From positions 1 to 52,515 of the IMG/VR virus record IMGVR_UViG_2724679237_000006: 52,515 bases of DNA, one strand, 5' to 3'. How positions within the stretch are numbered: the first letter of the stretch is position 1; each line of letters starts with the position of its first letter. Positions 1 to 52,515 of this stretch are shown here, piece by piece. The stretch comes from a virus. Its lineage: Duplodnaviria > Heunggongvirae > Uroviricota > Caudoviricetes. A model generated the notes under the pieces. That model did not search any database. It saw only the letters and a program-made list of their open reading frames with translations, and had not been told where the DNA came from. Made by a program: the position numbers and the translations under genes.

Positions 1-59
1 TTTTGTATTTGTATTTTGTGCAATGGCGGTGGAGTGGCGATGGTGTGGCGATATGCAGA

Positions 60-260
60 AACAATAGTAGTGCACGTGCTGTTTAAACTCTAAGGATGAA
101 GCCGAATTCTCCTGCAGCTCCTCCGTATTTCGCATAGTGAACTAGGACCTCGGTTAAACAAAAATTTTTCTGGGATTTTTCCACTCGACTTCATTTTTCC
201 TCCTGCCATCCACCAAAAGGTACCTGCGCTAATCTGTCTTTTTTAATCTGACAACATCCA
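60..260 (-). pseudogene. Decayed hok/sok-like locus copy (toxin ORF largely deleted)
   Basis: Region 100-260 is a diverged paralogue of the mok-leader/sok region at 1150-1265 (shared cctcggttaaaca and ...aaaggcacc-gcgc-taatct-tc-ctttttt blocks). The hok-coding equivalent is reduced to a C-terminal remnant (..CEIRR..) with about 125 bp missing relative to the intact copy. Confidence 0.4.
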
Positions 261-476
261 GAGAAAAGGCAAATTCGTCAGATTTACTGTTTTTCTGCTG
301 CCTCGAATGCCGATGTCTGCAGCACTGATAAGAGCTCTATCTCTTTGATATAGATCTTTTTTTTGATGAATTGCACGGCATATTATCGTTATGACACCTT
401 CTTGTTAAAGGTGTTGTACTCCACATCTCGATTTTATGATGTGGGTTATGATTGGTTAGTAATAGAGTGTATCGGT

Positions 477-758
477 ATGCGATGTGGTTTATTAATGGCA
501 ATCTGTTTTTGTTTGGTATCTTTTAGTGGGTATGCAGCAACAGGAAAGTCTGATGCTCAGATCAAGAAAGAAATAATTAAAGAATCCATTGAATCGTATC
601 CAGGCAATTGTGCGTGTCCTTATAATCATGCAAGGAATGGTAGTAGATGTGGTAGACGCAGTGCATATAGCCGTACTGGAGGGTATGACGTGGTATGTTA
701 TGAGAGTGATGTTACGGATGAAATGATCCGGCAATGGAAGCAGGAGAATGCTGAGTAA
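477..758 (+). CDS. Small secreted Cys-rich protein of unknown function
   Basis: ORF 363-758; likely start at Met39 (MRCGLLMAICFCLVSFSGYAATGK) giving a signal-peptide-like N-terminus. Followed by a terminator at 835-868. No family recognised. Confidence 0.4.
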   Translation: MRCGLLMAICFCLVSFSGYAATGKSDAQIKKEIIKESIESYPGNCACPYNHARNGSRCGRRSAYSRTGGYDVVCYESDVTDEMIRQWKQENAE

Positions 759-834
759 TCACTTTTAACTGGTTTGTTTTGCGAGCATTATGTGTGTTGT
801 TAACGGTACCTTAGCTAAGTGAGAGCTCCAAAAG

Positions 835-868
835 AAAACCCGCAGTTTTTACGCTGCGGGTTTTCTTG
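835..868 (+). terminator. Rho-independent terminator
   Basis: Stem cccgcag (839-845) / ctgcggg (854-860) followed by ttttcttgttt. Confidence 0.6.
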
Positions 869-949
869 TTTGTGTCCATGGGATAGGGTGCCACTTCGGC
901 CAGCCTTAGCAACCGATTGACGGGGGATTGCTCCCCCGTCGCGGTTTCC

Positions 950-1090
950 TTACTGCTTACACTGTAAGAACGCCGCAAACTCCGCTCCCCAGAAGCTCAT
1001 CCGTATTTCACACAGCGAACCGTGCAGCATCCAGATGATGAGGATTACCGTCACGCAGAACGTGATGGCCATAAGCGATTTTTGCGACAT
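950..1090 (-). CDS. hok: Hok/Gef-family type I toxin (46 aa, below the ORF-track cutoff)
   Basis: Minus-strand translation MSQKSLMAITFCVTVILIIWMLHGSLCEIRMSFWGAEFAAFLQCKQ: hydrophobic TM segment followed by the SLCEIR and E-x-AAF motifs typical of Hok. Hairpin gacggggga-ttg-ctcccccgtc at 919-940 lies just downstream. Confidence 0.65.
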   Translation of the reverse strand: MSQKSLMAITFCVTVILIIWMLHGSLCEIRMSFWGAEFAAFLQCKQ

Positions 1091-1220
1091 AGCGCTTGCT
1101 CCTTTTTTGGGGAGGCGCTAACCTATCACTTGCTAAGGTTAGATGGTCAGGGCCTCGGTTAAACAGAGATGTTTTCCGGGGCCTTTCCACATCCGGCCTT
1201 CGGGTATTCCCTCCAGCCAT
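1008..1220 (-). CDS. mok: mok-like overlapping reading frame (70 codons) spanning the hok start
   Basis: 70-aa ORF in another frame overlapping the 5' part of hok, the same architecture as mok in plasmid R1 hok/sok. Protein sequence itself is not diagnostic. Confidence 0.4.
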   Translation of the reverse strand: MAGGNTRRPDVERPRKTSLFNRGPDHLTLASDRLAPPQKRSKRYVAKIAYGHHVLRDGNPHHLDAARFAV

Positions 1221-1280
1221 CAGCCGAAAGGCACCCGCGCGTAATCTATCGCTTTTTTGTTACTCCGGCAATTCAGCCTG

Positions 1281-1541
1281 TTAATTCTGAGGTAATGGCA
1301 AACTCATCTGGTTGTTTCCCCTGTGCGAAGCTGGTAGCTCATTCCACGGGATGCCCTCTGAAGAGTGAACGCCGGGGGCGTGTTTCGATGTGAATTTATG
1401 GAAAGCCTCCAGTGTTGAGAAGCATACGCCGCATTCCAGGTTGTTACACTGGTAATATTTTTTCCGTACGGTATCTGAATCATTTTCCGAACGACTGGTG
1501 CGGATTCGGGCAGATGCGCCACAAAGCGGACAACGGAACAT
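1281..1541 (-). CDS. ogr: Ogr-type zinc-finger late-gene transcription activator
   Basis: N-terminus MFRCPLCG...YYQCNNLECGVCF matches the Ogr/Delta C-x2-C...C-x4-C zinc finger. Located just downstream of D as in P2. Confidence 0.75.
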   Translation of the reverse strand: MFRCPLCGASARIRTSRSENDSDTVRKKYYQCNNLECGVCFSTLEAFHKFTSKHAPGVHSSEGIPWNELPASHRGNNQMSLPLPQN

Positions 1542-1583
1542 AGCGACCTCCCTTAACGTGGTGCTGCCGCTATTCTAAGTTGC

Positions 1584-2693
1584 TCACTCTGTTTCTGCTA
1601 TCCATTCCGGGATTTTTGCCTCAAGCTCAAGCTGCGTGGTAAAGCCGCTGTTATCAATGGAGTGCTCGGCTTTTGCAATAATCCAGTCCTGATTATCAAT
1701 CTCGCTTTTAAATCCTGTTACCGTGCCATGCATTTCGGGGTAGAGTTCTGCGCGTCCACGCGCCAGCGTGATGGAGAATGATGCGGCTCCGCGTTGTAGC
1801 TGCTGCCACTTTGCCGCCGCTGCGCGTCTTGCTGCCTGCTCGTTCTGATAAGTCTTGCGTAACACAAACACGTTGCCTTCCGCACCTTCCATATAGTCAC
1901 CTTCACGGCTGCTGCTTTTCTCCTTTTTGGGTTTTGGCGGTTTGCGGCGTTTCACGCTGACTTTTTTCTTTTTCCCGTAATTAAGATCAAGCCAGTAAGC
2001 GCGTACCCCCGTATACGCCTCGCGGTCAGCAATGCGAAACTGATGGCGATCGCCGCTGCTGCGTGTGATGGCAAACGATGGTAATGGTTTTCCCTGCGCG
2101 TTCACGCCACCACCTGGCATGATGAATAACAGATTACCGCTTTTTACCGTGGTGATTGCGCCCAGCATTTCCGCCATGCGTGTAAGGAAGGACATGTCGC
2201 TTTCTTCGGTCTGGTCAGCGTGGTCGATTTCAATATCCATCAGCATTTCGCTGATTTGCGGTTTCAGGCCGTATCGGTGAGCAATTGCAGACACCACGCG
2301 TTCAACGGTCACATCATGCCAGGATACTTCGCGCTTGACGTTAAATTCATCCCGAAAATCTGCGCTTCTGGCTGAAATGGTCAGTCTGTCGGGCGGTCCT
2401 TCATGAGCAATTTCATCAACAATGTAAGTGCCTTTTTCTGTCAGCGGTTCGCCTTTCCAGCCAATGAGAACCGTCAGGCGAGCGCCCCGTGGCGGCAACT
2501 GCAACTGACCATCAGCATCATCCAGCGTGATGGTTAGCTGGTCTGCTTCAAATCCCCGGTTGTCGGTCAGTGACAGGCTCATCAGGCGTTCTGTCACACC
2601 GGACAGCGTTTTCCCCTCCGCGAGAATATCAAAATCAGGCATCTTCACGGGGTCAGTACTCTGGTTGAACAGTTGCATGGTGGTGTCAATCAT
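1584..2693 (-). CDS. D: Tail protein D (late control gene D)
   Basis: ORF 1584-2825; probable start at internal ATG 2693 preceded by GGGAGGGAG RBS (MIDTTMQLFNQ...). LSLTDNRGFEADQLTITLDDADGQL region typical of gpD. Confidence 0.85.
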   Translation of the reverse strand: MIDTTMQLFNQSTDPVKMPDFDILAEGKTLSGVTERLMSLSLTDNRGFEADQLTITLDDADGQLQLPPRGARLTVLIGWKGEPLTEKGTYIVDEIAHEGPPDRLTISARSADFRDEFNVKREVSWHDVTVERVVSAIAHRYGLKPQISEMLMDIEIDHADQTEESDMSFLTRMAEMLGAITTVKSGNLLFIMPGGGVNAQGKPLPSFAITRSSGDRHQFRIADREAYTGVRAYWLDLNYGKKKKVSVKRRKPPKPKKEKSSSREGDYMEGAEGNVFVLRKTYQNEQAARRAAAAKWQQLQRGAASFSITLARGRAELYPEMHGTVTGFKSEIDNQDWIIAKAEHSIDNSGFTTQLELEAKIPEWIAETE

Positions 2694-2850
2694 CGGCTCC
2701 CTCCCTGTGCAGCATGGTCGCATGTGTGTGCGGGCGGGGTTACTGCTTTTTGTTGTCGCCGGGCGGCAAGAACGGCGCAGGGATGAGATTACGCGCGTGG
2801 TGGGTGATGATTGTTGCCGAATCATTTAACGGATACAAGGGGCTGGAACT

Positions 2851-4035
2851 ATGAGTGAAACTCGCTTTCATGGCGCCCGCGTTACGGAAAGTACCGACCT
2901 GGTAACAGCAATTAACGACGTTGATTCCAGCGTTATCGGTATCGTGGCAACGGCGGACGATGCGGACGCGAAGCTGTTCCCGCTGAACAAGCCTGCATTA
3001 GTGACCCGCGTCAATGACGTGCTGGGAAAATGCGGGACAACGGGGACGCTGTACCGTGCGCTGAAACCCATTGCAGACCAGGTGAGCACAAAGGTGATCG
3101 TCGTTCGCGTGGCTGAACACAAAGAAGAAGACGGAAAAACACAGGATCAACTGGTTATCGGTGGTTCTGAATCCGACGGCAGCTATACGGGGATGTATGC
3201 GCTGCTTGTTGCAGAGCAGGATGAAAGCATCGGATACCGTCCGCGTATTCTGGCCGCGCCGGGGCTGGACACGGAGGCGGTGACAAAATCCCTGTGCGTG
3301 ATTGCAGGTAAACTGCGCGCGTTTGTGTATGCCTCCTGTCATGGCTGTAACACGATGGCTGAAGCCATTGCATACCGTGAAAAATTCAACGAACGCGAGC
3401 TGATGCTCCTGTGGCCGGACTTCATCGCTTACAACCCGAAAAGTGGCGAGAATGAGGTTTTCCCCGCGCCAGCCTATGCGTGCGGCCTTCGTGCGTACAT
3501 TGACCATGAGCAGGGCTGGCACAAATCGCTGTCCAACGTTCCGGTCAAAAATGTGCTGGGGATGTCCAGGCATGTGTTCTGGTCGTTGCAGGCCGAAGAC
3601 AGCGATGCCAACAGCCTCAACAACAAAGAAATCACAACCATCATTCGCCGCAACGGGTTCCGCTTCTGGGGTAACCGTACGCCGGAAACGAACGCCTACA
3701 TTTTTGAGGTGTATACCCGAATCGCACAGGTGCTGGCTGACACGGTTGCGGAAGCGCAGTTTGAAACCATCGACAGTCCACTGACGCCTGCGAACGTGAA
3801 GGACGTCATCAGTGCCATCAGGGCAAAACTGGATTCGCTGGTTACTGCCGGGAAACTGATTGGCGCATCGTGCTGGTATGACATCGTGGATAACAGCACC
3901 ACAGAATTACGACAGGGGCGCGTGCGTATTCGCTATAAATATACGCCCGTTCCTCCGCTGGAAGATATGGAGCTTTACCAGGCGTTCACTGATGAGTTCT
4001 TTGGTCCTGCATTTGCAGTGCTTGGAGGTGCTTAA
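2851..4035 (+). CDS. FI: Tail sheath protein FI
   Basis: 394 aa; strong similarity to P2 FI as recalled (FPLNKP, KLRAF, RELM..WPDF, EQGWHK.LSNV, IRRDGFRFWGNRT, YTPVPPLE). Confidence 0.9.
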   Translation: MSETRFHGARVTESTDLVTAINDVDSSVIGIVATADDADAKLFPLNKPALVTRVNDVLGKCGTTGTLYRALKPIADQVSTKVIVVRVAEHKEEDGKTQDQLVIGGSESDGSYTGMYALLVAEQDESIGYRPRILAAPGLDTEAVTKSLCVIAGKLRAFVYASCHGCNTMAEAIAYREKFNERELMLLWPDFIAYNPKSGENEVFPAPAYACGLRAYIDHEQGWHKSLSNVPVKNVLGMSRHVFWSLQAEDSDANSLNNKEITTIIRRNGFRFWGNRTPETNAYIFEVYTRIAQVLADTVAEAQFETIDSPLTPANVKDVISAIRAKLDSLVTAGKLIGASCWYDIVDNSTTELRQGRVRIRYKYTPVPPLEDMELYQAFTDEFFGPAFAVLGGA

Positions 4036-4547
4036 TGGCCGTACCAAAACATCTTCGTTTTTTTACGCTGTTTGTGGATGGTGAAAATGAAGTGGGTAAG
4101 GTGACGTCTGTCACCCCGCCTAAACTGACGCGTAAAACCGACAGCTATCGTGGTGGTGGCATGCTGGGAGCGGTGAGTATCGACCTCGGCCTGGACGATT
4201 CCGCGCTTGATGCGAGTTTTGTCATGGGGGGCGCCGTTCGTGCGCTGTTCCTTAAATATGGCGGAACAATGGACGGCACGCTGCTGCGTTTTGCGGGTGA
4301 ATACTACACCGATGCAGAAAGCGACCTGTATGAAATCGAGATGCGCGGGCGTGTGACGGAAATTGATATGGGGGAGGCCAAACAGGGCGAAGCCACGTCA
4401 CACACTTACGCTGTCAAAAACACCTACTACAAGCTGAGTATTAACGATCGTCCGGTGTGGGAAATTGACCTGGTGAACCACATCTACCGGAAGGATGGCA
4501 AGGACATTGTACCCGACCGCATCCGTTCCGCGCTCGGGCTCGGCTGA
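4035..4547 (+). CDS. FII: Tail tube protein FII
   Basis: 170 aa immediately after FI (ATG overlaps the FI stop); size and position match P2 FII. Confidence 0.85.
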   Translation: MAVPKHLRFFTLFVDGENEVGKVTSVTPPKLTRKTDSYRGGGMLGAVSIDLGLDDSALDASFVMGGAVRALFLKYGGTMDGTLLRFAGEYYTDAESDLYEIEMRGRVTEIDMGEAKQGEATSHTYAVKNTYYKLSINDRPVWEIDLVNHIYRKDGKDIVPDRIRSALGLG

Positions 4548-4601
4548 TATGTAATATGCAGGCGGCGCAGTGCGTCGCCCCTGACTGAAAGGAGTTTTCT
4601 G

Positions 4602-4970
4602 ATGAAAGAGACGAAAAATACCGATACTGAAAACGCTGTGGTGGTTGCTGATACTGCGAAAGAAACCGGCGAGCGCGGCGTAAAACTTACCCAGCCAATT
4701 GAGCGAGGCGACGAAAAAATCACGTATGTGGAGATTACCGGGGCTATTGAGCAGGCTGGATCCCTGCGTGGTCTGTCGCTGTCTGATGTGCTGAGTCTGA
4801 AAGCGGAATCCATGTTTACGCTGTTGTCACGCGTGACATCACCGCGACTGGATGAAGTGACGATCAAAAAAATGGCATCCCGTGACTTTATTCAGTTATG
4901 TGTGGTTGCCGTAAATTTTTTGAGCGGTGCGGACTCTGGCGGGAAGAACGAACAGGCGACGGAAGCCTGA
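4602..4970 (+). CDS. E: Tail assembly chaperone E (zero-frame product)
   Basis: Small ORF between FII and tape measure; contains the slippery site at 4915-4921. Confidence 0.7.
   Translation: MKETKNTDTENAVVVADTAKETGERGVKLTQPIERGDEKITYVEITGAIEQAGSLRGLSLSDVLSLKAESMFTLLSRVTSPRLDEVTIKKMASRDFIQLCVVAVNFLSGADSGGKNEQATEA
4915..4921 (+). other. Programmed -1 ribosomal frameshift site (TTTTTTG) giving the E+E' fusion, ending at 5134
   Basis: TTTTTTG heptamer inside E; the -1 frame ORF 4898-5134 continues past the E stop, as in P2 E/E'. Confidence 0.7.
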
Positions 4971-5084
4971 TCACGGTTGTGTGCTTTGAGCACATAGAAG
5001 ACTTTGTGGCAGATATTGCCGTTATTTTTAACTGGTCGCCCGCCGAAATCTTCATGATGACGCCCGGCGAAGTGGTTAGCTGGC

Positions 5085-7922
5085 GTGAGCGGGCGGCACT
5101 TCGCAGTGGGAATGCAGACGATGAAGACTCTTGACATTCGGGTCGCCTTCAGTGCTGTTGACAGGCTGACCCGGCCAGCCGAAAACGCCCGCCGCCTGAT
5201 GGGACAGCTTGGTGACTCCATCCAGCGAACGCAGGGGGCGATCAAAAATCTCGAGCGTCAGGCGCGTTCATTTGAGCGCGCCCGCGATGCTGTCAGTAAA
5301 GCGGATGCTGGCATCGTGAAAGCACGACGCCAGCTTAACGCCCTTCATCAGTTACAACGCACGGGTACGGTGCTCAGCGAAAAACAACAAAAGCTGATGC
5401 AGCAGTTAAGCACCCGGCTTGAACGCCTGAATGAATCGCGCACACGGGAAATTCAGAAAATGCGGGAGCTTGGCGGAGAGCTTAAACGCCACGGTATTTC
5501 CCTGACAGGCAGCGATAACACCATCCAGCAGGCCATCAGACGCACCGAACAGTACAACAACCAGCTTGAACTCGAACGACAGGCGCTTGCGCGTGTAACG
5601 CGGGCGCGTGAGCAGTATTCACGCGCGCAGGAAACAGCGGGAAAACTGAAAACGGGTGGTGCGCTGGCAACTGGTGCGGCAGCGGCTGGCGGCTATGCTG
5701 CCGGGCGTTTTTTGCAGCCCGCTATCGGATTCGGGAAAGAGATGTCCCGTGTGCAGGCGCTGACGCGAATTGACCAGAACAGCCCGCAGTTTAAGGCGCT
5801 GCGTGAGCAGGCGCTAAAGCTCGGCTCTGAAACGCAGTTTACTGCGAGTGATGCCGCCAGTGGGCAGGCATTTCTTGCTATGGCTGGCTTCACACCAGAA
5901 GCCATTCAGGCTGCGCTTCCCGGCGTGCTGAGCATGGCAACGGCTGGCGGTATGGACCTTGGCGAGACGGCGGATATTGGCTCAAATATCCTGACGCAGT
6001 TCGGCCTCTCTGCTGACCAGATGGATCGGGTCGGCGACACACTTACTGCGGCGTTTACCCGTACTAACACCGACCTTCGCGCGCTGGGCGAAACCATGAA
6101 ATATGCAGGTCCGGTGGCGGGTAAGCTGGGAATATCGCTGGAGCAGGCCGCAGCGATGGCGGGCGTGCTGGCGAATATGGGTATCAGAGGGAGTGATGCC
6201 GGGACGGCAATGCGTGCCAGCCTTGCTCGTCTGGCATCACCGCCAAAGGCGGCGGCAGAGGCGCTGAAAGAGCTTGGTGTGGCTGTCTCTGATGCGAACG
6301 GCAAAATGCGCCCGATGGAGGATGTGCTGGCCGACCTTTATAAAGCCACCCGCAAATACGGGGAAGTTGACCGGGTATCGTTCTTTAAGGACATAGCCGG
6401 AGAAGAGGCCTTCACGTCATTTATGGCCCTCGTTGATGCGGCAGGTGACGGTTCCTTACCTAAACTGAGAAAAGAACTTGAAGGCGCGCGCGGTGAGGCT
6501 GAACGCACAGCAAAGGTTATGGCCAACAACCTTGACGGCGATCTGAAATCACTCGACAGTGCATGGGAAGGGTTGCGCATCCGCATTGCAGATCTGATTG
6601 ACGGTCCGCTGCGTTCTGTCACGCAGTGGCTCACGCGGGTGGTATCAAGGGTGACGGCGCTGGCGCAGGCCCATCCGGTACTGACGCGCCAGCTACTGAT
6701 AGCAGGCGGTGCGTTGCTGGCAATGACTGCAACGGTTGGCTCGTTGTCGCTGGCTATTGGTGTGCTTGCTGGCCCGCTGGCAAAACTGCGTCTTGGCTTT
6801 TCCCTCCTGACCGGTTCAATGAATGCTGTCAGGGTCCTGCCAGCACTATGGGGAATGGTGACGGGTTCCGTCTCTTTACTGGGAGGTGCTATCGGGGCGT
6901 TGTTCAGCCCGGTCGGTCTTATCGTAGCTGCGCTTGCCGGAGCTGCCGTTCTCATCTGGAAATACTGGGACCCAATCAGGGCATTTTTTGCCGGGGTGTT
7001 CAGCGGGATTATGGAGCGGCTGGCCCCGTTACGCGAAACCTTTGAACGGTTTGGCCCTGTTTTCGAACTGGTTCGTGATGGCGTGATTCAGGTCTTTAAC
7101 TGGTTTACATCGCTGCTGTCACCGATGGAATCCAGCAAGGAAACGCTGGATAAATGCACCAGTGCTGGCGAGGTATTCGGCAACGTTCTTGGCGGTGCGT
7201 TACAGCTTGTCCTGACGCCTGCCAAAATGCTGCTGGATACGCTGGCATGGATACTTGAAAAACTTGGTGTCCTTCCAGATGAAGCGGAAAGGGCGAGAAA
7301 GAAAATCGAAGACGCGCAGCGTGCGGCCATTCTTCAGGACAAGGTTGCTTTGCTTCAGGGGGACCTGGCAAAAATCAATCCGCCGAAGTCTGCGGAAACA
7401 GGGACCGGAGGCGATAAGCCTAAAGACAATAAGCCGCTCACGGACAACAACACTGGCACGCTACGCAGGCTCAGCAAAATTGCAGATAATACGGGCAAGC
7501 TGGTTGATGAGACGAAAAAGCGTATCGGCCCCGGTGATATTGTCTTTAAGAACCTGCCCCGTGCGCTTGCTGTTCGTGGGGAGTGGCAGGAGCGAAAGGT
7601 TGCGCAGAGCAACAAGGCTCTTCCTGCAATCAATATCACTCCCGCGCCCCCGGCTCCGTTATCTCCGGCGCTGCCCCCTGTTGTTGCAGCAAGCTCCCGT
7701 CCGGTCGTGGAGGCCGCACGTGCGCCAGTTGCGCCCGTTTCCGCATCTTCCCGCAGCCGGGAGGCTGCGACCCCCGGATTTGGTGGTGAAATTCATGTCC
7801 ATCTGCATAACGTTGTTACGCAGAATCCCCGCGAACTGGCGAAACTGGTCGGCGAAATGGTCAGGGCAGAACTGGAGCGGCGTACCCGTGCCGGGCGTGG
7901 CAGTTTTTACGATAAAGATTGA
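5085..7922 (+). CDS. T: Tail tape measure protein T
   Basis: 945 aa; coiled-coil N-terminus, Ala/Gly-rich hydrophobic central segments; position between E/E' and U. Confidence 0.85.
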   Translation: MSGRHFAVGMQTMKTLDIRVAFSAVDRLTRPAENARRLMGQLGDSIQRTQGAIKNLERQARSFERARDAVSKADAGIVKARRQLNALHQLQRTGTVLSEKQQKLMQQLSTRLERLNESRTREIQKMRELGGELKRHGISLTGSDNTIQQAIRRTEQYNNQLELERQALARVTRAREQYSRAQETAGKLKTGGALATGAAAAGGYAAGRFLQPAIGFGKEMSRVQALTRIDQNSPQFKALREQALKLGSETQFTASDAASGQAFLAMAGFTPEAIQAALPGVLSMATAGGMDLGETADIGSNILTQFGLSADQMDRVGDTLTAAFTRTNTDLRALGETMKYAGPVAGKLGISLEQAAAMAGVLANMGIRGSDAGTAMRASLARLASPPKAAAEALKELGVAVSDANGKMRPMEDVLADLYKATRKYGEVDRVSFFKDIAGEEAFTSFMALVDAAGDGSLPKLRKELEGARGEAERTAKVMANNLDGDLKSLDSAWEGLRIRIADLIDGPLRSVTQWLTRVVSRVTALAQAHPVLTRQLLIAGGALLAMTATVGSLSLAIGVLAGPLAKLRLGFSLLTGSMNAVRVLPALWGMVTGSVSLLGGAIGALFSPVGLIVAALAGAAVLIWKYWDPIRAFFAGVFSGIMERLAPLRETFERFGPVFELVRDGVIQVFNWFTSLLSPMESSKETLDKCTSAGEVFGNVLGGALQLVLTPAKMLLDTLAWILEKLGVLPDEAERARKKIEDAQRAAILQDKVALLQGDLAKINPPKSAETGTGGDKPKDNKPLTDNNTGTLRRLSKIADNTGKLVDETKKRIGPGDIVFKNLPRALAVRGEWQERKVAQSNKALPAINITPAPPAPLSPALPPVVAASSRPVVEAARAPVAPVSASSRSREAATPGFGGEIHVHLHNVVTQNPRELAKLVGEMVRAELERRTRAGRGSFYDKD

Positions 7923-7928
7923 GGAGTC

Positions 7929-8423
7929 ATGGCCATGATGATGATCTACGGCATGTTTGTTTTTGAGCTGCGCACGTTGCCGCATCAGCAGTTACAGCAA
8001 AACAAAAGCTGGCGACATGTGAAAAACGAGCGCGTTAACCGTTCCGCAAGCTGGCAGTATATCGGTGCAGGTGATGATCGCATCGTTCTTTCCGGCGTGC
8101 TTTATCCTGAGATTACAGGCGGCGAAGTGTCGCTGTCGCTGCTGACCACGCAGGCGTATATGGGGCGCCCGTGGCCTCTGATTGATGGCGTCGGGCAGAT
8201 TTACGGCATGTATGTTCTGACCGAAACGAGCACGACCCGCTCTGAACTGGATCGCTACGGGAAAGCGAAAAAGATAGAGTTTTCCCTGACCCTTGAACGC
8301 TGTGATGAGGATTTGCGGGAACGCCTGCAATCCTCATCGTTCAGCGATATGCTGTCCGGCCTTAAAGATAAGGTAACATCATCCCTTAACAATGCAGTCA
8401 GCTCAGTTAAAGGGCTGTTCTGA
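7929..8423 (+). CDS. U: Tail protein U
   Basis: 164 aa following T; position and size consistent with P2 gpU. Confidence 0.75.
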   Translation: MAMMMIYGMFVFELRTLPHQQLQQNKSWRHVKNERVNRSASWQYIGAGDDRIVLSGVLYPEITGGEVSLSLLTTQAYMGRPWPLIDGVGQIYGMYVLTETSTTRSELDRYGKAKKIEFSLTLERCDEDLRERLQSSSFSDMLSGLKDKVTSSLNNAVSSVKGLF

Positions 8424-8431
8424 TTTAATGC

Positions 8432-8464
8432 AAAACCGCTAATGATCAGATTAGCGGTTTTTTG
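8432..8464. terminator. Bidirectional rho-independent terminator between convergent U and invertase genes
   Basis: Stem ccgctaat (8436-8443) / attagcgg (8450-8457), loop gatcag, flanked by A-run upstream and T-run downstream. Confidence 0.7.
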
Positions 8465-9069
8465 TTTCCTCTGGTCTTCTCAGTTGTCCCGGTTGATTCT
8501 CCCACGGGGTGGTAACGATAAATCGTCGATATACCAACGCCGTAAATTATGGCCAGTTGTTTTCTGTCATGGCCGTTTTTAATCAGCCTTGCTATTTGCT
8601 CATGTTGCTCTTTTGTCAGTTTCGGACGACGCCCACCAATGCGCCCCTGTGCGCGGGCTGCTGCCAGTCCTGCCCTGGTACGTTCAACTATCAGTTCGCG
8701 TTCCATTTCAGCTAAAGCCCCCATGACGTGAAAAAAGAAGCGCCCCATGGGTGTTGATGTGTCAATGCTGTCCGTCAGACTACGAAAATTGACACCTTTT
8801 TCCCGTAATTCCTCAATCAGTGTGATCAGGTGTTTCATGCTTCTGCCCAGCCTGTCCAGTTTCCAGACAACGAGCGTATCGCCTTCTGACAGTGTTCTGA
8901 GCAGTTTTTTCAATCCCGGTCTGGCTGACTTTGTTCCGCTGATTTTATCTTCAAAAATCAGTTCACATCCTGCGCTATTGAGCGCATTGCGTTGCAAATC
9001 CGTGTTCTGGTCATTTGTTGACACGCGTACATAGCCAATCAGCACATTGAATCTCCCGCTCAAAAGCAC
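8446..9069 (-). CDS. Serine recombinase, DNA invertase of the Hin/Gin/Cin/Pin family
   Basis: LIGYVRVSTNDQNTDLQRNAL...VVWKLDRLGRSMKHLI...MGALAEMERELI..RT.AGLAAAR motifs match Pin/Gin closely; active-site Ser in YVRVSTNDQ. True start may be the GTG at 9045. Confidence 0.9.
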   Translation of the reverse strand: MLLSGRFNVLIGYVRVSTNDQNTDLQRNALNSAGCELIFEDKISGTKSARPGLKKLLRTLSEGDTLVVWKLDRLGRSMKHLITLIEELREKGVNFRSLTDSIDTSTPMGRFFFHVMGALAEMERELIVERTRAGLAAARAQGRIGGRRPKLTKEQHEQIARLIKNGHDRKQLAIIYGVGISTIYRYHPVGESTGTTEKTRGNKKPLI

Positions 9070-10037
9070 AAATCATGCCATGTGGGCCAGAAACGACCAT
9101 TATCAAAACCGGTGGGCTTACTTTTGAATACGACTCAATCCTTGCCTGGATTCGGAATTCTGACTGGGCGAAGATTGGATTTAAAAATGATGCCGATGGT
9201 GACACTGATTCATTCATGTGGTTTGAAACGGGAGATAACGGCAATGAATATTTCAAATGGAGAAGCAAACAAAGCACAACAACAAAAGACCTGATGACGC
9301 TGAAATGGGATGCGCTAAATATTCTTGTTAATGCCATTGTAAATGGCGAAGTCATATCAAAATCAGCAAACGGCCTTCGTATTGCTTATGGTAATTACGG
9401 ATTCTTTATTCGTAATGATGGTTCAAACACATACTTCATGTTGACAAACTCCGGTGACAACATGGGGACTTATAACGGATTAAGGCCATTATGGATTAAT
9501 AACGCTACTGGCGCTGTTTCGATGGGGCGTGGCCTTAATGTTTCAGGGGAGACGCTTTCAGACCGTTTTGCTATTAACAGCAGTAATGGTATGTGGATTC
9601 AGATGCGCGATAACAACGCTATCTTTGGGAAAAATATAGTTAACACTGGTAGCGCTCAGGCGTTGCTTCGCCAGAATCACGCTGACCGCAAGTTCATGAT
9701 AGGTGGACTGGGGAACAAGCAATTTGGCATCTACATGATTAATAACTCAAGGACAGCCAATGGTACTGACGGTCAGGCGTATATGGACAATAACGGGAAC
9801 TGGCTTTGTGGTTCACAAATTATTCCCGGAAATTATGGAAATTTTGATTCCCGCTATGTGCGTGACGTTCGCATGGGAGCTAACCAGAGCGGAATAAAAT
9901 GGGGTGGCGAAGGTGGAACACTCCCTGCGGGGTATGTTCTTACAGGTGGTAACTTTGATGACGACTGGGAGTGGCCTGTCTATGCGCCTGTTCAGAAATA
10001 TATTAATGGTCAGTGGTACAATGTAGGACGTGCTTAA
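9051..10037 (+). CDS. Alternative (currently unfused) tail-fibre C-terminal variable domain
   Basis: Open frame starts right after a stop at 9048-9050, lacks a conserved N-terminus, and ends [11 protein letters not shown], paralleling the expressed H C-terminus INGTWYNAGSI. Confidence 0.7.
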
Positions 10038-10566
10038 TATGCAGCATTTAAAAAATATTAAAGCAGGAAATCCAAAAACTATCGAACAGTATCAACTTAC
10101 AAAAGAATTTGATGTTGTCTGGTTATGGTCGGAAGAAGGTAAGAACTGGTATGAGGAACAAAAAAACTTCCAGCCAGACACGTTAAAAGTGGCATATAAC
10201 CAGGAGGGTATTATTTGCTGCATAGAGAAAGACGCATCCCTGATTAATCCAGAGGGAATGAGTGTTATTGAGTTACCCAATATTACGGTAAACCGACGCG
10301 CTGATATTTCCGGCAACTGGATGATTAAGGATGGTGCTGTAATTAAAAGAGTCTATACAGAAGATGAATTACAACAGCAGGCTGAATCACAAAAAGCAGC
10401 TTTGCTTTCCGAAGCTGAATCAGTCATCCGGCTGCTGGAACGTGCCGTCAGGATGAATCTGGCAACAGATGAGGAACGTACACGGCTGGATGGCTGGGAA
10501 CGCTACAGCGTTCTGCTCAGCCGCGTGGATACGGCAAATCCTGAATGGCCACAAAAGCCTGAATAA
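10030..10566 (+). CDS. Alternative tail-fibre assembly protein
   Basis: 178 aa; N-terminus [21 protein letters not shown] almost identical to the oppositely oriented assembly protein at 10593-11126, C-terminus diverged. Confidence 0.8.
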
Positions 10567-10592
10567 AAAATAAGGCCCGAACGGGCCTTCTC

Positions 10593-11126
10593 TCATTCTG
10601 GTTGTTCGGGGAACGTGACTGGCAGGACGGAGGTATCCGTAGACTCTACTTTCTGCGCGTAGAGCAGCCACTCGGTCAATTTTTGTTTATTCTCAGCAGA
10701 AATAATTCCAAGTCGTAGCTGAGAATCCCATAGCTGAGTTTTATCCCTGACGAGTTGTAACAGGTTTTGCTTCTCATTTTCCGCCTGTTGTCTCTGTTCT
10801 TCTTCGGTATATTCCCGCTTTATCACTGCGCCATCTTTGAACATCCAGTTACCAGAAATATCGACCCGCCTATTGGCTGTAATATCAGGAACCTCAACAA
10901 CGCTTAAACCTTCGGGATTAATTGTCGATACATCCTTATCTACAGCCACAATGATTCCATCGGCAGTGTAAGCAAATTTTATTGTATCTTCCTGAAAGTT
11001 TTTCTGTTCCTCATACCAGTTTTTATCGTCATCAGAATACAACCAGACAACGCCAAATTGTCGTGTTAATTTATATTGTTCTACGGTTTTGGGGTTTCCT
11101 GCTTTAATATTTTTTAAATGCATCAT
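10593..11126 (-). CDS. G: Tail-fibre assembly protein (expressed orientation)
   Basis: 177 aa directly downstream of H on the same strand. Confidence 0.8.
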   Translation of the reverse strand: MMHLKNIKAGNPKTVEQYKLTRQFGVVWLYSDDDKNWYEEQKNFQEDTIKFAYTADGIIVAVDKDVSTINPEGLSVVEVPDITANRRVDISGNWMFKDGAVIKREYTEEEQRQQAENEKQNLLQLVRDKTQLWDSQLRLGIISAENKQKLTEWLLYAQKVESTDTSVLPVTFPEQPE

Positions 11127-11128
11127 AA

Positions 11129-13357
11129 TTAAATACTTCCCGCATTATACCAGGTGCCATTGATACAATATTGCACTGGCCTTGCCTGTGTTGTATCAAT
11201 AAGTTCATCTTTGTTTGAGTTAACGGAACCTGTAACAACGTAACCAGATTTATCGCCCCAGCCAGGACCATTCCATGTTTGCGCTGATGATTTTGTACCT
11301 AATCGAATACCTGTAATAAATTGTGAATTACATTCCGCTTTAGTATATGCCCCAACATCTGCTGCTGAAGGTTTTCGGGTTGTGGTGTAAAACTCTGACC
11401 AGTCAGCCTCGAAGCCATAACCATCACGCGCTGAACGATAATAAATACCACCGTTCTTATAATTTACGCGGAACTGTACAGCAGGGCAGCTACCCGCGTT
11501 CATATTGAAGTGGAGGATTAATGTCGATGCGCCACCAATATTTGCGTTATATACCCCGCTATTCCAGTTCCAGCCAACAGCTTTATCATTTCCGACAGTG
11601 CTTCCTGTTTGCCCTAAAGCAAAAGCGGCCTGCTGATTTTTCGTGTTGTAGTCACGTCGCCAGCCAGGTAAATACTCTGAACCGTGGTTAATATATATAA
11701 ATTGCGCATTAGTGGTGCCACCACTGCTAGAGGTACTCGGTGTGGTTATACGAATGGTCATGGCGCCTTTATTGCCCATAACTTCAATAACGCAACCCGC
11801 AAGGTGAATAAGTCCACATCCGGTGTCAGTAATAATTTTATTATTGCCGTATGACCATGAGCATTTACACAGCCAGTATGGATGATTGAAGGCCCACTGA
11901 GATTCCAGCCATTCAATAAATTGCGCCGTCGTCCAGTTTCCTGCACCTGTGCTAATAGAACCATGAAAAGAGCGGCAAGCACCTATTGTTTGCGTAAATT
12001 TATCTTTGTTTGGAATATCTGCGCCGTTCTGGTCTTTCTGCAATGCGCCAGCGGCCTGATTTACCGTTTCCTGCAAACCGAGGTATTCGATAACGGCGGC
12101 AACGGTCGCTTTAGCCAGAATATCCCGCCCGACTTTTGTCAGAGTTGCCAGGCTGGCGGTGTCATTCCCTGTAAAATACGGAAACCTGTCTGCCGCAGTA
12201 GCAAGCCCAGCCAGCGCCGTCAGGGTGGCGTCTTTCGGCTGCTTGCCCGCAAGCGCGTTGGTCATAGTAGTCGCAAAGTTCGGGTCATTGCCCAATGCCG
12301 CAGCCAGCTCGTTCAGCGTATTCAGTGCGTCAGGTGATGAGTCTACAAGTGCGGCAATCGCGGCCATAACGAACGCCGTGTTTGCTATCTGAGTATTGTT
12401 AGTACCCTTTGGCGCAGTTGGTGCGGTTGGCGTTCCGGTGAGTGCCGGACTCGACAGCGGCGCTTTCTTGTTCGTTTCATCCATTACCGCCTTAACAGCT
12501 TTTGGCGTCGCAGCCAGCGTTTCAGACGGGCTGTTGGTTGCACTACTGAGCTGGACAAGGCCTTTTCGCGCTGTGGTGGCGTCCTGTGCAGTATATTTCC
12601 CGTTAGCAAGGTCATAGGCGGCCTTTACCGCTTTCGGCGTTGCCGCCATCATTTCAGACACGCTGTTAGTGGCGCTACTGAGCTGGACAAGGCCTTTTTG
12701 CTCTGTGGTGGCATCCTGTGCGGTATATTTCCTGTTAGCAAGGTCATATGCAGCCTTTACCGCTTTCGGCGTTGCGGCCAGTGCTTCAGACGTGCTGTTG
12801 GTCGCACTGCTTAACTGAGTAAAGCCTTTTGCGGTCAGCGAGGCATCCGGGTGACGTCGTGACTGTTCATGCTCTTTTAGTTTGTCATCCACGTAATCCA
12901 CCGTGGCCATCACCATGGTGTTATCCACGGTAAGCGCCACGGTGGCCGTGCTGGATACGGTCAGGATGGTGCGAAATGTTTGCGCACGCCCGGACCCTTC
13001 GGCAACGGCTGGCTTGTAACTTTCGGCAGTATTTCCCACCGCGATTAAATCGCCGTGCTCATCAAACACACCAATTTCCCGGATCCAGAATCCGCCCGTT
13101 TCTGGAGGAATAACCAGCTCCGCAATAATGCGGTTCTGATGTGTTGCGTCCAGGAAGACGCGATTAACGGTATGTCGCCACACCTCATGCACAAGACGGG
13201 TCTGCTTACTGTCTGGCGTGGGTAAAGTACCGCCGCCGTCACCCACGGCCATATGTGTCAGGCGGACGGGTTTGCCATCTGGTGCGGCTGCCTGTGCTAA
13301 TTTTTTTGCACCCGTATCAGTGATAACGGTTTTAAATTTTCGTGTTGTGGTACTCAT
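11129..13357 (-). CDS. H: Tail fibre protein H
   Basis: 742 aa; N-terminus (KFKTVITDTGAKKLA...HMAVGDGGG...HEVWRH...IAELVIPPE.GGFW.RE.G) matches P2 H as recalled. Confidence 0.85.
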   Translation of the reverse strand: MSTTTRKFKTVITDTGAKKLAQAAAPDGKPVRLTHMAVGDGGGTLPTPDSKQTRLVHEVWRHTVNRVFLDATHQNRIIAELVIPPETGGFWIREIGVFDEHGDLIAVGNTAESYKPAVAEGSGRAQTFRTILTVSSTATVALTVDNTMVMATVDYVDDKLKEHEQSRRHPDASLTAKGFTQLSSATNSTSEALAATPKAVKAAYDLANRKYTAQDATTEQKGLVQLSSATNSVSEMMAATPKAVKAAYDLANGKYTAQDATTARKGLVQLSSATNSPSETLAATPKAVKAVMDETNKKAPLSSPALTGTPTAPTAPKGTNNTQIANTAFVMAAIAALVDSSPDALNTLNELAAALGNDPNFATTMTNALAGKQPKDATLTALAGLATAADRFPYFTGNDTASLATLTKVGRDILAKATVAAVIEYLGLQETVNQAAGALQKDQNGADIPNKDKFTQTIGACRSFHGSISTGAGNWTTAQFIEWLESQWAFNHPYWLCKCSWSYGNNKIITDTGCGLIHLAGCVIEVMGNKGAMTIRITTPSTSSSGGTTNAQFIYINHGSEYLPGWRRDYNTKNQQAAFALGQTGSTVGNDKAVGWNWNSGVYNANIGGASTLILHFNMNAGSCPAVQFRVNYKNGGIYYRSARDGYGFEADWSEFYTTTRKPSAADVGAYTKAECNSQFITGIRLGTKSSAQTWNGPGWGDKSGYVVTGSVNSNKDELIDTTQARPVQYCINGTWYNAGSI
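12440..12850 (-). repeat. Tandem in-frame repeats (about 132 bp / 44 aa, 2-3 copies) inside H
   Basis: Peptide unit KG(L/F)(V/T)QLSSATNS.SE..AATPKAVKAAYDLAN.KYTAQDATT repeated; corresponding DNA repeats are visible. Confidence 0.7.
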
Positions 13358-13359
13358 GC

Positions 13360-13890
13360 TTAATCGCCTGGATAAATGGTGATAACTTCACCGTCATAAG
13401 TTGCCGCCGCTGCGAAAATATCCCCCGGGATTTCCTGAATGATATTCAGTCCTGTCATGTGGCGGCTGACCGGGCGGGCATCAGCAATCAACCGCTCCAT
13501 TTCCAGATACATTTCCTCCGTCACACCGCTGTCCAGCGTGCCGACTTCAACGGTAAATGTTCCCGGTTCTCCGCCGAACTCCCACCACTCAGACACGCGA
13601 ATGAGGTATCCCAGCGGCTCAATGGCCCGGCGCAGTGCGCTGATGGTCCCCTTGTGTCGGTGTATCAGCCACGCATCGCGAATCACCTGGCGCTTTGTTT
13701 CCTCCGGCCAGTTGCGGTCCCAGCGGTCAACGGAAAACGCCCAGGCGAGATAAGGCAGCAGATGCACCGGGCATGTGTCCGGCGACCACAGCGTGTTGAG
13801 GTCTACCGGAATGTCTGTAATGCGCGTTCCGACGGCTTCGGCACAACGCATGAAATTGCTGGCTGATGGTGGTAACAGTGAATTACTCAT
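13360..13890 (-). CDS. I: Baseplate protein I
   Basis: Matches P2 gpI as recalled (LWNPDTCP..LLP.LAWAFSVDRWD, IRDA...H.KGTI.A.RR..EPLGYLI.V.EWWE, MERLIADA.P.SRH). Start assumed at MSNSLL (13890). Confidence 0.85.
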   Translation of the reverse strand: MSNSLLPPSASNFMRCAEAVGTRITDIPVDLNTLWSPDTCPVHLLPYLAWAFSVDRWDRNWPEETKRQVIRDAWLIHRHKGTISALRRAIEPLGYLIRVSEWWEFGGEPGTFTVEVGTLDSGVTEEMYLEMERLIADARPVSRHMTGLNIIQEIPGDIFAAAATYDGEVITIYPGD

Positions 13891-14779
13891 TGCGCCCACC
13901 TTCGCTGATGGTGAATGACTCACAACGCGCCGCCTGTATGTCGCTGATGGCTATATTCTGGGTGGGTTCGATTATCTCCACGCGTTGCACGCCGTGCACA
14001 TGAAGTGCGGCAGCAATGGCTGACAGCGCCACGTCCTGACCGATAAGTCCCTGCTCAGACAGCCACTTCCTGAACGACGATTCCGCAGCGGCCAGAATAG
14101 GTTCGGATTCCGGGCCGGGGTAAAAGTACAGTTTTGCATTCAGCCGCCATGTCACGATTCTGGCGCTCTGTACGGTCAGGCGGTCTGCCACCGGGCGGGT
14201 ATCCTCTGCATTCAGAACGGCGCGAACGGTATTAAGCAACGCCTCCGTTGCCGTGCCGTCGCCTTCAGTGGACAGGATGGAAACCGTCACATTTGCCGGA
14301 GACGGACTGATAGCCCGCGCATCACGCACCAGACCGCTGGCGCTGCGGGCAAAATACTCGTATGCACCTGACGGGCCAGCAACACTCAGGCCGTCGTACG
14401 CCCGCTGCGCCCGCAGTCTCAGCGAGGTGTCGCTCTCCATCACCGCGTCGGTGGTATCCGTTGCCGGAGTGATAACCAGGCGCTTTGTGTTCATATTGCC
14501 CGCGAGGTTGTCCAGGTTTGTCCCTGAACCGTGGCTTAACATGCAGGCGCGTGCGCCCTCGTTAACCCGCTGGCGTAACAGCATTTCACGAAACGACATG
14601 GTTTGAGCGATAACGTTCAGGGGTTCTGATTCCAGCTCCAGCGCGGCGGAAACGGCTTCACGCTGTTCGGCGGGATAAGCCGCAATCATCATGGCCTTTG
14701 TGTCAGCCAGAATTGCCTCAAAATCAGGCTCCGCGATGATGGCGGGTTCCGGTAACTGTGAAAGGTCAACGGCAGGCAT
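13883..14779 (-). CDS. J: Baseplate assembly protein J
   Basis: 298 aa between W and I in P2 order. Confidence 0.8.
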   Translation of the reverse strand: MPAVDLSQLPEPAIIAEPDFEAILADTKAMMIAAYPAEQREAVSAALELESEPLNVIAQTMSFREMLLRQRVNEGARACMLSHGSGTNLDNLAGNMNTKRLVITPATDTTDAVMESDTSLRLRAQRAYDGLSVAGPSGAYEYFARSASGLVRDARAISPSPANVTVSILSTEGDGTATEALLNTVRAVLNAEDTRPVADRLTVQSARIVTWRLNAKLYFYPGPESEPILAAAESSFRKWLSEQGLIGQDVALSAIAAALHVHGVQRVEIIEPTQNIAISDIQAARCESFTISEGGRNE

Positions 14780-14782
14780 GAT

Positions 14783-15133
14783 TTACTCCCTCAGCGTGAT
14801 GGTTAATTCAACATTCTGCATGGTCTGAATGACAGTACCCGATAGTGTCACCCCGGCGCGGCCTCCCGCCTTCCAGACAACATCAATGGCGCTCAGGGCA
14901 ATGCGTGGCTCCCATCGTGTCAGTGCAATCACAGCAGCGCTCATGCATTGCAGACGCGTGGTGTTATTCATGGGTTCGTCAATCAAATCAGGGACAAGAC
15001 TGCCATATTCCCGTCGCATAACCCGGCTTGCCAGCGGGGTGGTCAGGATGTCCCTGACTGACTGTTTCAGGTGCTCCATATCGTTCAGGTTTCCCGTCCC
15101 GTCCGGGTTCATTCCTGTGTAGCGGGTTGTCAC
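14783..15133 (-). CDS. W: Baseplate protein W (gp25-like)
   Basis: 116 aa; position between V and J. Confidence 0.75.
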   Translation of the reverse strand: MTTRYTGMNPDGTGNLNDMEHLKQSVRDILTTPLASRVMRREYGSLVPDLIDEPMNNTTRLQCMSAAVIALTRWEPRIALSAIDVVWKAGGRAGVTLSGTVIQTMQNVELTITLRE

Positions 15134-15711
15134 TGCGGTCCTCCTGTCGAATCGCTGCCACCTTTAACGCCACCGTGTTTATGCGTATGCACAGTGATGC
15201 CGTTTGAGGTGAAATTGCCGCCGCTGTGCGTGATATTGCCGCTCATCTTTCCCCCTTTTGTGACGTCAATCTCGGCTGTTTTCAGTAGGTTTGTGCACTC
15301 CACGACAGGTGTGTCCAGTTTCACGCTGACGGATGCCTGCAGGGTGGCCGTTTGCACGCCGCTGGCGCTCAGTGCGCCTGCGTCCGCGTCGTAGCAGAAC
15401 ACCGCGCCATCCGGCGCGCTGACCACGATTTCTTTCAGGCTTTTTCCGGGGGCCGGAATGTCATCGCTCCACAGGCTGCCAATTATCATGGCTGTTTCCG
15501 GGTTGCCGCCGATGCAGGCAATTGCCACCTGTTCGCCCACTGATGGCGGCAGCCACACATTGAAGGCTCCCGCGCGCGTGGTGTTCCAGCGCAACCAGCC
15601 TGTTTCCAGTCCGCCGCTGAGGACCCGCACGCACCAGGATTTCTCATCAATTTCAGAGATGATCCCGGTGCGGATGATATTGCTCAGCAGTCTCATAAGT
15701 TCTGCGTTCAC
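15130..15711 (-). CDS. V: Baseplate spike protein V
   Basis: 193 aa; N-terminus MNAELMRLLSNIIRTGIISEID typical of gpV. Confidence 0.8.
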   Translation of the reverse strand: MNAELMRLLSNIIRTGIISEIDEKSWCVRVLSGGLETGWLRWNTTRAGAFNVWLPPSVGEQVAIACIGGNPETAMIIGSLWSDDIPAPGKSLKEIVVSAPDGAVFCYDADAGALSASGVQTATLQASVSVKLDTPVVECTNLLKTAEIDVTKGGKMSGNITHSGGNFTSNGITVHTHKHGGVKGGSDSTGGPQ

Positions 15712-16343
15712 TGTACTGCCTCCGCAATCCGGCCCAGCACCGTGTTATAAATCAGGCGCTCATCCGCCTGACTGATACCCAGCAGCTCACGTACCGGATA
15801 ATTGGTGAAAATACCCGGCGCAACCTGATCGCGTTCACCGAACTGATGAACGCGTGCAATACGTGCGGCCACGCCGCTGTAACCCACTGTCACACCGGAG
15901 GCATCCGCGCGGGCTTTCAGGTAACGGGCGGTGCGCAGTTTTACGAACATGGGGACGTGCTTTGTGCTGTCCTGGTTGATACGTCGGGTGCGTATTTCCA
16001 GAAAACGGTCGATGTCATCCCGGTAAAACGTGCGGATATTGTTTTTATCCTCATCCCACCCGGTAATGGTTCGCCCGTATTTCCCTGTGTCGTGATGCCA
16101 GTTTTTCAGCGTGCGTGTTTCGTTATTCCAGATAAAGCGAATGCGCTCCTGTATCCGGGTTACGCGGCGTCTGCGTGGTGTCCATGCGGTCCCGTCCGGC
16201 GCTTTCTGTGACCGGATACGTGCCTGCTGGGCGCGGCGTAAATCCTGTGCCAGCTTTCTGGCGATGTTATTGATGGCCTGCTGATTCAGGCTGTCGCGGA
16301 TAGCCTCGAAGGTTTCATCCGCGCGGGTGAATGCCTTATCCAT
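15708..16343 (-). CDS. Tail completion / virion morphogenesis protein (S-like)
   Basis: 211 aa at the S position between R and V; larger than P2 S. Confidence 0.6.
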   Translation of the reverse strand: MDKAFTRADETFEAIRDSLNQQAINNIARKLAQDLRRAQQARIRSQKAPDGTAWTPRRRRVTRIQERIRFIWNNETRTLKNWHHDTGKYGRTITGWDEDKNNIRTFYRDDIDRFLEIRTRRINQDSTKHVPMFVKLRTARYLKARADASGVTVGYSGVAARIARVHQFGERDQVAPGIFTNYPVRELLGISQADERLIYNTVLGRIAEAVQ

Positions 16344-16803
16344 CGCTTTCGCCCCACGTCACATCCTGGAATACATGTGACCAGTCGCCTTCGGAAGATG
16401 GCAGGCGGGGTTTTGGCTCCGGCAGGTGTTCTGCCTGTGGTGTGCCCTGACTGCTGCGCGTGACGCGAACGCGCTCCCGCAGGGGCAGTGTAAACAGGAT
16501 GTCGGCGCTGTCATCGTCATTAATAACGGCAGAAAATTTGATGTCCTGATTACGCTCAGGGTTGAGCAACAACTGCGGCTGATTCTCCGACAACCACGCC
16601 AGCAGCGGCAGAGTCAGGTCGTCCAGCTCCCCGGCGTAATCCATGACAAACATCACCATCTGATAGCGGTAAGCAAACGAGGGAGTTTCTCCGGTCGTTT
16701 CAATGTTGCCGCTCTCCACGAAAATGGTGAATTTCTCCGGGTTGGCGTGACACCATCGACATGAACGGGTCATGGCTTCACGCAGGGAATCAGTTTTCAG
16801 CAT
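16336..16803 (-). CDS. R: Tail completion protein R
   Basis: 155 aa directly after the lysis cassette, as in P2. Confidence 0.7.
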   Translation of the reverse strand: MLKTDSLREAMTRSCRWCHANPEKFTIFVESGNIETTGETPSFAYRYQMVMFVMDYAGELDDLTLPLLAWLSENQPQLLLNPERNQDIKFSAVINDDDSADILFTLPLRERVRVTRSSQGTPQAEHLPEPKPRLPSSEGDWSHVFQDVTWGESDG

Positions 16804-17110
16804 GGCTGTTGTCCTCGTTGTTCAGTCGTTGCAGTCTGCGCTGCTCCAGTAATTCAATGGCCCGTTTATCCGCGTTACAGGTTTCCAGTGCATCCAGAAG
16901 GCGGTCGCCCCATATACCGAGATTTCCCCATGTGGGAGTGTCAGGGAAGGGGGGAGGCGTTACCGGTATGGTCAGCGTCTGCGGTATAAGCCGGACTGAC
17001 GGCGCTGGCCGTGGCGCGTTCTGCGTGCCTGCGCAACCTGTCAGTAAAACGAGCGTCAGGCAAAGCGTGGGCGCATTCATCTTTTGCAATATCGTTGCGT
17101 AGCTGTTCAC
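16790..17110 (-). CDS. Outer-membrane spanin lipoprotein (LysC/Rz1-like)
   Basis: N-terminus has a lipobox (LLTGCAG), Pro-rich body; gene overlaps the 3' part of the i-spanin gene in another frame. Confidence 0.6.
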   Translation of the reverse strand: MNSYATILQKMNAPTLCLTLVLLTGCAGTQNAPRPAPSVRLIPQTLTIPVTPPPFPDTPTWGNLGIWGDRLLDALETCNADKRAIELLEQRRLQRLNNEDNSHAEN

Positions 17111-17348
17111 GTCTGGCCTCTCCGTCCTGATTTCGCTGTTGATTTTCCACGCGGAGTTGCGCCAGCACCTGCTGCATATCCTGTACCCCGGTGCTGATGA
17201 TATTCAGGGTGTCGACGGTGCTTTTCAGGGCGCTGGCCTGCGCTTCGTTTCTGGCGTTCTCCCGGCCCAGCGACCACGACAGACGCATGGATGTTCCCCA
17301 TGCGGCAATCAGAAGGAAAGCGACACCCAGCGTGGGCCAGAGCTTCAT
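16941..17348 (-). CDS. Inner-membrane spanin (LysB/Rz-like)
   Basis: Start MKLWPTLGVAFLLIAAW (TM helix) then coiled-coil; its ATG overlaps the endolysin stop (ATGA at 17345-17348). Confidence 0.6.
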   Translation of the reverse strand: MKLWPTLGVAFLLIAAWGTSMRLSWSLGRENARNEAQASALKSTVDTLNIISTGVQDMQQVLAQLRVENQQRNQDGEARREQLRNDIAKDECAHALPDARFTDRLRRHAERATASAVSPAYTADADHTGNASPLP

Positions 17349-17737
17349 GCCGGATAGGCTCCGTGTGGTAACTGAAAATGTGGTCCGTCTTTCAGGGTCT
17401 TCCAGTCGCCGCCCCATTCCACCGGAATATTCAGTTCCCGGCTGGCCTGTCTGAATGCTGCTGCGATTTTTTCGTACAGCGGCCATTCCCATGACACCTG
17501 GCTGCCGATATAAGCCACAACATCCACGGCATGCCCCGTAAGGTGGCGGCTGTTCATGGTCTGGCTCTTACCCGTGGCCACCAGTTGCTTCTGGCGGTAA
17601 CGGCTGCGCAACCCTTCGGTGATACCAAAATCCACTTCCGAGATTTCCAGTGCCCGTCGGGTCACTTTCACCAGATCAGGATTTACGCCCTGCAAATTCT
17701 TTTCGCTCCGGCTGCTGAATTTAAATGTGTTGCTCAT
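17345..17737 (-). CDS. Endolysin, peptidase M15 (VanY-like endopeptidase) family
   Basis: 130 aa with HLTGHAVDV and DGPHF zinc-binding motifs typical of M15 endopeptidases. Confidence 0.8.
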   Translation of the reverse strand: MSNTFKFSSRSEKNLQGVNPDLVKVTRRALEISEVDFGITEGLRSRYRQKQLVATGKSQTMNSRHLTGHAVDVVAYIGSQVSWEWPLYEKIAAAFRQASRELNIPVEWGGDWKTLKDGPHFQLPHGAYPA

Positions 17738-18057
17738 TCGTCCTTCTCCTTCACCCTGCGATTAAAGGCCGCAATAACCTTGTCGCGTGCTTTTTCTGCC
17801 CCCATAAAACCGATTGATGCGCCGATAAACGTCACGGCATCTTCAGGAAAACCGAAGAAGCGCAACGACCCGGCCACGGCCATGGCAAGAACGCCGCACG
17901 CCAGCGATCCCGTTACGGTCTGAACCAGTGTTCGTCCGTCATAAAGACTCATCAGCGCGGAAATGCTGACCGCCGCGCCTACTGCATACACCGTTGGCAG
18001 GTGGTCAAGGAGCCACGCAATAACCTGCTCTGTGATCCCTGTTTGAATGGTGCTCAC
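17734..18057 (-). CDS. Putative holin
   Basis: Hydrophobic ORF between X and endolysin with charged C-terminus (RRVKEKDE); start uncertain (GTG 18057 or a downstream Met). Confidence 0.5.
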   Translation of the reverse strand: MSTIQTGITEQVIAWLLDHLPTVYAVGAAVSISALMSLYDGRTLVQTVTGSLACGVLAMAVAGSLRFFGFPEDAVTFIGASIGFMGAEKARDKVIAAFNRRVKEKDE

Positions 18058-18059
18058 CG

Positions 18060-18266
18060 CTACTCTCCCCACAACTGAATCATTTCTCGTTTCTTCTTCT
18101 CCGGCTCCGGCATCTCCACTTCCTGCCCGGCGTTCAGAAATACCTGCTGACAGAGTCCTGGGTTGGCATCCAGCACCTTTTCGGTGACGCCCTGCGTCAT
18201 GCCGTAGTAGCGGAAACAGAGCGAATCCACGGTGTCGCCTGCCAGTGCCTTCACTTTCATCAGCAC
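18060..18266 (-). CDS. X: Tail protein X (LysM-like)
   Basis: 68 aa; ALAGDTVDSLCFRYYG...VLDANPGL matches P2 gpX pattern. Confidence 0.8.
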   Translation of the reverse strand: MLMKVKALAGDTVDSLCFRYYGMTQGVTEKVLDANPGLCQQVFLNAGQEVEMPEPEKKKREMIQLWGE

Positions 18267-18763
18267 AGCTCCGCAAACATTCGTGGTCTTCCCAGAATGT
18301 CAGAGATGGCCCAGCTCACATCGCGCCACAGGTCCGCAGCCTGTGCGTCCAGTGCATCTGCCCGGCGCTCGCCCTTATCCGTTGTGTCCGCATCGCGGTA
18401 ACGCTCCAGAATCAGGGCACGGGTGGCGGTATAAACCGCATTGCGCCAGTGCCAGAGATTGACGCTTTCTCCGTTAATTAATGGCGCCGGGACATCGGCC
18501 AGTGTTTCGTGTCCGGCTGCCTGCTGTTCCTGCTGCCACGCTTCCAGCTCACGGGTAACGTGGGCCACCGCCCCGGTGGCGGTATGCAGCAGGCGGGAGG
18601 TGGTCACGCGGCCCGGCAGTCGTACCGCCAGACGCAGCTCACGCAGCACAATATCCGGCCAGAATGCCCCCGCAGAAATACGGGTATCGCCATCATCGGT
18701 ATCAGTGATGTCATCCTCTGCGGGGCGGGTTTCGGTTCTGGCAACCATACTCATGGGGTTCAC
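18260..18763 (-). CDS. L: Head completion/stabilisation protein L
   Basis: 167 aa following M in P2 order. Confidence 0.75.
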   Translation of the reverse strand: MNPMSMVARTETRPAEDDITDTDDGDTRISAGAFWPDIVLRELRLAVRLPGRVTTSRLLHTATGAVAHVTRELEAWQQEQQAAGHETLADVPAPLINGESVNLWHWRNAVYTATRALILERYRDADTTDKGERRADALDAQAADLWRDVSWAISDILGRPRMFAELC

Positions 18764-18855
18764 TCCTGAAAAAATCGGGCGGTGGGTGCGTGGTGTAAAC
18801 GGTCACGGAGTCAAACCGGAACACCGCGCACGCCGCCCGCTGACGGGGTCAGTCG

Positions 18856-19653
18856 TTAACCGCGCTTCGCCTTCTGCGTCGCGGTGGTTTTTCGTGTTGC
18901 AGGCTTCCGCGTTGTCTTTTTACTTTTGCTGCTTTCGTCCTGCGCCTGCTGTGCGCTGGCAACTGGTGCGGCTGCGGAATCGGCTTTTTTCAGGGCGCGG
19001 GAAAGGGTTGCAATCTCGCGTTTCACACCTGCGTTCGGGTTCAGGTGCATCGCTTCGCGCAGCAGCTTCAGTGATGAGGCCATGCTGTCCGCATCGCTCA
19101 GGCCACGGCGGGCAAAGGCGCACGCCTTGCATAATTTGGCGCGCACTTCGTCCGGCATATCCTGGTTGGCGACAATTTCCCAAAGTGTGTCCAGTGGTTC
19201 GATAAAGGTGGACAAATCCGCGTCGGCATCCGTCCCGGCCTGCGTCAATACCGGGTTGCAGATTTCTTCGGTCAGCACTGTGGCAGCAGTACGGCCAAAG
19301 TTATCCGGCATGATGAGGTTGTGACGGACCACATACGCACCAATACGCAGCGCAAGCGGAAGATCGCCGCAGTCAATCGCCCACACCATCAGCGTGGCAA
19401 TCACTTCATCCTGCTGCCCGCCGTCAGCCTCCAGCGTTCCCTCAATCCAGCCGGAAAAGTCCGGTAACAACTCTTTTTTGATGGCGGCTTTCGCGCTTCT
19501 GGCCTGTACGCCCTTAAGCCGGGCCTGTGCCAGACGCAGACGATACAGCACCTCTTCATGCGCGGTACGCGCGGCGTGGTCCACGCCTTCATTCGCCCGG
19601 CCTGCGCGCTGTGCCATCACGTTCTGCCAGTGTTGCTGTGCAGGAGTAATCAT
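18856..19653 (-). CDS. M: Terminase endonuclease (small) subunit M
   Basis: 265 aa with basic Lys/Thr-rich C-terminus, between N and L. Confidence 0.75.
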   Translation of the reverse strand: MITPAQQHWQNVMAQRAGRANEGVDHAARTAHEEVLYRLRLAQARLKGVQARSAKAAIKKELLPDFSGWIEGTLEADGGQQDEVIATLMVWAIDCGDLPLALRIGAYVVRHNLIMPDNFGRTAATVLTEEICNPVLTQAGTDADADLSTFIEPLDTLWEIVANQDMPDEVRAKLCKACAFARRGLSDADSMASSLKLLREAMHLNPNAGVKREIATLSRALKKADSAAAPVASAQQAQDESSKSKKTTRKPATRKTTATQKAKRG

Positions 19654-19698
19654 TTTTTCTCTCCGTTACAGGCGGGCATGATGCCCGCCGTGAGTTGA

Positions 19699-20751
19699 TT
19701 AGCTGTCGGCGAACTTCAGGCCAGTGACCATCGCGCACTTGCCATAGTCTTCAACGACATAAGCGTCATTGATGGACTGGTAGGTGGCGATGCGGTTGTA
19801 TTCCGGTTCGTCTTTCATCAGACGACGCATTGAACCTTTCTGCCAGTAAATCGACAGGTTGTTGAACGAGGTGATCAGCATCGTTGAATCCGGGAAGAAC
19901 GGCGCAAGGAACACGCCCAGCCCGCCAATGGTGCGCGATGACAGAATGAGCTGCCCGGCAAGTAATTCCGCATTGGGATTCTGGCCGCTGATACTGTTCA
20001 GTACGGGCAGACGCAGCGAGTTAAACAGGTTGCGCCCCATAATCACCACAAGGTCGTCAGCTTCCTTGTGCCATTCATCCAGCAGGGATGAGCGTGCGTC
20101 CTGTACCAGTGCATCAGCGTTCGCATACTTACCCGCGTGCGCCACGGTGTTGTCCATGTTGCGGGAGGTCAGCGTCACGTCATTCATAACGCGCTCGCTG
20201 GCGTCGGTTCTGATGTGCTCCAGCCAGCCCACGTTAACGTCCTGAAGCAGCTGGTTGGTGCTGAAGTTGGACTCATCCGCGTGAGACGTGCCGTTGAAAC
20301 CGATCATGATGCGGTCAAGTGCCACCTGCCGGGCAATCTGTGCGCTGATGCGGGACTGAAAATCAGTGTGTGCCGCCCAGGCATCAAGCTGCGGATATGA
20401 AATAAACGTGTCGTAGTTCACCTGTTCGCACTGGTATTTGCGGTTTTTCAGATCAACCACGTTATTCGGGTTACGGCGTTTTGTGCCGTCATAACTGGTA
20501 TTCGTGCGTGCAATTGGCCCGGTGGTGTCCAGGAGGATTTTTTCGCCTTTCTGGTCGGTCACTCCGATCACGTTAATTCTTTTTGTAAATTCGGTGCTTT
20601 CCTTTGAGGCGTTTTCAAAACGCTGCTGCACCGAGGGGTCTACGGTAAATCGCGATACCAGTGCGGAAACCGGGATATTATTAAGCGACGCCTGCTGCGC
20701 CATATAGCAACCCAGCTTGTTGCGGGTAATATCTGACATCACCAGATTCAT
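19699..20751 (-). CDS. N: Major capsid protein N
   Basis: 350 aa; similarity to P2 gpN as recalled (KGEKI, DLVVI.GR.L, YFP.D.MLIT...NLSIY). Confidence 0.9.
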   Translation of the reverse strand: MNLVMSDITRNKLGCYMAQQASLNNIPVSALVSRFTVDPSVQQRFENASKESTEFTKRINVIGVTDQKGEKILLDTTGPIARTNTSYDGTKRRNPNNVVDLKNRKYQCEQVNYDTFISYPQLDAWAAHTDFQSRISAQIARQVALDRIMIGFNGTSHADESNFSTNQLLQDVNVGWLEHIRTDASERVMNDVTLTSRNMDNTVAHAGKYANADALVQDARSSLLDEWHKEADDLVVIMGRNLFNSLRLPVLNSISGQNPNAELLAGQLILSSRTIGGLGVFLAPFFPDSTMLITSFNNLSIYWQKGSMRRLMKDEPEYNRIATYQSINDAYVVEDYGKCAMVTGLKFADS

Positions 20752-20774
20752 AAAAAATTTGCTCCTTTGTCTTA

Positions 20775-21644
20775 TCAGAAGTCAGCCAGCTGGTCGGAGG
20801 CTGCGCCCGTTGCGGTGAACCGGTTCTGCGGATCGCCGTCCTGCGTGCGCAGTTTTTCCTTCAGTGCTGCCAGCTCTGTGGTCAGTAAAGTGATTTTCTG
20901 GCTGTCCTGCTGATGGCGGGTTTCCAGCACATTAAAACGGTCGATAATGTCGGCCTGTGACGTTGCGACACCTTCCACCGCTTCCTGAATACGGGAGAAA
21001 CTGGCGTCATCCGCTTTGCGGCCACGGCCAATAATCCCCATAACGCGGTTAAACCACTGGGTACCTTCTTCCTGACGTTGTTCGGTGAGTTCGATAAGTT
21101 CTGACTCCATAGCGGCGGTAAACATCGCCACGTCTCCCTGCTGACAGTTGAATGTCATCAGTTGCATACGTTGTTGTGCCGCAAAGGCCAGACGTTCCGT
21201 GCCCAGGCTGGCGGGGGTGTCGGTCATTGCCAGCCCGCGCAGGTAAGGGCCTCCCGTGATGGTTGACTGTGGCTCCAGCTCAATACTGGAGTAAATTTTT
21301 TTACCATCGTTAAGCAGGGACATCATGCGAGCGGTCGGCTCAATTTCGGCATACAGTGCCGTGCGACCTGCCAGCGGGCCATCGGTTATGTCTTCGGTGC
21401 TCAACCCCACAACATCGCCCATAGCGGAAAACTCGCTACCGGGGAGTGGTGACAGGATGTGCTCAATATTCACACGTGCACCATAAACGGACGGGTTATA
21501 ACTGGTGGCGGCAGCTTTCAGCATGTCGCCGTTGATTTCGCGCCCGTCTGCCGTTACACCGGAGACAGCCACGCGAAACTTTTTGCGGGTTGTTGATTTT
21601 TCATTAGCCATAGTTTTTGCCCCTCTGACTGGTCCTTCAGTCAT
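20775..21644 (-). CDS. O: Capsid scaffolding protein O
   Basis: 289 aa upstream of N, divergent from P. Confidence 0.8.
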   Translation of the reverse strand: MTEGPVRGAKTMANEKSTTRKKFRVAVSGVTADGREINGDMLKAAATSYNPSVYGARVNIEHILSPLPGSEFSAMGDVVGLSTEDITDGPLAGRTALYAEIEPTARMMSLLNDGKKIYSSIELEPQSTITGGPYLRGLAMTDTPASLGTERLAFAAQQRMQLMTFNCQQGDVAMFTAAMESELIELTEQRQEEGTQWFNRVMGIIGRGRKADDASFSRIQEAVEGVATSQADIIDRFNVLETRHQQDSQKITLLTTELAALKEKLRTQDGDPQNRFTATGAASDQLADF

Positions 21645-21765
21645 GATGGCAAAGCGTAACAGGCTGATACAAAGGGCTTTTGTTGTAAGAAAACGGCCAG
21701 AACAGGGGGTTAAGGAGAACGGTTTCGCGCGCGGGTAATCTTCCTGTAATTACTCAGGGGGAGCA

Positions 21766-23517
21766 ATGATTCAGGACGCTTTTGTGCGCCAGCGTGCGCG
21801 ACAACTTTACTGGCAGGGTTACCCGCCCGCAGAAATATCACGTCTGATGGGAATAAACCCGAACACGATTTATGCGTGGAAAAAACGCGACCAGTGGGAT
21901 GAAACGCCACCCGTGCAGCGTGTCACGCAGTCCATCGATGCGCGCCTTATCCAGCTTACTGAAAAACAGAATAAAACAGGTGGTGACTTCAAGGAAATAG
22001 ACCTGCTGACCCGGCAGCTTAAAAAACTGCATGATGGCCAGCCGGATGCGAAGGCCACAGGAAAGAAAGGCCGGGCGAAAAAACTTAAAAATCATTTCAC
22101 GCCGGAACAGATTGCCGCACTGCGGGAAAAAATTACCAGCAGGCTGGCCGGACATCAGCGCAAATGGTTTGAGGCTATCGGTGCCTGTGAGCGTGCCGGA
22201 GTTACTGACAGGATGATTCTGAAATCCCGACAGATTGGGGCGACCTGGTATTTTGCACAGGAAGCACTGCTGATGGCGTTACGTGACGATGTGGCACAAC
22301 CTTACCAGCGTAACCAGATTTTTTTGTCAGCGTCGCGTCGTCAGGCGTTCCAGTTTAAAAACATCATTCAGAAGGCTGCATCTGAAGTTGATGTGGAGCT
22401 GAAAGGGGGCGATAAAATTATCCTCTCCAACGGCGCAGAGATGCATTTTCTCGGCACTTCTGCGGCCACCGCGCAATCGTACACGGGGAATCTGTATTTT
22501 GATGAGTTTTTCTGGACGGGGCGTTTCACAGAGCTGCGCAAGGTGGCCGCTGCTATGGCAACGCTGGATGGTTTGCGGTGTACCTATTTTTCCACGCCAT
22601 CAAGTGAAACACATGAGGCGTATGCATACTGGAATGGTGATCGCTGGAATGAAGGGCTTCGTGCTCATAAACGTCAGCATTTTGATGTGAGCTGGAATGC
22701 ACTTCATAACGGCCTTATCTGCCCTGACTACATCTGGCGGCAAATTGTGACGCTGGAAGATGTGGTCAATCAGGGATGGACGTTAACCAGCATTGACAAA
22801 ATCCGACGCAATAACACTGAAGACGAGTTCCGCAATCTCTATATGTGTGAATTTGTTCGCGAAGGGGAATCGGCATTTAACCTGAATATCCTGATTGGCT
22901 GCGGTGTTGACGGATACGACGACTGGAAAGACTGGAAACCTTTTGCTCCCCGCCCGATGGGGAATCGCCCGGTATGGATTGGGTATGACGCAAACGGCAG
23001 CAGTGGCAACGGCGACAGCGGCGCTGTGTCCGTGGTGGTTCCTCCGGCTGTTCCTGGTGGCCGTTTTCGAACGGTGGAGACGCGACGCGTTCAGGGGCTG
23101 GAATTTGAAGAACAGGCCAGAGTCATTGAAGAGTTCACGTATCGCTACAACGTGGAACACATCGGCATTGATGTGACGGGCGGGAACGGGGAGGCTGTTT
23201 ATCAGATAGTGAAACGGTTTTTCCCTGCGGCTATCCCGTACACCTTCACGCTGTCATCAAAACGGTCGCTGGTACTGAAAATGCTGCAAATAATGCGTGC
23301 CGGACGGTGGGAATACGATCGCGCTGAACGTGAGCTGGTTGCGGCCTTTAACGCCGTGCGTAAGGTAAAAACGGCGGGTGGTTTCATTACTTACGAAACG
23401 GACCGTGCTAGGGGGATCAGCCACGGCGACCTTGCGTGGGCAACCATGCTTGCAGTCATTAACGAACCGATTGGCGGCGAAGGAGAAAACGAGCGTTTCA
23501 CGGTTATGGAGTTCTGA
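21766..23517 (+). CDS. P: Terminase ATPase (large) subunit P
   Basis: 583 aa, divergent from O, followed by portal. Confidence 0.85.
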   Translation: MIQDAFVRQRARQLYWQGYPPAEISRLMGINPNTIYAWKKRDQWDETPPVQRVTQSIDARLIQLTEKQNKTGGDFKEIDLLTRQLKKLHDGQPDAKATGKKGRAKKLKNHFTPEQIAALREKITSRLAGHQRKWFEAIGACERAGVTDRMILKSRQIGATWYFAQEALLMALRDDVAQPYQRNQIFLSASRRQAFQFKNIIQKAASEVDVELKGGDKIILSNGAEMHFLGTSAATAQSYTGNLYFDEFFWTGRFTELRKVAAAMATLDGLRCTYFSTPSSETHEAYAYWNGDRWNEGLRAHKRQHFDVSWNALHNGLICPDYIWRQIVTLEDVVNQGWTLTSIDKIRRNNTEDEFRNLYMCEFVREGESAFNLNILIGCGVDGYDDWKDWKPFAPRPMGNRPVWIGYDANGSSGNGDSGAVSVVVPPAVPGGRFRTVETRRVQGLEFEEQARVIEEFTYRYNVEHIGIDVTGGNGEAVYQIVKRFFPAAIPYTFTLSSKRSLVLKMLQIMRAGRWEYDRAERELVAAFNAVRKVKTAGGFITYETDRARGISHGDLAWATMLAVINEPIGGEGENERFTVMEF

Positions 23518-24563
23518 TGAGCAGAAAAAATAAAAAAGTGCGCATGAGTTCACGCATTGATCTCGCTGATGTGCTCAGGAAAGAATCGTCGCTCAGTGCA
23601 TTCACATTTGATGGTCCTTATCGCCTGACTGGGCATGACCTGCTGGACAATATGTACTGTGCTGATAACGGGCGGTGGTATGAAACCCCGGTGGACTGGT
23701 ACGGTCTGGCAAGAGCTGCCCGGCAAACGTCCTGGCATCAGTCTGCGCTTTACTTTAAGCGCAATGTATTACTCGGTTGCTACATCCCGCACCCGTTGCT
23801 TTCCCGGCAGGATTTCTCGGCGCTGGCGCTGGACTGGTTTGTGTTCGGTAACGCATTCCTTGAGCTTCGAAGCAATATGCTCGGCGAACCGCTTAAATTA
23901 CGGCACGCCCTGGCGAAATACATGCGACGCGGAAGCGATCTTGAATCATGGTGGTATGTGCAGGATGGTAAGGACGCGTTTCAGTTTCGCCCTGGTAAAG
24001 TGTGCCACCTGATGAATCCTGACATTAACCAGGAAATCTACGGCATGCCGGAATATCTCGGCGCATTACTCTCGGCCAGCCTGTCTCATTCGGCGGACAT
24101 GTTCAGAAAACTGTATTACGACAACGGATCCCACGCCGGGTGCATCATCTACATCGGTGCAGCGCAGGTAAACCGCGAAAGCATGGACTCCCTGAAAGAA
24201 ACGCTACAGGGTGCACGTGGTGGTGGTGCGTTTAAAAACGTGCTCATTCATGCGCCCAACGGGGGCAAAGAGGGGGTGCAAATTTTGCCGTTCCAGCAGA
24301 TCACCGCAAAGGATGAGTTCATGAATGTTAAGGCGGCATCCCGTGATGATGTGCTGGCTGCGCACCGCGTTCCGCCGCAACTGATGGGGGCGATGCCGGG
24401 TGAAAAAAGTGCGTTTGGTGATGTGGAGAAGGCCGCGCGGGTTTACGCAATTAACGAGCTGATGCCCGTCATGGAGGCCATGAAGCACATCAATGACTGG
24501 CTGGGCGAAGAGGTGATCCGCTTTAACCCTTACGCACTGTTAGACACCCAGCCCACAGCCTGA
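23517..24563 (+). CDS. Q: Portal protein Q
   Basis: 348 aa directly after P (ATG overlaps the P stop). Confidence 0.85.
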   Translation: MSRKNKKVRMSSRIDLADVLRKESSLSAFTFDGPYRLTGHDLLDNMYCADNGRWYETPVDWYGLARAARQTSWHQSALYFKRNVLLGCYIPHPLLSRQDFSALALDWFVFGNAFLELRSNMLGEPLKLRHALAKYMRRGSDLESWWYVQDGKDAFQFRPGKVCHLMNPDINQEIYGMPEYLGALLSASLSHSADMFRKLYYDNGSHAGCIIYIGAAQVNRESMDSLKETLQGARGGGAFKNVLIHAPNGGKEGVQILPFQQITAKDEFMNVKAASRDDVLAAHRVPPQLMGAMPGEKSAFGDVEKAARVYAINELMPVMEAMKHINDWLGEEVIRFNPYALLDTQPTA

Positions 24564-24587
24564 CGCGCTTCGCTTGTCTGCTGCTTC

Positions 24588-24612
24588 GCCGGGGCATAAA
24601 AAATTTATGCCC
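24588..24612 (+). other. Perfect hairpin (ggggcataaa-aaa-tttatgcccc) downstream of Q
   Basis: 10-bp perfect inverted repeat; no strong T-run, so function unclear (terminator or cos-region structure). Confidence 0.4.
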
Positions 24613-24984
24613 CGACTCTCCAGCTCCTGTATCAGTCAGATAATTTCACGACGCCTTCCAGTTTATCGCCACCATCGACGGTCAGACTCTTACGCAATCC
24701 CACCGCGTTGACTGTATGTTCTCGCCGCCTCAGTGCGATTTTGACGGCCTTACCTTTCAACCCATCAAATCAAAAACCCTTACGTCTTTTTCACGCTCAG
24801 CGTGAGAAATACAGCCATTCTGTTGTGTCGCTGCGACATCGCTCGGGGAATGCTATTTACCCCCTGAAACGCGGGCTGTTCCCCCGTCACCTGCGCGCAG
24901 AAAAAACGCGTTTTTTTGTGCACGCACGGATCCTTGACGGATCCAGCCACCACGCGGGCCGGAAGGGTAAAAAGTCGTTCAAAA

Positions 24985-25017
24985 AAATTGTGCAAATTTG
25001 TGCACTATTGTGCATTG
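24985..25017. repeat. Three phased TTGTGCA direct repeats (attgtgcaaa / tttgtgcact / attgtgcatt)
   Basis: 10-11 bp spacing, immediately distal to the parR terminator; candidate protein-binding iterons. Confidence 0.4.
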
Positions 25018-25022
25018 AAATA

Positions 25023-25043
25023 AACGCCCTGGAGGAGGGCGTT
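25023..25043 (-). terminator. Terminator downstream of parR
   Basis: Stem aacgccct / agggcgtt with loop ggagg; T-rich tract follows on the minus strand. Confidence 0.5.
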
Positions 25044-25096
25044 TTGCTCATCTATTTATAGCCTTGCCCCTTACTGGCCAGCGCCCTGATGTTGTG

Positions 25097-25408
25097 TTAT
25101 TCGGGAAATAACGCCCGGATATTTCCGGCTATCTGACTGGTTATCTGTGCGGTGGGCGCTGGCTGTAACATGTGGCGTTCTGCCCTGGTTTGTGTCACTG
25201 ATAACGCCTCATCATCAGCCCATGCAGACAGTCGGTAAGCCTCTGCCGGATTCATTTTCAGAAGTGCCAGCCCGGCCAGAAAAGCCACGCGTTGGCCGCT
25301 TTTGCGGGCTTCTGGTGTAAGGCTGTCCAGCCAGTCGCATGCTTTGCCTTCGTTCTTGACGGCGGCTGGCTTCAGATAGAAACTTATTCTTCTGGTTAAT
25401 GTCGCCAT
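25097..25408 (-). CDS. parR: ParR-like centromere-binding adaptor
   Basis: Aligns with plasmid R1 ParR as recalled: ISFYLKP...CDWLDS...ER......A.LAGLAL....P and C-terminal I.GNIRALFP. Confidence 0.8.
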   Translation of the reverse strand: MATLTRRISFYLKPAAVKNEGKACDWLDSLTPEARKSGQRVAFLAGLALLKMNPAEAYRLSAWADDEALSVTQTRAERHMLQPAPTAQITSQIAGNIRALFPE

Positions 25409-25414
25409 GGAGGG

Positions 25415-26374
25415 TTACTCCTTATCCATAGCGTACAGACCGTTAACCAGAGCAAACTGTGGCACCCCGTCTGTGATGAAATTCGCATTGACTCCATAGA
25501 CTTCATGGACTGCGGGTGCCACAATCTCCGCTCCTCCACCGACAACCAGCACCCGCCCGTAACCCGAAAAGCCCGCGAGTGCGCGGATCACGCGTTGTTT
25601 TAGTGTCTCCTCCTTTTCACGAATAACTGCCATCAGGCTGTTGTAATGCGCGTCATTGTGGATGTGCCGGCGCAGCCAGGCTTCATCGTGACGATGTTCA
25701 ATAACGGTACTGGCGACGTGGTGACTGGTACGCATGCCGTTGGCGGCCATCACCGACAACACGGCATCGGTCATCAGGGAAACGCCCACATGTGGATCGC
25801 AAAATACCTGGCTGATGCCTGCCAGTTGCCCCTGAACCTTTGCCACATCCAGCGTTGTTCCGCCTAAATCCACAATCAGCAGAGATTCAAACGGACTCAT
25901 GTCAGCCAGTGCCTTAAAGCCAGCCGGAATGGATTCAGGCATAACCCGCACGTTGCGGATAGTGAATGCTTCACCGTTCTGGTACTCCACAGGGCGCAGG
26001 ACATTCGCTTTTTTGCGGTTGATGTTGGCCATGTCCGGCTGTGCGTTTGTATCGAAATACTCGCTCAGTGGCAGAGTGACAACCACGTCCACTTCCTGTG
26101 GTGTGATACCTGATTTGACCAGCGCGTGATGAATGGCAATGACATTCACATCGCTGTACTGGTATTGCGTGTCGGTCGTCTGGACAAAGCGATCGCTGAC
26201 CGGATCAAAACCATAGCGCACGCCATCAAGCATGTAGTTCGCGGGCTGCGTGCCACCGAACGGCGCAGACCATTCCGACTTGAAGCTGTTCGGGCTGATG
26301 GCGTTGCGGCGTTCGCCGTTCTCAGTCCATGCCAGCTTGATGTTGGTGGAGCCGTCGTCGATGCAAATTTTCAT
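25415..26374 (-). CDS. parM: ParM actin-like segregation ATPase
   Basis: MKICIDDGSTNIKLAW...ISPNSF...YSDVNV.A.HHAL..SG......VD.V.T.PL.E......IDLGGTTLD...GGGAE match R1 ParM/StbA along the full length. Confidence 0.9.
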   Translation of the reverse strand: MKICIDDGSTNIKLAWTENGERRNAISPNSFKSEWSAPFGGTQPANYMLDGVRYGFDPVSDRFVQTTDTQYQYSDVNVIAIHHALVKSGITPQEVDVVVTLPLSEYFDTNAQPDMANINRKKANVLRPVEYQNGEAFTIRNVRVMPESIPAGFKALADMSPFESLLIVDLGGTTLDVAKVQGQLAGISQVFCDPHVGVSLMTDAVLSVMAANGMRTSHHVASTVIEHRHDEAWLRRHIHNDAHYNSLMAVIREKEETLKQRVIRALAGFSGYGRVLVVGGGAEIVAPAVHEVYGVNANFITDGVPQFALVNGLYAMDKE

Positions 26375-26402
26375 GTCGATTTTCCTTATGTTGATTAATT
26401 AA

Positions 26403-26516
26403 TCGTTTACGGGATTCTGAAATCCCGCTTTTGCCTGTTTTGTGCGCGTTTCATATATCGCGGCGTGTTTTTCGCTCATTTACGGGATTTGTGAATCCCG
26501 TTTCTGTCTGTTTTTT
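26403..26516. repeat. parC-like centromere: two ~40-bp direct repeats each with a 16-bp palindrome, upstream of parM
   Basis: tttacgggattctgaaatcccg...ctgtttt (26404-26442) and tttacgggatttgtgaatcccg...ctgtttt (26476-26516); inner palindromes gggattctgaaatccc and gggatttgtgaatccc. Confidence 0.55.
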
Positions 26517-29271
26517 GTTTTCGCTGGTCAGGCCACCGCAGCAGGTCTGCTTTGCGGCGGGCGCGTTCAGTGGTTTCACTGATTCTCTGTGCGTGCTCTG
26601 CGTCACGGATGGTGCGCAGCATGTCAGAAAGTACGGTAACGGGTGTTTTCATGGTGTTCTGGTCCTGCTGAATTGTGGATGCCAGGCGTGCGGCGGCTTC
26701 TGGGTCTGATGCCCCGAGCTGTTTCAGATAGCTGGAAACCGGGTTATGGCGGATTTCCGTGCTGTTTACGCCGTGATTACGGCTCAGGCGCTGCCAGAGT
26801 TGTGTGATTCGGCTGTCCGGTCGGGTATCCGGTTTACGTACAATTTCAAATCCCTGCGGTGCAATGATGCTGCCGTCAACGTACAGACTGCCGCCCCGTA
26901 ACAGGTGCTGCATCTGTTGTTCACCGATATGCAGGCCGAGAGATTCGGCAGACTCCCGCCATTCTTTAGCGAGTAACTCGTGGTTATCAGGCAAAGGCCG
27001 CGGCTGTTTGCGGCTCTGTGTCCAGTTCTGCATTTCATCACTGTTGTTTTTTGCCTGTTTGTCACGCAGCGAACGCATCAGCGCCCGGCTTTCGTGCCGT
27101 TTCAGTGAGCGCATCCATTCATCCACATCAACGCCGTCAGGAAGCTGCGGCCACGGTGCTGGCCGTTCTTCCGGCTGTTCTGTCCCGTTGTTGTCCGTTT
27201 CCTGTACACGGGGACAGTTATTGCCACGAGTCCAAGGGGCGGCAGGGCCGCCCTGAAGGTCAAAACCATTTTCGCGGGCGCTGTCTTCCGCTTCCGGTTT
27301 ACGTCTTACCAGCTTCCAGTTATCCGGGTGCGTGCACACGCGGGAAGACTCCCCGATTTGTGGCGACCAGATCCCGTAAATCTGTACGCTTTGCTCGCCG
27401 TAATCGTTCAGCTCTTCTGCGAGGTCGTAGGCGGTGCGAATCAGGTAATCCTTGCGTGGAACAAGTACGCCACCCTGTTTCTCAATGTAGGTGGCAAAAC
27501 ACCCGGCATCAGCGGCAGCGAGTACCGCATCCATTGCGTCATTTTCCAGACGTTGTGGACCTTCCGGGTTGCGGGCCATCTGACTGGCAAGGCGGCGGAG
27601 TTCACGCCATACTTGACGGGAGGGGATACCAAAGAACTGGAACTGGCGGACGCGGTGAAGGCGCGCCCAGCCGATGGCGCGTTCCACGCTCTCGGCCATT
27701 GATTTTCCGGTTTCGTGATCAACGCGTGGCTTGCCTGTTTTCGGGTCAATGCCATCCACGGCGCGGCTGTCCAGGTTCTTTCCGATGTAGGTGGCGATGT
27801 AGCTGGTCGGCGTACCTTTCGAACCGTCGACGTACTCTGCCTTAAAGCGCGGAGTTATGTCATTGCCCAGCTCGTGGCGGTCTTCGCGAATGGCAATATC
27901 ACGGGTGATGTCCACGATGCTGTCGATTTCTTCAGGATGTGCAAAGACCATCATGTGCCAGTGCACGGTGCCGTCATGGTGTGGCTCCACCGTGCGGATG
28001 CCATACCAGCGCAGGCCGTCGCGATTCAGTTTTTTGCGGACCGCCTTAAAAAAAGTGTTAACCAGGTAATCACTGGAATCGCGCATGGTGGCGCCGTTCC
28101 ATTTGGGATTCGGATGACCGTTCTCTGTTGTAGCGTGGTATTTTGACGGGCAGGTGACAGTCAGAAACACCGCTCTGTCGCCACGGGCTTCGGCCAGAAG
28201 TTCCAGTCCCTTCATGGTGGCCATCATTTCTGCCTTACGGTGGACCGGGTTACTTACTCCCGCGTAATACACTGTCTCGAGATCAATCGTGAACCCGTCT
28301 TCATTTTCCAGCATGAAACTTTTCAGGAAATCGCGTGTTTTCTCGCGCTGTGCGCGAAATTCACTTAATGCGTCCTGACTCAGATAGGGTGATGTTTTTC
28401 TGGAAACCAGACAGGCAGCGCGGAGTTGTTCCTCTCTCCATTCGCAACGTAAAAGCCACAGTTTGCGTTTCCACCAGTCCGCACAGGTCAGGCGGAGGAT
28501 TGCACCCGGCAGCAGTTCCGTGTCCGGTTCGTTCTTCCGGTCTTTGTCTGTTGTCAGTGCGTCATAATGCGGCGGCACTGTGTGCAGATGTAACGCCATG
28601 CGGGCCAGCATCTGATACGCCTTCAGCGTTATATCCATGGTCAGCTCGCCGTCGGTCGCGCCACAGCCATCGCAGAGTTTTTCGAAGGTGCTGCTGAACA
28701 TTGCCGCCGTCATGACGGCCAGCGTCTGTATCTGGTGCTTGTTGAGCTGTGGCAGGTACAGCAAATCGTCCAGACGTTCACGTCCGGCAAGGGAGCGATA
28801 ACCCGGAGTCAGCCAGCGACGGTCGGTGCGGGCCAGGCGTTCGAATATTTTGCGCAGGGTTCCGCTCGCATAGCGTTCCGCCTGCTGGTTCTTTTTGCCT
28901 TTCTGGTGGCCAGATTCCTGTTTTTTGCGCAGGAAAGAGAGATGGCGGATAAGCGGATCACGCAGATAGGACGGCAGCAGACGCAGCGAGGCCATGGCTT
29001 CATCCACCGCACCGCGTGCCTGCTTTCTGGCTTCTCTTGCCAGTGTGATGACTTTGTCCTGTTTTTCCTGTGCGTCCAGGCTTTTATTAATCAGATTGCC
29101 CAGTGGTGCAGCGGAGAACGCCGCATCAGCCATTTCCTGGCGGCGCTCGTTCTCTGCCCGGTAGGCATCCAGCCAGGAAGAAAGAAGGGAGGGGCGGACA
29201 GGCTCCCCCGTTCCCTCGCGACCGACTGCATGGCGTGGTTGTTGCCAGTCTCTGATGTACTCCGTTGCCAC
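26476..29271 (-). CDS. A: Replication initiation endonuclease, gpA-like (HUH rolling-circle initiator)
   Basis: 931 aa; HHDGTVHWHMMVF (HUH motif) and SYIATYIGKNLD (catalytic Tyr region) as in P2 gpA. Confidence 0.8.
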   Translation of the reverse strand: MATEYIRDWQQPRHAVGREGTGEPVRPSLLSSWLDAYRAENERRQEMADAAFSAAPLGNLINKSLDAQEKQDKVITLAREARKQARGAVDEAMASLRLLPSYLRDPLIRHLSFLRKKQESGHQKGKKNQQAERYASGTLRKIFERLARTDRRWLTPGYRSLAGRERLDDLLYLPQLNKHQIQTLAVMTAAMFSSTFEKLCDGCGATDGELTMDITLKAYQMLARMALHLHTVPPHYDALTTDKDRKNEPDTELLPGAILRLTCADWWKRKLWLLRCEWREEQLRAACLVSRKTSPYLSQDALSEFRAQREKTRDFLKSFMLENEDGFTIDLETVYYAGVSNPVHRKAEMMATMKGLELLAEARGDRAVFLTVTCPSKYHATTENGHPNPKWNGATMRDSSDYLVNTFFKAVRKKLNRDGLRWYGIRTVEPHHDGTVHWHMMVFAHPEEIDSIVDITRDIAIREDRHELGNDITPRFKAEYVDGSKGTPTSYIATYIGKNLDSRAVDGIDPKTGKPRVDHETGKSMAESVERAIGWARLHRVRQFQFFGIPSRQVWRELRRLASQMARNPEGPQRLENDAMDAVLAAADAGCFATYIEKQGGVLVPRKDYLIRTAYDLAEELNDYGEQSVQIYGIWSPQIGESSRVCTHPDNWKLVRRKPEAEDSARENGFDLQGGPAAPWTRGNNCPRVQETDNNGTEQPEERPAPWPQLPDGVDVDEWMRSLKRHESRALMRSLRDKQAKNNSDEMQNWTQSRKQPRPLPDNHELLAKEWRESAESLGLHIGEQQMQHLLRGGSLYVDGSIIAPQGFEIVRKPDTRPDSRITQLWQRLSRNHGVNSTEIRHNPVSSYLKQLGASDPEAAARLASTIQQDQNTMKTPVTVLSDMLRTIRDAEHAQRISETTERARRKADLLRWPDQRKQKTDRNGIHKSRK

Positions 29272-29276
29272 GCCGA

Positions 29277-29642
29277 CTACTCCGCCTTTCCGCTCAGTGC
29301 ATTGTGGCAGACGGTAGCCAGCCGCTGGATTTCCTGCATGGTGCTCTCTGTGCTGGCATAACGGTGTGTTATGCGAATGCTGTCAGCAATTACATCAGCA
29401 ATCAGAGATGAAGTTCGCTGGTAAATACCCAGTACGGAAGGCGTGCCGCTTTCGATGCGGGAAAGTGTGTAATCCTCCTGGCAGCTACCAACCATGTAGC
29501 GCCCGTCAATAACAATCTGGCCGTCCGGGAGCTGCTGTTCCGGCAGTGATTTCAGATACATTGCATAGCGGTCGAGAACGCGAATACCAAAATCGCGCTC
29601 GGTTTTCAGCAGGTAATCAAAAAAGTCTTCGGCGAGAATCAT
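29277..29642 (-). CDS. Hypothetical early-region protein
   Basis: 121-aa ORF immediately upstream of A on the same strand. Confidence 0.4.
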   Translation of the reverse strand: MILAEDFFDYLLKTERDFGIRVLDRYAMYLKSLPEQQLPDGQIVIDGRYMVGSCQEDYTLSRIESGTPSVLGIYQRTSSLIADVIADSIRITHRYASTESTMQEIQRLATVCHNALSGKAE

Positions 29643-29783
29643 TGCGGCAATCCTCTTGTTGCAGATGTGCGAAGGCCTCTTGCCGCAAGGTGCAGGAAAG
29701 GCCCGGAACAGGAATTAACGGAGTTTGTTTTGCTGCCGGATGAGCTGCTGAAGCCCGACGTGGTTTCCGGCAGTTGGAGGTGC

Positions 29784-30029
29784 TCATGCTCTGATTTCTC
29801 TCAGTAGCTGGTTGAACATCTGGGTTAGAGGGTTGCTACACCCAAACGGCATCGGGTTTACCTGATAAGAAAAGCGACCGCCTGTTTTGCGCTCTTTTCT
29901 TATGACTGAACCGCTGCGCCAGAGACGGCGTAGCTCCGCATTAATGGTTGTGGTTGGTGTATTCAGTGCTGCGGCGATTTCTCCACCGCTACAACCCGGA
30001 TTGGCAGCGATGTAGTCCAGAATGGTCAT
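29784..30029 (-). CDS. Small winged-helix-like DNA-binding protein (hypothetical)
   Basis: 81 aa, ILDYIAANPGCSGGEIAAALN...LRRLWRSGSV resembles a wHTH. Confidence 0.4.
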   Translation of the reverse strand: MTILDYIAANPGCSGGEIAAALNTPTTTINAELRRLWRSGSVIRKERKTGGRFSYQVNPMPFGCSNPLTQMFNQLLREIRA

Positions 30030-30280
30030 CTGCGTGACTCCTGTACCTGTCTGATAAGATTCACCTGCACCACGTTGGTGGCGCAGAAGTAAGTACCGTC
30101 AGTGAGATAGATGTGATGTGCATCCTTTTCTGAACGGTGTTTGTCGATTGTGGTAATCAGGCGTTCGTCAACTTCGTATTCACGTCCTCTGGAGGTGAAA
30201 CGAACGACAGGAAAATGCTTAATTGCCATTACGCCTCCTTGGCGTGTGCGAATACCTCCGCGAATGCGGATTGTTTTCAC
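30026..30280 (-). CDS. Hypothetical early-region protein
   Basis: 84-aa ORF; start may be the internal Met (MAIKHF). Confidence 0.35.
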   Translation of the reverse strand: MKTIRIRGGIRTRQGGVMAIKHFPVVRFTSRGREYEVDERLITTIDKHRSEKDAHHIYLTDGTYFCATNVVQVNLIRQVQESRR

Positions 30281-30425
30281 ATTTTCTTATTTAACCTGGA
30301 GTCTTATTTGCGCGGTTATTCTTCAGTGAAAAAGCGTTCAATCTTTTTTACTGAATTAATAATTCGCATAATCCCAATAGCGCAGGCCACCGAAATAATC
30401 AGAACAAGCCATGAGATAAATATAC

Positions 30426-30668
30426 TCATGCAATATTTCCCAGTTTATATGGCTCAATATGGTCCCCGTTTTCTGCGGCGCAGACGAGTACGGAAAGCTC
30501 GTCGAGCGCGTCCGGGTCGTCAACGTAAAAAGCCGTGTCGTATATACTCTTGATAGCTCTGGTCAATGACTCTCGGGCTGCGCGTTCAGCATGAGCGCCT
30601 GATGCGTTTAAGCGAAAATGAAAGCGCTCAAGTGCTTTATTGACGAGAGTTTTATATTCTTTATCCAT
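30426..30668 (-). CDS. Hypothetical early-region protein
   Basis: 80-aa ORF in the early operon. Confidence 0.35.
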   Translation of the reverse strand: MDKEYKTLVNKALERFHFRLNASGAHAERAARESLTRAIKSIYDTAFYVDDPDALDELSVLVCAAENGDHIEPYKLGNIA

Positions 30669-30679
30669 CGCAACGCCCT

Positions 30680-30958
30680 TTAATCTGCCTTCTGAATTTC
30701 AGCTTCTGAATCCATGCAGATAATTTCGAGATAGGGTTTATCGCTATTAACCTGACGTGCTTTTTCAGCTTCTCTAATAATTTCGCATACGGGTTGATAT
30801 GGAATCTCTACGGTCAGGCGTGTGCCGTTCAGATAAATGTAAGTGGCCGTGCTTTTATCTACCGGAACCACTCCATCAATAGCTGATGCGCGCAACAACA
30901 GCTCACCGCGAAAATCAATAAAGCGGATAAATACACCCTGAGCATGGTCTTTGGTCAT
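30680..30958 (-). CDS. Hypothetical early-region protein
   Basis: ORF 30680-31057; likely start at MTKDHAQ (30958) to avoid overlap with the upstream gene. Confidence 0.35.
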   Translation of the reverse strand: MTKDHAQGVFIRFIDFRGELLLRASAIDGVVPVDKSTATYIYLNGTRLTVEIPYQPVCEIIREAEKARQVNSDKPYLEIICMDSEAEIQKAD

Positions 30959-30968
30959 AAAGCACCTG

Positions 30969-31319
30969 TTATAAATCAGCCTGTTTAATGAAATTCTGTC
31001 CACGCAGCAGACGATCAACCGTGCGCAGAGCTTCGTACAACGTGAAATCCTGTCCAAACTGATTGTCGCCGTTGCTCAGAGCAAAAATGCGGTTTCCGGT
31101 AAATGGGTTGCGTTGGCATCTGTGAACCACGATTCCAGCTTTCTCAATCAGCCAGGTGTGTTCACCAATTTGTTTTACGGGATGGCCATCAGGTGTAGCG
31201 TGTGTTTCGCTCAGGCTGTAGCGAGTGTTGCTACGTGATGTACTGATAGCGAAACGGTTAGCGTGGCGTTCTACGCCATTACGAAATTTGGAGTATGGAA
31301 TATTAGTGTTTTTTTTCAT
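30969..31319 (-). CDS. Hypothetical early-region protein
   Basis: 116-aa ORF. Confidence 0.35.
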   Translation of the reverse strand: MKKNTNIPYSKFRNGVERHANRFAISTSRSNTRYSLSETHATPDGHPVKQIGEHTWLIEKAGIVVHRCQRNPFTGNRIFALSNGDNQFGQDFTLYEALRTVDRLLRGQNFIKQADL

Positions 31320-31340
31320 GATGATGCTCTGTTCATTGTT

Positions 31341-31544
31341 TTAGCTGTTAGCCAAAGCGTCTTTTAACATCGCCACAAGGTTTACTTCAGGCTTTTCCAT
31401 TTTGGCGCGTTTGGGTCGGATAATAATTCGACCGTCAGCCAACATCTTTTTGCATGTATTAAGAGGGATACCTGTTATCTCTGCATATTTCTGCAGGGAT
31501 ACATAGGGGGCATTCACATTGATATTGATGGTTATACCTGACAT
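31341..31544 (-). CDS. Small HTH DNA-binding protein (Cox/Apl/CII-like regulator candidate)
   Basis: 67 aa; LQKYAEITGIPLNTCKKMLADGRI looks like an HTH. Confidence 0.45.
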   Translation of the reverse strand: MSGITININVNAPYVSLQKYAEITGIPLNTCKKMLADGRIIIRPKRAKMEKPEVNLVAMLKDALANS

Positions 31545-31560
31545 CCCATTAGCCTCCTGA

Positions 31561-31767
31561 TCAGGAAGATTTGTTTTGTTCTTTCTGGGTTAGCTCTAGG
31601 CCGCGAAGGAAGATCATGCGCGCCATGTTAGAGGATGAGCGTTGTTCTTTAGCTGCCATTTCATCAATGACGGCTCGCTCCTCGAGGGACAGCCGAAGTG
31701 CCAGTCTTGGACCTGTGGCGGTGTTACGCGGAATGCGTGATCTGGTATCGTGAAGAACTTGTTTCAT
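31561..31767 (-). CDS. Ribbon-helix-helix (CopG/Arc-like) regulator, first gene of early operon
   Basis: 68 aa; LRLSLEERAVIDEMAAKEQRSSSNMARMIFLRGLE fits the RHH pattern. Divergent from the C-like repressor gene. Confidence 0.5.
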   Translation of the reverse strand: MKQVLHDTRSRIPRNTATGPRLALRLSLEERAVIDEMAAKEQRSSSNMARMIFLRGLELTQKEQNKSS

Positions 31768-31809
31768 AGTGATATATTGTGATCATCTAATAGCTCGTGA
31801 AATCATTTT

Positions 31810-31827
31810 GGTATCAAAAAAGATACC
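31810..31827. promoter_or_regulatory. Perfect palindrome ggtatc-aaaaaa-gatacc in the divergent early/repressor promoter region
   Basis: 18-bp dyad 15 bp upstream of the repressor start codon; candidate operator. Confidence 0.45.
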
Positions 31828-31842
31828 TGTCAAGGTTTTTGT

Positions 31843-32247
31843 ATGAAAAATGATATTGGTCAGAGGTTGCGTGAGGAAAGGGAAAGATTGGGACTTAGTC
31901 AAGTTGCTATGAGCGACATTGGTGGAGTCAAAAAGCTAACTCAGCTTAGATATGAGAAAGGAGATAGCTTTCCTGATGCTGCGTATTTGGCAGCGCTGTC
32001 TCGTTTTGGCCTTGATGTTCAGTATGTTGTGTTGGGAATTCACTCACCTGAAACTTATAACGATGATGAGCAGGAGTTGATTACTCGCTTTCGAGCAGCT
32101 TCGTTAGATGTGAAAAACGCGGTGATCGGGGCTTTAAAAGGTGCGGCCAGTGAAAAGGAAACTCAGCCATCAGGACGTGAGTTAAATATTTCTGGCGGTA
32201 ATAACCGTATCGCTGGGCGTGACTATAACGAAACTAAGGGTAGGTGA
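31843..32247 (+). CDS. Immunity repressor, XRE-family HTH (C/CI-like)
   Basis: N-terminal HTH (LREERERLGLSQVAMSDIGGVKKLTQLRYEKGDSFP); divergent from the early operon and on the same strand as integrase, as for P2 C. Confidence 0.65.
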   Translation: MKNDIGQRLREERERLGLSQVAMSDIGGVKKLTQLRYEKGDSFPDAAYLAALSRFGLDVQYVVLGIHSPETYNDDEQELITRFRAASLDVKNAVIGALKGAASEKETQPSGRELNISGGNNRIAGRDYNETKGR

Positions 32248-32262
32248 TAGTAGGGAGGTGAC

Positions 32263-32913
32263 ATGGCCGTCAACTCAAACGGTTCAAACAATCGCGTTGC
32301 TGGGCGTGATTTTCACGAAAAGAATATTCAGATAGGGCGATATGATGGTTCTCATACCGTCAATATCGCAATCCCTTCGAATAATGATGATGACGATCGC
32401 CCTTTGCTTAAGGCTCAGCGTAAGGAGCTAAATAGCTTGGTTGCTGCTATTGCAGAAGCTAGCAATACTGAAGCGTTTATTATTTGGCAAAAAGTACATG
32501 CGGAGATTGGTGTAGCTGGTATTGATGATATGACAGTAAATCAATATAAAACAGCGGAGAGTTTTCTGCATGCAATGCTTGAGCGATGTAAAGATCATGA
32601 TGCCTGTAAGGCTCTTGTAAGTTTATTACTACGTAACAGTGAAGACTGTGGACTTCGACAAAAACTTCTGCGGTATTGCCATATCAATTTCGGTACAGGA
32701 CGTTTAAACGATCTTACTCGTTCTCAGTTGCAGTCTGCATTGTCGTGGTTAGAGCAACAATCGGTATCAAGCAACACAGAGAATTCGACCTTACCAGAAG
32801 TCCGACTTCGTGCTTCAGAATTAATCCGACTTTATCCAAAAGAAATAATATTCTTTATCTGCGTAGGGGGGGTGGTAGGTGGTGCCATTTCTAGGATGTT
32901 TTTTAATTTGTAA
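32263..32913 (+). CDS. Hypothetical protein with C-terminal TM anchor (cargo gene between repressor and integrase)
   Basis: 216 aa; N-terminus repeats the motif NNR(V)AGRD(F)HE found at the repressor C-terminus; C-terminal hydrophobic segment IIFFICVGGVVGGAI. Confidence 0.45.
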   Translation: MAVNSNGSNNRVAGRDFHEKNIQIGRYDGSHTVNIAIPSNNDDDDRPLLKAQRKELNSLVAAIAEASNTEAFIIWQKVHAEIGVAGIDDMTVNQYKTAESFLHAMLERCKDHDACKALVSLLLRNSEDCGLRQKLLRYCHINFGTGRLNDLTRSQLQSALSWLEQQSVSSNTENSTLPEVRLRASELIRLYPKEIIFFICVGGVVGGAISRMFFNL

Positions 32914-32942
32914 TCTTACTTGAGCTAAATTGAGGTAATGGT

Positions 32943-33290
32943 ATGAAAGTAAAAAATGTTCAACTATTAGTTACTTTTTTATCTATGTTTTCTTTTTCTG
33001 CCGTCGCAATGCCTTTTAAAAATATTGAACGTGAGAGTTTCAATGGGGTATGGCCATTTAATACTGATGAGGTTCAGTTACAGTGTCTAGATGGTAATCC
33101 TTATGTGATGAATTTTGACGATAATAAGTTATATGCGCTTACAGGTTTGGCTCGAATAAAAGGTAAAACATTTGGTGCGTTACCGTTAGATAACAATAAT
33201 CCATTTTGGCTGGATAATGATGCCGCCCCAGGGTTAAAAAAGAATCTGGGAGATGTCACTAAGGCTGCATTTGATTTATGTGATAAGTAA
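32943..33290 (+). CDS. Small secreted protein of unknown function (cargo gene)
   Basis: 115 aa with signal peptide (LLVTFLSMFSFSAVA); AT-rich coding sequence. Confidence 0.45.
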   Translation: MKVKNVQLLVTFLSMFSFSAVAMPFKNIERESFNGVWPFNTDEVQLQCLDGNPYVMNFDDNKLYALTGLARIKGKTFGALPLDNNNPFWLDNDAAPGLKKNLGDVTKAAFDLCDK

Positions 33291-33295
33291 CTAAA

Positions 33296-34297
33296 ATGTC
33301 GGTTCGTAAGATTCCATCAGGTAAATGGCTTTGCGAATGTTATCCTTACGGGGCATCGGGAAAACGTATTCGTAAACAGTTTGCGACAAAAAGTGAGGCG
33401 CTCTCTTATGAGCGCCGTTTAATGAATAGTAGAGTTGGAGACGAGTTTCAAGATGGTTCTGGTCCTCGTCTTTCTGAGTTGGTTGCTCGTTGGTTTGAGA
33501 TGTACGGTAAAACCTTGTCCTCTGGTGCAGAGCGCAAAGTCAAACTTGAGTCTATTTGTTCCAGGCTGGGAGATCCATTTGCTTCTCAGTTTGACAAAAA
33601 TATGTTTGCTACTTATCGGGAAAGGAGGTTATCAGGAGAATGGAATCCCAAGGGGAAGAAAAAACTTAGTGAAGCAACCGTTAATCGCGAGCAGTCATAT
33701 CTACATGCTGTTTTTGCCGAACTGAAGCGCCTTGGGGAGTGGTCTGGTGAAAACCCCCTGACTGGCATTCGCAAGTTTCGTGAGGAAGAAAAGGAATTGG
33801 CGTTTCTGTATGTAGATGAGATTGAACGCCTTCTGATTGCGTGTGATGAGTCACGGAATAAAGATTTGGGGGTTGTTGTCCGTATTGGGCTTGCGACTGG
33901 TGCTCGGTGGAGTGAAGCTGAAGGATTAAAGCAATCTCAAGTGCTGCCCGGTCGAATCACATTTGTTAAAACTAAAGGAAAGAAGAACCGCACTGTACCG
34001 ATTTCACCTCAATTGCAGGCTATGCTTCCTAAAAAACGAGGAGCGTTATTTTCACCATGTTATGAGGCTTTTGACGCTGCAATTAAGAGAGCGAAGATCG
34101 AGCTTCCTGATGGGCAATTAACTCATGTGCTACGTCACACGTTTGCCAGTCATTTTATGATGCGGGGAGGAAATATTCTTGTGTTGCAAAAAATACTGGG
34201 GCATAGCGATATAAAAATGACTATGCGTTATGCGCATTTTGCTCCAGGTCATTTAGAGGCTGCAGTTGAATTGAACCCTTTTGACAATAGAGGGTAA
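33296..34297 (+). CDS. int: Tyrosine integrase, P2 Int-like
   Basis: 333 aa; GKRIRK.F..KSEA, GARWSEA, RITFVKTK..K.RTVPIS, LRHTFASHFMM.GG.I..LQ.ILGH....MTMRYAHFAP match P2 Int as recalled, including catalytic R..H..R..Y. Confidence 0.9.
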   Translation: MSVRKIPSGKWLCECYPYGASGKRIRKQFATKSEALSYERRLMNSRVGDEFQDGSGPRLSELVARWFEMYGKTLSSGAERKVKLESICSRLGDPFASQFDKNMFATYRERRLSGEWNPKGKKKLSEATVNREQSYLHAVFAELKRLGEWSGENPLTGIRKFREEEKELAFLYVDEIERLLIACDESRNKDLGVVVRIGLATGARWSEAEGLKQSQVLPGRITFVKTKGKKNRTVPISPQLQAMLPKKRGALFSPCYEAFDAAIKRAKIELPDGQLTHVLRHTFASHFMMRGGNILVLQKILGHSDIKMTMRYAHFAPGHLEAAVELNPFDNRG

Positions 34298-34403
34298 AAA
34301 GTGGCGATAAAAAGTGACAATAGATTCAAATGGCATCGTATAGAGCTATTTGCAAAGTTAATAAAATCATAAGGTTATGATTTATAAATGGTGGTTGATA
34401 GTT

Positions 34404-34458
34404 TTTAAAATCCCTCGGCGTTCGCGCTGTGCGGGTTCAAGTCCCGCTCCGGGTACCA
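34404..34458 (+). other. 55-nt 3' fragment of a tRNA-Leu gene (anticodon loop to CCA), an attachment-site core
   Basis: tttaaaatccctcggcgttcgcgctgtgcgggttcaagtcccgctccgggtacca matches the 3' portion of an enterobacterial tRNA-Leu (UAA, leuZ-type) as recalled; upstream sequence cannot form the acceptor and D arms. Confidence 0.75.
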
Positions 34459-34502
34459 TGGGAAAGATAAGAATAAAATCAAAGCAATAAGCAGTGTCGT
34501 GA

Positions 34503-34525
34503 AACCACCTTCGGGTGGTTTTTTT
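34503..34525 (+). terminator. Rho-independent terminator after the tRNA fragment
   Basis: Stem aaccacc / ggtggtt, loop ttcg, followed by ttttttt. Confidence 0.7.
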
Positions 34526-34588
34526 GTATCTTCTTTCTCATTTCCGAAGATGCGTCCGAAGATGATTTTTCTCTGGACGCATCATCAT

Positions 34589-35605
34589 TCATTTTCTCTG
34601 GCCACCAACTACGGGCACTACTTTAACTTTCCGGTCATATGCTGCTGTCTGTCGCGGGTTCTTATGCCCGGAAATTGCTTGCTTCTCTTCCAGGCTGCCT
34701 TCCAGATCAGAGATACCTTTTGCTTTCAGATCATGAAATGTGAAGTCTATTTGCAGATGAGGATATTTTTCCTGTGCTGCCGCTTTGACATCACGCCAAC
34801 GAGAGTTAAAACCATCACGGGTATACTTGCCACCGGTAGTTTGATGAATCACAAACAGGCTACTGATTCCCGTTTTTAATGGCAGAGAACGAGCCAGAGC
34901 TATCGCTTTCTGCAGACGAGGCGACCAGGCTTTGATTTGCTTAACGCCGGTTTTTCCCTGACGAATGTAGATCCCGGAATCGAACAGCTGGTCTTTCTGC
35001 AATGAAAGTACATCACTCTGTCTGGCCACGCATAAGTAGGCAATCTCCATTGCTACGCGAACAACATCAGGAGACACTTCATAAACGGCCTGATATTCTT
35101 CATCCGTAATATAACGTTCGCGAGCTTTCTCTTTAAACTGTTTAACTCCCTGACAAGGATTCCTCTGAACATAACCTCGTTCATAACCCCAACGGAATAC
35201 CCGGGACATAAAGCTTTTTTCCCTGTTTGCCTGAGTTCGGCTTGATAAACCGCGTTGATCCATATAGCGCCGAATATGTTCAGGTTTGATTTTATCCGGG
35301 TCGATCTTCCCGAAGACAGGCAGAACTTTTCCGGAATATTTTGTGTAGTCTTTCCGGGTTTCGACTGCCAAATCCATAAAATCAGGGGAGGTCATGAATT
35401 GTTCCGTGAGCGCCTGAAAAGTATTTCTTTCTTTTTCGTCACCGACCGCTTTTTCATATGCCAGCCATACGGCTGATCGTGGTGCATCCAATGCGCACAG
35501 GCGTATCGCTTTGTTATCTTTATTCCTGAATTCGTAGGCCGCTTTGCCCTGGTAAACACGAGGCGGCATCCAGTTATCTGCTGGGTTCTTTCTCTTTCCG
35601 GCCAT
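34589..35605 (-). CDS. int: Tyrosine integrase (lambda Int family) of a second element
   Basis: ORF 34589-35635; N-terminal arm-binding-like MAGKRKNP..NWMPPRVY and C-terminal catalytic region (HDLKAKGISD...GH....TAAYDR). Confidence 0.85.
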   Translation of the reverse strand: MAGKRKNPADNWMPPRVYQGKAAYEFRNKDNKAIRLCALDAPRSAVWLAYEKAVGDEKERNTFQALTEQFMTSPDFMDLAVETRKDYTKYSGKVLPVFGKIDPDKIKPEHIRRYMDQRGLSSRTQANREKSFMSRVFRWGYERGYVQRNPCQGVKQFKEKARERYITDEEYQAVYEVSPDVVRVAMEIAYLCVARQSDVLSLQKDQLFDSGIYIRQGKTGVKQIKAWSPRLQKAIALARSLPLKTGISSLFVIHQTTGGKYTRDGFNSRWRDVKAAAQEKYPHLQIDFTFHDLKAKGISDLEGSLEEKQAISGHKNPRQTAAYDRKVKVVPVVGGQRK

Positions 35606-35837
35606 TAAATATTGCTCCAAAATCAGGTTCATCATCTTTTCGCGTCGTCACCTCCTGTAAATTGCGAAATTTTATTGGGTTCATGAAATGGCCCCAGGTT
35701 GTTTTTGGGTGTCCGTCAGCCCTTTCCATGAAGAAAATTCCAGCCCGGCGAAGAGCCTCACATTGCTTTGATTTAAGTGGGCTTCCCGTCAGCTCGACCA
35801 TTTCTTCTCTGGTGATTATGTCGTGATCGCTTTTCAT
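35574..35837 (-). CDS. Excisionase-like / small DNA-binding protein
   Basis: 87-aa ORF immediately upstream of and overlapping int; ITREEMVELTGSPLKSKQCEALRRAG is HTH-like. Confidence 0.4.
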   Translation of the reverse strand: MKSDHDIITREEMVELTGSPLKSKQCEALRRAGIFFMERADGHPKTTWGHFMNPIKFRNLQEVTTRKDDEPDFGAIFNGRKEKEPSR

Positions 35838-36027
35838 GGTCTTTCCTCATTATGTAGCTTATTGCGTCATCTGCCTTCTGGCAGGCACGGGCAATATCAG
35901 ACTCGGTCAAAGTCTGTTTCCTGACGCTGGCCGACAGTCGACCAATTTTGATATCAAATGCGGAGAGCAGAGTTGCTCCCGGTTGCCATCGCAGCATTGT
36001 GATCCTCCGGTGTCTGGTGAATCGCAA
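35773..36027 (-). CDS. Hypothetical protein
   Basis: 84-aa ORF. Confidence 0.3.
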   Translation of the reverse strand: MRFTRHRRITMLRWQPGATLLSAFDIKIGRLSASVRKQTLTESDIARACQKADDAISYIMRKDHEKRSRHNHQRRNGRADGKPT

Positions 36028-36046
36028 TGCTAGCGATGGTGAGTTT

Positions 36047-36229
36047 TTATTTCTGATTAGGCGTAATCAGTTCTTGTGGGGTGAATGCCGATTTCTCCCG
36101 AGTGACCTTAATGTTTTCTGGCAGGTGTAGCCCAAGTTCGCAGCGGCTCCGTGCTTCAATAATGCCATTGGTACCATCGGCAAGTACCAGGTGAACCGCG
36201 TCACCACGCTTTAATGTGAGTTTAAGCAT
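36047..36229 (-). CDS. Hypothetical protein
   Basis: 60-aa ORF. Confidence 0.3.
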   Translation of the reverse strand: MLKLTLKRGDAVHLVLADGTNGIIEARSRCELGLHLPENIKVTREKSAFTPQELITPNQK

Positions 36230-36798
36230 TAGCGTATCCTCAGTGACCGTTCGCCGCGTTCCATATGTGCGCCTGGTACCGGGTTTAATAACTCGGCTGG
36301 TGGTGTTTCTCCACGCGCCAGTATTTCGGCGGCAACCGCCTCCGCAGATTCAATCACTTCTTTAATGGCTCGCTTGTTTGGTGTAATAACCGTTTCTACA
36401 TCAACAAGTGACACACCCTCATACTCGTCCGGGATCTTATCTTTGTTATCAATAATTACCCGGATAGCCCCCTGTGCATCAGTAAATGTGTTTTTTGCGG
36501 TTTTCAGTTTATCCAGGCCAGCAGCTTGCAGGCAGGCGAGCATATGCTTTCGAATTGCTTTTTCCTTGCCTTCAAAGGACGTCTTACGGGTAGCCAGGCG
36601 AGACATTTCTTCAGCGCAGGTATTGGCATTGCCCTGTAAATTGCGGCAGATGACCATCATGACGTCCAGTTTGTCTCCCAGTTCTCCTTCCATACCTTCA
36701 AGCGTGTCGGCGATCATCTCTGGCGTCAGTTCGTCGGAGGTTTCCAGCAGGTCAATCAGGCTGACATATTCTTTTGCAATAGCGATAGCGGTGCTCAT
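36229..36798 (-). CDS. Gp157-like recombination-associated protein
   Basis: 189 aa acidic protein directly downstream of the SSAP gene; pattern resembles the Sipho_Gp157 family, from memory. Confidence 0.45.
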   Translation of the reverse strand: MSTAIAIAKEYVSLIDLLETSDELTPEMIADTLEGMEGELGDKLDVMMVICRNLQGNANTCAEEMSRLATRKTSFEGKEKAIRKHMLACLQAAGLDKLKTAKNTFTDAQGAIRVIIDNKDKIPDEYEGVSLVDVETVITPNKRAIKEVIESAEAVAAEILARGETPPAELLNPVPGAHMERGERSLRIR

Positions 36799-38507
36799 GC
36801 GGTTTGCTCCTGTGCAGCGGTGAGGGCGGCGAGGCGTTCAGTTTTGATGTCGGTGATACGGCGCAGGCGCGATCCCAGATACGATGAATATTCTTTATCG
36901 CCTTTGGCTTCTGCTGCTTTTCGGTGTACATCAACTTCGCGGGCGATGAGGCCAAATACCTTGTTTACTTCGTTGGTGGTTACCGCGGCGGCCAGCGTAT
37001 TGGCAACGTTGATCAGCTTCTCATCCAGTTCCTTACGAAGACGGGTAGCATCTTCCGCATTCTCGCTGGCATTCTTGATATCAAACTCAGCTTTATTCCT
37101 CTGGCGGTATTCCGGATTGTCGTACAGGCCCATGAAAATATCGGCGCTGAATCCGAGAGGGGATAGCGCTTTCTTAACAGCATCCGTCCAGGATTTCTTC
37201 GGCGCTTCGCCGTCGCTTGTTGGTCCATGTTTAGTATCGTAGATGTACGGAGTGCAACCGTAAGCCGCAGACTCGCCGCGCACCCCATTCAATATGTACC
37301 AGACTCTCACTTTCATGGTGTGGTGTATTTCACATAGGTACCCGCCAACACCGTCTTGAATCAGATCCCATTCTATTTTTTCACCAACCTGTTTTTTGCG
37401 AACTATCGGTGCGCCTTTATCAAAACGCTCTTCCAGCACCTCTACACCCCAGCCAATACCAAACGGCCCAAATTCGCGAGTCGCTTTCATCGCTATATAA
37501 GTGCCGTTGATGGATGTGCCGCCGCCATTCTGAGAGAAAGCACTGGTGAAGCGCTCATCGGTTTTGAATACGTTCTTCCACAATGCCAGGTTATCCGTGT
37601 CATCTGAGTCCTTTAACTCCGTTTCGATAGCTGAGATTGCATTCTGCCGCTTGTGCTCTTCGGTATGGATCCGCTCAACCAGCGCGTCAACGTTCTGCAC
37701 CAGATCCTTTACCTGCTCGCTAAGTTGTTCTTGTGGAGGAGTCTCTTCTGCCGGGGTAATAGCTGCAGGTTCCCTCTGTGATACGGCGTTATTTTCAGGT
37801 ACGTAATACACATGGCGAGGCGTGACAAACTGCTCACGCAACTGCTGCAAACTACGTTCTCCAGCATTCGCTGCTTCGCTTTTTTCGCCCTGATTTGAGG
37901 GTGTTTCTGACATCATCCCATCAATTGAGAATCGTCCGCCGCCGTGGTTGGTGACTTTTACATCATCCTTTGGTGCTGATTCCTTTGGCTTCTCTTCAAC
38001 AGCATTTGCATCACGCTGCCCGTTAGCTTGCAGCCAGTTGTCGATGTGACTGCGCAGGGATTGTGGGAAGTGGTACGTGTCTTTTGCGGGGGCGCTCTGA
38101 ATAACACCGAATACTGATGCGCGGTCATAGGCAAGGATCTGATCCGTTGTGCGCAAGGCCATTGACCAGCGTTTAAAATCTTCCCTGTCCTGACTGATTA
38201 TTTCGTCTGCCGCTTTCAGGATGCTGGGGGTGATTTTTTCCGGGACAACAGGTAACAGGGCGCAGGCAATTTCACGATCCAGTGTGGCGTGAGTCTGTTG
38301 GTAAGGACGTGCGGATGCTGTTTCTGGTTTTACCTCCGGCAGCATTTCATCGCGTTTACCGGGATTCTCTACCCATTTTTTTATAAATTTGGAGATAGTC
38401 CAACTGGTCGGGTTTTGTTCCTGGGTATCGCAACTTGCCAAAATTGCATGTACCAGATTATTCAATCCAGCAATATGCATGTACTCGATGGGCTTACACG
38501 CCACCAT
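36795..38507 (-). CDS. Rad52/Sak-like single-strand annealing protein domain within a long ORF
   Basis: 570-aa ORF; the C-terminal half (GTYIAMKATREFGPFGIGWGVEV...YGCTPY) resembles Sak/Rad52-family SSAPs; the N-terminal half is unassigned. Confidence 0.45.
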   Translation of the reverse strand: MVACKPIEYMHIAGLNNLVHAILASCDTQEQNPTSWTISKFIKKWVENPGKRDEMLPEVKPETASARPYQQTHATLDREIACALLPVVPEKITPSILKAADEIISQDREDFKRWSMALRTTDQILAYDRASVFGVIQSAPAKDTYHFPQSLRSHIDNWLQANGQRDANAVEEKPKESAPKDDVKVTNHGGGRFSIDGMMSETPSNQGEKSEAANAGERSLQQLREQFVTPRHVYYVPENNAVSQREPAAITPAEETPPQEQLSEQVKDLVQNVDALVERIHTEEHKRQNAISAIETELKDSDDTDNLALWKNVFKTDERFTSAFSQNGGGTSINGTYIAMKATREFGPFGIGWGVEVLEERFDKGAPIVRKKQVGEKIEWDLIQDGVGGYLCEIHHTMKVRVWYILNGVRGESAAYGCTPYIYDTKHGPTSDGEAPKKSWTDAVKKALSPLGFSADIFMGLYDNPEYRQRNKAEFDIKNASENAEDATRLRKELDEKLINVANTLAAAVTTNEVNKVFGLIAREVDVHRKAAEAKGDKEYSSYLGSRLRRITDIKTERLAALTAAQEQTA

Positions 38508-39007
38508 GGCATCAAGAACGATGCGGTTAAACGCGTCAACCTCTCCTCACTGTCAGTATCACTGTTGTCGAGCATCTCCAGGTATTCACGCGTCTGCGCA
38601 AGCAATTCACTGTCGACTTCGTTGGCGTCGTGGCTGAACAGCAGAACGGCGGCGAATCGTTCACGAGCCGGCAGTTTCATCAGGTCGTTAACTTGTGCGA
38701 TATCTGCTGAACCGCTATCTACAACGGGGGTGTTAACTACCCATTTTTCGCCATCAAAACTGTGTTCTGTGGCGAACGTCTCATCAAACTCACCAACGCC
38801 TGGGCGCGGTTGGCCCGGGGCATCTTCCCAGATTTTAGGTTTGAAATAGTTGTCGCCGTGGTCAGGGTAGGCTTCCCACAATTTGCCGATGATGATGTTC
38901 TCGGCAACTTTTTTGTTAGGGGCGTCGATGGCGATGGCCAGCGCCGGGATCGCGCCGTTTTTGAGCGCGCCTTTTTTCGCTTCTAACAAGCCGTTAAAAA
39001 TGGTCAT
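38462..39007 (-). CDS. Hypothetical protein (possibly the N-terminal part of the downstream gene)
   Basis: 181-aa ORF overlapping the next ORF by 46 nt in another frame. Confidence 0.35.
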   Translation of the reverse strand: MTIFNGLLEAKKGALKNGAIPALAIAIDAPNKKVAENIIIGKLWEAYPDHGDNYFKPKIWEDAPGQPRPGVGEFDETFATEHSFDGEKWVVNTPVVDSGSADIAQVNDLMKLPARERFAAVLLFSHDANEVDSELLAQTREYLEMLDNSDTDSEERLTRLTASFLMPWWRVSPSSTCILLD

Positions 39008-39037
39008 TGGTCTTTCCTCATTACAGGTCAGTGGTCT

Positions 39038-39358
39038 TTAGTAGGGGATTTCATCAGTATCTGGCGTGTATTCGATGCAAAGTAACTGCTGGATTTTGTC
39101 ATCGATAGCAGCAATACGCTGTTGGGCGTCGGCGACTGTTTTCTGTTTTTGTTCACGCAGTTGCTCGACCTGTAAACCGATGATGTCGATTGGCTGGGGC
39201 TGGTTGACGGTAATTTCAATTTCGCGGCTTTCCAGAAGGATGTACCTGTCTGGAAAATTTTTTGACATATCAACAGTCGCAACAAGCAGCTTTTCGTGGC
39301 TGAAAGTTGAAGTTGCATAATGAATAAAGAGTGTTACTGGGATGGTGCGCGCTTCCAT
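39038..39358 (-). CDS. Hypothetical protein
   Basis: 106-aa ORF. Confidence 0.3.
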   Translation of the reverse strand: MEARTIPVTLFIHYATSTFSHEKLLVATVDMSKNFPDRYILLESREIEITVNQPQPIDIIGLQVEQLREQKQKTVADAQQRIAAIDDKIQQLLCIEYTPDTDEIPY

Positions 39359-39505
39359 AGCGACTCCTTGGTAATGTATACTCAGAGCCGATCAGCGAAT
39401 ATTGATCAGCTTCCATAGCGTCAGTGTCGTTGGTCTTTCCTCATCACAAGTTTGGTCACTTGTGATAAATCCGAATGGTTTGGTCGCCGTTCGGGGTAAC
39501 TGGCC

Positions 39506-39530
39506 CGCCTTGTGCGGGTCTTTTGCTATC
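39506..39530 (+). terminator. Orphan plus-strand terminator-like hairpin
   Basis: cccgc-cttgt-gcggg followed by tcttttgct, with no plus-strand ORF upstream. Confidence 0.4.
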
Positions 39531-40204
39531 TAAAGGGTGCCGGTTACGTTTCCGGCGTCGTCATGTTTCCATCACGACCGTACAGGGCTGGTCTTTCCTG
39601 TTTTGAGCTGGTCAGGCTCATGGTCAACGCTGGTCAGGCGTGGTACTTCCTCCGGTCTTTCCCTGGTGTCACGCTGCGGGTTTGGCCTCTCCTGTTGGGG
39701 ACTCAGGCACAGCGATAAAACCTGGCTGTGTGAAAAAATGGCCCATCGTGCGGACTGGGCAAAGACTAAACACAGCAAATTGATGATGGGCGCCCGGAAT
39801 CGAACCGGGTAACGGGCAGGGAGTTCCCGTTAAACACCTGTTCACCACAACCGGGAGCGCACTCCGCCATTTCAAAATTTAACGACAAAGCTCAAAGTTG
39901 AGTCGATGAAGTGCGCTCTCGTGTTGTAGCCAGGACTCTTCCCTGGTGGTCACACCGTATCGCCTTGATGGTGAATCAATCGCTCATACCTGGCTGTGGC
40001 TTGCACATTCCGGCTACCTGCTATGGAGACAACGCGTTAAGGCTCCGCTTCCATCCAGACCGCTTCGACACATGTGCCATATGCCGGTGAAGTCTTTCCC
40101 TCTGTCATCGTGCTGTCGGCGACCCGAAGAATTAAGTTCCGGGATTTTTCAACACGCCCGGTCGTGCTACCTTTAATGCCCACACAACAAAAAAGGATTT
40201 TCTT

Positions 40205-40438
40205 ATGTCAGAGCTTGAACAACTTAAAGATGAACTGGCTTTACTTAAAAAGGAGCTAAAGTCTCACCAGGTAATACTGTCTGCGTTGGTTGGTCGTATG
40301 AGCTACGAGGAGAAATCCGACCTATCAAAGCATGTTGCAAAAGCGAAATCAGAGCTTTATCCGGGTGATGATTTCAGCCTGGGAATATTCAATAAGTTGC
40401 TTCTAGTAACTGATTACAAACCGATTCCCAGAAAGTAG
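40205..40438 (+). CDS. Small coiled-coil protein (hypothetical)
   Basis: 77-aa ORF (ELEQLKDELALLKKELK). Confidence 0.3.
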   Translation: MSELEQLKDELALLKKELKSHQVILSALVGRMSYEEKSDLSKHVAKAKSELYPGDDFSLGIFNKLLLVTDYKPIPRK

Positions 40439-40613
40439 CCTCATCCATTTGCGCGCCATCAAACTTATCGATGGCGCCACTTAATATCGCAAGAACATCA
40501 CCTGCATCCTTAGCGTTGAGTTCACCCGAGATCTTGCGAAGATTCTCGACCAAGGCCAAAGCTACTGGACCAACGGCACTTCCTGCCGCAATTGAAACCT
40601 TACGAAGTTCCAT
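40389..40613 (-). CDS. Hypothetical protein
   Basis: 74-aa ORF downstream of the repressor gene. Confidence 0.3.
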   Translation of the reverse strand: MELRKVSIAAGSAVGPVALALVENLRKISGELNAKDAGDVLAILSGAIDKFDGAQMDEATFWESVCNQLLEATY

Positions 40614-40764
40614 CTCTTCTCCTTTCCCTTAACGCCGGGTAGCGGAACGTGTTTCTGAACAACTGCCGCTGGGTAAGCGTTGTTGATGGAATGAATATAA
40701 CTAAAGGTAATTTTATGTGCAAGGTGTTTTATAACAAAAGTTAGTATTTGGGGTAAAAATAAAG

Positions 40765-40800
40765 GCAATGCATTGAAAACATTGCCTTTATTTTATTTTT
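40765..40800. terminator. Bidirectional terminator at the 3' end of the repressor gene
   Basis: Stem aaggcaatg / cattgcctt followed by tattttattttttgg; A/T runs on both sides. Confidence 0.65.
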
Positions 40801-41206
40801 TGGTGGGGGTTAGTTTCTTTCTGGTAACCAGTAACTCTTCAAATAAACGATTAAAGTTTTCAACTTTATCTTCTAATTCAATTAGTTGCTTTTCTTTTTC
40901 TGACTCGGGTAATGAATCAAATAACTCTAACAATCTTTTTTGACGTGAATCCAGCTCTGTTGGTAATTCGTCTACCGGAGTTGGCGCCTGGTCTTCGTCA
41001 CCAAAAAGCAGCCATGTGGCAGAACACTTAAGTGCATTGGCCAAAGCCAGCAAGTTCTGACCCTTTGGTTCATTTTGTCCGCTTTCCCATTTAAAAACGC
41101 TCACACTCGATCTTCCAACCATATCAGCAAGCTGTTGTTGGGTTAGACCAAGCTGTTTGCGTCTTTGAGATAAACGGTCGCTAAGCATCAAATTCTTCAT
41201 CCTCAT
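40793..41206 (-). CDS. CI-like repressor, XRE-family HTH (no S24 peptidase domain)
   Basis: 137 aa; LTQQQLADMVGRSSVSVFKWESGQNEP HTH; divergent from a Cro-like gene. Confidence 0.75.
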   Translation of the reverse strand: MRMKNLMLSDRLSQRRKQLGLTQQQLADMVGRSSVSVFKWESGQNEPKGQNLLALANALKCSATWLLFGDEDQAPTPVDELPTELDSRQKRLLELFDSLPESEKEKQLIELEDKVENFNRLFEELLVTRKKLTPTKK

Positions 41207-41219
41207 AATATAAGTTAAC

Positions 41220-41248
41220 TTGACATAACTTTCGTTAGTATTTATGTT
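41220..41248 (+). promoter_or_regulatory. Candidate sigma70 promoter for the cro-like gene, with operator dyads
   Basis: TTGACA (41220-41225), 17-bp spacer, TATGTT (41243-41248). Palindrome AAGTTAACTT overlaps the -35; GTTAG-N11-CTAAC dyad overlaps the -10. Confidence 0.5.
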
Positions 41249-41274
41249 GCTAACAAAAGTTACGTGGAGGGATT

Positions 41275-41472
41275 ATGAAAACAGAGACGGTTATTAGTTT
41301 TTTTGGTTCAAAGACAGCCACAGCCAAGGTGTTGGGTATATCTCAAGTGGCGGTTACTCGTTGGGGGGCAACAGTTCCTGAAAAGCGAGCTGCTCGACTC
41401 GACCATATCACTAACGGAGCACTGAAATATGACCCGACTTTTTACGATGTTCCAAAACATGAAAAAGCTTAG
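41275..41472 (+). CDS. Cro-like HTH protein (YdaS-like)
   Basis: 65 aa; KTATAKVLGISQVAVTRW HTH; first gene of the rightward operon. Confidence 0.65.
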   Translation: MKTETVISFFGSKTATAKVLGISQVAVTRWGATVPEKRAARLDHITNGALKYDPTFYDVPKHEKA

Positions 41473-41531
41473 CAAAGGGCGGCTTATTACATCTGATTAA
41501 GCGTAATCAATTTTTAGCGACAGGAGACGCT

Positions 41532-42008
41532 ATGGAAAACCCAGAGGAATTACAAAAAGAGATTTTGACCTGGGCGGCAAGGGCAGGGCAGGAACTCGTC
41601 ACGATTGAAATCTGCCGGACCTGGTTCAGACAGGGACGCAATGATGAGTTGAAACTACATGAATTTGAGGATGCGGACGGCAACGTGGACTGGAGAGCCA
41701 TCAACAACAATCGGCAGAAAATTTTTCGCTGGTTACGTGGCGAAACAACGGCGGCGCGCCGAAAAACTCAGGTGCTGGCCAGTGTGATGAAAGCCGTGCT
41801 ACCAGCAGAACGGCGGGCACGTCTGGAGTCGCCGGGCGATCCCGTTTTGCTGGCAACGCTGGCGGCAAAAGAAGGGGTGGAAGCGATTAACGCTGTACAT
41901 CTCCACTTCGCGCCAGAGTTAACTATTCAGGAAATTGACGAAGCAATAGCGGCGCTGGTAGCGACGCGAGGAGCAGTGATACGCACTGCGCAAGACCACC
42001 ATGCATGA
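41532..42008 (+). CDS. YdaT-like protein (CII-position regulator/toxin family)
   Basis: 158 aa following the Cro-like gene; FRWLRGETT...RK.Q.L pattern resembles Rac prophage YdaT from memory. Confidence 0.45.
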   Translation: MENPEELQKEILTWAARAGQELVTIEICRTWFRQGRNDELKLHEFEDADGNVDWRAINNNRQKIFRWLRGETTAARRKTQVLASVMKAVLPAERRARLESPGDPVLLATLAAKEGVEAINAVHLHFAPELTIQEIDEAIAALVATRGAVIRTAQDHHA

Positions 42009-42047
42009 GCGCCTGACCAGCGTTTAACTTATACCGAGGAAAGACCG

Positions 42048-42272
42048 ATGTTAAGACATATTGACCGCATTACCTGGCGTAACGGCTGGCACCTGAATGG
42101 GCGCCCGGCACATGTTGCAGAGATCCGCCCCATATTCGATGGCCGCGTCGCAGCTGCACGTTCTGTGTGGGAAAAGTACGAAGAAGAAAAAGCGAAACTG
42201 CGTGAGCAAAATCTCTCTGGCGCTGCCTATGAGGCTGGCTGTCGCGTTCTCTCAGAGGCTTTGGGCATATGA
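42048..42272 (+). CDS. Hypothetical protein
   Basis: 74-aa ORF. Confidence 0.3.
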   Translation: MLRHIDRITWRNGWHLNGRPAHVAEIRPIFDGRVAAARSVWEKYEEEKAKLREQNLSGAAYEAGCRVLSEALGI

Positions 42273-43279
42273 ACATCCTCCCGTTACTTGATAGACCCAT
42301 AGCCTTCCAGAGAAGTTTTATCCGTCTTGAAATGGGCGTGACTGCCGCATTGTTTCTGTCGCAGTTGACGTACTGGACAAACAGAACAACTGACGACGGC
42401 TGGGTATATAAAACCCAGGATGAGTGGGAAGAGGAAACAGGGCTTTCACGATACGAGCAGGAGGGCGCGCGCAAAAAACTACGTGGTCTCGGCGTCTTGC
42501 TGGAACGTAAACAGGGCTTGCCTGCCAGGCTGTACTACAAAATCGATAATGATGTGTTGTGCCAGCTACTTACGTCCGCACACAAGGATGCGGAAAAACC
42601 ACATACAGGTGAGGGGAAAACCACCAGGCCTGTACGTGGAAAACCAACAAACATTCTTACAGAGAATACAACAGAGAATACTACAGAGATTATAGATCCC
42701 CCTAACCCCCAGGGGGGAGACGGCGACGAGACCATTCTCGCTGATGCTCAAAAAGCACTGGCTAGTTACAACGAGCAAACCAACACGCGTTGTCGCGACG
42801 TTAAACCGTTCGTTACGCTGCTGACTCCGACAAAAACGCGAACCGGTTATACCGTCGCGGAAATCGAACTGGTGATCCGCTGGGTGTTGGCAACGTGGCA
42901 CCGTCGTAGCGGTAGTATGCCCAAAATCGCAAATATTTGCCGTGTAGGACGCTTTGATGGCTACTTGGCTGACGCTGAGGTCTGGGCTGTCGCTGAGGCT
43001 GCTGTAGACCCCTCTGAGGTCGTTAACGGCTACAACGAGATTTTCGCTGATTTACTGCCTGAGGCTGAAATCGACACAGACCGCCGCCGGGCGATCATGA
43101 AACTACTGGCACACATGCGGTCGCAAACTCTCGGGGCGTTCCTGGGGTATTTCGAAAAATTCCGTGATACCGCACCTGAATTTTATTTCGGTGGTGAGGA
43201 TCGCGACGGCTGGCGGGCAGGGTTTGATTACCTGATGAAACCGGAAACGCTGCGTAAAACCAGGGAGGGGGCATTATGA
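42269..43279 (+). CDS. Replication initiation / replisome organiser protein (O-like)
   Basis: 336 aa immediately upstream of, and overlapping, the DnaB-like helicase gene; family assignment is by context. Confidence 0.5.
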   Translation: MNILPLLDRPIAFQRSFIRLEMGVTAALFLSQLTYWTNRTTDDGWVYKTQDEWEEETGLSRYEQEGARKKLRGLGVLLERKQGLPARLYYKIDNDVLCQLLTSAHKDAEKPHTGEGKTTRPVRGKPTNILTENTTENTTEIIDPPNPQGGDGDETILADAQKALASYNEQTNTRCRDVKPFVTLLTPTKTRTGYTVAEIELVIRWVLATWHRRSGSMPKIANICRVGRFDGYLADAEVWAVAEAAVDPSEVVNGYNEIFADLLPEAEIDTDRRRAIMKLLAHMRSQTLGAFLGYFEKFRDTAPEFYFGGEDRDGWRAGFDYLMKPETLRKTREGAL

Positions 43280-44667
43280 ATCCGGAAGAACTGGAAGCGA
43301 TCGTTCTCGCTGGTCTGATTAACGGTGGCGCGACGCCTGACGCGTTTGATGTGATTGCCACCACTCCGGAGGAAGCTTTCAGCATTGTGTTTCACCGCCG
43401 CGCTTTCAGCGAAATCAAAAAGCAGGCACTGGCGAACGGCATGATCGACATGTTGTTTATCAGCGAAGCGCTGGGCGGTTCCAGCCTTGCGGATCTGTCT
43501 CAAATATCCCGGATCCCGGCAACGGTACCGAATCTGAAAGGCTATGCCGGGAAAATGGTGCGGGCATGGCGGAGCCGCAAAATGGCGGCATTGTTGCAAT
43601 CTGGCGCGGATGGTATCCGTAACGCTGTAAACCAGAGTCAGCGTGATGAGGTTATTGAATCTCATGTTGCTCAGGTGCTGGATATGAGCGCCGCTACCGG
43701 CACAGTCCAGCCGGTACACATCAAAGAGCTGTTACCGCTCTACATTGACACCGTTGATAAACGGATGTCTGGCGACGCGCAGGAAATGATGCTGAAAACC
43801 GGAGTCGAGGATCTGGATGTCGCCCTGGGCGGTATCAACATGACCGACCTTGTTGTGGTTGCCGGTCGTCCAGGCATGGGGAAAACGGAATTTACCCTGA
43901 AGATTATCGATGGCGTTACCGCAGATGGCGGCGGCGCACTGTTTTTCAGCATGGAAATGGGCGCTCAGCAGATTGTTGAACGTACCGTTGCCGGGGCTGG
44001 GAATATGTCCACGTCGCGTCTGCGTAATCCAAAAGAAATGGACGATGAGGATTTGACCAGATTAACCGCCGCGCTTGCAATCATGCAGGATCGCGATATC
44101 TGGATTGTTGATGCCACTGATTTGACGATTGAGCAGATCCGCGCCATTGCAGAGACTCATAAACGCCGTTATCCGCACCTGAAGTTGATTGGTGTTGATT
44201 ACATGGGCCTGATCAAAAAACCGAAGGCCGAGCGCCACGATCTCGCTGTCGGGCATATCTCCCGCAACATGAAGACTATGGCCATGCGTCTGCATACCCC
44301 TGTTTTTGCTCTTAGCCAGCTTTCCCGCCAGGTGGATTCTCGACCTGCTGGCCAGCGTCGCCCGGTGATGTCGGACCTGCGCGATTCCGGCAGTGTTGAG
44401 CAGGACGCTGACAGCATTTTGTTTTTGTACCGCGATGAAGTTTACACACCTGATTCACCTGCAAAGGGTATCGCCGAGGTGATTATCGGTAAAAACCGTT
44501 CTGGCGGGGCAGGTGAAATTATTTATCAGGAATTCCGGAATGGGCATTTCCTGCCAATTGATCAACACGTAGCACGCGAAAAATTACGCATCCAGAAGGA
44601 GGCAGAGCAACCGAGAAAACGTGAAAAACGGTATTCAAACAAAAACTTTAATACGGACCCCTTTTAA
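43276..44667 (+). CDS. Replicative DNA helicase (DnaB family)
   Basis: 463 aa; Walker A GRPGMGKTEF, RecA-like C-terminal domain (SQLSRQVDSR, DLRDSGSVEQDADSILFLYRDE). Confidence 0.85.
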   Translation: MNPEELEAIVLAGLINGGATPDAFDVIATTPEEAFSIVFHRRAFSEIKKQALANGMIDMLFISEALGGSSLADLSQISRIPATVPNLKGYAGKMVRAWRSRKMAALLQSGADGIRNAVNQSQRDEVIESHVAQVLDMSAATGTVQPVHIKELLPLYIDTVDKRMSGDAQEMMLKTGVEDLDVALGGINMTDLVVVAGRPGMGKTEFTLKIIDGVTADGGGALFFSMEMGAQQIVERTVAGAGNMSTSRLRNPKEMDDEDLTRLTAALAIMQDRDIWIVDATDLTIEQIRAIAETHKRRYPHLKLIGVDYMGLIKKPKAERHDLAVGHISRNMKTMAMRLHTPVFALSQLSRQVDSRPAGQRRPVMSDLRDSGSVEQDADSILFLYRDEVYTPDSPAKGIAEVIIGKNRSGGAGEIIYQEFRNGHFLPIDQHVAREKLRIQKEAEQPRKREKRYSNKNFNTDPF

Positions 44668-44705
44668 CCACGCCTGACCAGCGTGAAATAACCGAGGAAA
44701 GACCA

Positions 44706-45116
44706 ATGACCACTACTTCAGGCAAATTAGAGTACCCGTCGGACAAAGGACACATAGACGACGGTAAAAACTATCTCGACGTCATTTTGTGGAATATGAA
44801 CGCCGGGCCACGTGCGCGCACTCGTGCGGTTTTTGTACCAAGACCCAAAGCAGGCAATTTTTCAACACCAGCTCAGCCTGCCCGTCAGGCATCCGTAGCC
44901 GCAGCGCCAGCAGTGAAATGTAAGGGTAAAACGCACATCGGGATCGCGATTCGCAGAAATGGTGAGCGGCAAGTGAAACTCCACGAAACAGCGACAACCT
45001 GGTGTGCTTCACCGCATGAAACTTACGACAAGATAACCGGGCAGCGCATTGGTGCGCCTGGTCGCTGTCGCCTGCTGTTGAGCTCCATCACTCCGATAGA
45101 AAAGAAAGGGGCGTGA
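44706..45116 (+). CDS. Hypothetical protein
   Basis: 136-aa ORF. Confidence 0.35.
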   Translation: MTTTSGKLEYPSDKGHIDDGKNYLDVILWNMNAGPRARTRAVFVPRPKAGNFSTPAQPARQASVAAAPAVKCKGKTHIGIAIRRNGERQVKLHETATTWCASPHETYDKITGQRIGAPGRCRLLLSSITPIEKKGA

Positions 45117-45117
45117 T

Positions 45118-45354
45118 ATGACCGGGCAATCAGATTACCTGCCGCCCGGCTTACCACACAACCGCGCCAAATGGCCCCAGGAATACCAGCTTAAAGAGCA
45201 CTACGACATGCGAGCGGCGGCGCTGATCCGCCAGCTCTTTGATAAGCGTATTCCGAGGGGAAGCGTGATTGAGCAAATTGGTATGACGCCAGATACGTAC
45301 CGGGAATTTTTCAGAGAGCGTCTGAACTACTGGAGAGGGGTGATGGAGCAATGA
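45118..45354 (+). CDS. Hypothetical protein
   Basis: 78-aa ORF. Confidence 0.3.
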   Translation: MTGQSDYLPPGLPHNRAKWPQEYQLKEHYDMRAAALIRQLFDKRIPRGSVIEQIGMTPDTYREFFRERLNYWRGVMEQ

Positions 45355-45662
45355 AATACAAACGGTGGGTGCGTGCGGAAGTCGTAATCATCAAACAATG
45401 TGCGGGCAGCATGACAGTTGAACGTATAGGGCAGCTTATTGGCAGAACCGGTGCAGCGGTACGCACAAAAGCGCGCGAGCTGAAAATCTGTATGTATCTG
45501 CGGGGTAATTATCACCAGTCAGCAAAATACTGCCAGGAGGATATCGAGCTGGCAAGGGAATTACATCAGTCGGGTATTAATCGCCAGGATATCGCAGAAA
45601 AACTCGAAATGCCGATCGGAGCGGTGAATCAGTTTGTTTATTTTGAGCGGAGAATTTCATGA
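45351..45662 (+). CDS. Hypothetical protein
   Basis: 103-aa ORF. Confidence 0.3.
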   Translation: MKYKRWVRAEVVIIKQCAGSMTVERIGQLIGRTGAAVRTKARELKICMYLRGNYHQSAKYCQEDIELARELHQSGINRQDIAEKLEMPIGAVNQFVYFERRIS

Positions 45663-45883
45663 AAGAACTTTTTCTTGCATTTGTGCCCCGGTTTATTAAT
45701 GACCAGATCGCACTGACTGATAATGGTGAACAATATGAAATTGCCTGCAGCATGGTGGATGTGAATCCTGGCGAACGGTATGACGCGATGTGTGACCTGA
45801 AAATATTTACCTGGCTGGGTTGGGCTATTCCGTGTGGAGAACCAACCAATATTCGCTCGTTTGAGAGCAGGGAGGCTGTTTGA
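45659..45883 (+). CDS. Hypothetical protein
   Basis: 74-aa ORF. Confidence 0.3.
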   Translation: MKELFLAFVPRFINDQIALTDNGEQYEIACSMVDVNPGERYDAMCDLKIFTWLGWAIPCGEPTNIRSFESREAV

Positions 45884-46070
45884 GTGAATTGAAAATACGT
45901 CGCAAGGTAATAGCACGCGTTAAAAATCTATTACCAGTGCCTGTCAAATATCGTTTTTGTGGTGGGAATGTACGGATTGGTACGGATGTATGGTGATTGC
46001 GGAGTGACGTAAAACGAATCGTTGTGGGTGTAATATCGTCAATATCATTGGTTTCCCGGAGGGAAAGGAC

Positions 46071-46292
46071 ATGTTTGGCGATAAACTGGAGTTACCACGG
46101 AACGGGCGGATAGTGCTCTATATTTCAGATTACAAAGTAACCCGGGCTGAGGTGTTGGAACCGGAAAAACATCTGGTCACGTTACCGGACATTATTGAGT
46201 TGTATAAGCGGGTCGGATATGTGGACTTGCATCGCGATGATGTTCCCGTTGAGTGTATGGAATGTGAACACCGGAGGTTTGAAGTTGATTGA
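46071..46292 (+). CDS. Hypothetical protein
   Basis: 73-aa ORF. Confidence 0.3.
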   Translation: MFGDKLELPRNGRIVLYISDYKVTRAEVLEPEKHLVTLPDIIELYKRVGYVDLHRDDVPVECMECEHRRFEVD

Positions 46293-46516
46293 ATTGACTT
46301 AGAAAAAGTCCGGGGCTATAGTTTCCGCGCAGCCGCAAAATCGGTTGCCGGGATTGGCGTCCCGGATATCTAAGTGACGCATAGCCGCGTTAGCGGTTTT
46401 TTTATGTGTTAGGCACGGCCACATTCGCATTATGGTGGGCTGTGTGGGGGCTTCTGTGGAAGCGCCGGGTTCACTTAGCCGGTTACGCCAACCCTGCACA
46501 GCTCACCACCAGATGA

Positions 46517-47353
46517 TTGGCGTCGCTGGTGGTGATGAAAAAAACACTAAGTGAGGCCACTGCGATGACAGTCCAAATATCTGCGGAATCCCTTTCTCCG
46601 CTACATCATAACCAACTTCCCGTCATCACTACTGAATTGCTTGCCAGTTTGTATGGCACGGAAGTAAATGGTATCCAGCAAAACTTCAAGCGCAACATCG
46701 CCAGATTTGTCGTAGGAAAGCATTTTTTTAAGCTGGAAGGTAATGAATTACGCGACTTCAAAAACAGACTGACAGATAGTCAGTCAGTTGCTAAACATAC
46801 CCGATCCCTCATTCTCTGGACAGAACGCGGCGCAGCTCGCCATGCCAAAATGCTGGAAACAGAACAGGCCTGGGAAGTTTTCGAAAAGCTGGAAGATTGT
46901 TATTTTAGCCAGCGTCCAGAGAGGCGGAGTACAACTACCGATGACCGTACTCCCTTGCGTGATGCCGTTAATATACTGGTCGGCAAGAAAGGCATGATGT
47001 ATCCCGATGCCTACACCATGATTCATCAACGCTTCGCCGTCTCTCACATAGAACAACTGTCACAGACGCAAATGTTAGAGGCGATTGAATACATCCACTG
47101 CCTGCTACTCGATGAAAATCACCCAACCATTCCAGATTTTTCTTTTATCACCACTATCAAAAATGGAAAAGTGACCGGGATGCGCCATGTTGCCAAAGGC
47201 GAACATCTGATGACCTTTGACGCTTTCAAAGAGATCGCTGAGCGGGCAGGGTATCTGGTGATCCACAGCGACAATCTGCGAAGTATGACACTGGATAAAT
47301 TGATGGTAATGGGGAAAAAGTCGGCTATATCCGTTGCTAATTCAGCATTTTGA
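46517..47353 (+). CDS. Phage antirepressor (Bro-N/ORF6N-like N-terminus, KilA-C-like C-terminus)
   Basis: 278 aa; HNQLPVITTELLASLYG...FKRN..RFVVGKHFF resembles antirepressor N-domains; start codon uncertain. Confidence 0.6.
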   Translation: MASLVVMKKTLSEATAMTVQISAESLSPLHHNQLPVITTELLASLYGTEVNGIQQNFKRNIARFVVGKHFFKLEGNELRDFKNRLTDSQSVAKHTRSLILWTERGAARHAKMLETEQAWEVFEKLEDCYFSQRPERRSTTTDDRTPLRDAVNILVGKKGMMYPDAYTMIHQRFAVSHIEQLSQTQMLEAIEYIHCLLLDENHPTIPDFSFITTIKNGKVTGMRHVAKGEHLMTFDAFKEIAERAGYLVIHSDNLRSMTLDKLMVMGKKSAISVANSAF

Positions 47354-47720
47354 CAGGTTGTTTGGGGCGGAAATACTCTATTTGCGCTTAGGATACTTGT
47401 TAGCTACTTCCACTTTTGTCACAAAGCGGACTATCTGGCTGAGCTGAGGGTCCGCAGTGAGTGAGGATCGAACATTTAAGCGTCGGTACTGATGACGGAT
47501 TTGAGGTATTTAAAATATTACAGGAGCTAGTGTGGATGTGACAGACATAAAAGTGGATGCAGTCAGAAAAGACATATGTATAGCAGGCTTCTTCGAGGAC
47601 TAGATCAATCAATAAGATTTAGATAAAATTGCAGTGTTAAATAAAAAGACTAGTAGTATTTAAACTTTAAGTGCGTTAGTAAGGTCGTGCAATTATATAA
47701 AACTAACGTTTTCTGAATGT

Positions 47721-48428
47721 TTGGAGAGTAAAATGTTAGAACCGCCAAAGAATTATAATGAAATGTTACCCATGCTCCATAAGGCAACTTTTATTACTAC
47801 ATTTATATTTTACCTATCATTGGTTATTTATGGCTACATACCATTGGTTGGCATTAATGCCAAGTACATTCCACCAATCAAAGACTACGAAGAATTTATT
47901 AAGTGGATATTAACATTCGGCATATTACCAATTGCATTCTCAATTTTTTGGTCTGTGATTAGTGGGGCTTTAGATCTACATAATAACGTGGCAAAAATTC
48001 TTGGAATAAGAAAAGCATGGGATAATTACTTAATTGTTAAACCATTGGCGCAAGTTGCAGGCATTACAAGAAAATTAACTAGTGATGAATCCTCCAAAGT
48101 AATGAACAAACTGTATTACCCAGAAGTTAATGAGTTAAAAGATAAACATTATGTTGAGCTCTTCTGGAATAAGGTTTATTACTTTTGGGTTTTCTTTGAA
48201 CATACTGTGATTGCATTTATTACTGTTTTAGTAATAAGTTTTGCTAAAATAACCCATTTACTCTCTGTAACCGGTTCTTTAAAAAATCTTTGGTTGTGGG
48301 TTATTTTTATTGTTGTCTTTAATTTTCTTATTTTTATTGCATCCGTTAAACCCAGAACTGAAGGCCAAGTCAGACAAATACCTGATGATAAGATAAAGGA
48401 ATTTTTTAATAATAACAGTATTTTTTAA
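47721..48428 (+). CDS. Polytopic membrane protein (4 predicted TM helices), unknown function
   Basis: 235 aa, AT-rich; hydrophobic segments FITTFIFYLSLVIYGYIPLVGI, ILTFGILPIAFSIFWSVISGAL, YYFWVFFEHTVIAFITVLVISFA, LWLWVIFIVVFNFLIFIASV. Confidence 0.55.
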   Translation: MESKMLEPPKNYNEMLPMLHKATFITTFIFYLSLVIYGYIPLVGINAKYIPPIKDYEEFIKWILTFGILPIAFSIFWSVISGALDLHNNVAKILGIRKAWDNYLIVKPLAQVAGITRKLTSDESSKVMNKLYYPEVNELKDKHYVELFWNKVYYFWVFFEHTVIAFITVLVISFAKITHLLSVTGSLKNLWLWVIFIVVFNFLIFIASVKPRTEGQVRQIPDDKIKEFFNNNSIF

Positions 48429-49094
48429 ATGAGGTTAGTTTTGAATTACAAAATAAATGGAATGACTATACGTTCAGAAAATGCAGCAAAACCGCATACT
48501 ATGCCATCTAACTATCTCTGTAACCATATTGAAAATTCTGTTAAAAATGGCATAGCCCTTGATTTCGGATGTGGAAAGCTTAGATATTCAGAACAATTAG
48601 TAAATAAATTTGAAGCTGTGACGTTTTTAGATTCCAGAAAACAGTTAGAAAGAGTGCAAATTATCAGAGGCGTACAAACCACAATTCCAGAGTATGTGGC
48701 TAATAATTATAAAAATGCTAATGTTGTCCCTTTTGAAAGTATAGATAAAATAAAAGATAATTATGATTTCATACTTTGCGCAAACGTGCTTTCCGCAATT
48801 CCATGCAAATCAACAATTTACAAAATCATCAATGAGATTGGGAGATTATTAAAAAATGATGGTGAAGCAATTATTGTTAATCAATACAAAAGCTCTTATT
48901 TCAAAAAGTATGAGACTGGAATAAAACATTTGCATGGATATATATACCAAAACTCTCGCAATGCTTTCTATTATGGCTTATTGGATGAGAATATTGTAAG
49001 TAAAATTTGCTTGGATAACAATTTAGCAGTAATAAAGTCATGGAGCAAAGCTGGCAGTTCATATGTGGTTGTTGGTAAAAATAAACATAATTAG
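48429..49094 (+). CDS. Class I SAM-dependent methyltransferase-like protein
   Basis: 221 aa; motif I-like IALDFGCGKL, acidic residue after beta-2 (VTFLDS), motif IV-like DFILCANVL. ATG directly abuts the upstream stop (TAAATG). Confidence 0.5.
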   Translation: MRLVLNYKINGMTIRSENAAKPHTMPSNYLCNHIENSVKNGIALDFGCGKLRYSEQLVNKFEAVTFLDSRKQLERVQIIRGVQTTIPEYVANNYKNANVVPFESIDKIKDNYDFILCANVLSAIPCKSTIYKIINEIGRLLKNDGEAIIVNQYKSSYFKKYETGIKHLHGYIYQNSRNAFYYGLLDENIVSKICLDNNLAVIKSWSKAGSSYVVVGKNKHN

Positions 49095-49421
49095 TAAATT
49101 TAAAAATAATATTAGAGGGTGCCATTTTCTTATTACTTATTAACTCGCTGGGGTAGGGGCAACACGCCCCACCTCATCAAGTTACTGCAGGATTATAGAC
49201 TTTTGTCAAAACGTTGGAAAAATTCAGTACAAACTTTTCCATGTTTTTCCTAATCATAGATAATGATGCTCACTTATGTTAACAACTTCTTGTACATAAC
49301 GGTCTTCTTCAACAGGACAGCTATAAGTGAAGAAATAAAGTCGATAAACAATAAAGAGGCTCCAAATAAATATTATTCAATGAAGCCTGCTGTTTATTAT
49401 TTGTTATTATTAAATCGCTAC

Positions 49422-50321
49422 TTATAATTCAACAATTTTTAGTATTATATCAATATTATTTAGCCTTGCAATCTCTGATGAATCGTTTGCAATTTTATCT
49501 TTTAAATTATCAATGTTAATCATATCTTCAGAGCTAATACAAACCATATCACCTTGGTTAACTTTTGATTTGTTCACTATGGCTTGAATAACAGACAGAT
49601 CGTCCATTACACCTCTCAGGAATTTAACCATGCTTTGATCCTTGAAATCAGATATCGATTTTGAACGTTGCTTACGTTGGATTGTTCCTTTTGTAATTAT
49701 TTCGTTAATTTCTTTTAAACCGGCAAGCATATCAGATATGCTTCCTTCGCAACTCATCCTGTGTTTAATAGCATTGCGATTAATAACATTGAGTATTATT
49801 TCGAGTGAATCTCTATCATCCCATGGCAATAATAATGTATAATCCTGATGGCGATGAATGGCATCAAGCATATCAAGGATCATATTTTCATCTGCTTTAT
49901 CGCAAAGTTCATTTACAAAATAGCTGGGGTCGATTACTTTACAATAACTTGGAACTGAGCATTTTGAGCTTTTACAAAACCCAAAAATATATAAAAAAGG
50001 GTATATGTCTTTTAGACTCTTTCCTGATTTATTTTCTTTTTCAAAGGCTGCGATTGTTTTTTTAATTTTTGCCGGGGTTGCTTTCGTTGTAACTTGAACT
50101 GCTATCATGTTTTTATTGTCAGCTAAATCAATGGCGGGAAAGTTAACTTTAATCTGATTCATGTTTTCCAGTTCCCCCATTTTCAGTGCGCGAAACATAT
50201 AAATGGTCAATGACTCAATCATTCTTTCCATGTCATGAAAGCCAGTCTGTTTGCGTTGTTCGATATAAAGCTGAAGTAGCGCAATATCTTTCTGTAAGTT
50301 ACTAATAAGTGGGGCAATCAT
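49422..50321 (-). CDS. SMEK-domain-like protein (N-terminal domain), unknown function
   Basis: 299 aa; N-terminal region ...LENMNQIKVNFPAIDLADNKNMIAVQVTTKATPAKIKKT resembles the SMEK domain signature as recalled. Confidence 0.45.
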   Translation of the reverse strand: MIAPLISNLQKDIALLQLYIEQRKQTGFHDMERMIESLTIYMFRALKMGELENMNQIKVNFPAIDLADNKNMIAVQVTTKATPAKIKKTIAAFEKENKSGKSLKDIYPFLYIFGFCKSSKCSVPSYCKVIDPSYFVNELCDKADENMILDMLDAIHRHQDYTLLLPWDDRDSLEIILNVINRNAIKHRMSCEGSISDMLAGLKEINEIITKGTIQRKQRSKSISDFKDQSMVKFLRGVMDDLSVIQAIVNKSKVNQGDMVCISSEDMINIDNLKDKIANDSSEIARLNNIDIILKIVEL

Positions 50322-50854
50322 AGCTAATAATCCTTTTCAATTAAGTAGGGGATGTGTTTGAGCTTCTTTATTTGACTGTTAGTTTAATTTCTTGTTTTCA
50401 TATTAACAAGCTCTACAATTTTATCAAGATTTCTCAAAAACTAATCCTCCGTGTAAATCCACTAACTATGCTGAATTTATTCCGCTGTGAAACATGTCCG
50501 CTCATGGCTGTGAGTTCAACGGGTCGATGCAACGCCATCCACTCAGTAAAATTGTGTAATTCCAGTGAGCAGGCGAATCTTCAGTATGCTCTAGTTTCTT
50601 ACTCACACCTGCTTATGCTTTAACTAGGTACAATGTAGATAAACTCTCATGTTGATTTATCGCCATGATCACATTTCCGGAAGAAAAATTTTGTTTGTAA
50701 CCTTGCTAGATGAGACAGTATAGATATCATTACATATGAAACAGTACATTAGGGAACACTGAAGGCCGTAACTTTAAAAAATATAATTAATTGTACATAA
50801 TTTTATAACCATCAAGATGGTGGCAATTATATAAGTAATAATAAGGGTTGATTA

Positions 50855-52207
50855 ATGATTAAATTCACAGAAAAGGAAATACAAAATTACATATGGGAAA
50901 ATAGGAACAATTTTCCCGAACTGCTTATTGAACCTGCAGGTCTTGAAGTACTTGAATTCAACGAAGATCTCTCTGATGTAACAGCACAACTGCTAATAAA
51001 AAACAGAATAAATAGTAAACTATCCAATCTTCACTCTAAGCTTTATGGACTGGAATTTATCGGCTGCGAAGTTCCTTTAGAACAAAATTCAAACTCAACA
51101 ATTAGAGCCGATTTTTTGGCTATATTCTGTGATGATACTGGGCTTGCTGTCATAGAGCTTAAAAAAAGTGAACAGACTGAAAGGCAAGCATTCACTGAAT
51201 TGTTAGCATATTCAAACCATATGACAACATTATTTCCATCCATGACGAAAAATGACAGTGTGTATATTTTAATATCACCAATGGAAACCAGAATAGCACG
51301 TGATGCTGTCATCCAAAGTTTAATATTTGACAATAGGGATATCATTGCTTTAATTCCAACATTCTCTGATCCTCTTGATATTACCTCTCTTAAACTTGAA
51401 TTATGGATTCCAGACCAAACAGAGTTAGCGACTTTCTCAAATATTGCATTTAGAGAAGATAATTTTAGTGTCTGTAAATTATCCTGGGAGTATGATGCAG
51501 AGCGATGGGATGCAGCTAGAGGAGAAGAACTTTTACATTCATTTGTTAGTCAATTTGATAACATTTCCTGCCTTGCAGCTCAGTATATGGAAGAATCTGG
51601 AGTTCATGGTTTTACTTATTGCTCTCAGTTATGGCCTGAATTATCTCAGGCATTACCTTTTACGAATTCATTAGTACTAGTTGGCATGAATCCTTATGCT
51701 GTCGGGAGTGTCCAGCATTTATCCACAGAATGCGATAACTATGATGATATACCAGACCCAAATGCTTACACTCCTCACATATCTGAATTAATTGGTAAAC
51801 TAGGTGAAGGAGAATTATATGAGGATAATATTGATGTCCTAAGTGGTTTACATCGTGTATGGAGCTCTCAGTTATATCGTATAGGTAAGCAGGTAATTGA
51901 ACTCACCACTAGAAATACAGATGGGAAATACGTCCACGTTGAATATGGCTTTATGAATTGGGAAATCTATCAAAGGTCACTACTTGAGGATGTTTTCTGT
52001 GAAAACTTCGCTATTAGGTCTACAGGTTTAATACGACATCTCTATACTGACATTCTTAAATTAGATTATGATTTTTGTAAAAATAACGGATTAGAAAATC
52101 ACCCTATTCATGGAGACATGCCATACTTAGGTGTCAATTTTCTTAAATCCCAACAGCACTTTAGAAAATTTATTTTGCGAATGTTCTATGCCGAAATAGA
52201 TGCGTAG
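50855..52207 (+). CDS. PD-(D/E)xK nuclease-like protein, unknown function
   Basis: 450 aa; N-terminal region has a D...E.K arrangement (IRADFLAIF...GLAVIELKKSEQTE) typical of the PD-(D/E)xK fold. Confidence 0.45.
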   Translation: MIKFTEKEIQNYIWENRNNFPELLIEPAGLEVLEFNEDLSDVTAQLLIKNRINSKLSNLHSKLYGLEFIGCEVPLEQNSNSTIRADFLAIFCDDTGLAVIELKKSEQTERQAFTELLAYSNHMTTLFPSMTKNDSVYILISPMETRIARDAVIQSLIFDNRDIIALIPTFSDPLDITSLKLELWIPDQTELATFSNIAFREDNFSVCKLSWEYDAERWDAARGEELLHSFVSQFDNISCLAAQYMEESGVHGFTYCSQLWPELSQALPFTNSLVLVGMNPYAVGSVQHLSTECDNYDDIPDPNAYTPHISELIGKLGEGELYEDNIDVLSGLHRVWSSQLYRIGKQVIELTTRNTDGKYVHVEYGFMNWEIYQRSLLEDVFCENFAIRSTGLIRHLYTDILKLDYDFCKNNGLENHPIHGDMPYLGVNFLKSQQHFRKFILRMFYAEIDA

Positions 52208-52515
52208 TGAGATTTTTTGATTTATCTCTGCTGGAGAAAATTCATGGGTGAGGGAAGAGATAGATAATATTGAAAATAAAACTTTCAAAAGATGTTGAAA
52301 TAAAAAGCATGATCTAAATTATTTTGGCATTCATTTCATGTGAAACAGCTCTTCTAAAAATCTATACAGGCATAGGTGGAATTTTCTCATGATTTTTTAG
52401 TTGTAATTTATCTTTACTGAATAATATATGGGGAGGATTGTCGCCGTAAGCGGCTCGTCAGAACCGTATTGATATTTACTGAGAGCTCAGATCAACTTTC
52501 CAGGGCAACAGATCG

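What the first reader, a model, noticed from the sequence alone, without database searches (positions are those of the whole stretch)
32203..33290. Cargo genes inserted between repressor and integrase, with a duplicated 14-codon motif spanning the gene junction
In P2 the repressor and int genes are adjacent as I recall; here two extra AT-rich genes sit between them (a TM-anchored protein and a small secreted protein). The repressor C-terminus (SGGNNRIAGRDYNE, nt 32203-32244) is nearly repeated at the N-terminus of the next protein (NGSNNRVAGRDFHE, nt 32281-32322), suggesting a duplication or recombination scar. These could be lysogenic-conversion or exclusion genes.
Basis: seen in the sequence. 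Interest (0 to 1): 0.5.

Follow-up and report, generated by a model that had tools for sequence, protein, structure and literature searches.

The report
Prophage repressor and membrane partner share motif
The "duplicated" peptide is not a recombination scar: the prophage's repressor ends with the same short motif that begins the membrane-anchored protein encoded next to it. The two copies change together across many phages, which suggests a so far undescribed, possibly amyloid-like, way of wiring a phage's lysogeny switch to the cell membrane.

Summary
The repeat is real: repressor residues 114-130 (nt 32182-32232) and ORF216 residues 3-19 (nt 32269-32319) share 10 of 17 residues (Gumbel p about 6e-5). 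It occurs nowhere else in the window.

ORF216 (Flk_N helical domain plus a C-terminal membrane anchor) is not cargo. It is the constant downstream partner of this repressor family in P2-like prophages, and such partners also occur in Mu-like ones, including the model phages B3, BcepMu and KS10. Only the third gene, ORF115 (a secreted DUF2511/YebY-like protein, 35% GC), sits in a variable slot before int.

The key result is that the repressor's tail and the partner's N-terminus carry the same ~17-25-residue Gly/Asn/Gln-rich motif in each phage, and the motif differs between lineages. Across 23 lineages, cognate similarity was 44.6 against 23.7 for non-cognate pairs, and 0 of 100,000 permutations reached the observed value. 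Half of the identical residues use different codons, so selection acts on the peptide. Both motifs lie in predicted disordered termini.

This architecture mirrors amyloid-signalling motif pairs (HET-S/NWD2, BASS, Bab/Agp). I infer a direct motif-to-motif contact through which the membrane partner controls the repressor. Fibril formation and function are untested.

The parts
31341..31544 (-). Cox-like excisionase/repressor gene of the divergent early (lytic) operon
   Evidence: phrog_575 E 1.2e-27
31561..31767 (-). Arc-like small regulator, first gene of the early operon
   Evidence: phrog_3431 E 9.8e-29. It is annotated in phage 520873 but not by PGAP in the E. coli genome.
31768..31842 (.). 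Switch region between the divergent operons. It holds a promoter-like site on the minus strand (31833-31805) and 18-nt repeats (31807-31824, 31837-31854) that could be operators.
   Evidence: assigning the repeats as operators is inference
31843..32247 (+). Immunity-type XRE-family repressor, 134 aa. It has an HTH (residues 1-64), helices 74-103 and a disordered tail 104-134.
   Evidence: HTH_31/HTH_3 hits below the Pfam cut-off; phrog_8 E 3e-14. AF2 pLDDT is above 80 for residues 1-103 and about 45 for the tail. Homologues are annotated as repressor in B3, KS10 and BcepMu.
32182..32232 (+). C-terminal tail motif LNISGGNNRIAGRDYNE of the repressor
   Evidence: conserved as [IV]N[IV][ST]GxxNR[IV]AGRD[YF][NH]E in about 50 enterobacterial repressors
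32245..32262 (+). Junction: TGA TAG TAG stops, then GGAGG ribosome-binding site 6 nt before the ATG. The two ORFs are in the same frame, and no terminator lies between them.
32263..32913 (+). ORF216, the repressor's partner: N-terminal motif, Flk_N helical domain and a C-terminal membrane tail anchor
   Evidence: PF27202 Flk_N on all homologues. NCBIfam Flk E 4e-16 over residues 36-169, far below the equivalog cut-off. phrog_5825 E 6e-101. AF2 model.
32269..32319 (+). N-terminal motif VNSNGSNNRVAGRDFHE of ORF216, matching the repressor tail
   Evidence: S5, G7, N10, R11, R15, D16 and E19 are invariant in 20 homologues of 57-84% identity. The region is predicted disordered, pLDDT 41-51.
32410..32775 (+). 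Helical Flk_N domain (residues 50-171)
32812..32904 (+). C-terminal transmembrane helix (residues 184-214)
32943..33290 (+). ORF115, a secreted DUF2511 (YebY-like) protein; the actual cargo/moron in the variable slot before int
   Evidence: Pfam DUF2511 25.7 bits, above the 21-bit cut-off. phrog_2950 E 5e-39. YebY 7n0j E 0.009. GC 0.348. The slot's content varies.
33296..34297 (+). Tyrosine integrase
   Evidence: Int_N E 8.5e-32, Phage_integrase E 2.5e-22
34404..34500 (+). Attachment-site core: the 3' part of a tRNA-like sequence, with no complete tRNA
   Evidence: It matches the attP annotation of phage mEp390. ARAGORN finds no tRNA.

Best explanation
The window carries a two-gene immunity module, not a repressor plus two cargo genes. 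The prophage repressor (HTH, dimerisation-type helices, disordered tail) is co-transcribed with a cytoplasm-facing, tail-anchored inner-membrane protein, ORF216.

The last structured element of the repressor and the first of ORF216 are the same ~17-residue Gly/Asn-rich motif (..N.SG..NR[IV]AGRD[YF].E). I propose that the two copies recognise each other directly through homotypic beta-strand pairing, possibly amyloid-like templating as in HET-S/NWD2, BASS and Bab/Agp pairs. In that model the membrane partner tethers, sequesters or converts the repressor. It would thereby couple a membrane or envelope signal to the lysogeny switch.

By position the motif arrangement matches known pairs: the protein with the N-terminal motif is the sensor and the one with the C-terminal motif is the responder.

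Shown: conservation, gene adjacency, lineage-specific co-variation, selection at the peptide level, predicted disorder of both motifs, and the membrane anchor. Inferred: co-transcription, physical contact, the direction of signalling, and the outcome (induction versus stabilisation).

ORF115 (secreted, DUF2511/YebY-like) is an unrelated moron in the variable slot between this module and int.
For: (1) The repressor-then-Flk_N gene order holds in every P2-like relative read (Klebsiella, Enterobacter and two other E. coli immunity types). The gene before int varies among a 288-292-aa protein, DUF8087, nothing, or DUF2511.

(2) Homologous repressors (invariant RL[RK]EERER) in Mu-like prophages of Pectobacterium, Gilliamella and Pseudomonas are also followed by Flk_N-type partners.

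(3) The motif differs between lineages but matches within each pair. Examples: QIFNGDISGQFAGNQIIN | QEFNGTAQGQFSSRDIIN (Pectobacterium); TVDYGNAQIGQASAGDIVN | TVSFGGAQIDQAAAGDINN (Jeongeupia); GISVTGDGNRTAGRDFHE | IEVTGSNNIVAGRDFIE (phage B3).

(4) Statistics over 23 lineage representatives: cognate score 44.6 against non-cognate 23.7 (sd 8.2). Twelve of 23 cognates rank first (binomial 4e-11). None of 100,000 permutations reaches the observed sum. Repressor homologues without a tail show no match and serve as negative controls.

(5) In 33 pairs, 159 of 308 identical aligned residues use different codons. In the window it is 6 of 10. The similarity is therefore selected at the peptide level, not copied as DNA.

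(6) Pairing persists when the partner's body is not Flk_N: multi-pass membrane proteins (B3 ORF20, L020, L039, L044, L054, L056, L069), TM plus a periplasmic Cys domain (BcepMu gp18, L025, L026, L029), or soluble proteins (L040, L051, L076, L086). The motif therefore tracks the repressor tail, not a pocket in the partner's domain.

(7) Both motifs are predicted disordered next to well-folded domains.

(8) Composition is G 14.6%, N 7.4%, Q 7.4%, L 1.7%, P 2.5%. Two Comamonas pairs carry the RHIM/BASS3 core G-phi-Q-phi-G in both members (GSVQIG | GGIQVG; GSVQVG | GNLQVG) (signature quoted from Dyrka et al.).

(9) An amyloid motif pair on adjacent genes has been shown to work in E. coli (Bab/Agp, bioRxiv 10.1101/2024.11.07.622273).

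(10) No terminator lies between the two genes, and a GGAGG site precedes ORF216.
Against: There is no experimental or structural evidence of contact.

The window's own motif (NR[IV]AGRD) does not carry the G-phi-Q-phi-G core, and I could not match it to any defined BASS family. It contains charged residues (R, D, E), and I ran no amyloid-propensity predictor.

Known amyloid-signalling pairs link a sensor to a cell-death effector, not to a transcription factor.

Two tail-bearing Lysobacter repressors (L035, L036) have no detectable partner. One Gilliamella pair (L020) matches only weakly (rank 15 of 23).

That ORF 31843-32247 is the immunity repressor rests on position and homologue annotation; its Pfam HTH hits are below the gathering cut-offs.
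Confidence: 0.58

Rival explanations
1. Mimicry for a third party. The two motifs do not touch each other but compete for one binding site. That site could be on a host protease or adaptor (degron competition, as lambda CIII protects CII from FtsH). It could instead be on the repressor's own folded core, so that ORF216 tunes repressor stability or oligomerisation as a decoy.
For: Both motifs are terminal and disordered, as degrons and docking peptides usually are. The membrane location of ORF216 would suit a membrane protease. Part of the Flk_N domain resembles the Red-beta C-terminal three-helix bundle, which binds a C-terminal peptide of SSB. A core AG[RG]D[IVFY]xN is shared by many lineages on the partner side.
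Against: A conserved host factor would predict one conserved motif, not lineage-specific variants that match within each pair. Pairing survives replacement of the Flk_N body by unrelated membrane or soluble domains, so a pocket in that domain is not required. The variant in which the pocket lies in the repressor core is not excluded.
Confidence: 0.2
2. ORF216 is an independent lysogen-expressed membrane protein (superinfection exclusion or lysogenic conversion, like lambda RexB, SieB or HK97 gp15). It merely travels with the repressor, and the shared motif has some role unrelated to repressor control.
For: It sits in the lysogenic operon, as exclusion genes do. phrog_6521, a weak hit, is labelled 'moron ... 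membrane protein'. Genes next to the repressor of Mu-like Pseudomonas phages are known exclusion factors (my own recollection of Tip and Aqs1, not checked here).
Against: This does not explain why the N-terminus tracks the repressor tail across 23 lineages. There is no PADLOC hit. The linkage to the repressor is constant across unrelated phage types (P2-like and Mu-like), while true cargo in the next slot turns over.
Confidence: 0.12
3. One reading: a duplication or recombination scar (or a module-exchange linker) left when cargo was inserted between the repressor and int, with no function of its own.
For: The two copies lie 87 nt apart and in the same reading frame. The cI-int interval is a known insertion hotspot in K139-like phages.
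Against: Both copies are under purifying selection in their own families. Six of the 10 identical residues are encoded by different codons, and only an 11-nt stretch is identical at the DNA level. The same pairing, with different sequences, recurs in distant phages.
Confidence: 0.03

Closest known systems
Amyloid signalling motif gene pairs: fungal HET-S/NWD2, bacterial Bell/NLR BASS1-10 (Dyrka et al., bioRxiv 10.1101/2020.01.06.895854) and E. coli Bab/Agp BASS11 (bioRxiv 10.1101/2024.11.07.622273)
   Same: The genes are adjacent. A ~20-residue motif sits at the C-terminus of the upstream product and at the N-terminus of the downstream product. The motif is more alike within a pair than between pairs. 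It is Gly/Asn/Gln-rich, poor in Pro and Leu, and predicted disordered in the monomer. Some pairs in this family carry the RHIM/BASS3 core G-phi-Q-phi-G on both sides.
   Different: The C-terminal-motif protein is a DNA-binding repressor, not a pore-forming death effector. The N-terminal-motif protein is a small membrane-anchored helical protein, not an NLR or TPR sensor. The setting is the immunity region of temperate phages, not a defence island. Fibril formation is untested, and the window's motif fits no named BASS family.
Flk (RflH), the tail-anchored flagellar export regulator of Salmonella and E. coli
   Same: It has the Flk_N helical domain (PF27202; NCBIfam PRK10715 E 4e-16 over residues 36-169) and a single C-terminal transmembrane anchor facing the cytoplasm.
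   Different: ORF216 scores 59 bits against a 353-bit equivalog cut-off and is 216 rather than about 330 aa. It lacks Flk's long Pro/Gln-rich regions. True Flk representatives begin MQP..SG and have no repressor-like motif. Flk is chromosomal and unlinked to a repressor.
Repressor-int lysogeny operons of P2-related phages, and the cI-int hotspot of K139-like phages (Rousset et al. 2022, PMC9122126)
   Same: The repressor and int are co-oriented and divergent from a Cox-type early operon. A variable slot in front of int is filled with accessory genes, here the DUF2511 gene.
   Different: In this group a fixed partner gene lies between the repressor and the variable slot. The accessory genes seen here are not recognised defence systems.
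Regulators controlled by a membrane protein or by an adjacent modulator (Mlc-PtsG sequestration, RseA-sigmaE, ImmR/ImmA of ICEBs1); cited from my own knowledge as functional analogies only
   Same: A DNA-binding regulator is controlled by a dedicated partner, which is membrane-bound or encoded next to it.
   Different: None of these uses a sequence motif duplicated on both partners, and there is no homology.

Membership tests
Amyloid signalling motif (ASM/BASS-type) gene pair | Short motif at the C-terminus of one protein and the N-terminus of the product of the adjacent gene | tested here: met
   Window: nt 32182-32232 and 32269-32319, with the genes 15 nt apart. The same layout occurs in 23 lineages.
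Amyloid signalling motif (ASM/BASS-type) gene pair | Motifs are more similar within a pair than between pairs (pair-specific co-variation) | tested here: met
   Cognate 44.6 against non-cognate 23.7; 12 of 23 rank first; 0 of 100,000 permutations reach the observed sum.
Amyloid signalling motif (ASM/BASS-type) gene pair | Sequence matches a defined motif family (for example the G-phi-Q-phi-G core of RHIM/PP/BASS3) | tested here: not met
   The window motif NR[IV]AGRD lacks this core. The core is present on both sides only in the Comamonas pairs L076 and L086. Profiles of BASS1-11 were not available to me.
Amyloid signalling motif (ASM/BASS-type) gene pair | One partner is an NLR/STAND-type or other sensor and the other is a membrane-targeting cell-death effector | tested here: not met
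   The partners are an HTH repressor and an Flk_N tail-anchored protein.
Amyloid signalling motif (ASM/BASS-type) gene pair | The motif forms cross-beta fibrils and templates its partner (ThT/Congo red, EM, foci, prion-like spread) | not testable with these tools
   Only indirect support: disorder in the monomer models and composition.
Flk_N domain family (Pfam PF27202) | Significant match to the Flk_N profile | tested here: met
   PF27202 is precomputed for the homologues, including a 96%-identical one. My local Pfam copy lacks the model. NCBIfam Flk matches residues 36-169 at E 4e-16.
Flk orthologue (NCBIfam PRK10715 equivalog) | Whole-protein score above the curated cut-off (353 bits) | tested here: not met
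   59.2 bits; only 134 of 339 profile positions are matched.
Accessory (moron) gene in the repressor-int hotspot of P2-related phages | Variable gene content between conserved flanking genes in related prophages | tested here: met
   This applies to ORF115 only. The slot holds DUF2511, DUF8087, a 288-292-aa protein (BRCT hit) or nothing. ORF216 fails this test because it is constant.
DUF2511 / YebY family | Pfam score above the gathering cut-off | tested here: met
   25.7 bits against a 21-bit cut-off. YebY 7n0j E 0.009.
Known anti-phage defence systems (PADLOC-DB) | Match of ORF216 or ORF115 to a defence protein model | tested here: not met
   No hit at E up to 0.1.
XRE-family phage immunity repressor | HTH domain, and a position divergent from the early lytic operon | tested here: inconclusive
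   Pfam HTH hits are below the cut-offs (23.3 against 27 bits), but phrog_8 gives E 3e-14. The AF2 five-helix HTH fold has pLDDT above 90. The gene is divergent from the Arc-like and Cox-like genes. Homologues are annotated as repressor in B3 and KS10. Repressor activity was not tested.

The most novel reading that the evidence does not exclude
A prion-like switch for lysogeny. On a membrane or envelope cue, the membrane-anchored partner folds its N-terminal motif into a cross-beta seed. That seed templates the identical motif on the repressor's tail. The repressor is pulled into an insoluble or membrane-bound polymer, and the prophage is irreversibly derepressed. Motif sequence would set immunity-type specificity. 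This would extend amyloid signalling from cell-death effectors to transcription factors, and would give P2-like and Mu-like phages (B3, BcepMu, KS10 included) an induction route independent of RecA-mediated cleavage.
Probability: 0.3. Interest if true: 0.92.

Novelty: new variant of a known kind. Interest (0 to 1): 0.8.

Why it matters
How non-lambdoid temperate phages sense when to leave the host is largely unknown. A repressor physically matched to a membrane-anchored partner, and in some lineages to one with a periplasmic domain, would be a direct line from the envelope to the genetic switch.

If the contact is amyloid-like, it would be the first case of amyloid signalling acting on a transcription factor. 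It would also be only the second bacterial system of the kind to be worked out in E. coli.

The module is common: this allele alone is in 514 of 5426 complete E. coli genomes. It is also present in tractable phages (B3, BcepMu, KS10), so the hypothesis can be tested at once.

For annotation, the gene after the repressor in these prophages should not be counted as cargo or as a 'flagella biosynthesis regulator'.

Tried and rejected
- A fused repressor+ORF216 AlphaFold run, to see whether the motifs pair. MAFFT aligned the partners' N-motif onto the repressor tail in A4, which illustrates the homology but is not a test.
- The search for related loci with the diverse partner alignment A2 failed because it has no conserved 7-10-column stretch. 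The repressor alignment A3 worked instead.
- The third homologous-protein search, with A2, returned almost only the enterobacterial proteins already seen.
- PADLOC gave nothing for ORF216 or ORF115. The local Pfam copy gave only chance-level hits for ORF216 (ELYS, zf-P11), and none for eight partner proteins of other lineages (one further partner, L029, had only a sub-cutoff DUF2284 hit). A profile search of the PDB gave nothing for ORF216.
- Structural neighbours of the Flk_N domain (Red-beta CTD, NinB, Sak, ORF6C, DnaD-like) are small helical bundles with weak scores. I do not build on them.
- Read-through or fusion of the two in-frame ORFs: rejected, because there are three consecutive stops, no roughly 350-aa fusion appeared among the homologues, and the same-frame arrangement is not conserved outside the P2-like group.
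- Gene conversion as the cause of the similarity: rejected on codon evidence.
- Literature searches for a repressor, HTH or prophage link to amyloid motifs, for Flk_N, and for BcepMu gp18 found nothing relevant.
Full report
**What is there**

The window holds a P2-family prophage. It is 99% identical to Escherichia phage 520873 (Peduoviridae, Xuanwuvirus) and is integrated next to yecA in other E. coli genomes.

On the + strand, four ORFs follow each other:
- an XRE-type repressor (31843-32247, 134 aa);
- ORF216 (32263-32913);
- ORF115 (32943-33290);
- a tyrosine integrase (33296-34297).

They diverge from an Arc-like gene (31561-31767) and a Cox-like gene (31341-31544) on the minus strand. 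A partial tRNA-like att core follows int.

LNISGGNNRIAGRDYNE (nt 32182-32232) near the end of the repressor matches VNSNGSNNRVAGRDFHE (nt 32269-32319) at the start of ORF216. Ten of 17 residues are identical. The local score is 62, against 29 +/- 4.6 in shuffles (Gumbel p 5.6e-5). The DNA copies are 76% identical over 34 nt. The motif occurs nowhere else in the six frames of the window.

**ORF216 is not cargo**

Its homologues carry Pfam PF27202 (Flk_N), a model newer than my local Pfam copy, and it hits the NCBIfam Flk model over residues 36-169 only. AlphaFold gives a disordered N-terminus (residues 1-45, pLDDT 41-51), a confident helical domain (50-171) and a C-terminal transmembrane helix (184-214). 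This is the tail-anchored layout of Flk.

The order repressor, then Flk_N gene, is constant in every P2-like relative I read: Klebsiella, Enterobacter and two other E. coli immunity types. The next gene, in front of int, changes. It is a 288-292-aa protein (with a BRCT hit), DUF8087, nothing, or DUF2511 as here.

GC content agrees. ORF115 is 34.8% GC, whereas ORF216 (41.3%) resembles the repressor, the Cox-like gene and int. ORF115 is a secreted DUF2511/YebY-like protein (YebY: PMC8689200). It fits the published idea of a repressor-int hotspot in P2-related phages (PMC9122126). In E. coli, this repressor/ORF216 allele is in 514 of 5426 complete genomes, and ORF115 is in 505.

**Both copies of the motif are conserved**

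In 20 ORF216 homologues of 57-84% identity, S5, G7, N10, R11, R15, D16 and E19 are invariant. About 50 enterobacterial repressors with quite different DNA-binding parts end in [IV]N[IV][ST]GxxNR[IV]AGRD[YF][NH]ExKK.

**The motif co-varies**

More distant repressors of the same family (invariant RL[RK]EERER) have other Gly/Asn/Gln-rich tails followed by a basic end. They sit in Mu-like transposable prophages, and they too are followed by a partner whose N-terminus mirrors the tail:
- Pectobacterium: QIFNGDISGQFAGNQIIN | QEFNGTAQGQFSSRDIIN
- Gilliamella: GQIAGGNIY | EQIAGRDIY
- Pseudomonas: QQFNGPVGTVTSGDVVN | QQFHDRVHQVAAGDIKN

.

A scan of one genome per species with the repressor profile gave 80 loci. 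Wherever a tail is present, the downstream product matches it. Examples are Jeongeupia (TVDYGNAQIGQASAGDIVN | TVSFGGAQIDQAAAGDINN), Aeromonas, Bordetella, Stutzerimonas, Comamonas and others. Homologues without a tail, such as a Pseudomonas chromosomal paralogue, show no match.

The model phages B3 (ORF18 | ORF20), BcepMu (gp17 | gp18) and KS10 (gp13 | gp12) carry such pairs too.

With one representative for each of 23 lineages:
- the cognate score is 44.6 against 23.7 (sd 8.2) for non-cognate combinations;
- 12 of 23 cognates rank first (binomial 4e-11);
- none of 100,000 permutations reaches the observed sum.

In 33 pairs, 159 of 308 identical aligned residues are encoded by different codons; in the window it is 6 of 10. 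The likeness is therefore kept by selection on the peptide, not by recent DNA copying.

**What the partner looks like elsewhere**

Most partners are Flk_N plus a tail anchor. Others are multi-pass membrane proteins (B3 ORF20, L020, L039, L044, L054, L056, L069). Some have a TM helix plus a small periplasmic Cys-containing domain (BcepMu gp18, L025, L026, L029). A few are soluble (L040, L051, L076, L086). None of those scanned passed a Pfam family cut-off. The N-terminal motif keeps tracking the repressor tail regardless of the body behind it.

The Flk_N family is small: 137 representatives at 50% identity among 1.84 billion. It includes true Flk proteins, which lack the motif.

**Mechanism**

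The repressor model has a well-folded HTH and helical part (residues 1-103) and a disordered tail. The partner's motif is likewise disordered.

Two terminal, disordered, mutually matching, lineage-specific motifs on the products of adjacent genes are the hallmark of amyloid signalling pairs. These are HET-S/NWD2 in fungi, Bell/NLR BASS motifs in bacteria, and Bab/Agp in E. coli, where the mechanism was demonstrated.

The composition here is G 14.6%, N and Q 7.4% each, L 1.7% and P 2.5%. Two Comamonas pairs carry the RHIM/BASS3 core G-phi-Q-phi-G on both sides (signature).

I therefore favour direct homotypic contact between the two motifs, by which the membrane partner controls the repressor. 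By analogy with known pairs, the N-terminal-motif protein is the sensor and the C-terminal-motif protein is the responder. The likely result is sequestration or inactivation of the repressor, and hence induction.

All of this is inference. Contact, fibril formation, the cue and the outcome are untested, and the window's NR[IV]AGRD motif fits no named BASS family.

**Rivals**

*Competition of both motifs for a third binding site.* The site could be a protease or adaptor, or the repressor core. This is possible, but a conserved host factor would not predict lineage-specific matching, and a pocket in the Flk_N domain is not required.

*An independent exclusion protein.* This leaves the co-variation unexplained, and there is no PADLOC hit.

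*A recombination scar.* This is contradicted by conservation, codon divergence and recurrence.

**Known or new**

Literature searches found no link between phage repressors and such motifs, and nothing on Flk_N partners or BcepMu gp18. I rate the finding as a new variant of a known kind: a motif-pair architecture of the amyloid-signalling type, applied to a prophage immunity module.

Noticed in passing
window 31561-31767 (-) versus 31616-31753 (+): The Arc-like ORF on the minus strand (phrog_3431, E 1e-28) is annotated in phage 520873. In the identical E. coli chromosome segment, PGAP instead annotates a 45-aa ORF on the opposite strand. This is probably a mis-annotation in RefSeq genomes.
   Followed up: partly
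window 34589-35635 (-): A second tyrosine-integrase-like ORF (348 aa) points towards the att core directly after the P2-like prophage. In the other E. coli genomes read, yecA follows instead. This suggests a second element integrated in tandem at the same site.
   Followed up: no
window 32245-32262: The repressor and ORF216 are in the same reading frame, separated by three consecutive stop codons (TGA TAG TAG) and three sense codons. The same-frame arrangement recurs in the P2-like relatives (L002, L006, L097, L101) but not in most Mu-like ones.
   Followed up: partly
window 31802-31854: 18-nt direct repeats (31807-31824, 31837-31854; spacing 30) and an overlapping imperfect inverted repeat lie in the 75-nt switch region, across the minus-strand promoter-like site and the repressor start codon. 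They are candidate operators.
   Followed up: no
L002:4647-5513 (Klebsiella) and L101:4159-5037 (Enterobacter): In these relatives the variable slot before int holds a 288-292-aa protein. The Klebsiella protein's N-terminus hits the BRCT domain (E 5e-5, above the Pfam cut-off), which is unusual for a prophage accessory gene.
   Followed up: partly
L025:3426-4415, L026:3423-4400, L029:3402-4322, L106:2163-2945 (BcepMu gp18): These longer partners share a periplasmic C-terminal mini-domain after the TM helix, with two conserved Cys (C.F/Y.GK.Y/F..G ... .C.). It has no Pfam match and could be a sensing module.
   Followed up: no
window 32263-32376 (ORF216 residues 1-38): After the shared motif, the partner has two further short, nearly invariant beta-like segments (NIQI and HTVNIAIP) that the repressor tail lacks. 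GRDFHEKNIQI and GRYDGSHTVNIAI look like a degenerate internal repeat, reminiscent of the two pseudo-repeats of HET-s.
   Followed up: no
L001 (phage 520873, NC_049344) 3748-5217: In the deposited phage genome, ORF216 matches in four pieces, the integrase is split into two CDS, and ORF216 and ORF115 are unannotated. Frameshift-type sequencing errors in that record are likely.
   Followed up: partly

Follow-up and report, generated by a model that had tools for sequence, protein, structure and literature searches.

How do two different tyrosine integrase genes come to lie on either side of a fragment of a tRNA-Leu gene? The window, by which we mean the whole stretch of 52,515 nucleotides analysed (positions 1 to 52,515 of the IMG/VR virus record IMGVR_UViG_2724679237_000006), was originally predicted to contain such a pair around a 55-nt tRNA-Leu 3' fragment, and all three features are present where they were placed. 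The two integrases share 27% identity over only 123 aa and come from different subfamilies, one P2-type and the other lambda-related. We conclude with high confidence that two phages lie in tandem at leuZ, each of which entered by means of its own integrase, and that this region is the junction inside their array; the fragment of tDNA lies in a block between one integrase gene for each element, at 33296-34297 on the + strand and 34589-35635 on the - strand.

The block between the integrases comprises the following.

34404-34527, + strand: att core region, a 124-bp block of identity common to the chromosome, the P2-like phage and the lambdoid phage.
34404-34458, + strand: 3' part of leuZ (tRNA-Leu UAA), 55 nt, by exact match.
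34459-34525, + strand: full-length copy (67 nt) of 3'ETS-leuZ, from the K-12 annotation, alignment identity and a terminator scan.

The exact match is to the last 55 nt of E. coli leuZ, beginning with the first anticodon-loop base and finishing with CCA, and the same letters are found in the annotated leuZ of K-12 and in the intact leuZ of strains 1439 and SK1144; the sequence occurs once in the window and in none of 100 shuffles. These 55 nt had been taken for the shared sequence, which is correct for the leuZ part, but full identity with the K-12 chromosome extends beyond leuZ to 34527, giving a 124-bp block that includes 3'ETS-leuZ. Positions 34459-34525 correspond to K-12 1991748-1991814 (reverse strand), the sRNA 3'ETS-leuZ (b4759), at 67 of 67 nt, and no Rfam family exceeded the threshold for this interval. 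A hairpin previously likened to one expected after a tRNA operon was recovered by the terminator scan as an intrinsic terminator within the 3'ETS-leuZ copy (stem at 34501-34522, T run to 34525), and is indeed the terminator of the glyW-cysT-leuZ operon. K-12 supplies the uninterrupted locus needed for comparison; there, leuZ is followed by 3'ETS-leuZ and then by yecA, i.e., an empty site, and only one copy of the block is present in most genomes sampled. ARAGORN identified no complete tRNA in the whole window, in keeping with the prediction that the intact copy lies outside it.

When ten att sites are aligned, the E. coli copies of the block are identical over exactly 124 bp, the sole exception among them being a 1-nt deletion inside the block in the record of phage 520873, and beyond the block the sites diverge on both sides according to the adjoining element. 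Identity starts at TTTAAAA, in the leuZ anticodon loop, and ends 2 nt past the T run of the terminator in the P2-like phage, the ST131-type lambdoid prophage and phage mEp390 alike. Since all E. coli copies are identical, the crossover can be placed only somewhere within 34404-34527; it probably took place in or near the anticodon loop. The block in the window is a composite middle junction, closing the P2-like prophage on its right and opening the lambdoid prophage on its left.

To the left of the block lies the first of these elements, with the following features.

About 7-34403 (no strand): complete-looking P2-like (Peduoviridae) prophage, colinear with the prophage of strain 1439.
1-6, + strand: last 6 nt (TTTTGT) of the left, tRNA-proximal block copy, by alignment to strain 1439.
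23-52, + strand: candidate repeats for arm-type Int binding, in the int-distal arm, by repeat scan.
31341-31544, - strand: Cox-like excisionase/repressor (phrog_575, E 1.2e-27).
31843-32247, + strand: HTH repressor, in the position of a C-type immunity repressor, by PHROG matches.
33296-34297, + strand: P2-type tyrosine integrase reading toward the block, by Pfam and homology to P2 Int.
34298-34403, + strand: integrase-proximal att arm of the P2-like prophage, with repeats GTGGCGAT at 34301-34308 and GTGACAAT at 34314-34321.

This prophage extends from an arm beside the gpD tail gene to the integrase-proximal arm. Strain 1439 has a colinear P2-like prophage, 88-95% identical, in which P2-type tail, capsid, terminase and replication genes are annotated. 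Pfam matches within the window copy include gpD, gpA, ParM and an invertase, and Escherichia phage 520873 (Xuanwuvirus) matches its right end at 99.2% identity. The integrase, as predicted, is P2-type and reads toward the fragment from the left; it contains Int_N (8.5e-32) and Phage_integrase (2.5e-22) domains and matches P2 Int from end to end at 38% identity (333 aa, E 1e-74), while its similarity to lambda Int is not significant (E 2.4). Its motifs ATGARWSE, HVLRHTF, LGH and RYAHF align with the catalytic motifs of P2 and lambda Int, and in this alignment the catalytic Arg, His-x-x-Arg, His and Tyr are all present. The family phrog_575 is described as 'Cox-like excisionase and repressor', and the counterpart of 31341-31544 in phage 520873 is annotated alike; the gene at 31843-32247 matches PHROG families of transcriptional regulators and repressors and carries a helix-turn-helix annotation in strains 1439 and CEA601S.

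In the integrase-distal arm, GTGGCGAT occurs at 34-41 and 45-52, with 11-bp spacing, and a related sequence, aTGGCGgT, at 23-30; the repeats of the integrase-proximal arm form a family (D1) of the type TAAAAAGTGGCGA / TAAAAAGTGACAA. There are eight occurrences of GTGGCGAT in the window against 1.97 expected, three of them within the two att arms, and repeats of this type are probably where the P2-like Int would bind in both arms. Phage 520873, strain 1439 and strain CEA601S all have the same arm as the window has at 34298-34403, and it is unlike the 5' half of leuZ. The gene context is that of a P2-like phage, with a Cox/repressor, gpA, gpD and candidate GTGGCGAT-type repeats on either side of the core.

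At the left edge of the window the original prediction needs correcting. No second att copy had been seen in the first 1.28 kb, but bases 1-6 (TTTTGT) are the end of the left block copy. Window positions 1-7680 align to the leuZ locus of strain 1439 (locus L001) from position 5402, where leuZ ends at 5338 and the block at 5407; the window opens with the last 6 nt of the block and continues into the P2-like arm. An intact leuZ probably lies about 63-150 nt beyond this edge; both it and a third block on the right fall outside the window and are placed by reference to colinear relatives. The fragment in the window would be the displaced 3' part of that gene, given that in strain 1439 an intact leuZ, oriented alike, stands at the opposite end of the P2-like prophage, and in strain 510016 the left end of the P2-like phage is contiguous with an annotated tRNA-Leu.

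The second element begins immediately to the right of the block.

34528-52515 (no strand): left part of a lambdoid prophage, running off the right window edge; early, immunity and replication genes plus variable cargo.
34528-34588 (no strand): integrase-proximal att arm of the lambdoid prophage, with direct and inverted repeats.
34589-35635, - strand: lambdoid tyrosine integrase, longest ORF 348 aa, by Pfam and PDB matches and likeness to mEp390 Int.
35574-35837, - strand: excisionase-like protein (DUF4224) of the lambdoid prophage (Pfam DUF4224, 1.1e-14; phrog_1266 'excisionase', 5.4e-35).

A lambda-type integrase had been predicted 130 bp to the right of the 55-nt fragment and on the other strand, and its stop codon lies at just this distance. 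The ORF contains Phage_int_M and Phage_integrase domains (residues 1-73 being covered by no Pfam domain), all six of its PDB matches are lambda Int (best E 1.5e-09), and BLASTP gives 25% identity to lambda Int over 219 aa (E 4e-13). An identical gene in RefSeq starts 10 codons later, at window position 35605, and encodes 338 aa; at the DNA level the integrase is 100% identical to the gene adjoining leuZ in ST131-type genomes. Arg-I, the hairpin Lys, His and Tyr are all retained, but the canonical Arg-II (lambda R311, in His-x-Leu-Arg) is absent; this protein and its relatives in mEp390, ZF40 and ST64B instead have FHDLKAKG, with Lys at the position of lambda R311. As a side observation, this clade of lambdoid integrases appears to function with Lys where a catalytic Arg is expected.

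The lambdoid arm contains TCCGAAGATG twice as a direct repeat (34543-34552 and 34555-34564) together with an imperfect inverted repeat (34546-34562 / 34570-34586). These repeats are also found beside the intact leuZ in SK1144 and in every tandem locus, and probably have an att function; no copy of the TCCGAAGATG motif occurs in the far arm of the lambdoid prophage, as seen in SK1144. Further to the right the lambdoid part encodes Gp157, an HTH repressor, YdaT, a DnaB-type helicase, ORF6N, a methyltransferase and an SMEK_N-domain protein; Sipho_Gp157 is the sole Pfam match of the ORF at 36229-36798, and the ORF at 36795-38507 has none. The recombination, immunity and replication genes expected here were thus found in part, since the HTH repressor, YdaT and helicase represent immunity and replication but no gene could be assigned to recombination. 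Strains SK1144 and 1439 have a leuZ prophage of 42.5 kb that terminates in another block copy, some 120 bp ahead of yecA. Parts of the window region are 98-99% identical to this prophage and three segments have no match in it; the lambdoid prophage of the window is a mosaic variant of it.

The proposal that both elements occupy the same tRNA-Leu gene is upheld by complete E. coli genomes, since both use leuZ. The P2-type integrase adjoins the block in 507 of 5426 such genomes, while the lambdoid integrase directly adjoins an intact, annotated tRNA-Leu in 430 of the 5426, which speaks, on the evidence of relatives, against the second integrase recognising an unrelated att site. Two of the 5426, strain 1439 and strain CEA601S (both RefSeq chromosomes), have the tandem junction, as do two IMG/VR contigs; about 40 genomes would be expected to have it were the elements independent of each other. 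A junction in the reverse order occurs in none of the 5426 genomes and in no IMG/VR contig, a comparison of small numbers (two genomes and two viral contigs against none) whose cases are perhaps not independent. Among complete genomes, the best match to the 3-kb junction region of the window is 99.1% identical, and the rest of the window matches less closely. Further copies of the core, sought in relatives of both elements, were duly found. In strain 1439 the order is pgsA-glyW-cysT-leuZ / P2-like / block / lambdoid / block / yecA, with three block copies, i.e., at the intact leuZ, at the middle junction and at the junction by yecA; in SK1144, which has the lambdoid prophage only, there are two, the 124-bp block being present at both prophage ends.

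We propose a mechanism in which each phage would have been inserted by its own tyrosine integrase into the 3' part of leuZ, at the end of glyW-cysT-leuZ. The attP of both phages carries the same 124 bp as the chromosome, that is, leuZ from the anticodon loop to CCA, the sRNA of the 3' spacer and the terminator. Insertion would therefore rebuild tRNA, sRNA and terminator at the tRNA-proximal end, and would leave a promoter-less duplicate at the distal end. The tRNA-proximal junction would then still be a perfect target after the first insertion, so that a second phage could insert there, and the outcome would be leuZ / P2-like / block / lambdoid / block / yecA. Since each prophage retains its own integrase, an excisionase-type gene and arms, each should be able to excise independently, as far as gene content can indicate.

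The order of arrival cannot be read from the window itself because all block copies are identical, but it can be approached through strain 1439. Its chromosomal flanks are 100% identical to those of SK1144 over 6.8 kb and its lambdoid prophage is 99.95% identical over 42.4 kb, so that strain 1439 is SK1144 with a P2-like phage added between leuZ and the lambdoid prophage; in this strain the P2-like phage came second, beside the intact tRNA. Because the lambdoid prophage of the window is a mosaic variant, this argument carries over by analogy only, and we lean modestly towards the P2-like phage having come last in the window also. The same array could have been built in the opposite order, with the P2-like phage resident first and the lambdoid phage entering its distal junction, which would have been a hybrid site, flanked by a P2-like arm to its left and by chromosome to its right. 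We regard this as possible but doubtful. The final structure would be identical whichever phage came first, a second element may enter either junction, with integrases differing in their preference for recombinant att sites (PMC7192596), and the lambdoid mosaic of the window differs from the clonal prophage of 1439 and SK1144 and may have had a different history. Against this, the chromosomal left half of the core is missing from the distal junction, where GATAGTT stands instead of AAGGGAT immediately before the anticodon loop, and strain 1439, the sole case in which ancestry is readable, had the lambdoid prophage first.

Sequential integration at leuZ must also be weighed against import of the array, wholly or partly, by homologous recombination through the flanks or blocks (e.g., following transduction or conjugation). 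RecA could act on the three identical direct repeats of 124 bp and on the conserved pgsA and yecA flanks, and the same type of array recurs in several genomes; however, the junctions are exactly those that site-specific integration predicts, with no bases extra or missing around the block, the flanks of 1439 are 100% identical to those of SK1144 with no sign of imported DNA, and an imported array must still first have arisen by integration somewhere. We consider import improbable. Much less probable again is an assembly artefact, in which short reads from two prophages were misjoined through the 124-bp repeat; although a repeat in two or three copies is the classic place for a misjoin and the start of the window nearly coincides with a block boundary, this junction recurs in the complete RefSeq chromosomes of 1439 and CEA601S and in two IMG/VR contigs, and two prophages at leuZ in one genome must in any case be in tandem, such that a misjoin would affect only their order. 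That the fragment is a decayed tRNA pseudogene or chance similarity, and the recombination site of no integrase, has a negligible chance of being correct, for it has only the lack of a complete tRNA in the window in its favour and is opposed by exact matches of 55 nt to leuZ and 124 nt to the K-12 locus, by the absence of shuffle matches, by single lysogens, in which the block marks the exact boundary of either element, and by its annotation as attP in phage mEp390.

If sequential integration is accepted, the array provides a clean case of two unrelated integrases competing for one tRNA site, although it opens no new question; tandem arrays at tRNA genes are already known, a well-documented and ordinary arrangement. 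Its practical value lies in calling prophage boundaries, where the two elements should be annotated separately and split at 34404-34527, and in judging which prophage can excise. Separately, it is conceivable, though we think it rather unlikely, that the scarcity of the tandem and the missing reverse order arise because resident P2-like prophages exclude lambdoid phages, rather than from population structure.

Every phage that uses leuZ in E. coli rebuilds a known regulatory sRNA and, in arrays, duplicates it. In published work 3'ETS-leuZ acts as a sponge for RyhB and RybB. The extra copy at 34459-34525 begins 161 nt beyond the P2-type int gene and reads in the same sense, and no terminator is predicted between the two. 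This middle copy is without the promoter of the tRNA operon and the 5' half of leuZ, and so would be transcribed only by read-through from the P2-type int gene. The att block of leuZ-targeting phages holds a complete copy of this sRNA and may, though we think it rather unlikely, do more than patch the tRNA. If true, lysogeny would exchange the 3'ETS-leuZ allele of the host for that of the phage, and prophage transcripts could supply the copy at 34459-34525, thereby enlarging the 3'ETS-leuZ pool.

Both elements have close relatives that occur singly. Phage 520873 (NC_049344) is 99.2% identical to window positions 33000-34527 and then continues into yecA; it is the same type of phage as the P2-like prophage of the window, integrated alone at leuZ, although its record has the integrase split into two ORFs where the window copy is intact. 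The module follows the layout of P2 itself, the integrase reading toward the core after a divergent repressor and cox, with two extra ORFs between, and paired direct repeats occur in both arms of either phage. However, the P and P' arms of P2 have annotated tandem TGTGGACA repeats where the window phage has GTGGCGAT-like sequences, and P2 has an annotated attP core of 27 bp where the window phage has a 124-bp block of tRNA and spacer. The preferred chromosomal site of P2 is not known to be a tRNA gene.

On the lambdoid side, the integrase of the window is 64% identical to that of mEp390 (NC_019721) and 63% to that of Pectobacterium phage ZF40, while the remainder of both phage genomes is unlike the window prophage. 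Downstream of int, mEp390 has a 121-bp feature labelled 'putative prophage insertion site (attP)' that is 88.5% identical to window 34404-34524, with divergence mostly in the spacer; in ZF40, 56 nt of the same tRNA-Leu part lie beside int and the match goes no further than the tRNA. ST131-type strains, such as SK1144 and the O25b:H4-ST131 strain 751, have a leuZ prophage with 100% DNA identity to window 34404-36000, i.e., block, int and excisionase, directly after an intact leuZ, but it is single there and in tandem in the window. leuZ is also a conserved prophage integration site in Shiga-toxin-producing E. coli O121:H19 (PMC8767318), in which the prophages are single as far as the text of that study shows; the 507 genomes in which the P2-type integrase adjoins the block include some of O121.

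The closest parallel in organisation comes from the tandem islands catalogued by Williams and co-workers with Islander and TIGER, Islander having recorded 125 tandems among 3919 islands (PMC4383910), and the entry of a second element at one regenerated core is a described mechanism (PMC7192596). As in the window, each element in these tandems has its own integrase and a displaced 3' tDNA fragment, the fragment lies in the orientation of the gene, and attP is centred on the anticodon. The array described here does not differ from them in kind; its regenerated block simply holds, in addition, a complete copy of 3'ETS-leuZ.

The tRNA-Leu 3' fragment between the two integrases is part of a longer attachment-site block at which two prophages abut, a P2-like prophage on the left (7-34403) and a lambdoid prophage on the right, which begins at 34528 and runs past the right edge of the window. 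The features of this junction are as follows.

Features of the junction
33296-34297, + strand: P2-type tyrosine integrase (Pfam Int_N, Phage_integrase)
34404-34458, + strand: last 55 nt of leuZ (tRNA-Leu UAA), an exact match to E. coli leuZ
34459-34525, + strand: full copy of 3'ETS-leuZ, the 67 nt 3' of leuZ that are annotated as small regulatory RNA b4759 in K-12
34501-34522: terminator-like hairpin from a terminator scan, with the T run next to it
34589-35635, - strand: lambdoid tyrosine integrase (Pfam Phage_int_M, Phage_integrase), 130 bp past the tRNA end

The original prediction of a 55-nt tRNA-Leu fragment was correct for the tRNA part, which occurs once in the window and in none of 100 shuffles, but it understated the extent of the identity: in an alignment of ten att sites, identity with the empty site of K-12 continues beyond the tRNA end and covers 124 bp (34404-34527), from the first base of the anticodon loop to 2 nt beyond the terminator T run. 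ARAGORN called no complete tRNA anywhere in the window, as expected when only half of the gene is present, and the intact tRNA was rightly placed outside it. The hairpin had been likened to the terminator of a tRNA operon, and the match to 3'ETS-leuZ implies that it is in fact the terminator of the glyW-cysT-leuZ operon, or a copy of it brought by a phage. Rfam, searched at a permissive threshold over 33800-35000, returned no above-threshold family for 3'ETS-leuZ; its sole two matches, sroD and STnc130, were both sub-threshold and were rejected as chance matches driven by the terminator.

Both integrases are of the predicted kinds. The left one is 38% identical to P2 Int over its full length (E 1e-74) and, on this and its domains, classes as a P2-type integrase; the Xer and integron models of NCBIfam scored far under their cut-offs for this protein and were not used. 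The right one, on the other strand, finds lambda Int as all of its solved-structure matches, with 25% identity (E 4e-13), and Pfam detects no N-terminal arm-binding domain in it; by sequence it is related to lambda Int, though no close member. Between the two, identity is 27% over 123 aa, a remote relationship only. Where lambda Int has its catalytic Arg-II (R311, in His-x-Leu-Arg), the lambdoid integrase has a Lys, within FHDLKAK at residues ~300-306. So do its relatives in mEp390, ZF40 and ST64B; Arg stands there in the integrases of Burkholderia phage KL3, lambda and P2 and in the window's P2-type protein. The other catalytic residues (Arg-I, the hairpin Lys, His, Tyr) are conserved. Next comes an excisionase-type gene (DUF4224, phrog_1266), and beyond it lie Gp157, an HTH repressor, YdaT and a DnaB-type helicase. 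The lambdoid immunity and replication genes that had been described are present as the repressor, YdaT and the helicase, but no recombination gene is identifiable among those following the excisionase-type gene. For three proteins, the lambdoid integrase, the DUF4224 protein and Cox, NCBIfam returned no match.

Each element is found at leuZ by itself. The block followed by this lambdoid integrase and excisionase occurs in 430 of 5426 complete E. coli genomes, with a tRNA-Leu annotated under the match; in the lambdoid-only strain SK1144 one copy of the block lies at each end of a 42.5-kb prophage, and yecA comes next. In 507 of the same genomes the block comes after the P2-type integrase. Over 33000-34527 the window is 99.2% identical to the deposited Escherichia phage 520873 (Peduoviridae, Xuanwuvirus); this record runs on into yecA, which indicates that the P2-like phage was at leuZ alone, and in strain 510016 the other end of the P2-like type is contiguous with an annotated tRNA-Leu. 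Overall, 7179 copies of the block in 5425 complete E. coli genomes imply that roughly one third of genomes are occupied at leuZ, a gene already listed as a prophage site in O121:H19 strains (PMC8767318). The tRNA part adjoins a 63% identical integrase in Pectobacterium phage ZF40, and the lambdoid phage mEp390 has an annotated attP of 121 bp that matches the block at 88.5% identity and adjoins an integrase sharing 64% with that of the window. Aligned with the block (2999-3119 versus window 34404-34527), the tRNA part of the mEp390 attP has just two changes from E. coli, which form a compensatory T-stem pair (GCGGG/CCCGC to GTGGG/CCCAC); in the rest of the attP, spacer and terminator, divergence is far greater, with the hairpin kept. 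Lysogeny by an mEp390-like phage would swap the 3' half of the host tRNA and the sRNA allele.

The tandem state itself recurs in complete genomes. In E. coli strain 1439 a 3-kb stretch with the same junction is 99.1% identical to the window, and the order is pgsA, glyW, cysT, intact leuZ, P2-like prophage, block, lambdoid prophage, block, yecA; the block is thus present three times in strain 1439. CEA601S has the junction with a decayed lambdoid integrase, and two IMG/VR contigs carry it at 98.1-98.7% identity to the window. To the left of the block, the P2-like near arm (the integrase-proximal att arm) is shared with phage 520873, strain 1439 and CEA601S; to the right, the lambdoid near arm lies directly after intact leuZ in SK1144. 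These comparative data exclude the half-tRNA being a pseudogene unrelated to the integrases. As originally stated, the window contains no recognisable second att copy: only positions 1-6 (TTTTGT), the final 6 nt of the tRNA-proximal block, are present, and the P2-like far arm (the arm at the prophage's other end) starts at base 7. As the window is colinear with strain 1439 from base 1, the second copy is placed by this comparison just beyond its left edge, and a third copy past the right edge, since the window ends within the lambdoid prophage. That the window starts 6 nt before the end of the tRNA-proximal block, nearly at the left end of the P2-like prophage, suggests that the window or contig was cut at a prophage/repeat boundary and not randomly.

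Tandems of this kind are few. The forward junction totals two genomes and two IMG/VR contigs, which are small numbers, and none was found in species-representative genomes; a search for the opposite arrangement, with the lambdoid far arm joined through the block to the P2-like far arm, had no hit in the 5426 E. coli genomes or in IMG/VR contigs. Both types occur in tandem in two genomes against ~40 expected under independence, an expectation that ignores clonal structure (many genomes being of ST131 type), and clonal population structure probably explains much of the rarity. Four copies of the block are present in E. coli O111:H21 strain 15A (NZ_CP077477.1), where a P2-like prophage lies at the distal end, adjoining yecA.

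This arrangement is best explained by insertion of the Campbell type, with two different tyrosine integrases acting on a single anticodon-centred tRNA site. The attP of each phage carries the 124-bp block, such that insertion would restore leuZ, the spacer sRNA 3' of it and the terminator on the proximal side, with a duplicate staying on the distal side. To the right of the anticodon loop, the proximal junction beside a resident prophage cannot be told from the empty site over at least 124 bp, and its left half is still chromosomal; at the distal junction phage arm sequence stands in place of the 5' anticodon stem; consequently, a newcomer should meet a perfect target beside the intact tRNA. 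Because the block copies are all identical, the crossover position can only be inferred; the differences in mEp390-type blocks could be used for crossover mapping.

The order of arrival is readable in one case, strain 1439. Its chromosomal flanks are 100% identical to those of SK1144 over 6.8 kb and its lambdoid prophage is 99.95% identical over 42.4 kb, while K-12 differs from the flanks of both by 1.4-2.7%. Strain 1439 therefore combines SK1144-like flanks with the SK1144-like lambdoid prophage, so the P2-like phage entered a strain already lysogenic for the lambdoid phage, inserting between leuZ and that prophage. By analogy, the P2-like phage would have arrived last in the window too; the analogy is needed because three segments of the window's lambdoid prophage, a mosaic variant, find no match in 1439 or SK1144. 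The opposite order in the window's own strain, for which this mosaicism leaves room but to which the history of strain 1439 runs counter, seems to us possible though rather doubtful. That the array was imported by homologous recombination, or that the 124-bp repeat caused a misjoin, is unlikely, since the same exact junctions are seen again in complete genomes and the flanks of strain 1439 show no change. A phage-plasmid in place of a chromosome, which a ParM cassette in the P2-like prophage might suggest, was rejected for the junction, since both att arms and the left end have their matches in prophages located at leuZ in chromosomes. Sequential integration at the same tRNA-Leu gene, as originally predicted, is supported by the presence of both elements at leuZ in other genomes and by the tandem in strain 1439.

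Each prophage has an integrase and a Cox or excisionase-type gene, and each would on this gene content be able to excise from the hybrid middle junction. Repeats of the GTGGCGAT type are present in both P2-like arms, in a layout like that of the annotated P2 arm repeats, and TCCGAAGATG occurs twice in the lambdoid near arm only, with none in the SK1144 far arm on either strand at up to 2 mismatches; both kinds of repeat are candidate arm sites.

Elsewhere the two prophages carry the following features.

Features elsewhere in the two prophages
8446-9069, - strand: serine invertase (Resolvase, HTH_7), beside the P2-like tail-fibre genes
25097-26374, - strand: segregation cassette, ParM (StbA_N, ParM_N) and Plasmid_stab_B
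48429-49094: methyltransferase
49422-50321, - strand: SMEK_N-domain protein
50855-52207: 450-aa ORF with no Pfam match

The segregation cassette of the P2-like prophage is of plasmid type and has the portal gene on one side and gpA, the replication gene, on the other; at this spot strain 1439 also carries the ParM cassette, together with an S8 peptidase and an AAA ATPase that the window lacks. The invertase and tail-fibre region is where window and strain 1439 diverge (9039-13600), and looks like a Gin/Cin-type tail-fibre switch. The unmatched lambdoid segments (40133-41491, 42684-44662 and 47390-52515, the last holding the methyltransferase, the SMEK_N-domain protein and the 450-aa ORF) may be variable cargo; otherwise the prophage is 98-99% identical to the leuZ prophage of 1439 and SK1144.

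Since the block contains the whole of 3'ETS-leuZ, every leuZ-targeting E. coli phage rebuilds this sRNA and leaves a duplicate. The middle copy is in sense orientation 161 nt downstream of the P2-type integrase gene, with no terminator predicted between them. A literature search found no paper naming 3'ETS-leuZ together with 'integrase', and the least ordinary points of the locus are a whole annotated sRNA inside the att block and its extra copies in the array.

Integrative elements arrayed in tandem at tRNA and tmRNA genes have been documented as a class, with 125 tandems among 3919 islands, 2083 of the islands having an anticodon-centred attP (PMC4383910), and a second element can integrate into one regenerated core (PMC7192596). 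The window shows what defines this class, apart from the second element's distal fragment, which is beyond the window, and the arrangement is an ordinary one, of a kind already described.

Follow-up and report, generated by a model that had tools for sequence, protein, structure and literature searches.

A conserved pseudoknotted RNA in the untranslated early-left leader of an Escherichia coli prophage

The 840 bp at 39360-40200 of the window (the whole 52,515-nt stretch of DNA analysed here) are the untranslated leader, on the minus strand, of the repressor-controlled early-left (PL-type) operon of an E. coli prophage. The leader is a chain of RNA modules: an element that we call E, a hairpin (H), a variable cargo slot, and a module resembling the 3' part of RprA that carries a strong intrinsic terminator (Table 1). 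A further ~370 nt of untranslated RNA lie between the terminator module and the first early-left gene, which encodes a 106-aa protein matching phrog_2479 and is followed by exonuclease, xis and int. The opposite (plus) strand of the leader encodes a candidate small RNA of three hairpins that ends in a terminator. E (39925-40090) is the most conserved element of the region, and is a previously undescribed, strongly conserved pseudoknotted RNA. From its position, and by analogy with the put RNAs of phages HK022 and HK639, we propose that E may be a put-like cis-acting antiterminator or anti-Rho leader, a reading to which we assign a probability of roughly 40%.

Table 1 Features of the leader and its surroundings (window coordinates)
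Feature	Position	Strand	Details
5' UTR of 106-aa early-left gene	39359..39424	-	RBS AAGGAG, ATG at 39358
Candidate antisense small RNA, three hairpins	39425..39528	+	single-stranded GUUGGUCUUUCCUC, H1, H2, H3
H1	39443-39466	+	loop UUGGUC
H2	39471-39494	+	loop UUUGGUCG
Terminator H3	39502-39520	+	U run 39521-39524
Conserved unstructured block	39590..39730	.	from alignments; fold z ~0 on both strands
RprA-3'-like module	39731..39780	-	UUGCUGUGUUUAGUCUUU, then intrinsic terminator
Intrinsic terminator GCCCAGUCCGCACGAUGGGC	39741-39760	-	U run 39733-39738
Degenerate tRNA-like cargo	39781..39848	-	T arm 39793-39809 perfect
Cargo 6-bp hairpin	39812-39832	-	9-nt loop containing U-CCC
Hairpin H	39848..39926	-	16-bp lower stem, variable insert enclosed
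H lower stem	39910-39926 with 39848-39863	-	CAACACGAGAGCGCACU with AGUGCGCUCCCGGUUG; one bulge, one mismatch
Element E	39925..40090	-	165-nt RNA, five helices and pseudoknot
E P5 hairpin	39930-39946	-	loop GAAGAGU
E pseudoknot	39970-39973 with 39953-39956	-	CACC with GGUG
E P4 hairpin	39965-39979	-	loop UUCACCA
E P3	39981-39999	-	variable
E invariant single strand	40000-40010	-	GAAUGUGCAAG
E P2	40011-40062	-	CGGU/GCCG plus CYGG/CCRG, 3-nt GUA bulge, variable hairpin enclosed
E P1 hairpin	40066-40086	-	loop GCA

An initial annotation, made from the letters alone, had described the region as structured and non-coding, without recognizing it as the leader of a repressor-controlled early-left operon. 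The three individual features that it singled out are where it placed them and exceed chance, and its statement that no convincing ORF spans the region agrees with our searches, in which no ORF there had family support (Pfam, PHROG). The minus-strand fold of the whole region had a z-score of -4.3. The two database checks that it had suggested came back empty: ARAGORN reported 0 tRNAs, and Rfam 15 placed no curated family at the gathering threshold within 39360-40200. The only Rfam families above threshold, isrK and C4, lie ~6 kb from the region, and the only sub-threshold matches inside it were to RprA (37 bits, cut-off 70) and tRNA-Sec (19 bits, cut-off 47). RNase P RNA, tmRNA, Y RNA, known ribozymes and riboswitches were dropped as candidates, having neither an Rfam match nor matching conserved motifs. 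A lack of Rfam and tRNA hits was to have counted against small RNAs or a tRNA-derived remnant; yet the region clearly encodes structured RNA, so such a lack is no valid test.

The structure of E was derived from an alignment of seven phages and from a 57-sequence alignment (A2). Paired states made up 95.6% of cells, with 12 compensatory pairs, in which both sides had changed, and 150 double-change cells. When the registers were slid, 28–43% of cells were paired, and 0 of 500 shuffles matched the observed score. The covariance model R1 found a single copy of E in the window, scoring 134 bits (E = 4.5e-40). The single-stranded segments of E are invariant across very different phages; no Rfam family matched the element, and a literature search on its invariant 19-mer returned nothing relevant. 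E is a real RNA of the minus strand, as shown by its strong covariation, by the tRNAs adjacent to it, all of which lie on its strand, and by the U.G pairs of H, which are acceptable in the minus sense only. That 39911-40090 instead encodes a small protein, as a 59-aa plus-strand ORF, is extremely improbable. Its boundaries do nearly coincide with the conserved block, and many homologues keep a stop-free frame, but the distances between invariant blocks take all values modulo 3, with no single frame kept across homologues. The ORF also lacks a Pfam or PHROG match, its substitutions follow the pattern of paired RNA stems, and neighbouring genes and tRNAs are on the opposite strand.

Adjoining E on its 3' side is H, whose strand pairs were drawn from 53 loci. 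Counted on 23 distinct versions, 92.9% of cells were paired, with 5 compensatory pairs and 22 double-change cells. H is long enough for an RNase III substrate and is possibly an RNase III site; a homologous hairpin, located upstream of E, carries the annotation 'RNaseIII mRNA processing' in phage epsilon15 (NC_004775). The 3' end of H adjoins the first base of the cargo, and at other loci a tRNA 5' end follows H directly. The cargo of the window contains the minus-strand T-arm-like sequence of the initial annotation (CCCGG-TTCGATT-CCGGG, 39793-39809), which in RNA form has a loop of the GTTCRANNC type expected of a T arm (CCCGG-UUCGAUU-CCGGG). The remainder falls short of a complete cloverleaf: as had been noted, a canonical acceptor and D arm are absent, with a 4-bp acceptor-like pairing (GUGG/CCAU) in place of a 7-bp acceptor stem, no D arm, a 9-nt loop in place of a 7-nt anticodon loop, and the end AUCA in place of CCA. 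The sole match of the cargo in the tRNA clan was tRNA-Sec (19.3 bits against a cut-off of 47), its fold was no better than that of shuffles (z = 0.17), and the segment is absent from BUCT708-type relatives. An intact tRNA gene was rejected, with ARAGORN negative and the tRNA models far below threshold. The earlier suggestion of a tRNA-derived remnant gains ground in that the T arm sits within a degenerate tRNA-like segment, in the slot that holds a genuine tRNA-Arg(UCU) in related phages; the cargo is probably a decayed tRNA gene.

Beyond the cargo lies the RprA-like module, to which the Rfam RprA model (RF00034) aligned with 37.4 bits (E = 0.018, cut-off 70). The alignment covers the 3' half only, where it is nearly identical and where model positions ~60-108 are convincing; a full RprA homologue was rejected on this partial match and its sub-gathering score. 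As in RprA, the 3' 45 nt are nearly identical to the consensus (UUGCUGUGUnUAGUCUUUGCCC plus terminator and U tail). Unlike RprA, the module lacks the 5' two-thirds, is phage-borne, ends a much longer transcript and is found in only a subset of E cassettes. Comparison of the window with the BUCT708 type shows covariation in the terminator stem of the module, and 24 of 149 distinct loci carry the motif UGCUGUGUGUAGUCUU. This terminator is the only strong one on the minus strand between PL and the early-left genes or int, and a scan of 34589-39358 found no further strong minus-strand terminator. Literature searches on prophage RprA-like sRNAs returned nothing relevant, and papers on Pas sRNA and anti-sRNA concern loci other than the present one.

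On the plus strand, the initial annotation had noted a dyad and a terminator-like hairpin and had guessed at one or more small RNAs. Both features are real. The dyad is an inverted repeat of 9 bp without mismatch (39443-39451 / 39458-39466), its arms 6 nt apart, which contains the 8-bp version originally noted, and the hairpin reads GGCCCGC-CTTGT-GCGGGTC followed by TTTT (39502-39524). The terminator described as an orphan shares one covarying three-hairpin unit with the dyad (39425-39528). To that extent the small-RNA guess was borne out, although it missed the main element, E. The plus-strand fold of 39425-39530 reached -41.9 kcal/mol (z = -4.7), and the minus-sense fold was 10 kcal/mol weaker. 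The H1 stem exists in four covarying versions, with pairing kept in all of them around a conserved TTGGTC loop; H2 has three stem versions and two compensatory pairs; and every wobble pair in H1 and H2 is G.U on the plus strand, equivalent to C.A on the minus strand. Three UUGGUC motifs in the unit are complementary to GACCAA within a translation-initiation sequence shared across the phage (GAGGAAAGACCAAUG), which was found at four gene starts and has 11–15 nt of complementarity to the unit. In a ranking of trans duplexes in the window, the exonuclease start was the second-best site after 26251, which pairs with the H2 region; the ranking is too noisy to demonstrate targeting. A promoter scan for the unit found none. 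From its sequence, we consider the unit a candidate antisense sRNA that apparently originated when a target site was duplicated. It is like C4 (P1/P7) and sar (P22) in being short and hairpin-rich with its own terminator, and in having loops and a single strand complementary to phage ribosome-binding regions. It differs from C4 in that the Rfam C4 model has no match at the unit; the real C4 lies at 46428-46513.

Between the plus-strand unit and the terminator module, the block at 39590-39730 shows ~92% identity between relatives whose overall identity is 71%. It contains TGGTC (GACCA on the minus strand) about every 21 bp, together with Shine-Dalgarno-like copies of GGAAAGACC; TGGTC occurs 10 times in 700 nt (Poisson P ~9e-8), and the copies with ~21-bp periodicity lie in 39589-39654. 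Coding of the block is ruled out because of a 1-nt indel. The block also holds a natural CRISPR protospacer, identified by a spacer match. We rejected iterons, CsrA sites and boxB-like protein sites as explanations of GGAAAGACC and TGGTC, whose signal is at least in part the ordinary Shine-Dalgarno-plus-spacer sequence of this phage and duplicated gene starts. In the 5' UTR of the 106-aa gene, part of the gene start is present a second time (39408-39427 resembles 39350-39369; repeats D2 and D5), and by alignment this duplicated piece is absent in BUCT708-type relatives.

Such duplications raise the question of whether the region is mainly decayed DNA, made up of a dead tRNA gene, duplicated gene starts, old ORF remnants and incidental hairpins. 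We regard this, a weak form of the earlier tRNA-remnant suggestion, as very unlikely. The tRNA-like piece is indeed degenerate and dispensable, there is a 26-nt duplication of a gene-start region besides the duplicated start (repeats D2 and D5), and close relatives differ by insertions and deletions. However, compensatory substitutions and near-invariant loops are maintained in E, H and the plus-strand hairpins across hundreds of phages, and the block at 39590-39730 is better conserved than the neighbouring genes. The covariation counts contradict decay for E, H and the plus-strand unit, and at most the tRNA-like piece and the duplicated starts could be explained by it.

E is present in at least 170 viral contigs, in 660 of 5,426 E. 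coli genomes and in phages P1, P7, D6 and SPN1S. In 8 of 18 sampled loci, a same-strand gene for a CI/LexA-like repressor (220-240 aa) lies directly upstream, ending 90-150 nt before E, and recognizable -35/-10 promoters are found 7-120 nt upstream of the element. The closest relatives of the window (ST131 type, GF131, BUCT708) have the repressor gene followed directly by E. In the window itself the predicted PL is ~600 nt distant from E, and a plus-strand gene (phrog_20080) intervenes. In P1, E lies unannotated between trnI and ban, inside the C1-repressed ban operon, with ban immediately after it and no terminator in between; a literature search on a P1 ban leader RNA found nothing relevant. 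Phages of the epsilon15 type have an annotated repressor site upstream of E, and epsilon15 survives deletion of most of the element while a second terminator remains. In SPN1S-type phages the E unit resembles a self-contained moron, running from a promoter to two terminators.

Downstream of E, strong terminators follow at 200-650 nt in at least 67 of 149 distinct loci, counts that are lower bounds because the simple terminator finder misses imperfect stems. The median coverage by same-strand ORFs is 0.68, compared with 0.38 on the antisense strand. E is invariably found with long untranslated RNA, for example tRNAs or sRNA-like modules, and no Rfam family matched the cargo RNAs at related E loci. 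A same-strand tRNA lies within 125 nt of E, at fixed distances, in 43 of 127 loci. In P1-type loci a tRNA lies 16 nt upstream, and tRNA-Arg(UCU) follows E by 60 nt in ~27 loci. Neither a tRNA nor a tRNA-like cargo accompanies many other copies, those of the BUCT708 type and of mEp390 being examples.

These associations bear on the possibility that E cleaves itself as a ribozyme, or serves specifically to process or stabilize a neighbouring tRNA or sRNA cargo. There are known examples of tRNA-associated ribozymes in phages, and the fixed tRNA distances, together with an H that ends exactly at the tRNA 5' end, would suit such a role. We nevertheless consider it quite unlikely: tRNA 5' ends are already made by RNase P, many copies have no such tRNA or tRNA-like cargo, and the known small self-cleaving ribozymes fall far short of E in size, with no match to it among Rfam ribozyme models.

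Several of the observations support antitermination. The position of E after the repressor gene is that of nutL and putL; in P1 it lies in a C1-repressed operon, and in epsilon15-type phages downstream of a repressor site. Terminators and co-oriented ORFs follow it, and the only strong terminator between PL and int in the window comes after E. We found no N-like protein, as the ORFs between cI and E had no antiterminator family match (Pfam, PHROG), and E is accompanied by long untranslated RNA. The base-helix sequence that P1 of E has in common with put stem I, and the lambda-like order of modules, also speak for this reading. Following this logic, E would fold on the nascent transcript soon after initiation and act in cis on the transcribing RNA polymerase, as do the HK022 and HK639 put RNAs. 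The modified elongation would resist the intrinsic terminator at 39733-39760, as well as Rho over the long untranslated stretch, so that the early-left genes would be expressed without an N protein. Cleavage at H, if it is an RNase III site, and by RNase P at the 5' end of the cargo would then cut the leader into discrete RNAs, and the plus-strand RNA may pair through UUGGUC with the GAGGAAAGACCAAUG starts of several early genes, damping their translation.

Other observations weaken antitermination: the ~600 nt and intervening plus-strand gene that separate E from the predicted PL in the window, the absence of a terminator between E and ban in P1, the survival of epsilon15 without most of E, and the self-contained appearance of the SPN1S-type unit. 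The larger size and the pseudoknot of E, the failure of its covariance model to detect put sites and the lack of conservation at the G35 equivalent also count against it. Flanking processing hairpins would, moreover, suit a released trans-acting RNA equally. E with H could accordingly be a processed, stable non-coding RNA that acts in trans as a decoy, sponge or scaffold for a conserved host factor, its place in the leader simply giving early, repressor-controlled expression. We think this doubtful, though by no means negligible. Signals for processing flank E (an H-type hairpin before it, after it or in both places, an upstream tRNA, or a tRNA directly after H), its invariant single strands persist across very different phages, the SPN1S-type unit runs from promoter to terminator, the tolerance of epsilon15 to loss of E is what would be expected of an accessory function, and the context resembles that of GOLLD and ROOL. 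On the other hand, the PL-proximal position in many independent lambdoid lineages and the co-oriented genes fit action in cis at least as well, and the Rfam GOLLD and ROOL models gave no match.

The same leader position would also suit a riboswitch-like sensor, in which the pseudoknotted core would bind a tRNA or a small-molecule ligand and adjust early-left read-through to host physiology. The conservation of E is of the kind typically seen in aptamers, combining a pseudoknot and covarying stems with invariant nucleotides at the junctions, and E lies in a 5' leader directly after promoters with a terminator downstream. This reading is unlikely, however: E is overlapped neither by a closing helix nor by terminator and antiterminator pairings that exclude each other, and 170-600 nt, including H and the cargo, separate it from the nearest terminator. 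The diversity of contexts (PL leader, interior of the P1 ban operon, tRNA morons) argues for a generic role, and no Rfam riboswitch family matched.

To our knowledge, HK022 and HK639 are the only lambdoid phages lacking N for which the passage of early terminators has been explained. No such explanation is available for many N-less prophages, among them those of pandemic E. coli ST131, and the presence of E at the nutL/putL position in hundreds of them makes it a concrete candidate for the missing mechanism. A broader proposal, which we put forward only tentatively and hold to be less probable than antitermination itself, is that E founds a new class of polymerase-modifying leader RNAs (for processive antitermination or anti-Rho activity), larger than and structurally distinct from put. 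Hundreds of enterobacterial temperate phages, including P1, would use E for repressor-controlled early operons that start with long untranslated RNA such as tRNAs and sRNA modules. An sRNA mimicking RprA would be set free from the same leader, and an antisense RNA with several targets would lie opposite it. If so, the PL leader would be an RNA-only regulatory hub. The RprA-like module and the candidate antisense RNA complementary to the shared start sequence suggest further phage-host and phage-internal RNA regulation. Should E not be an antiterminator, it would still be a widespread, highly constrained phage RNA linked to phage tRNA genes.

Among known systems, GOLLD and ROOL are structured, conserved non-coding RNAs of prophages, often found beside tRNA genes and of unknown function. 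E is likewise structured, conserved, phage-borne and tRNA-associated; GOLLD and ROOL are 3-5 times its size, belong to other bacterial phyla and show no similarity to E in sequence or by Rfam model. The lambda PL transcript runs from PL through nutL, whose boxA and boxB work with N and Nus factors, to an RNase III site in the N leader, and the E leader has the same order of promoter, RNA element and long RNase-III-type hairpin. P5 of E, a 5-bp hairpin with a GAAGAG loop, is loosely reminiscent of boxB, and some variants of H have a boxA-like 3' strand (UGCUCUUU). In contrast to lambda, the boxA-like sequence of E phages lies inside the covarying helix H and is weak in the window, the prophage has no N-like gene, and E is far larger than a nut site.

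The put RNAs (putL and putR of HK022, putL of HK639) are cis-acting, factor-independent antiterminators that bind the zinc-binding domain of the RNA polymerase beta' subunit. Both put and E are found just downstream of a repressor-controlled early-left promoter in N-less lambdoid phages of enterobacteria, ahead of terminators. The base helix of the first hairpin is identical (CGGCG/CGUCG with a preceding A; in E P1, ACGGCG...CAUGCGUCG), and a pattern derived from E matched HK639 only at putL, and HK022 at putL and one other site. Covariance model R1 had no match at HK022 putL, HK022 putR or HK639 putL, even with filters off; membership of E in the put family was rejected, since its model misses the put sites and it shares only the base-helix sequence of stem I. 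Highly conserved unpaired nucleotides are present in both RNAs (PMC9378689). In put, an A9-G35 platform forms at the stem junction and G35 is essential (PMC9378689), whereas in E the equivalent of G35 is not conserved, the nucleotide after P1 being A, C or U in alignment A2. Finally, put measures ~70 nt with two stems, and E ~165 nt (2.5 times larger) with five helices and a pseudoknot, and E is also found in P1 and in podovirus morons, adjoining tRNAs.

The window belongs to a lambdoid prophage of E. coli, and the 951 bp around the region studied here (39360–40200) are 95–99% identical to chromosomal DNA in 475 of 5,426 complete E. coli genomes, SE11 and ST131 strains included; in SE11 the prophage adjoins tRNA-Ser/mtfA. 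The flanking gene order identifies the region as the untranslated head of an early-left operon, read in the minus-strand direction from a PL-type promoter. Family searches of the window's ORFs found no protein like lambda N. In the closest relatives (the ST131 type, GF131 and BUCT708), the non-coding stretch comes immediately after the repressor gene. The window has an extra segment between the two, with a plus-strand 77-aa gene inserted between PL and E (the conserved RNA described below) and missing in close relatives. RefSeq annotates an overlapping 74-aa minus-strand ORF without a family (40389–40613); of the two, the genuine gene is probably that on the plus strand. A frameshift, through decay or sequencing error, divides the exonuclease gene into overlapping ORFs of 181 and 570 aa; SE11 has one 738-aa coding sequence.

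Features of the window, by position, and parts of the conserved RNA E
Feature	Position	Strand	Description
Left-flank genes		minus	int, DUF4224 protein, Gp157-like protein, exonuclease, 106-aa protein
Exonuclease gene	36795–39007	minus	phrog_2489
Plus-strand unit	39425–39528	plus	three hairpins, H1–H3
Dyad (H1)	39443–39451 / 39458–39466	plus	perfect 9-bp repeat
Terminator-like hairpin	39502–39520	plus	followed by a T run
Conserved block	39590–39730		unstructured, non-coding
Protospacer	39623–39654		ATG PAM directly before
RprA-like module	39731–39780	minus	UUGCUGUGUUUAGUCUUU + terminator GCCCAGUCCGCACGAUGGGC-U6, after cargo
Cargo	39781–39848	minus	68-nt tRNA-like piece
T-arm-like sequence	39793–39809	minus	CCCGG-TTCGATT-CCGGG
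Helix H	39848–39926	minus	folds in the window
E	39925–40090	minus	165-nt pseudoknotted RNA
E helix P1			CGGCRUAUG-GCA-CAUGYGUCG
E helix P2			CGGU/GCCG + CYGG/CCRG, GUA bulge, variable hairpin enclosed
E single strand			GAAUGUGCAAG, invariant
E helix P3			variable
E helix P4			loop UUCACCA
E pseudoknot			CACC of P4 loop with downstream GGUG
E helix P5			loop GAAGAGR
77-aa gene	40205–40438	plus	phrog_20080 over full length, E = 6e-37
CI-type HTH repressor	40793–41206	minus	right flank
Cro		plus	right flank
CII/YdaT-like protein		plus	right flank
isrK, c4-a1b1, C4 antisense RNA	46316–46513	plus	immI module

At gathering thresholds, Rfam matched only isrK, c4-a1b1 and C4 antisense RNA, which are a P1/P7-type immI (ant-control) module within the lambdoid prophage, and nothing in the region, where the initial annotation had proposed small RNAs. 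Permissive thresholds added there only RprA (37.4 bits, cut-off 70; 39731–39841, minus strand) and tRNA-Sec (19.3 bits, cut-off 47). On either strand the 841 nt folded better than shuffled sequences (z = −4.3 for the minus strand, −2.5 for the plus).

Sensitive BLAST gave 70–79% identity between 39915–40086 and unannotated DNA of unrelated phages: SPN1S and Tyrion (Uetakevirus), mEp390 (lambdoid), SopranoGao, P1, P7, D6 and SJ46. In a seven-phage alignment of this element, E, the segments between invariant blocks vary and stay complementary. An invariant 19-mer, GGTAGCCGGAATGTGCAAG, matched at least 120 IMG/VR contigs, and a second, degenerate pattern ~50 more. In a search of one genome per species the 19-mer was restricted to Enterobacteriaceae and Erwinia, the genera including Escherichia, Citrobacter, Klebsiella, Kosakonia, Enterobacter, Kluyvera and Buttiauxella. 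BUCT708 (OM816834, 'Stenotrophomonas phage vB_SmeS_BUCT708') has its whole int-to-helicase early region, E included, in common with E. coli prophages (~71% DNA identity); its recorded host is questionable, because E is otherwise found only in Enterobacteriaceae and Erwinia.

The structure of E was derived from an alignment (A2) of 57 non-redundant copies, in which 95.6% of cells are paired, against 28–43% in control registers slid by 1–3 columns. Twelve pairs have both sides changed (150 cells), for example in P1 (G-C 31, A-U 24), P2 (C-G 33, U-A 23), P4 (C-G 38, G-C 16) and the pseudoknot (C-G 49, A-U 7), and the covariation score was reached by 0 of 500 shuffles. Set against this covariation, the region's being junk DNA is very unlikely. 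The covariance model built from A2 finds a single copy in the window, at 134 bits (E = 4.5e-40). Coding was ruled out: the spacings of the invariant blocks take all values modulo 3, and ORFs of neither strand have a family. That the conserved stretch encodes a small protein is scarcely credible. The sense of E is that of the window's minus strand, because the 43 tRNA genes nearby all point the same way as E and because wobble pairs in E and in H, the long hairpin directly 3' of it, are tolerated in that sense only. In the PL sense, both E and H are RNA structures under selection. Since E has no Rfam family, its invariant sequence found no match in the literature, and the P1, SPN1S, mEp390 and E. 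coli RefSeq records have no annotation of it, E appears to be an undescribed RNA family. Its invariant single strand and pseudoknot could be those of a riboswitch, which we consider improbable.

H begins directly after P5. Its strands, CAAC-GAUGAGAGCA (5') and UGCUCUCAGC-GUUG (3'), enclose an insert of 38–173 nt and are 92.9% paired among 23 distinct versions, with five compensatory pairs. Epsilon15-type phages have an H-homologous hairpin before E, which the epsilon15 record annotates as an RNase III processing site ('RNaseIII mRNA processing'); that E itself is a ribozyme or processing element is a shade less probable than a riboswitch. Exactly where H ends, a cargo starting with GUGG begins, and its content varies among phages: a bona fide tRNA-Arg(UCU) in about 27 loci, almost nothing in BUCT708-type phages and, in others (among them L005, L013, L015, L019 and L020), a 100–150-nt RNA that has no Rfam family and whose acceptor-like ends are GUGGUGA...UCACCACA. 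The L013 RNA has an anticodon-like loop, CUUUUAA, that would read as Lys UUU; L015 and L019 carry an isrK/c4-a1b1/C4 module ~2 kb from E in opposite orientation.

The T-arm-like sequence first reported as a possible tRNA remnant is present in the window's cargo, as a perfect T arm with one more hairpin (9-nt loop). The D arm and CCA end are absent, the fold is no better than shuffles, and ARAGORN detected no tRNA or tmRNA across the whole window. A cargo tRNA that has decayed is the best account of the piece, in line with the remnant first suggested. The module after it nearly reproduces the 3' end of the RprA consensus and was found again in 24 of 149 distinct loci, with a covarying stem.

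Of 18 sampled loci, eight have a CI/LexA-type repressor (220–240 aa) as the closest gene upstream on the same strand, its end 90–150 nt short of E. At 7–120 nt upstream of helix P1 there are clear sigma-70 promoters with operator-like palindromes flanking them. A strong intrinsic terminator stands 200–650 nt after E in at least 67 of 149 distinct loci, an undercount; in the window, no strong minus-strand terminator other than the one ending the RprA-like module separates PL from int. Over the 2.5 kb after E, median co-oriented ORF coverage is 0.68, against 0.38 on the antisense strand. E and H occupy the nutL/putL position in many N-less prophages, ahead of untranslated RNA and a terminator. 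P1-type plasmids carry E 16 nt after tRNA-Ile(CAU) and ~90 nt before ban. The copy in phage P1 itself (locus L210, 2419–2602; NC_005856, 71020–71203) is full-length and scores 143 bits. It has trnI on one side and ban on the other, in an operon under C1 repressor control, and is unannotated among 535 features; three tRNAs and a stretch annotated as a 'dicF-like region' belong to the same operon. Epsilon15 has an annotated repressor site upstream of E, and of E itself it retains (locus L209, NC_004775, 1403–1572) no more than the initial ~50 nt, joined to the 3' half of a terminator; this is a deletion of the remaining E, H and tRNA-Arg, all kept in SPN1S.

Farther along the leader, the conserved block is ~92% conserved between relatives 71% identical overall, and TGGTC recurs in it at ~21-bp intervals, with ten copies in 700 nt (P about 9e-8). 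Its protospacer exactly matches a 32-nt spacer in a type I-E CRISPR array of E. coli SBF22 (NZ_CP067235) and has a PAM; natural immunity therefore targets this block. The dyad was correctly recognized, and so was the plus-strand terminator-like hairpin, but the latter is no orphan: the two form one unit of three hairpins (−41.9 kcal/mol, z = −4.7), whose complement is 10 kcal/mol worse. H1 has an invariant loop, UUGGUC, on four stem versions (AUCACAAGU, GGUGUAAGG, CCGUAGGG and CCGCAGGG), H2 has two compensatory pairs, and all wobble pairs in H1–H3 are G.U on the plus strand, where the minus strand would give C.A. Wobbles, fold and covariation therefore point to a candidate plus-strand RNA with its own terminator, antisense to the PL leader; a promoter scan detected no promoter for it. 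Single-stranded GUUGGUCUUUCCUC and two loops are complementary to GAGGAAAGACCAAUG, the Shine-Dalgarno-to-AUG sequence of four phage genes (42038+, 44696+, 39017− and 35846−), and duplex ranking of targets was noisy. From this complementarity, the unit can reasonably, if tentatively, be read as a C4/sar-like translational repressor. The four genes lie in both early operons and have the initiation sequence GAGGAAAGACC(A/G)AUG in common; start-less GGAAAGACC copies are dispersed in the PL leader (40099, 39662, 39598 and 39440). The unit appears to originate from a 26-nt duplication (repeat D5) of the exonuclease start region (39003–39028 vs 39426–39451, 88% identical, AUG to ACG). The 106-aa gene start is also duplicated (39350–39369 vs 39408–39427), the copy being missing in BUCT708-type relatives.

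Our best reading, to which we give a probability of roughly 40%, is that E, like put, the antiterminator RNAs of HK022 and HK639, works in cis on RNA polymerase, with processing of the leader. Transcription would then pass the terminator and continue across ~700 nt of untranslated RNA. RNase III and RNase P would cut H and the tRNA-like structures, and the RprA-like 3' piece might be freed as an Hfq-type sRNA. RNA-mediated early antitermination would in that case gain a new structural variant in E. The put-like reading is weakened because put homology failed, phage P1 has no terminator after E, epsilon15 has lost most of E, and E lies ~600 nt from the predicted PL in the window. Beside these points stands the rather unlikely alternative that E is released and acts in trans.

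HK639 has an annotated putL-like RNA, and we located HK022 putL and putR by sequence. None of the three was picked up by the E model, including in unfiltered runs on short stretches, which places E outside the put family. For a pattern made from E P1 variants, the sole match in HK639 falls where putL begins; HK022 has two, one likewise where its putL begins and one elsewhere. The first putL hairpin (HK639, locus L128, 34187–34312; HK022, locus L129, ~28230–28303) starts with ACGGCG and ends with CAUGCGUCG, the base of P1 in E. Put has G35, whereas E has no conserved G at the equivalent position in A2; what the two share is A-CGGCG...CGUCG, the base helix of put stem I, beside the A9-G35 platform for the beta' zinc-binding domain (PMC9378689).

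Follow-up and report, generated by a model that had tools for sequence, protein, structure and literature searches.

Three separable modules of candidate anti-phage genes in the cargo slot of an E. coli lambdoid prophage

The right end of the window (the whole stretch of DNA analysed, 52,515 nt of the IMG/VR virus record IMGVR_UViG_2724679237_000006, class Caudoviricetes) holds an AT-rich cargo island (47,574-52,445) with four genes, encoding a membrane protein and a methyltransferase-like protein as a pair, a SMEK-like protein and a PD-(D/E)xK-like protein. Near 47,575 the GC content steps down from about 0.50 to 0.33, and it remains low as far as 52,445. Measured in 1-kb windows it is 0.485-0.49 at 45-47 kb and then 0.39, 0.30, 0.32, 0.345 and 0.36 across 47-52 kb, and at 200-nt resolution the step is placed at about 47,500-47,600. 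The island as a whole has a GC content of 0.329, while every other 4.9-kb stretch of the window has at least 0.432 (mean 0.516). An earlier note on this DNA had set the drop after about 47.4 kb and extended the island from 47,400 to the end of the window at 52,515. The sharp drop is real and the right end is AT-rich, but sliding windows put the step about 150 nt further right, and the island stops at 52,445, where the terminus of an IS66-family insertion sequence (52,446-52,515) cuts it in this genome. The four genes are as that note described them, and the gene immediately upstream (46,517-47,353) does encode an ORF6N antirepressor-type protein (Pfam, 1e-21).

The borders of the island were set by blastn against related loci. 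The closest genome, E. coli EC28, is homologous as far as 52,445, and the last 70 nt explain matches in thousands of E. coli records, plasmids included; in the phage PPwrbA_EC3734 this 70-nt match directly adjoins IS66-type ORFs of 523, 115 and 225 aa. The island occupies a variable slot for cargo genes in a lambdoid (lambda-like) prophage of E. coli, lying between the ORF6N antirepressor on the replication/antirepressor side and the DUF1367-DUF1364-Q late-control (nin/Q) genes, and sibling prophages carry unrelated cargo at the same backbone position. The locus thus has the fixed position, differing sibling cargo and atypical composition of a prophage cargo or defence hotspot, and composition, borders and sibling cargo all support the earlier view of a horizontally acquired island inside a prophage. 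It resembles known prophage defence hotspots (the P2/P4 hotspots, and lambdoid rexAB, sieB and bstA) as a variable AT-rich slot at a fixed position with sibling-specific accessory genes, but its cargo consists only of candidates, none being a validated system.

AT-rich DNA of this kind is often silenced by H-NS. Promoter-like and terminator-like sites occurred in the island in counts equal to those of shuffled sequence, with no excess, and expression in the lysogen is therefore unproven. Repeats within the island were limited to chance-level pairs, and an Rfam scan of 47.5-52.5 kb returned no RNA family. The extreme composition with its likely H-NS targeting, the IS66 element inserted at the right edge and the site counts could all be expected of foreign DNA that is silenced, decaying and now functionless. 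Such decay is nevertheless highly improbable: compared with homologues from various genera and phyla, the four ORFs are full-length and intact, with invariant catalytic or motif residues, and the cassette is 98-100% conserved among its carriers.

The first two genes constitute module 1 (47,574-49,170, plus strand), which includes ~160 nt of its own upstream sequence and whose right end follows from pair-only homology blocks. The 231-aa membrane protein (47,733-48,428, plus strand) has four predicted transmembrane segments (residues 18-43, 54-82, 148-175 and 181-205), a conserved loop motif (H83, N84, R93, W96) and a conserved E156 in the third segment. We did not find a family match for it in Pfam, NCBIfam, PHROGs or PADLOC, nor for ten of its distant relatives scanned against the same collections. 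Its superfamily comprises 232 clusters, all of about 230-250 aa and mostly from soil and sediment metagenomes. The stop codon of this gene abuts the start codon of the next (TAAATG), which encodes a 221-aa class-I SAM-dependent methyltransferase (48,429-49,094, plus strand) with an intact motif I (LDFGCGKLRY) and a family-specific N-terminal motif (IRSENAAKP). Pfam matches of the methyltransferase are confined to Methyltransf_11/12/23/25/31, TehB, MTS and NodS; in NCBIfam the TehB, BioC and OvoA-type models all score far below cutoff, and no DNA methyltransferase family was matched in either database. By these profiles the enzyme is of the small-molecule/protein type and not a DNA methyltransferase. 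DNA methylation is thus unlikely, and so is a methyltransferase-plus-nuclease logic of the restriction-modification kind.

A membrane protein and a TehB-like class-I methyltransferase in one operon recall TehA/TehB (weak TehB match in Pfam, 2.1e-5). However, the methyltransferase scores 29.5 bits against the NCBIfam TehB model (NF008405), whose cutoff is 218 bits, the membrane partner, with 4 TM segments, is unrelated to TehA, which has 10, and has no TehA/SLAC1 match, and the pair is located in prophages and islands, not in the core genome. With the score below cutoff and no TehA-family partner, we discarded a TehAB tellurite-resistance operon. Other candidates fared similarly. PD-lambda-5, which has a methyltransferase component, gave no PADLOC match (PD-Lambda-5). 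As for a SLATT-like effector, BLASTP showed no similarity between the membrane protein and the SLATT_5 neighbour of a Pseudomonas SMEK locus, and none of 23 members of the membrane-protein family had a SLATT match. A 219-aa Pseudomonas neighbour, considered as a homologue of the methyltransferase, showed no similarity to it.

The adjacency of the two genes is kept from Enterobacterales prophages to distant metagenomic relatives, and about a quarter of the distant membrane-protein homologues lack the methyltransferase. Close relatives of the pair are found in the nin-side slot of lambdoid prophages and, in P2-like prophages, at the end that follows ogr; they are also found directly beside Hachiman and GmrSD. 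The P2-like position after ogr reportedly lies outside the two described hotspots. The term 'ogr' was not found in PMC9122126. The neighbours of 80 distant pair homologues are mostly ordinary metabolic and transport genes; defence genes among 109 neighbour ORFs were DrmA/DrmD, one RT, two SIR2_2 and two mad3, a modest defence-context signal. These mainly housekeeping surroundings, the breadth of a family found largely in soil and sediment, a best family-level likeness to TehB, NodS and BioC-type small-molecule enzymes and the lack of any PADLOC system beyond a weak mad2 domain match are in keeping with a lysogenic-conversion or fitness module, in which the pair would, for example, methylate a membrane-associated small molecule, a lipid, a quinone or, like TehB, a toxic oxyanion, or in which the methyltransferase would modify its membrane partner to a physiological end, while the nucleases of the island might still serve defence. 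We consider this possible but doubtful, as positions classic for prophage accessory genes, and places beside Hachiman and GmrSD, are where close relatives lie, all TehB scores fall far under the family cutoffs, and the membrane protein is no relative of TehA.

Module 2 (49,171-50,508, minus strand) consists of the SMEK gene and its flanking sequence; solo SMEK loci are homologous over ~49,325-50,468, and the cassette formed with module 1 ends at 50,508. The 299-aa product (49,422-50,321, minus strand) has an N-terminal SMEK/Mrr-like PD-(D/E)xK nuclease domain (residues 1 to ~130; invariant E36, D65, D68, Q76, T78 and K85) and a C-terminal helical bundle (invariant R182, H187, E192, G193 and K221). 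It belongs to the SMEK_N family (PF21941 / NF033859), with 82.8 bits in Pfam against a cutoff of 27 and 108.6 bits in NCBIfam against 30. It also matches PDB 26bh ("Mrr domain from K. jejudonensis Mrr-APAZ pAgo") at E 7.7e-9, the two having a common FPAIDLAD...QxT core. The SMEK/Mrr domain forms the N-terminus of SMEK-APAZ in SPARDA (Kordia jejudonensis, with a short pAgo) and of LmuA in short-Lamassu (PMC10810196, PMC12205087, PMC12663957). Here too it is N-terminal in a larger protein; in contrast to SPARDA, there is no APAZ domain and no pAgo gene, and in contrast to short-Lamassu, no LmuB/SMC partner. The C-terminus is instead a helical bundle of ~170 aa limited to this ~300-aa family, which is solo in every context examined. 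SPARDA was rejected on this C-terminus and on a PADLOC Aga_REase-PNTD1-PNTD2 match that covers residues 6-113 only (profile positions 7-109 of 463). Moreover, no pAgo or PIWI match was found among the four island proteins (PADLOC, Pfam), and no PIWI neighbour is annotated at the solo SMEK loci. Lamassu was rejected as well, with no SMC-like ORF in the island, no Lamassu match in PADLOC and different neighbours at each of eight SMEK homologues. Unlike type IV restriction enzymes of the Mrr/AspBHI type, the SMEK protein has the reverse domain order, with the nuclease first, lacks a recognisable DNA-binding or modified-base-reading domain, and has a different catalytic motif (D...QxT with a helix-borne K85, not D...(E/Q)xK).

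Module 3 (50,509-52,445, plus strand), a block present in 5 of 5,426 complete E. coli genomes, is the gene of the 450-aa PD-(D/E)xK protein (50,855-52,207, plus strand) with its flanks. This protein, in which E72, D86, E101 and K103 are invariant, has a predicted N-terminal NucS-type nuclease followed by a C-terminal region of ~280 aa that is confidently folded and has no solved structural relative. We found no family-level match to it in Pfam or PADLOC. In NucS/EndoMS (DUF91) the nuclease is preceded by an N-terminal DNA-binding domain; here the nuclease itself is N-terminal and that domain is missing, and we found neither the two-domain architecture nor a match to the profile. Shedu (SduA), Hachiman (HamA) and Can2/Card1 are related effector nucleases, but the 450-aa protein lacks the DUF4263 signature, a helicase partner and a CARF domain. 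Shedu was thus excluded, with no match to the DUF4263 nuclease domain, and so was Hachiman, with neither HamA (PF08878) nor an adjacent HamB helicase. The family is solo and spans three phyla, its members being found with Kiwa, an OLD-family gene or Septu-like genes, or inside phages; one adjoins HipA.

SMEK homologues occur on plasmids, on ICEs and in islands; no partner is constant, and the neighbours of eight homologues differ in every case. One is on a plasmid between ArdA/SSB/PsiB and partition genes, another in an ICE/T4SS region, two adjoin SymE toxins, and the Pseudomonas locus is the one with the SLATT_5 neighbour. These surroundings, together with the HipA neighbour of the 450-aa homologue and a cassette of the pair and SMEK that in another prophage takes the place beside hokD, would suit a role in addiction or in conflicts among mobile elements (the prophage being stabilised in a toxin-like way, or plasmids or ICEs being opposed) rather than in defence against lytic phages. 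We regard that alternative as unlikely: no conserved antitoxin-like small partner was found next to either nuclease at the SMEK and 450-aa loci, and anti-phage systems typically occur in such contexts too, which therefore discriminate poorly between the roles.

Searches against PADLOC-DB v2.0.0 returned no full-length system match for any of the four proteins; the matches were at domain level or weak (mad2, 1.6e-4; REase_II, 2e-3; PDC-S11, 0.02; and the SMEK domain). The literature, searched for RefSeq accessions, SMEK in defence, NucS-like defence and methyltransferase-plus-transmembrane prophage systems, yielded no description of these families. The earlier statement that the island fits no defence system that can be named is therefore upheld by PADLOC. 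The same note had implied a single undescribed system, a reading that is not supported, since the modules occur separately, with breakpoints between them.

Comparison of the homologous loci indicates that the four genes are three independently mobile, separable modules and not one system. Other genomes contain the pair, the SMEK gene or the 450-aa gene in the absence of the other two, and breakpoints in homology separate the three modules. In E. coli, the membrane protein, methyltransferase and SMEK genes are always whole as a triad (151 genomes), with three alleles that have co-diverged across the three genes (85/82/84%, about 89/90/85% and 96-100%), and the triad moves between prophages as a unit, even inverted. 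This constancy, the similar divergence and a superficial resemblance of methyltransferase plus nuclease to restriction-modification are what a single system would show, whether an R-M-like discrimination of self from non-self or a trio of sensor, modifier and effector, with or without the 450-aa nuclease. Nevertheless, the pair is found without SMEK even at 88-89% identity, in two loci (L027 and L028) whose homology blocks end at ~49,164-49,172, and likewise in P2-like prophages, Pseudomonas, Saccharophagus, metagenomes and other elements. SMEK homologues at 48-77% identity are solo among unrelated neighbours, and the SMEK gene is convergent to the pair with a recombination breakpoint in between. 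The methyltransferase matches small-molecule/protein-type families, and the 450-aa gene is missing from 146 of the 151 triad-carrying genomes. A single system is hence very unlikely, although co-inheritance of the E. coli triad may leave some room for functional coupling. Restriction-modification of types I-III was rejected in particular, with no DNA methyltransferase family match and with pair and nuclease genes that are separate elsewhere.

We thus interpret the island as probably a mosaic of accessory ("moron") genes in three independently mobile modules. The analysis shows its composition and gene content, the domain folds and conserved catalytic residues, and how the modules are distributed and in which genomic contexts. 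All three are candidate anti-phage modules, a role that we infer from genomic context and domains; expression in the lysogen, nuclease activity, its trigger and protection are likewise inferred. Module 1 is a deeply conserved two-gene operon whose 4-TM protein and cytoplasmic methyltransferase almost certainly act together at the membrane. With low confidence, it may be of the superinfection-exclusion or abortive-infection type, the methyltransferase acting on or controlling its membrane partner or a membrane-associated small molecule. An undescribed, widespread two-gene anti-phage system of this kind, working through non-DNA methylation, is a tentative suggestion. The methyltransferase might methylate or gate its partner in a CheR/receptor-like manner, or a membrane effector might be coupled to the SAM status of the cell; some phages attack SAM with SAM lyases. 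The two remaining modules contain nuclease domains of kinds that act as effectors in known defence systems. Module 2 joins a SMEK/Mrr-like nuclease effector domain to a conserved helical bundle that would serve regulation, sensing or oligomerisation, and module 3 joins a NucS-like nuclease to a large novel C-terminal region, presumably a sensor or regulator. Upon recognising a phage or another mobile element, these two would most likely attack the invading DNA or the cell's own, and so protect the lysogen and hence the prophage.

With three units in the island rather than one, the strategy for cloning and testing it changes as well. Most can be learned from the pair, in which distant bacteria tie a methyltransferase of the non-DNA kind to a membrane protein of its own; none of the defence systems checked here has a described arrangement like it. 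Through the two nucleases, the design of an effector nuclease with a private sensor domain would reach the SMEK and NucS folds, in proteins that have no Argonaute, SMC or helicase partner. If any of the modules protects against phages, it would add a new single-gene or two-gene system to the defence catalogue, and the antirepressor-to-Q slot of lambdoid prophages would be a productive hunting ground, like the P2/P4 hotspots.

The window opens with E. coli chromosome, which gives way to a lambdoid prophage beginning at an integrase near 34.6 kb. GC content per 1-kb window falls from 0.485-0.49 (45-47 kb) to 0.39, 0.30, 0.32, 0.345 and 0.36 (47-52 kb). The earlier note had placed a sharp drop after about 47.4 kb; the drop is evident in the 1-kb windows, but the step itself lies slightly to the right, at about 47,500-47,600 (200-nt resolution). 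The island (47,574-52,445) has a GC content of 0.329, and every other 4.9-kb stretch of the window is at least at 0.432. Moderately low values (0.41-0.45) are also seen at 9000-12000, 30000-35000 and 40000-41000, that is, in the host part, where host and prophage meet ahead of the integrase gene (34589-35635), and within the early region of the prophage. All four island genes were found as ORFs matching their earlier description: a hydrophobic membrane protein of 231 or 235 aa (47,733 or 47,721 to 48,428, plus strand), a methyltransferase of 221 aa (48,429-49,094, plus), a SMEK-domain protein of 299 aa (49,422-50,321, minus) and a 450-aa protein with the motif D86...E101-x-K103 (50,855-52,207, plus).

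The left neighbour of the island encodes an ORF6N antirepressor-type protein (46,517-47,353). Directly upstream, 46316-46513 (plus strand) matches isrK (80.4 bits), C4 antisense RNA (75.2 bits) and a1/b1 target sites (52.9 bits), each over the Rfam gathering score; we take this segment to resemble the antisense control cassettes for antirepressors of the P1 immI or Gifsy-1 isrK-anrP type. The closest complete genome, E. coli EC28, is 98.9% identical across 47,300-52,445. Its order is integrase, repressor region, RepO, DnaB-type helicase, small genes and the ORF6N gene, then the four island genes, four further hypothetical genes, DUF1367, DUF1364, antiterminator Q, and lysis and terminase genes. 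Since other prophages with a backbone matching on both sides carry wholly different genes between ORF6N and DUF1367, this interval is a variable cargo slot. In two sibling prophages (L080 and L081) the slot holds a LprI-family lysozyme-inhibitor-like gene, a GIY-YIG nuclease, an ImmA/IrrE peptidase with an adjoining gene, and IS1. In EC28, past the window end (17143-21100 of locus L001), GC is intermediate (0.41-0.45) through the four further hypothetical genes and returns to usual values about the start of DUF1367, giving a cargo region of about 9 kb.

In the genome of the window, the island stops at 52,445, where the terminus of an IS66-family element (52446-52515) cuts it off. Matches to these final 70 nt number in the thousands among chromosomes and plasmids of E. 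coli; in a phage record, the segment adjoins IS66-type ORFs. The terminus also accounts for the 3,162 E. coli records, plasmids included, that the raw 5.2-kb query hit. The element displaced the sequence 3' of the 450-aa gene, where EC28 has the four hypothetical genes.

The block of membrane, methyltransferase and SMEK genes is present in 151 of 5,426 complete E. coli genomes, five at 99% identity or more and 146 at about 85%; only those five also have the 450-aa gene. The allele at about 85% identity lies in a different, Qin/Rac-like lambdoid prophage, adjoining hokD (E. coli C7, NZ_CP010240; L002, 10001-12905, where the block is at about 83%). Its orientation to the phage backbone there is the reverse of that in the window, so the three-gene cassette has moved as a unit, via recombination at its ends. 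Homology breakpoints in blastn fall at about 47,574, 49,170, 50,508 and 52,445. Across 49 loci compared by tblastn, wherever the membrane gene is present (33 loci) the methyltransferase gene follows it; SMEK occurs only in E. coli-type lambdoid blocks, and was not found in pair-carrying loci at 88-89% identity (L027, L028) or at lower identities. The distribution, the breakpoints and the solo occurrences of the modules contradict the single undescribed four-gene system proposed earlier. One integrated system of membrane protein, methyltransferase and SMEK nuclease, with or without the 450-aa protein, would account for the strict co-inheritance of the triad in E. coli; the separation of the modules in other loci and the type of methyltransferase (small-molecule/protein-type class-I) contradict it. 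We find most support for a prophage cargo slot that has taken up three accessory units, each independent of the others.

The first ~130 residues of the SMEK protein match SMEK_N well over the cutoff, as well as PDB 26bh, "Mrr domain from Kordia jejudonensis Mrr-APAZ pAgo" (E 7.7e-9). Published work describes SMEK as a Mrr-like nuclease effector found at the N-terminus of short-Argonaute APAZ partners (SPARDA) and of short-Lamassu LmuA (PMC10810196, PMC12205087, PMC12663957, bioRxiv 10.1101/2023.06.08.544223). We found no pAgo, APAZ or SMC partner for the SMEK protein. An alignment of 77 homologues, which keep to a length of ~300 aa and come from Gamma-, Beta- and Alphaproteobacteria, shows E36, D65, D68, Q76, T78 and K85 to be invariant, as are R182, H187, E192, G193 and K221 in the C-terminal part. 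Homologues sharing 48-77% identity stand alone, each among unrelated neighbours: in an ICE/T4SS region of Yersinia, in integrase islands and a SymE/TacAT locus of Enterobacter, between ArdA/SSB/PsiB and partition genes on a Pantoea plasmid, in a small Pseudomonas island, next to Gabija-like OLD and UvrD genes in Xanthomonas, and next to SymE in Cupriavidus. In L007 (Cupriavidus) and L010 (Enterobacter), which are unrelated genomes, a SymE-family toxin gene lies within ~250-500 nt of SMEK; no other neighbour recurs among the compared loci.

Full-length homologues of the 450-aa protein (~450 aa, 37-98% identity) occur in Gammaproteobacteria, Bacteroidota and Bacillota, with E72, D86, E101 and K103 invariant. 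They adjoin Kiwa in Vibrio, lie between HipA and a Septu-like AAA_15/HNH pair, adjoin a PLD nuclease on a Zot-encoding filamentous-phage-like contig, follow a terminase gene on its 3' side, or sit in a tail-gene region. In Priestia megaterium (L020, 5107-8323) the homologue is co-oriented with, and 185 nt downstream of, a gene for a 569-aa OLD-family ATPase-TOPRIM protein, in the place that a GajB-type helicase has in Gabija; the two may form a two-gene OLD variant or be merely adjacent. Since the six compared loci share no common neighbour, the gene is a solo gene.

The SMEK and 450-aa proteins would be stand-alone nucleic-acid-targeting proteins acting in defence or inter-element conflict, with activity, trigger and phenotype all predicted, because their catalytic residues are conserved, their architecture joins an effector to a private domain, and they are found on phages, plasmids and ICEs and beside known systems.

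Four segments of the membrane protein are hydrophobic, and it has no family match in Pfam, NCBIfam, PHROG or PADLOC. Its close family is chiefly from Enterobacterales. The pair lies directly 3' of gpD-Ogr, without SMEK, in P2-like prophages of Providencia and Enterobacter, after the O and P replication genes in another lambdoid phage, directly 3' of HamA/HamB in Pseudomonas sp. PICF141, and near UmuDC and an integrase in one metagenomic element. An exhaustive profile search gave a superfamily of 232 clusters (~230-250 aa), in whose members no Pfam domain was found. One relative, 25% identical, has a GmrSD-type gene upstream and a methyltransferase gene directly downstream, the product of which is 35% identical to that of the window (E 2e-41). 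In a distant subgroup the methyltransferase family adjoins in 51 of 80 metagenomic loci (45 downstream, 5 upstream, 1 on the opposite strand). This adjacency, persisting at low identity and in reversed gene order, argues strongly that the two proteins are a functional pair. Among ~70 loci with enough flank, 19 (L126, L138, L139, L141, L144 and 14 other metagenomic ones) had neither an adjacent methyltransferase gene nor a substitute conserved partner, which suggests that the membrane protein can work alone or with a partner encoded elsewhere.

In the window, the methyltransferase ATG abuts the membrane-gene stop codon (TAAATG), compatible with coupled translation. The methyltransferase has an intact SAM-binding motif I (LDFGCGKLRY); further invariant motifs, specific to its family, are IRSENAAKP, C-x-N-V-x-SAIP, NQ-x-x-x-SYF and HL-x-GY. 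Its only matches are to class-I families of the small-molecule/protein type, making DNA methylation unlikely. In the membrane protein, the polar residues H83, R93, D97 and E156 are conserved across the superfamily, suggesting a specific binding or catalytic site and not a simple pore. The neighbours at the 80 distant loci are mostly ordinary genes, and since defence genes are few (DrmA/DrmD, one RT, two SIR2_2 and two mad3 among 109 ORFs), the defence-island signal is modest. We go no further than assigning the pair a joint function at the membrane, in the methylation of a target other than DNA. Exclusion or abortive infection is our leading, though tentative, guess for the role of the pair, and we rate a conversion or fitness role outside defence about as likely.

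The earlier note could name no defence system that the four genes fit, and here none of the four proteins qualifies as SPARDA, Lamassu, R-M, Shedu, Hachiman, NucS or TehAB. Since only the SMEK_N domain and the prophage cargo hotspot hold as assignments, the finding is a prophage hotspot whose cargo comprises uncharacterised proteins of the nuclease-effector kind, together with a conserved pair of genes without assignment. The slot genes of L080 and L081 add to this uncharacterised cargo. The island genes are a reasonable set of experimental targets, of which the membrane protein and methyltransferase pair is the most original.
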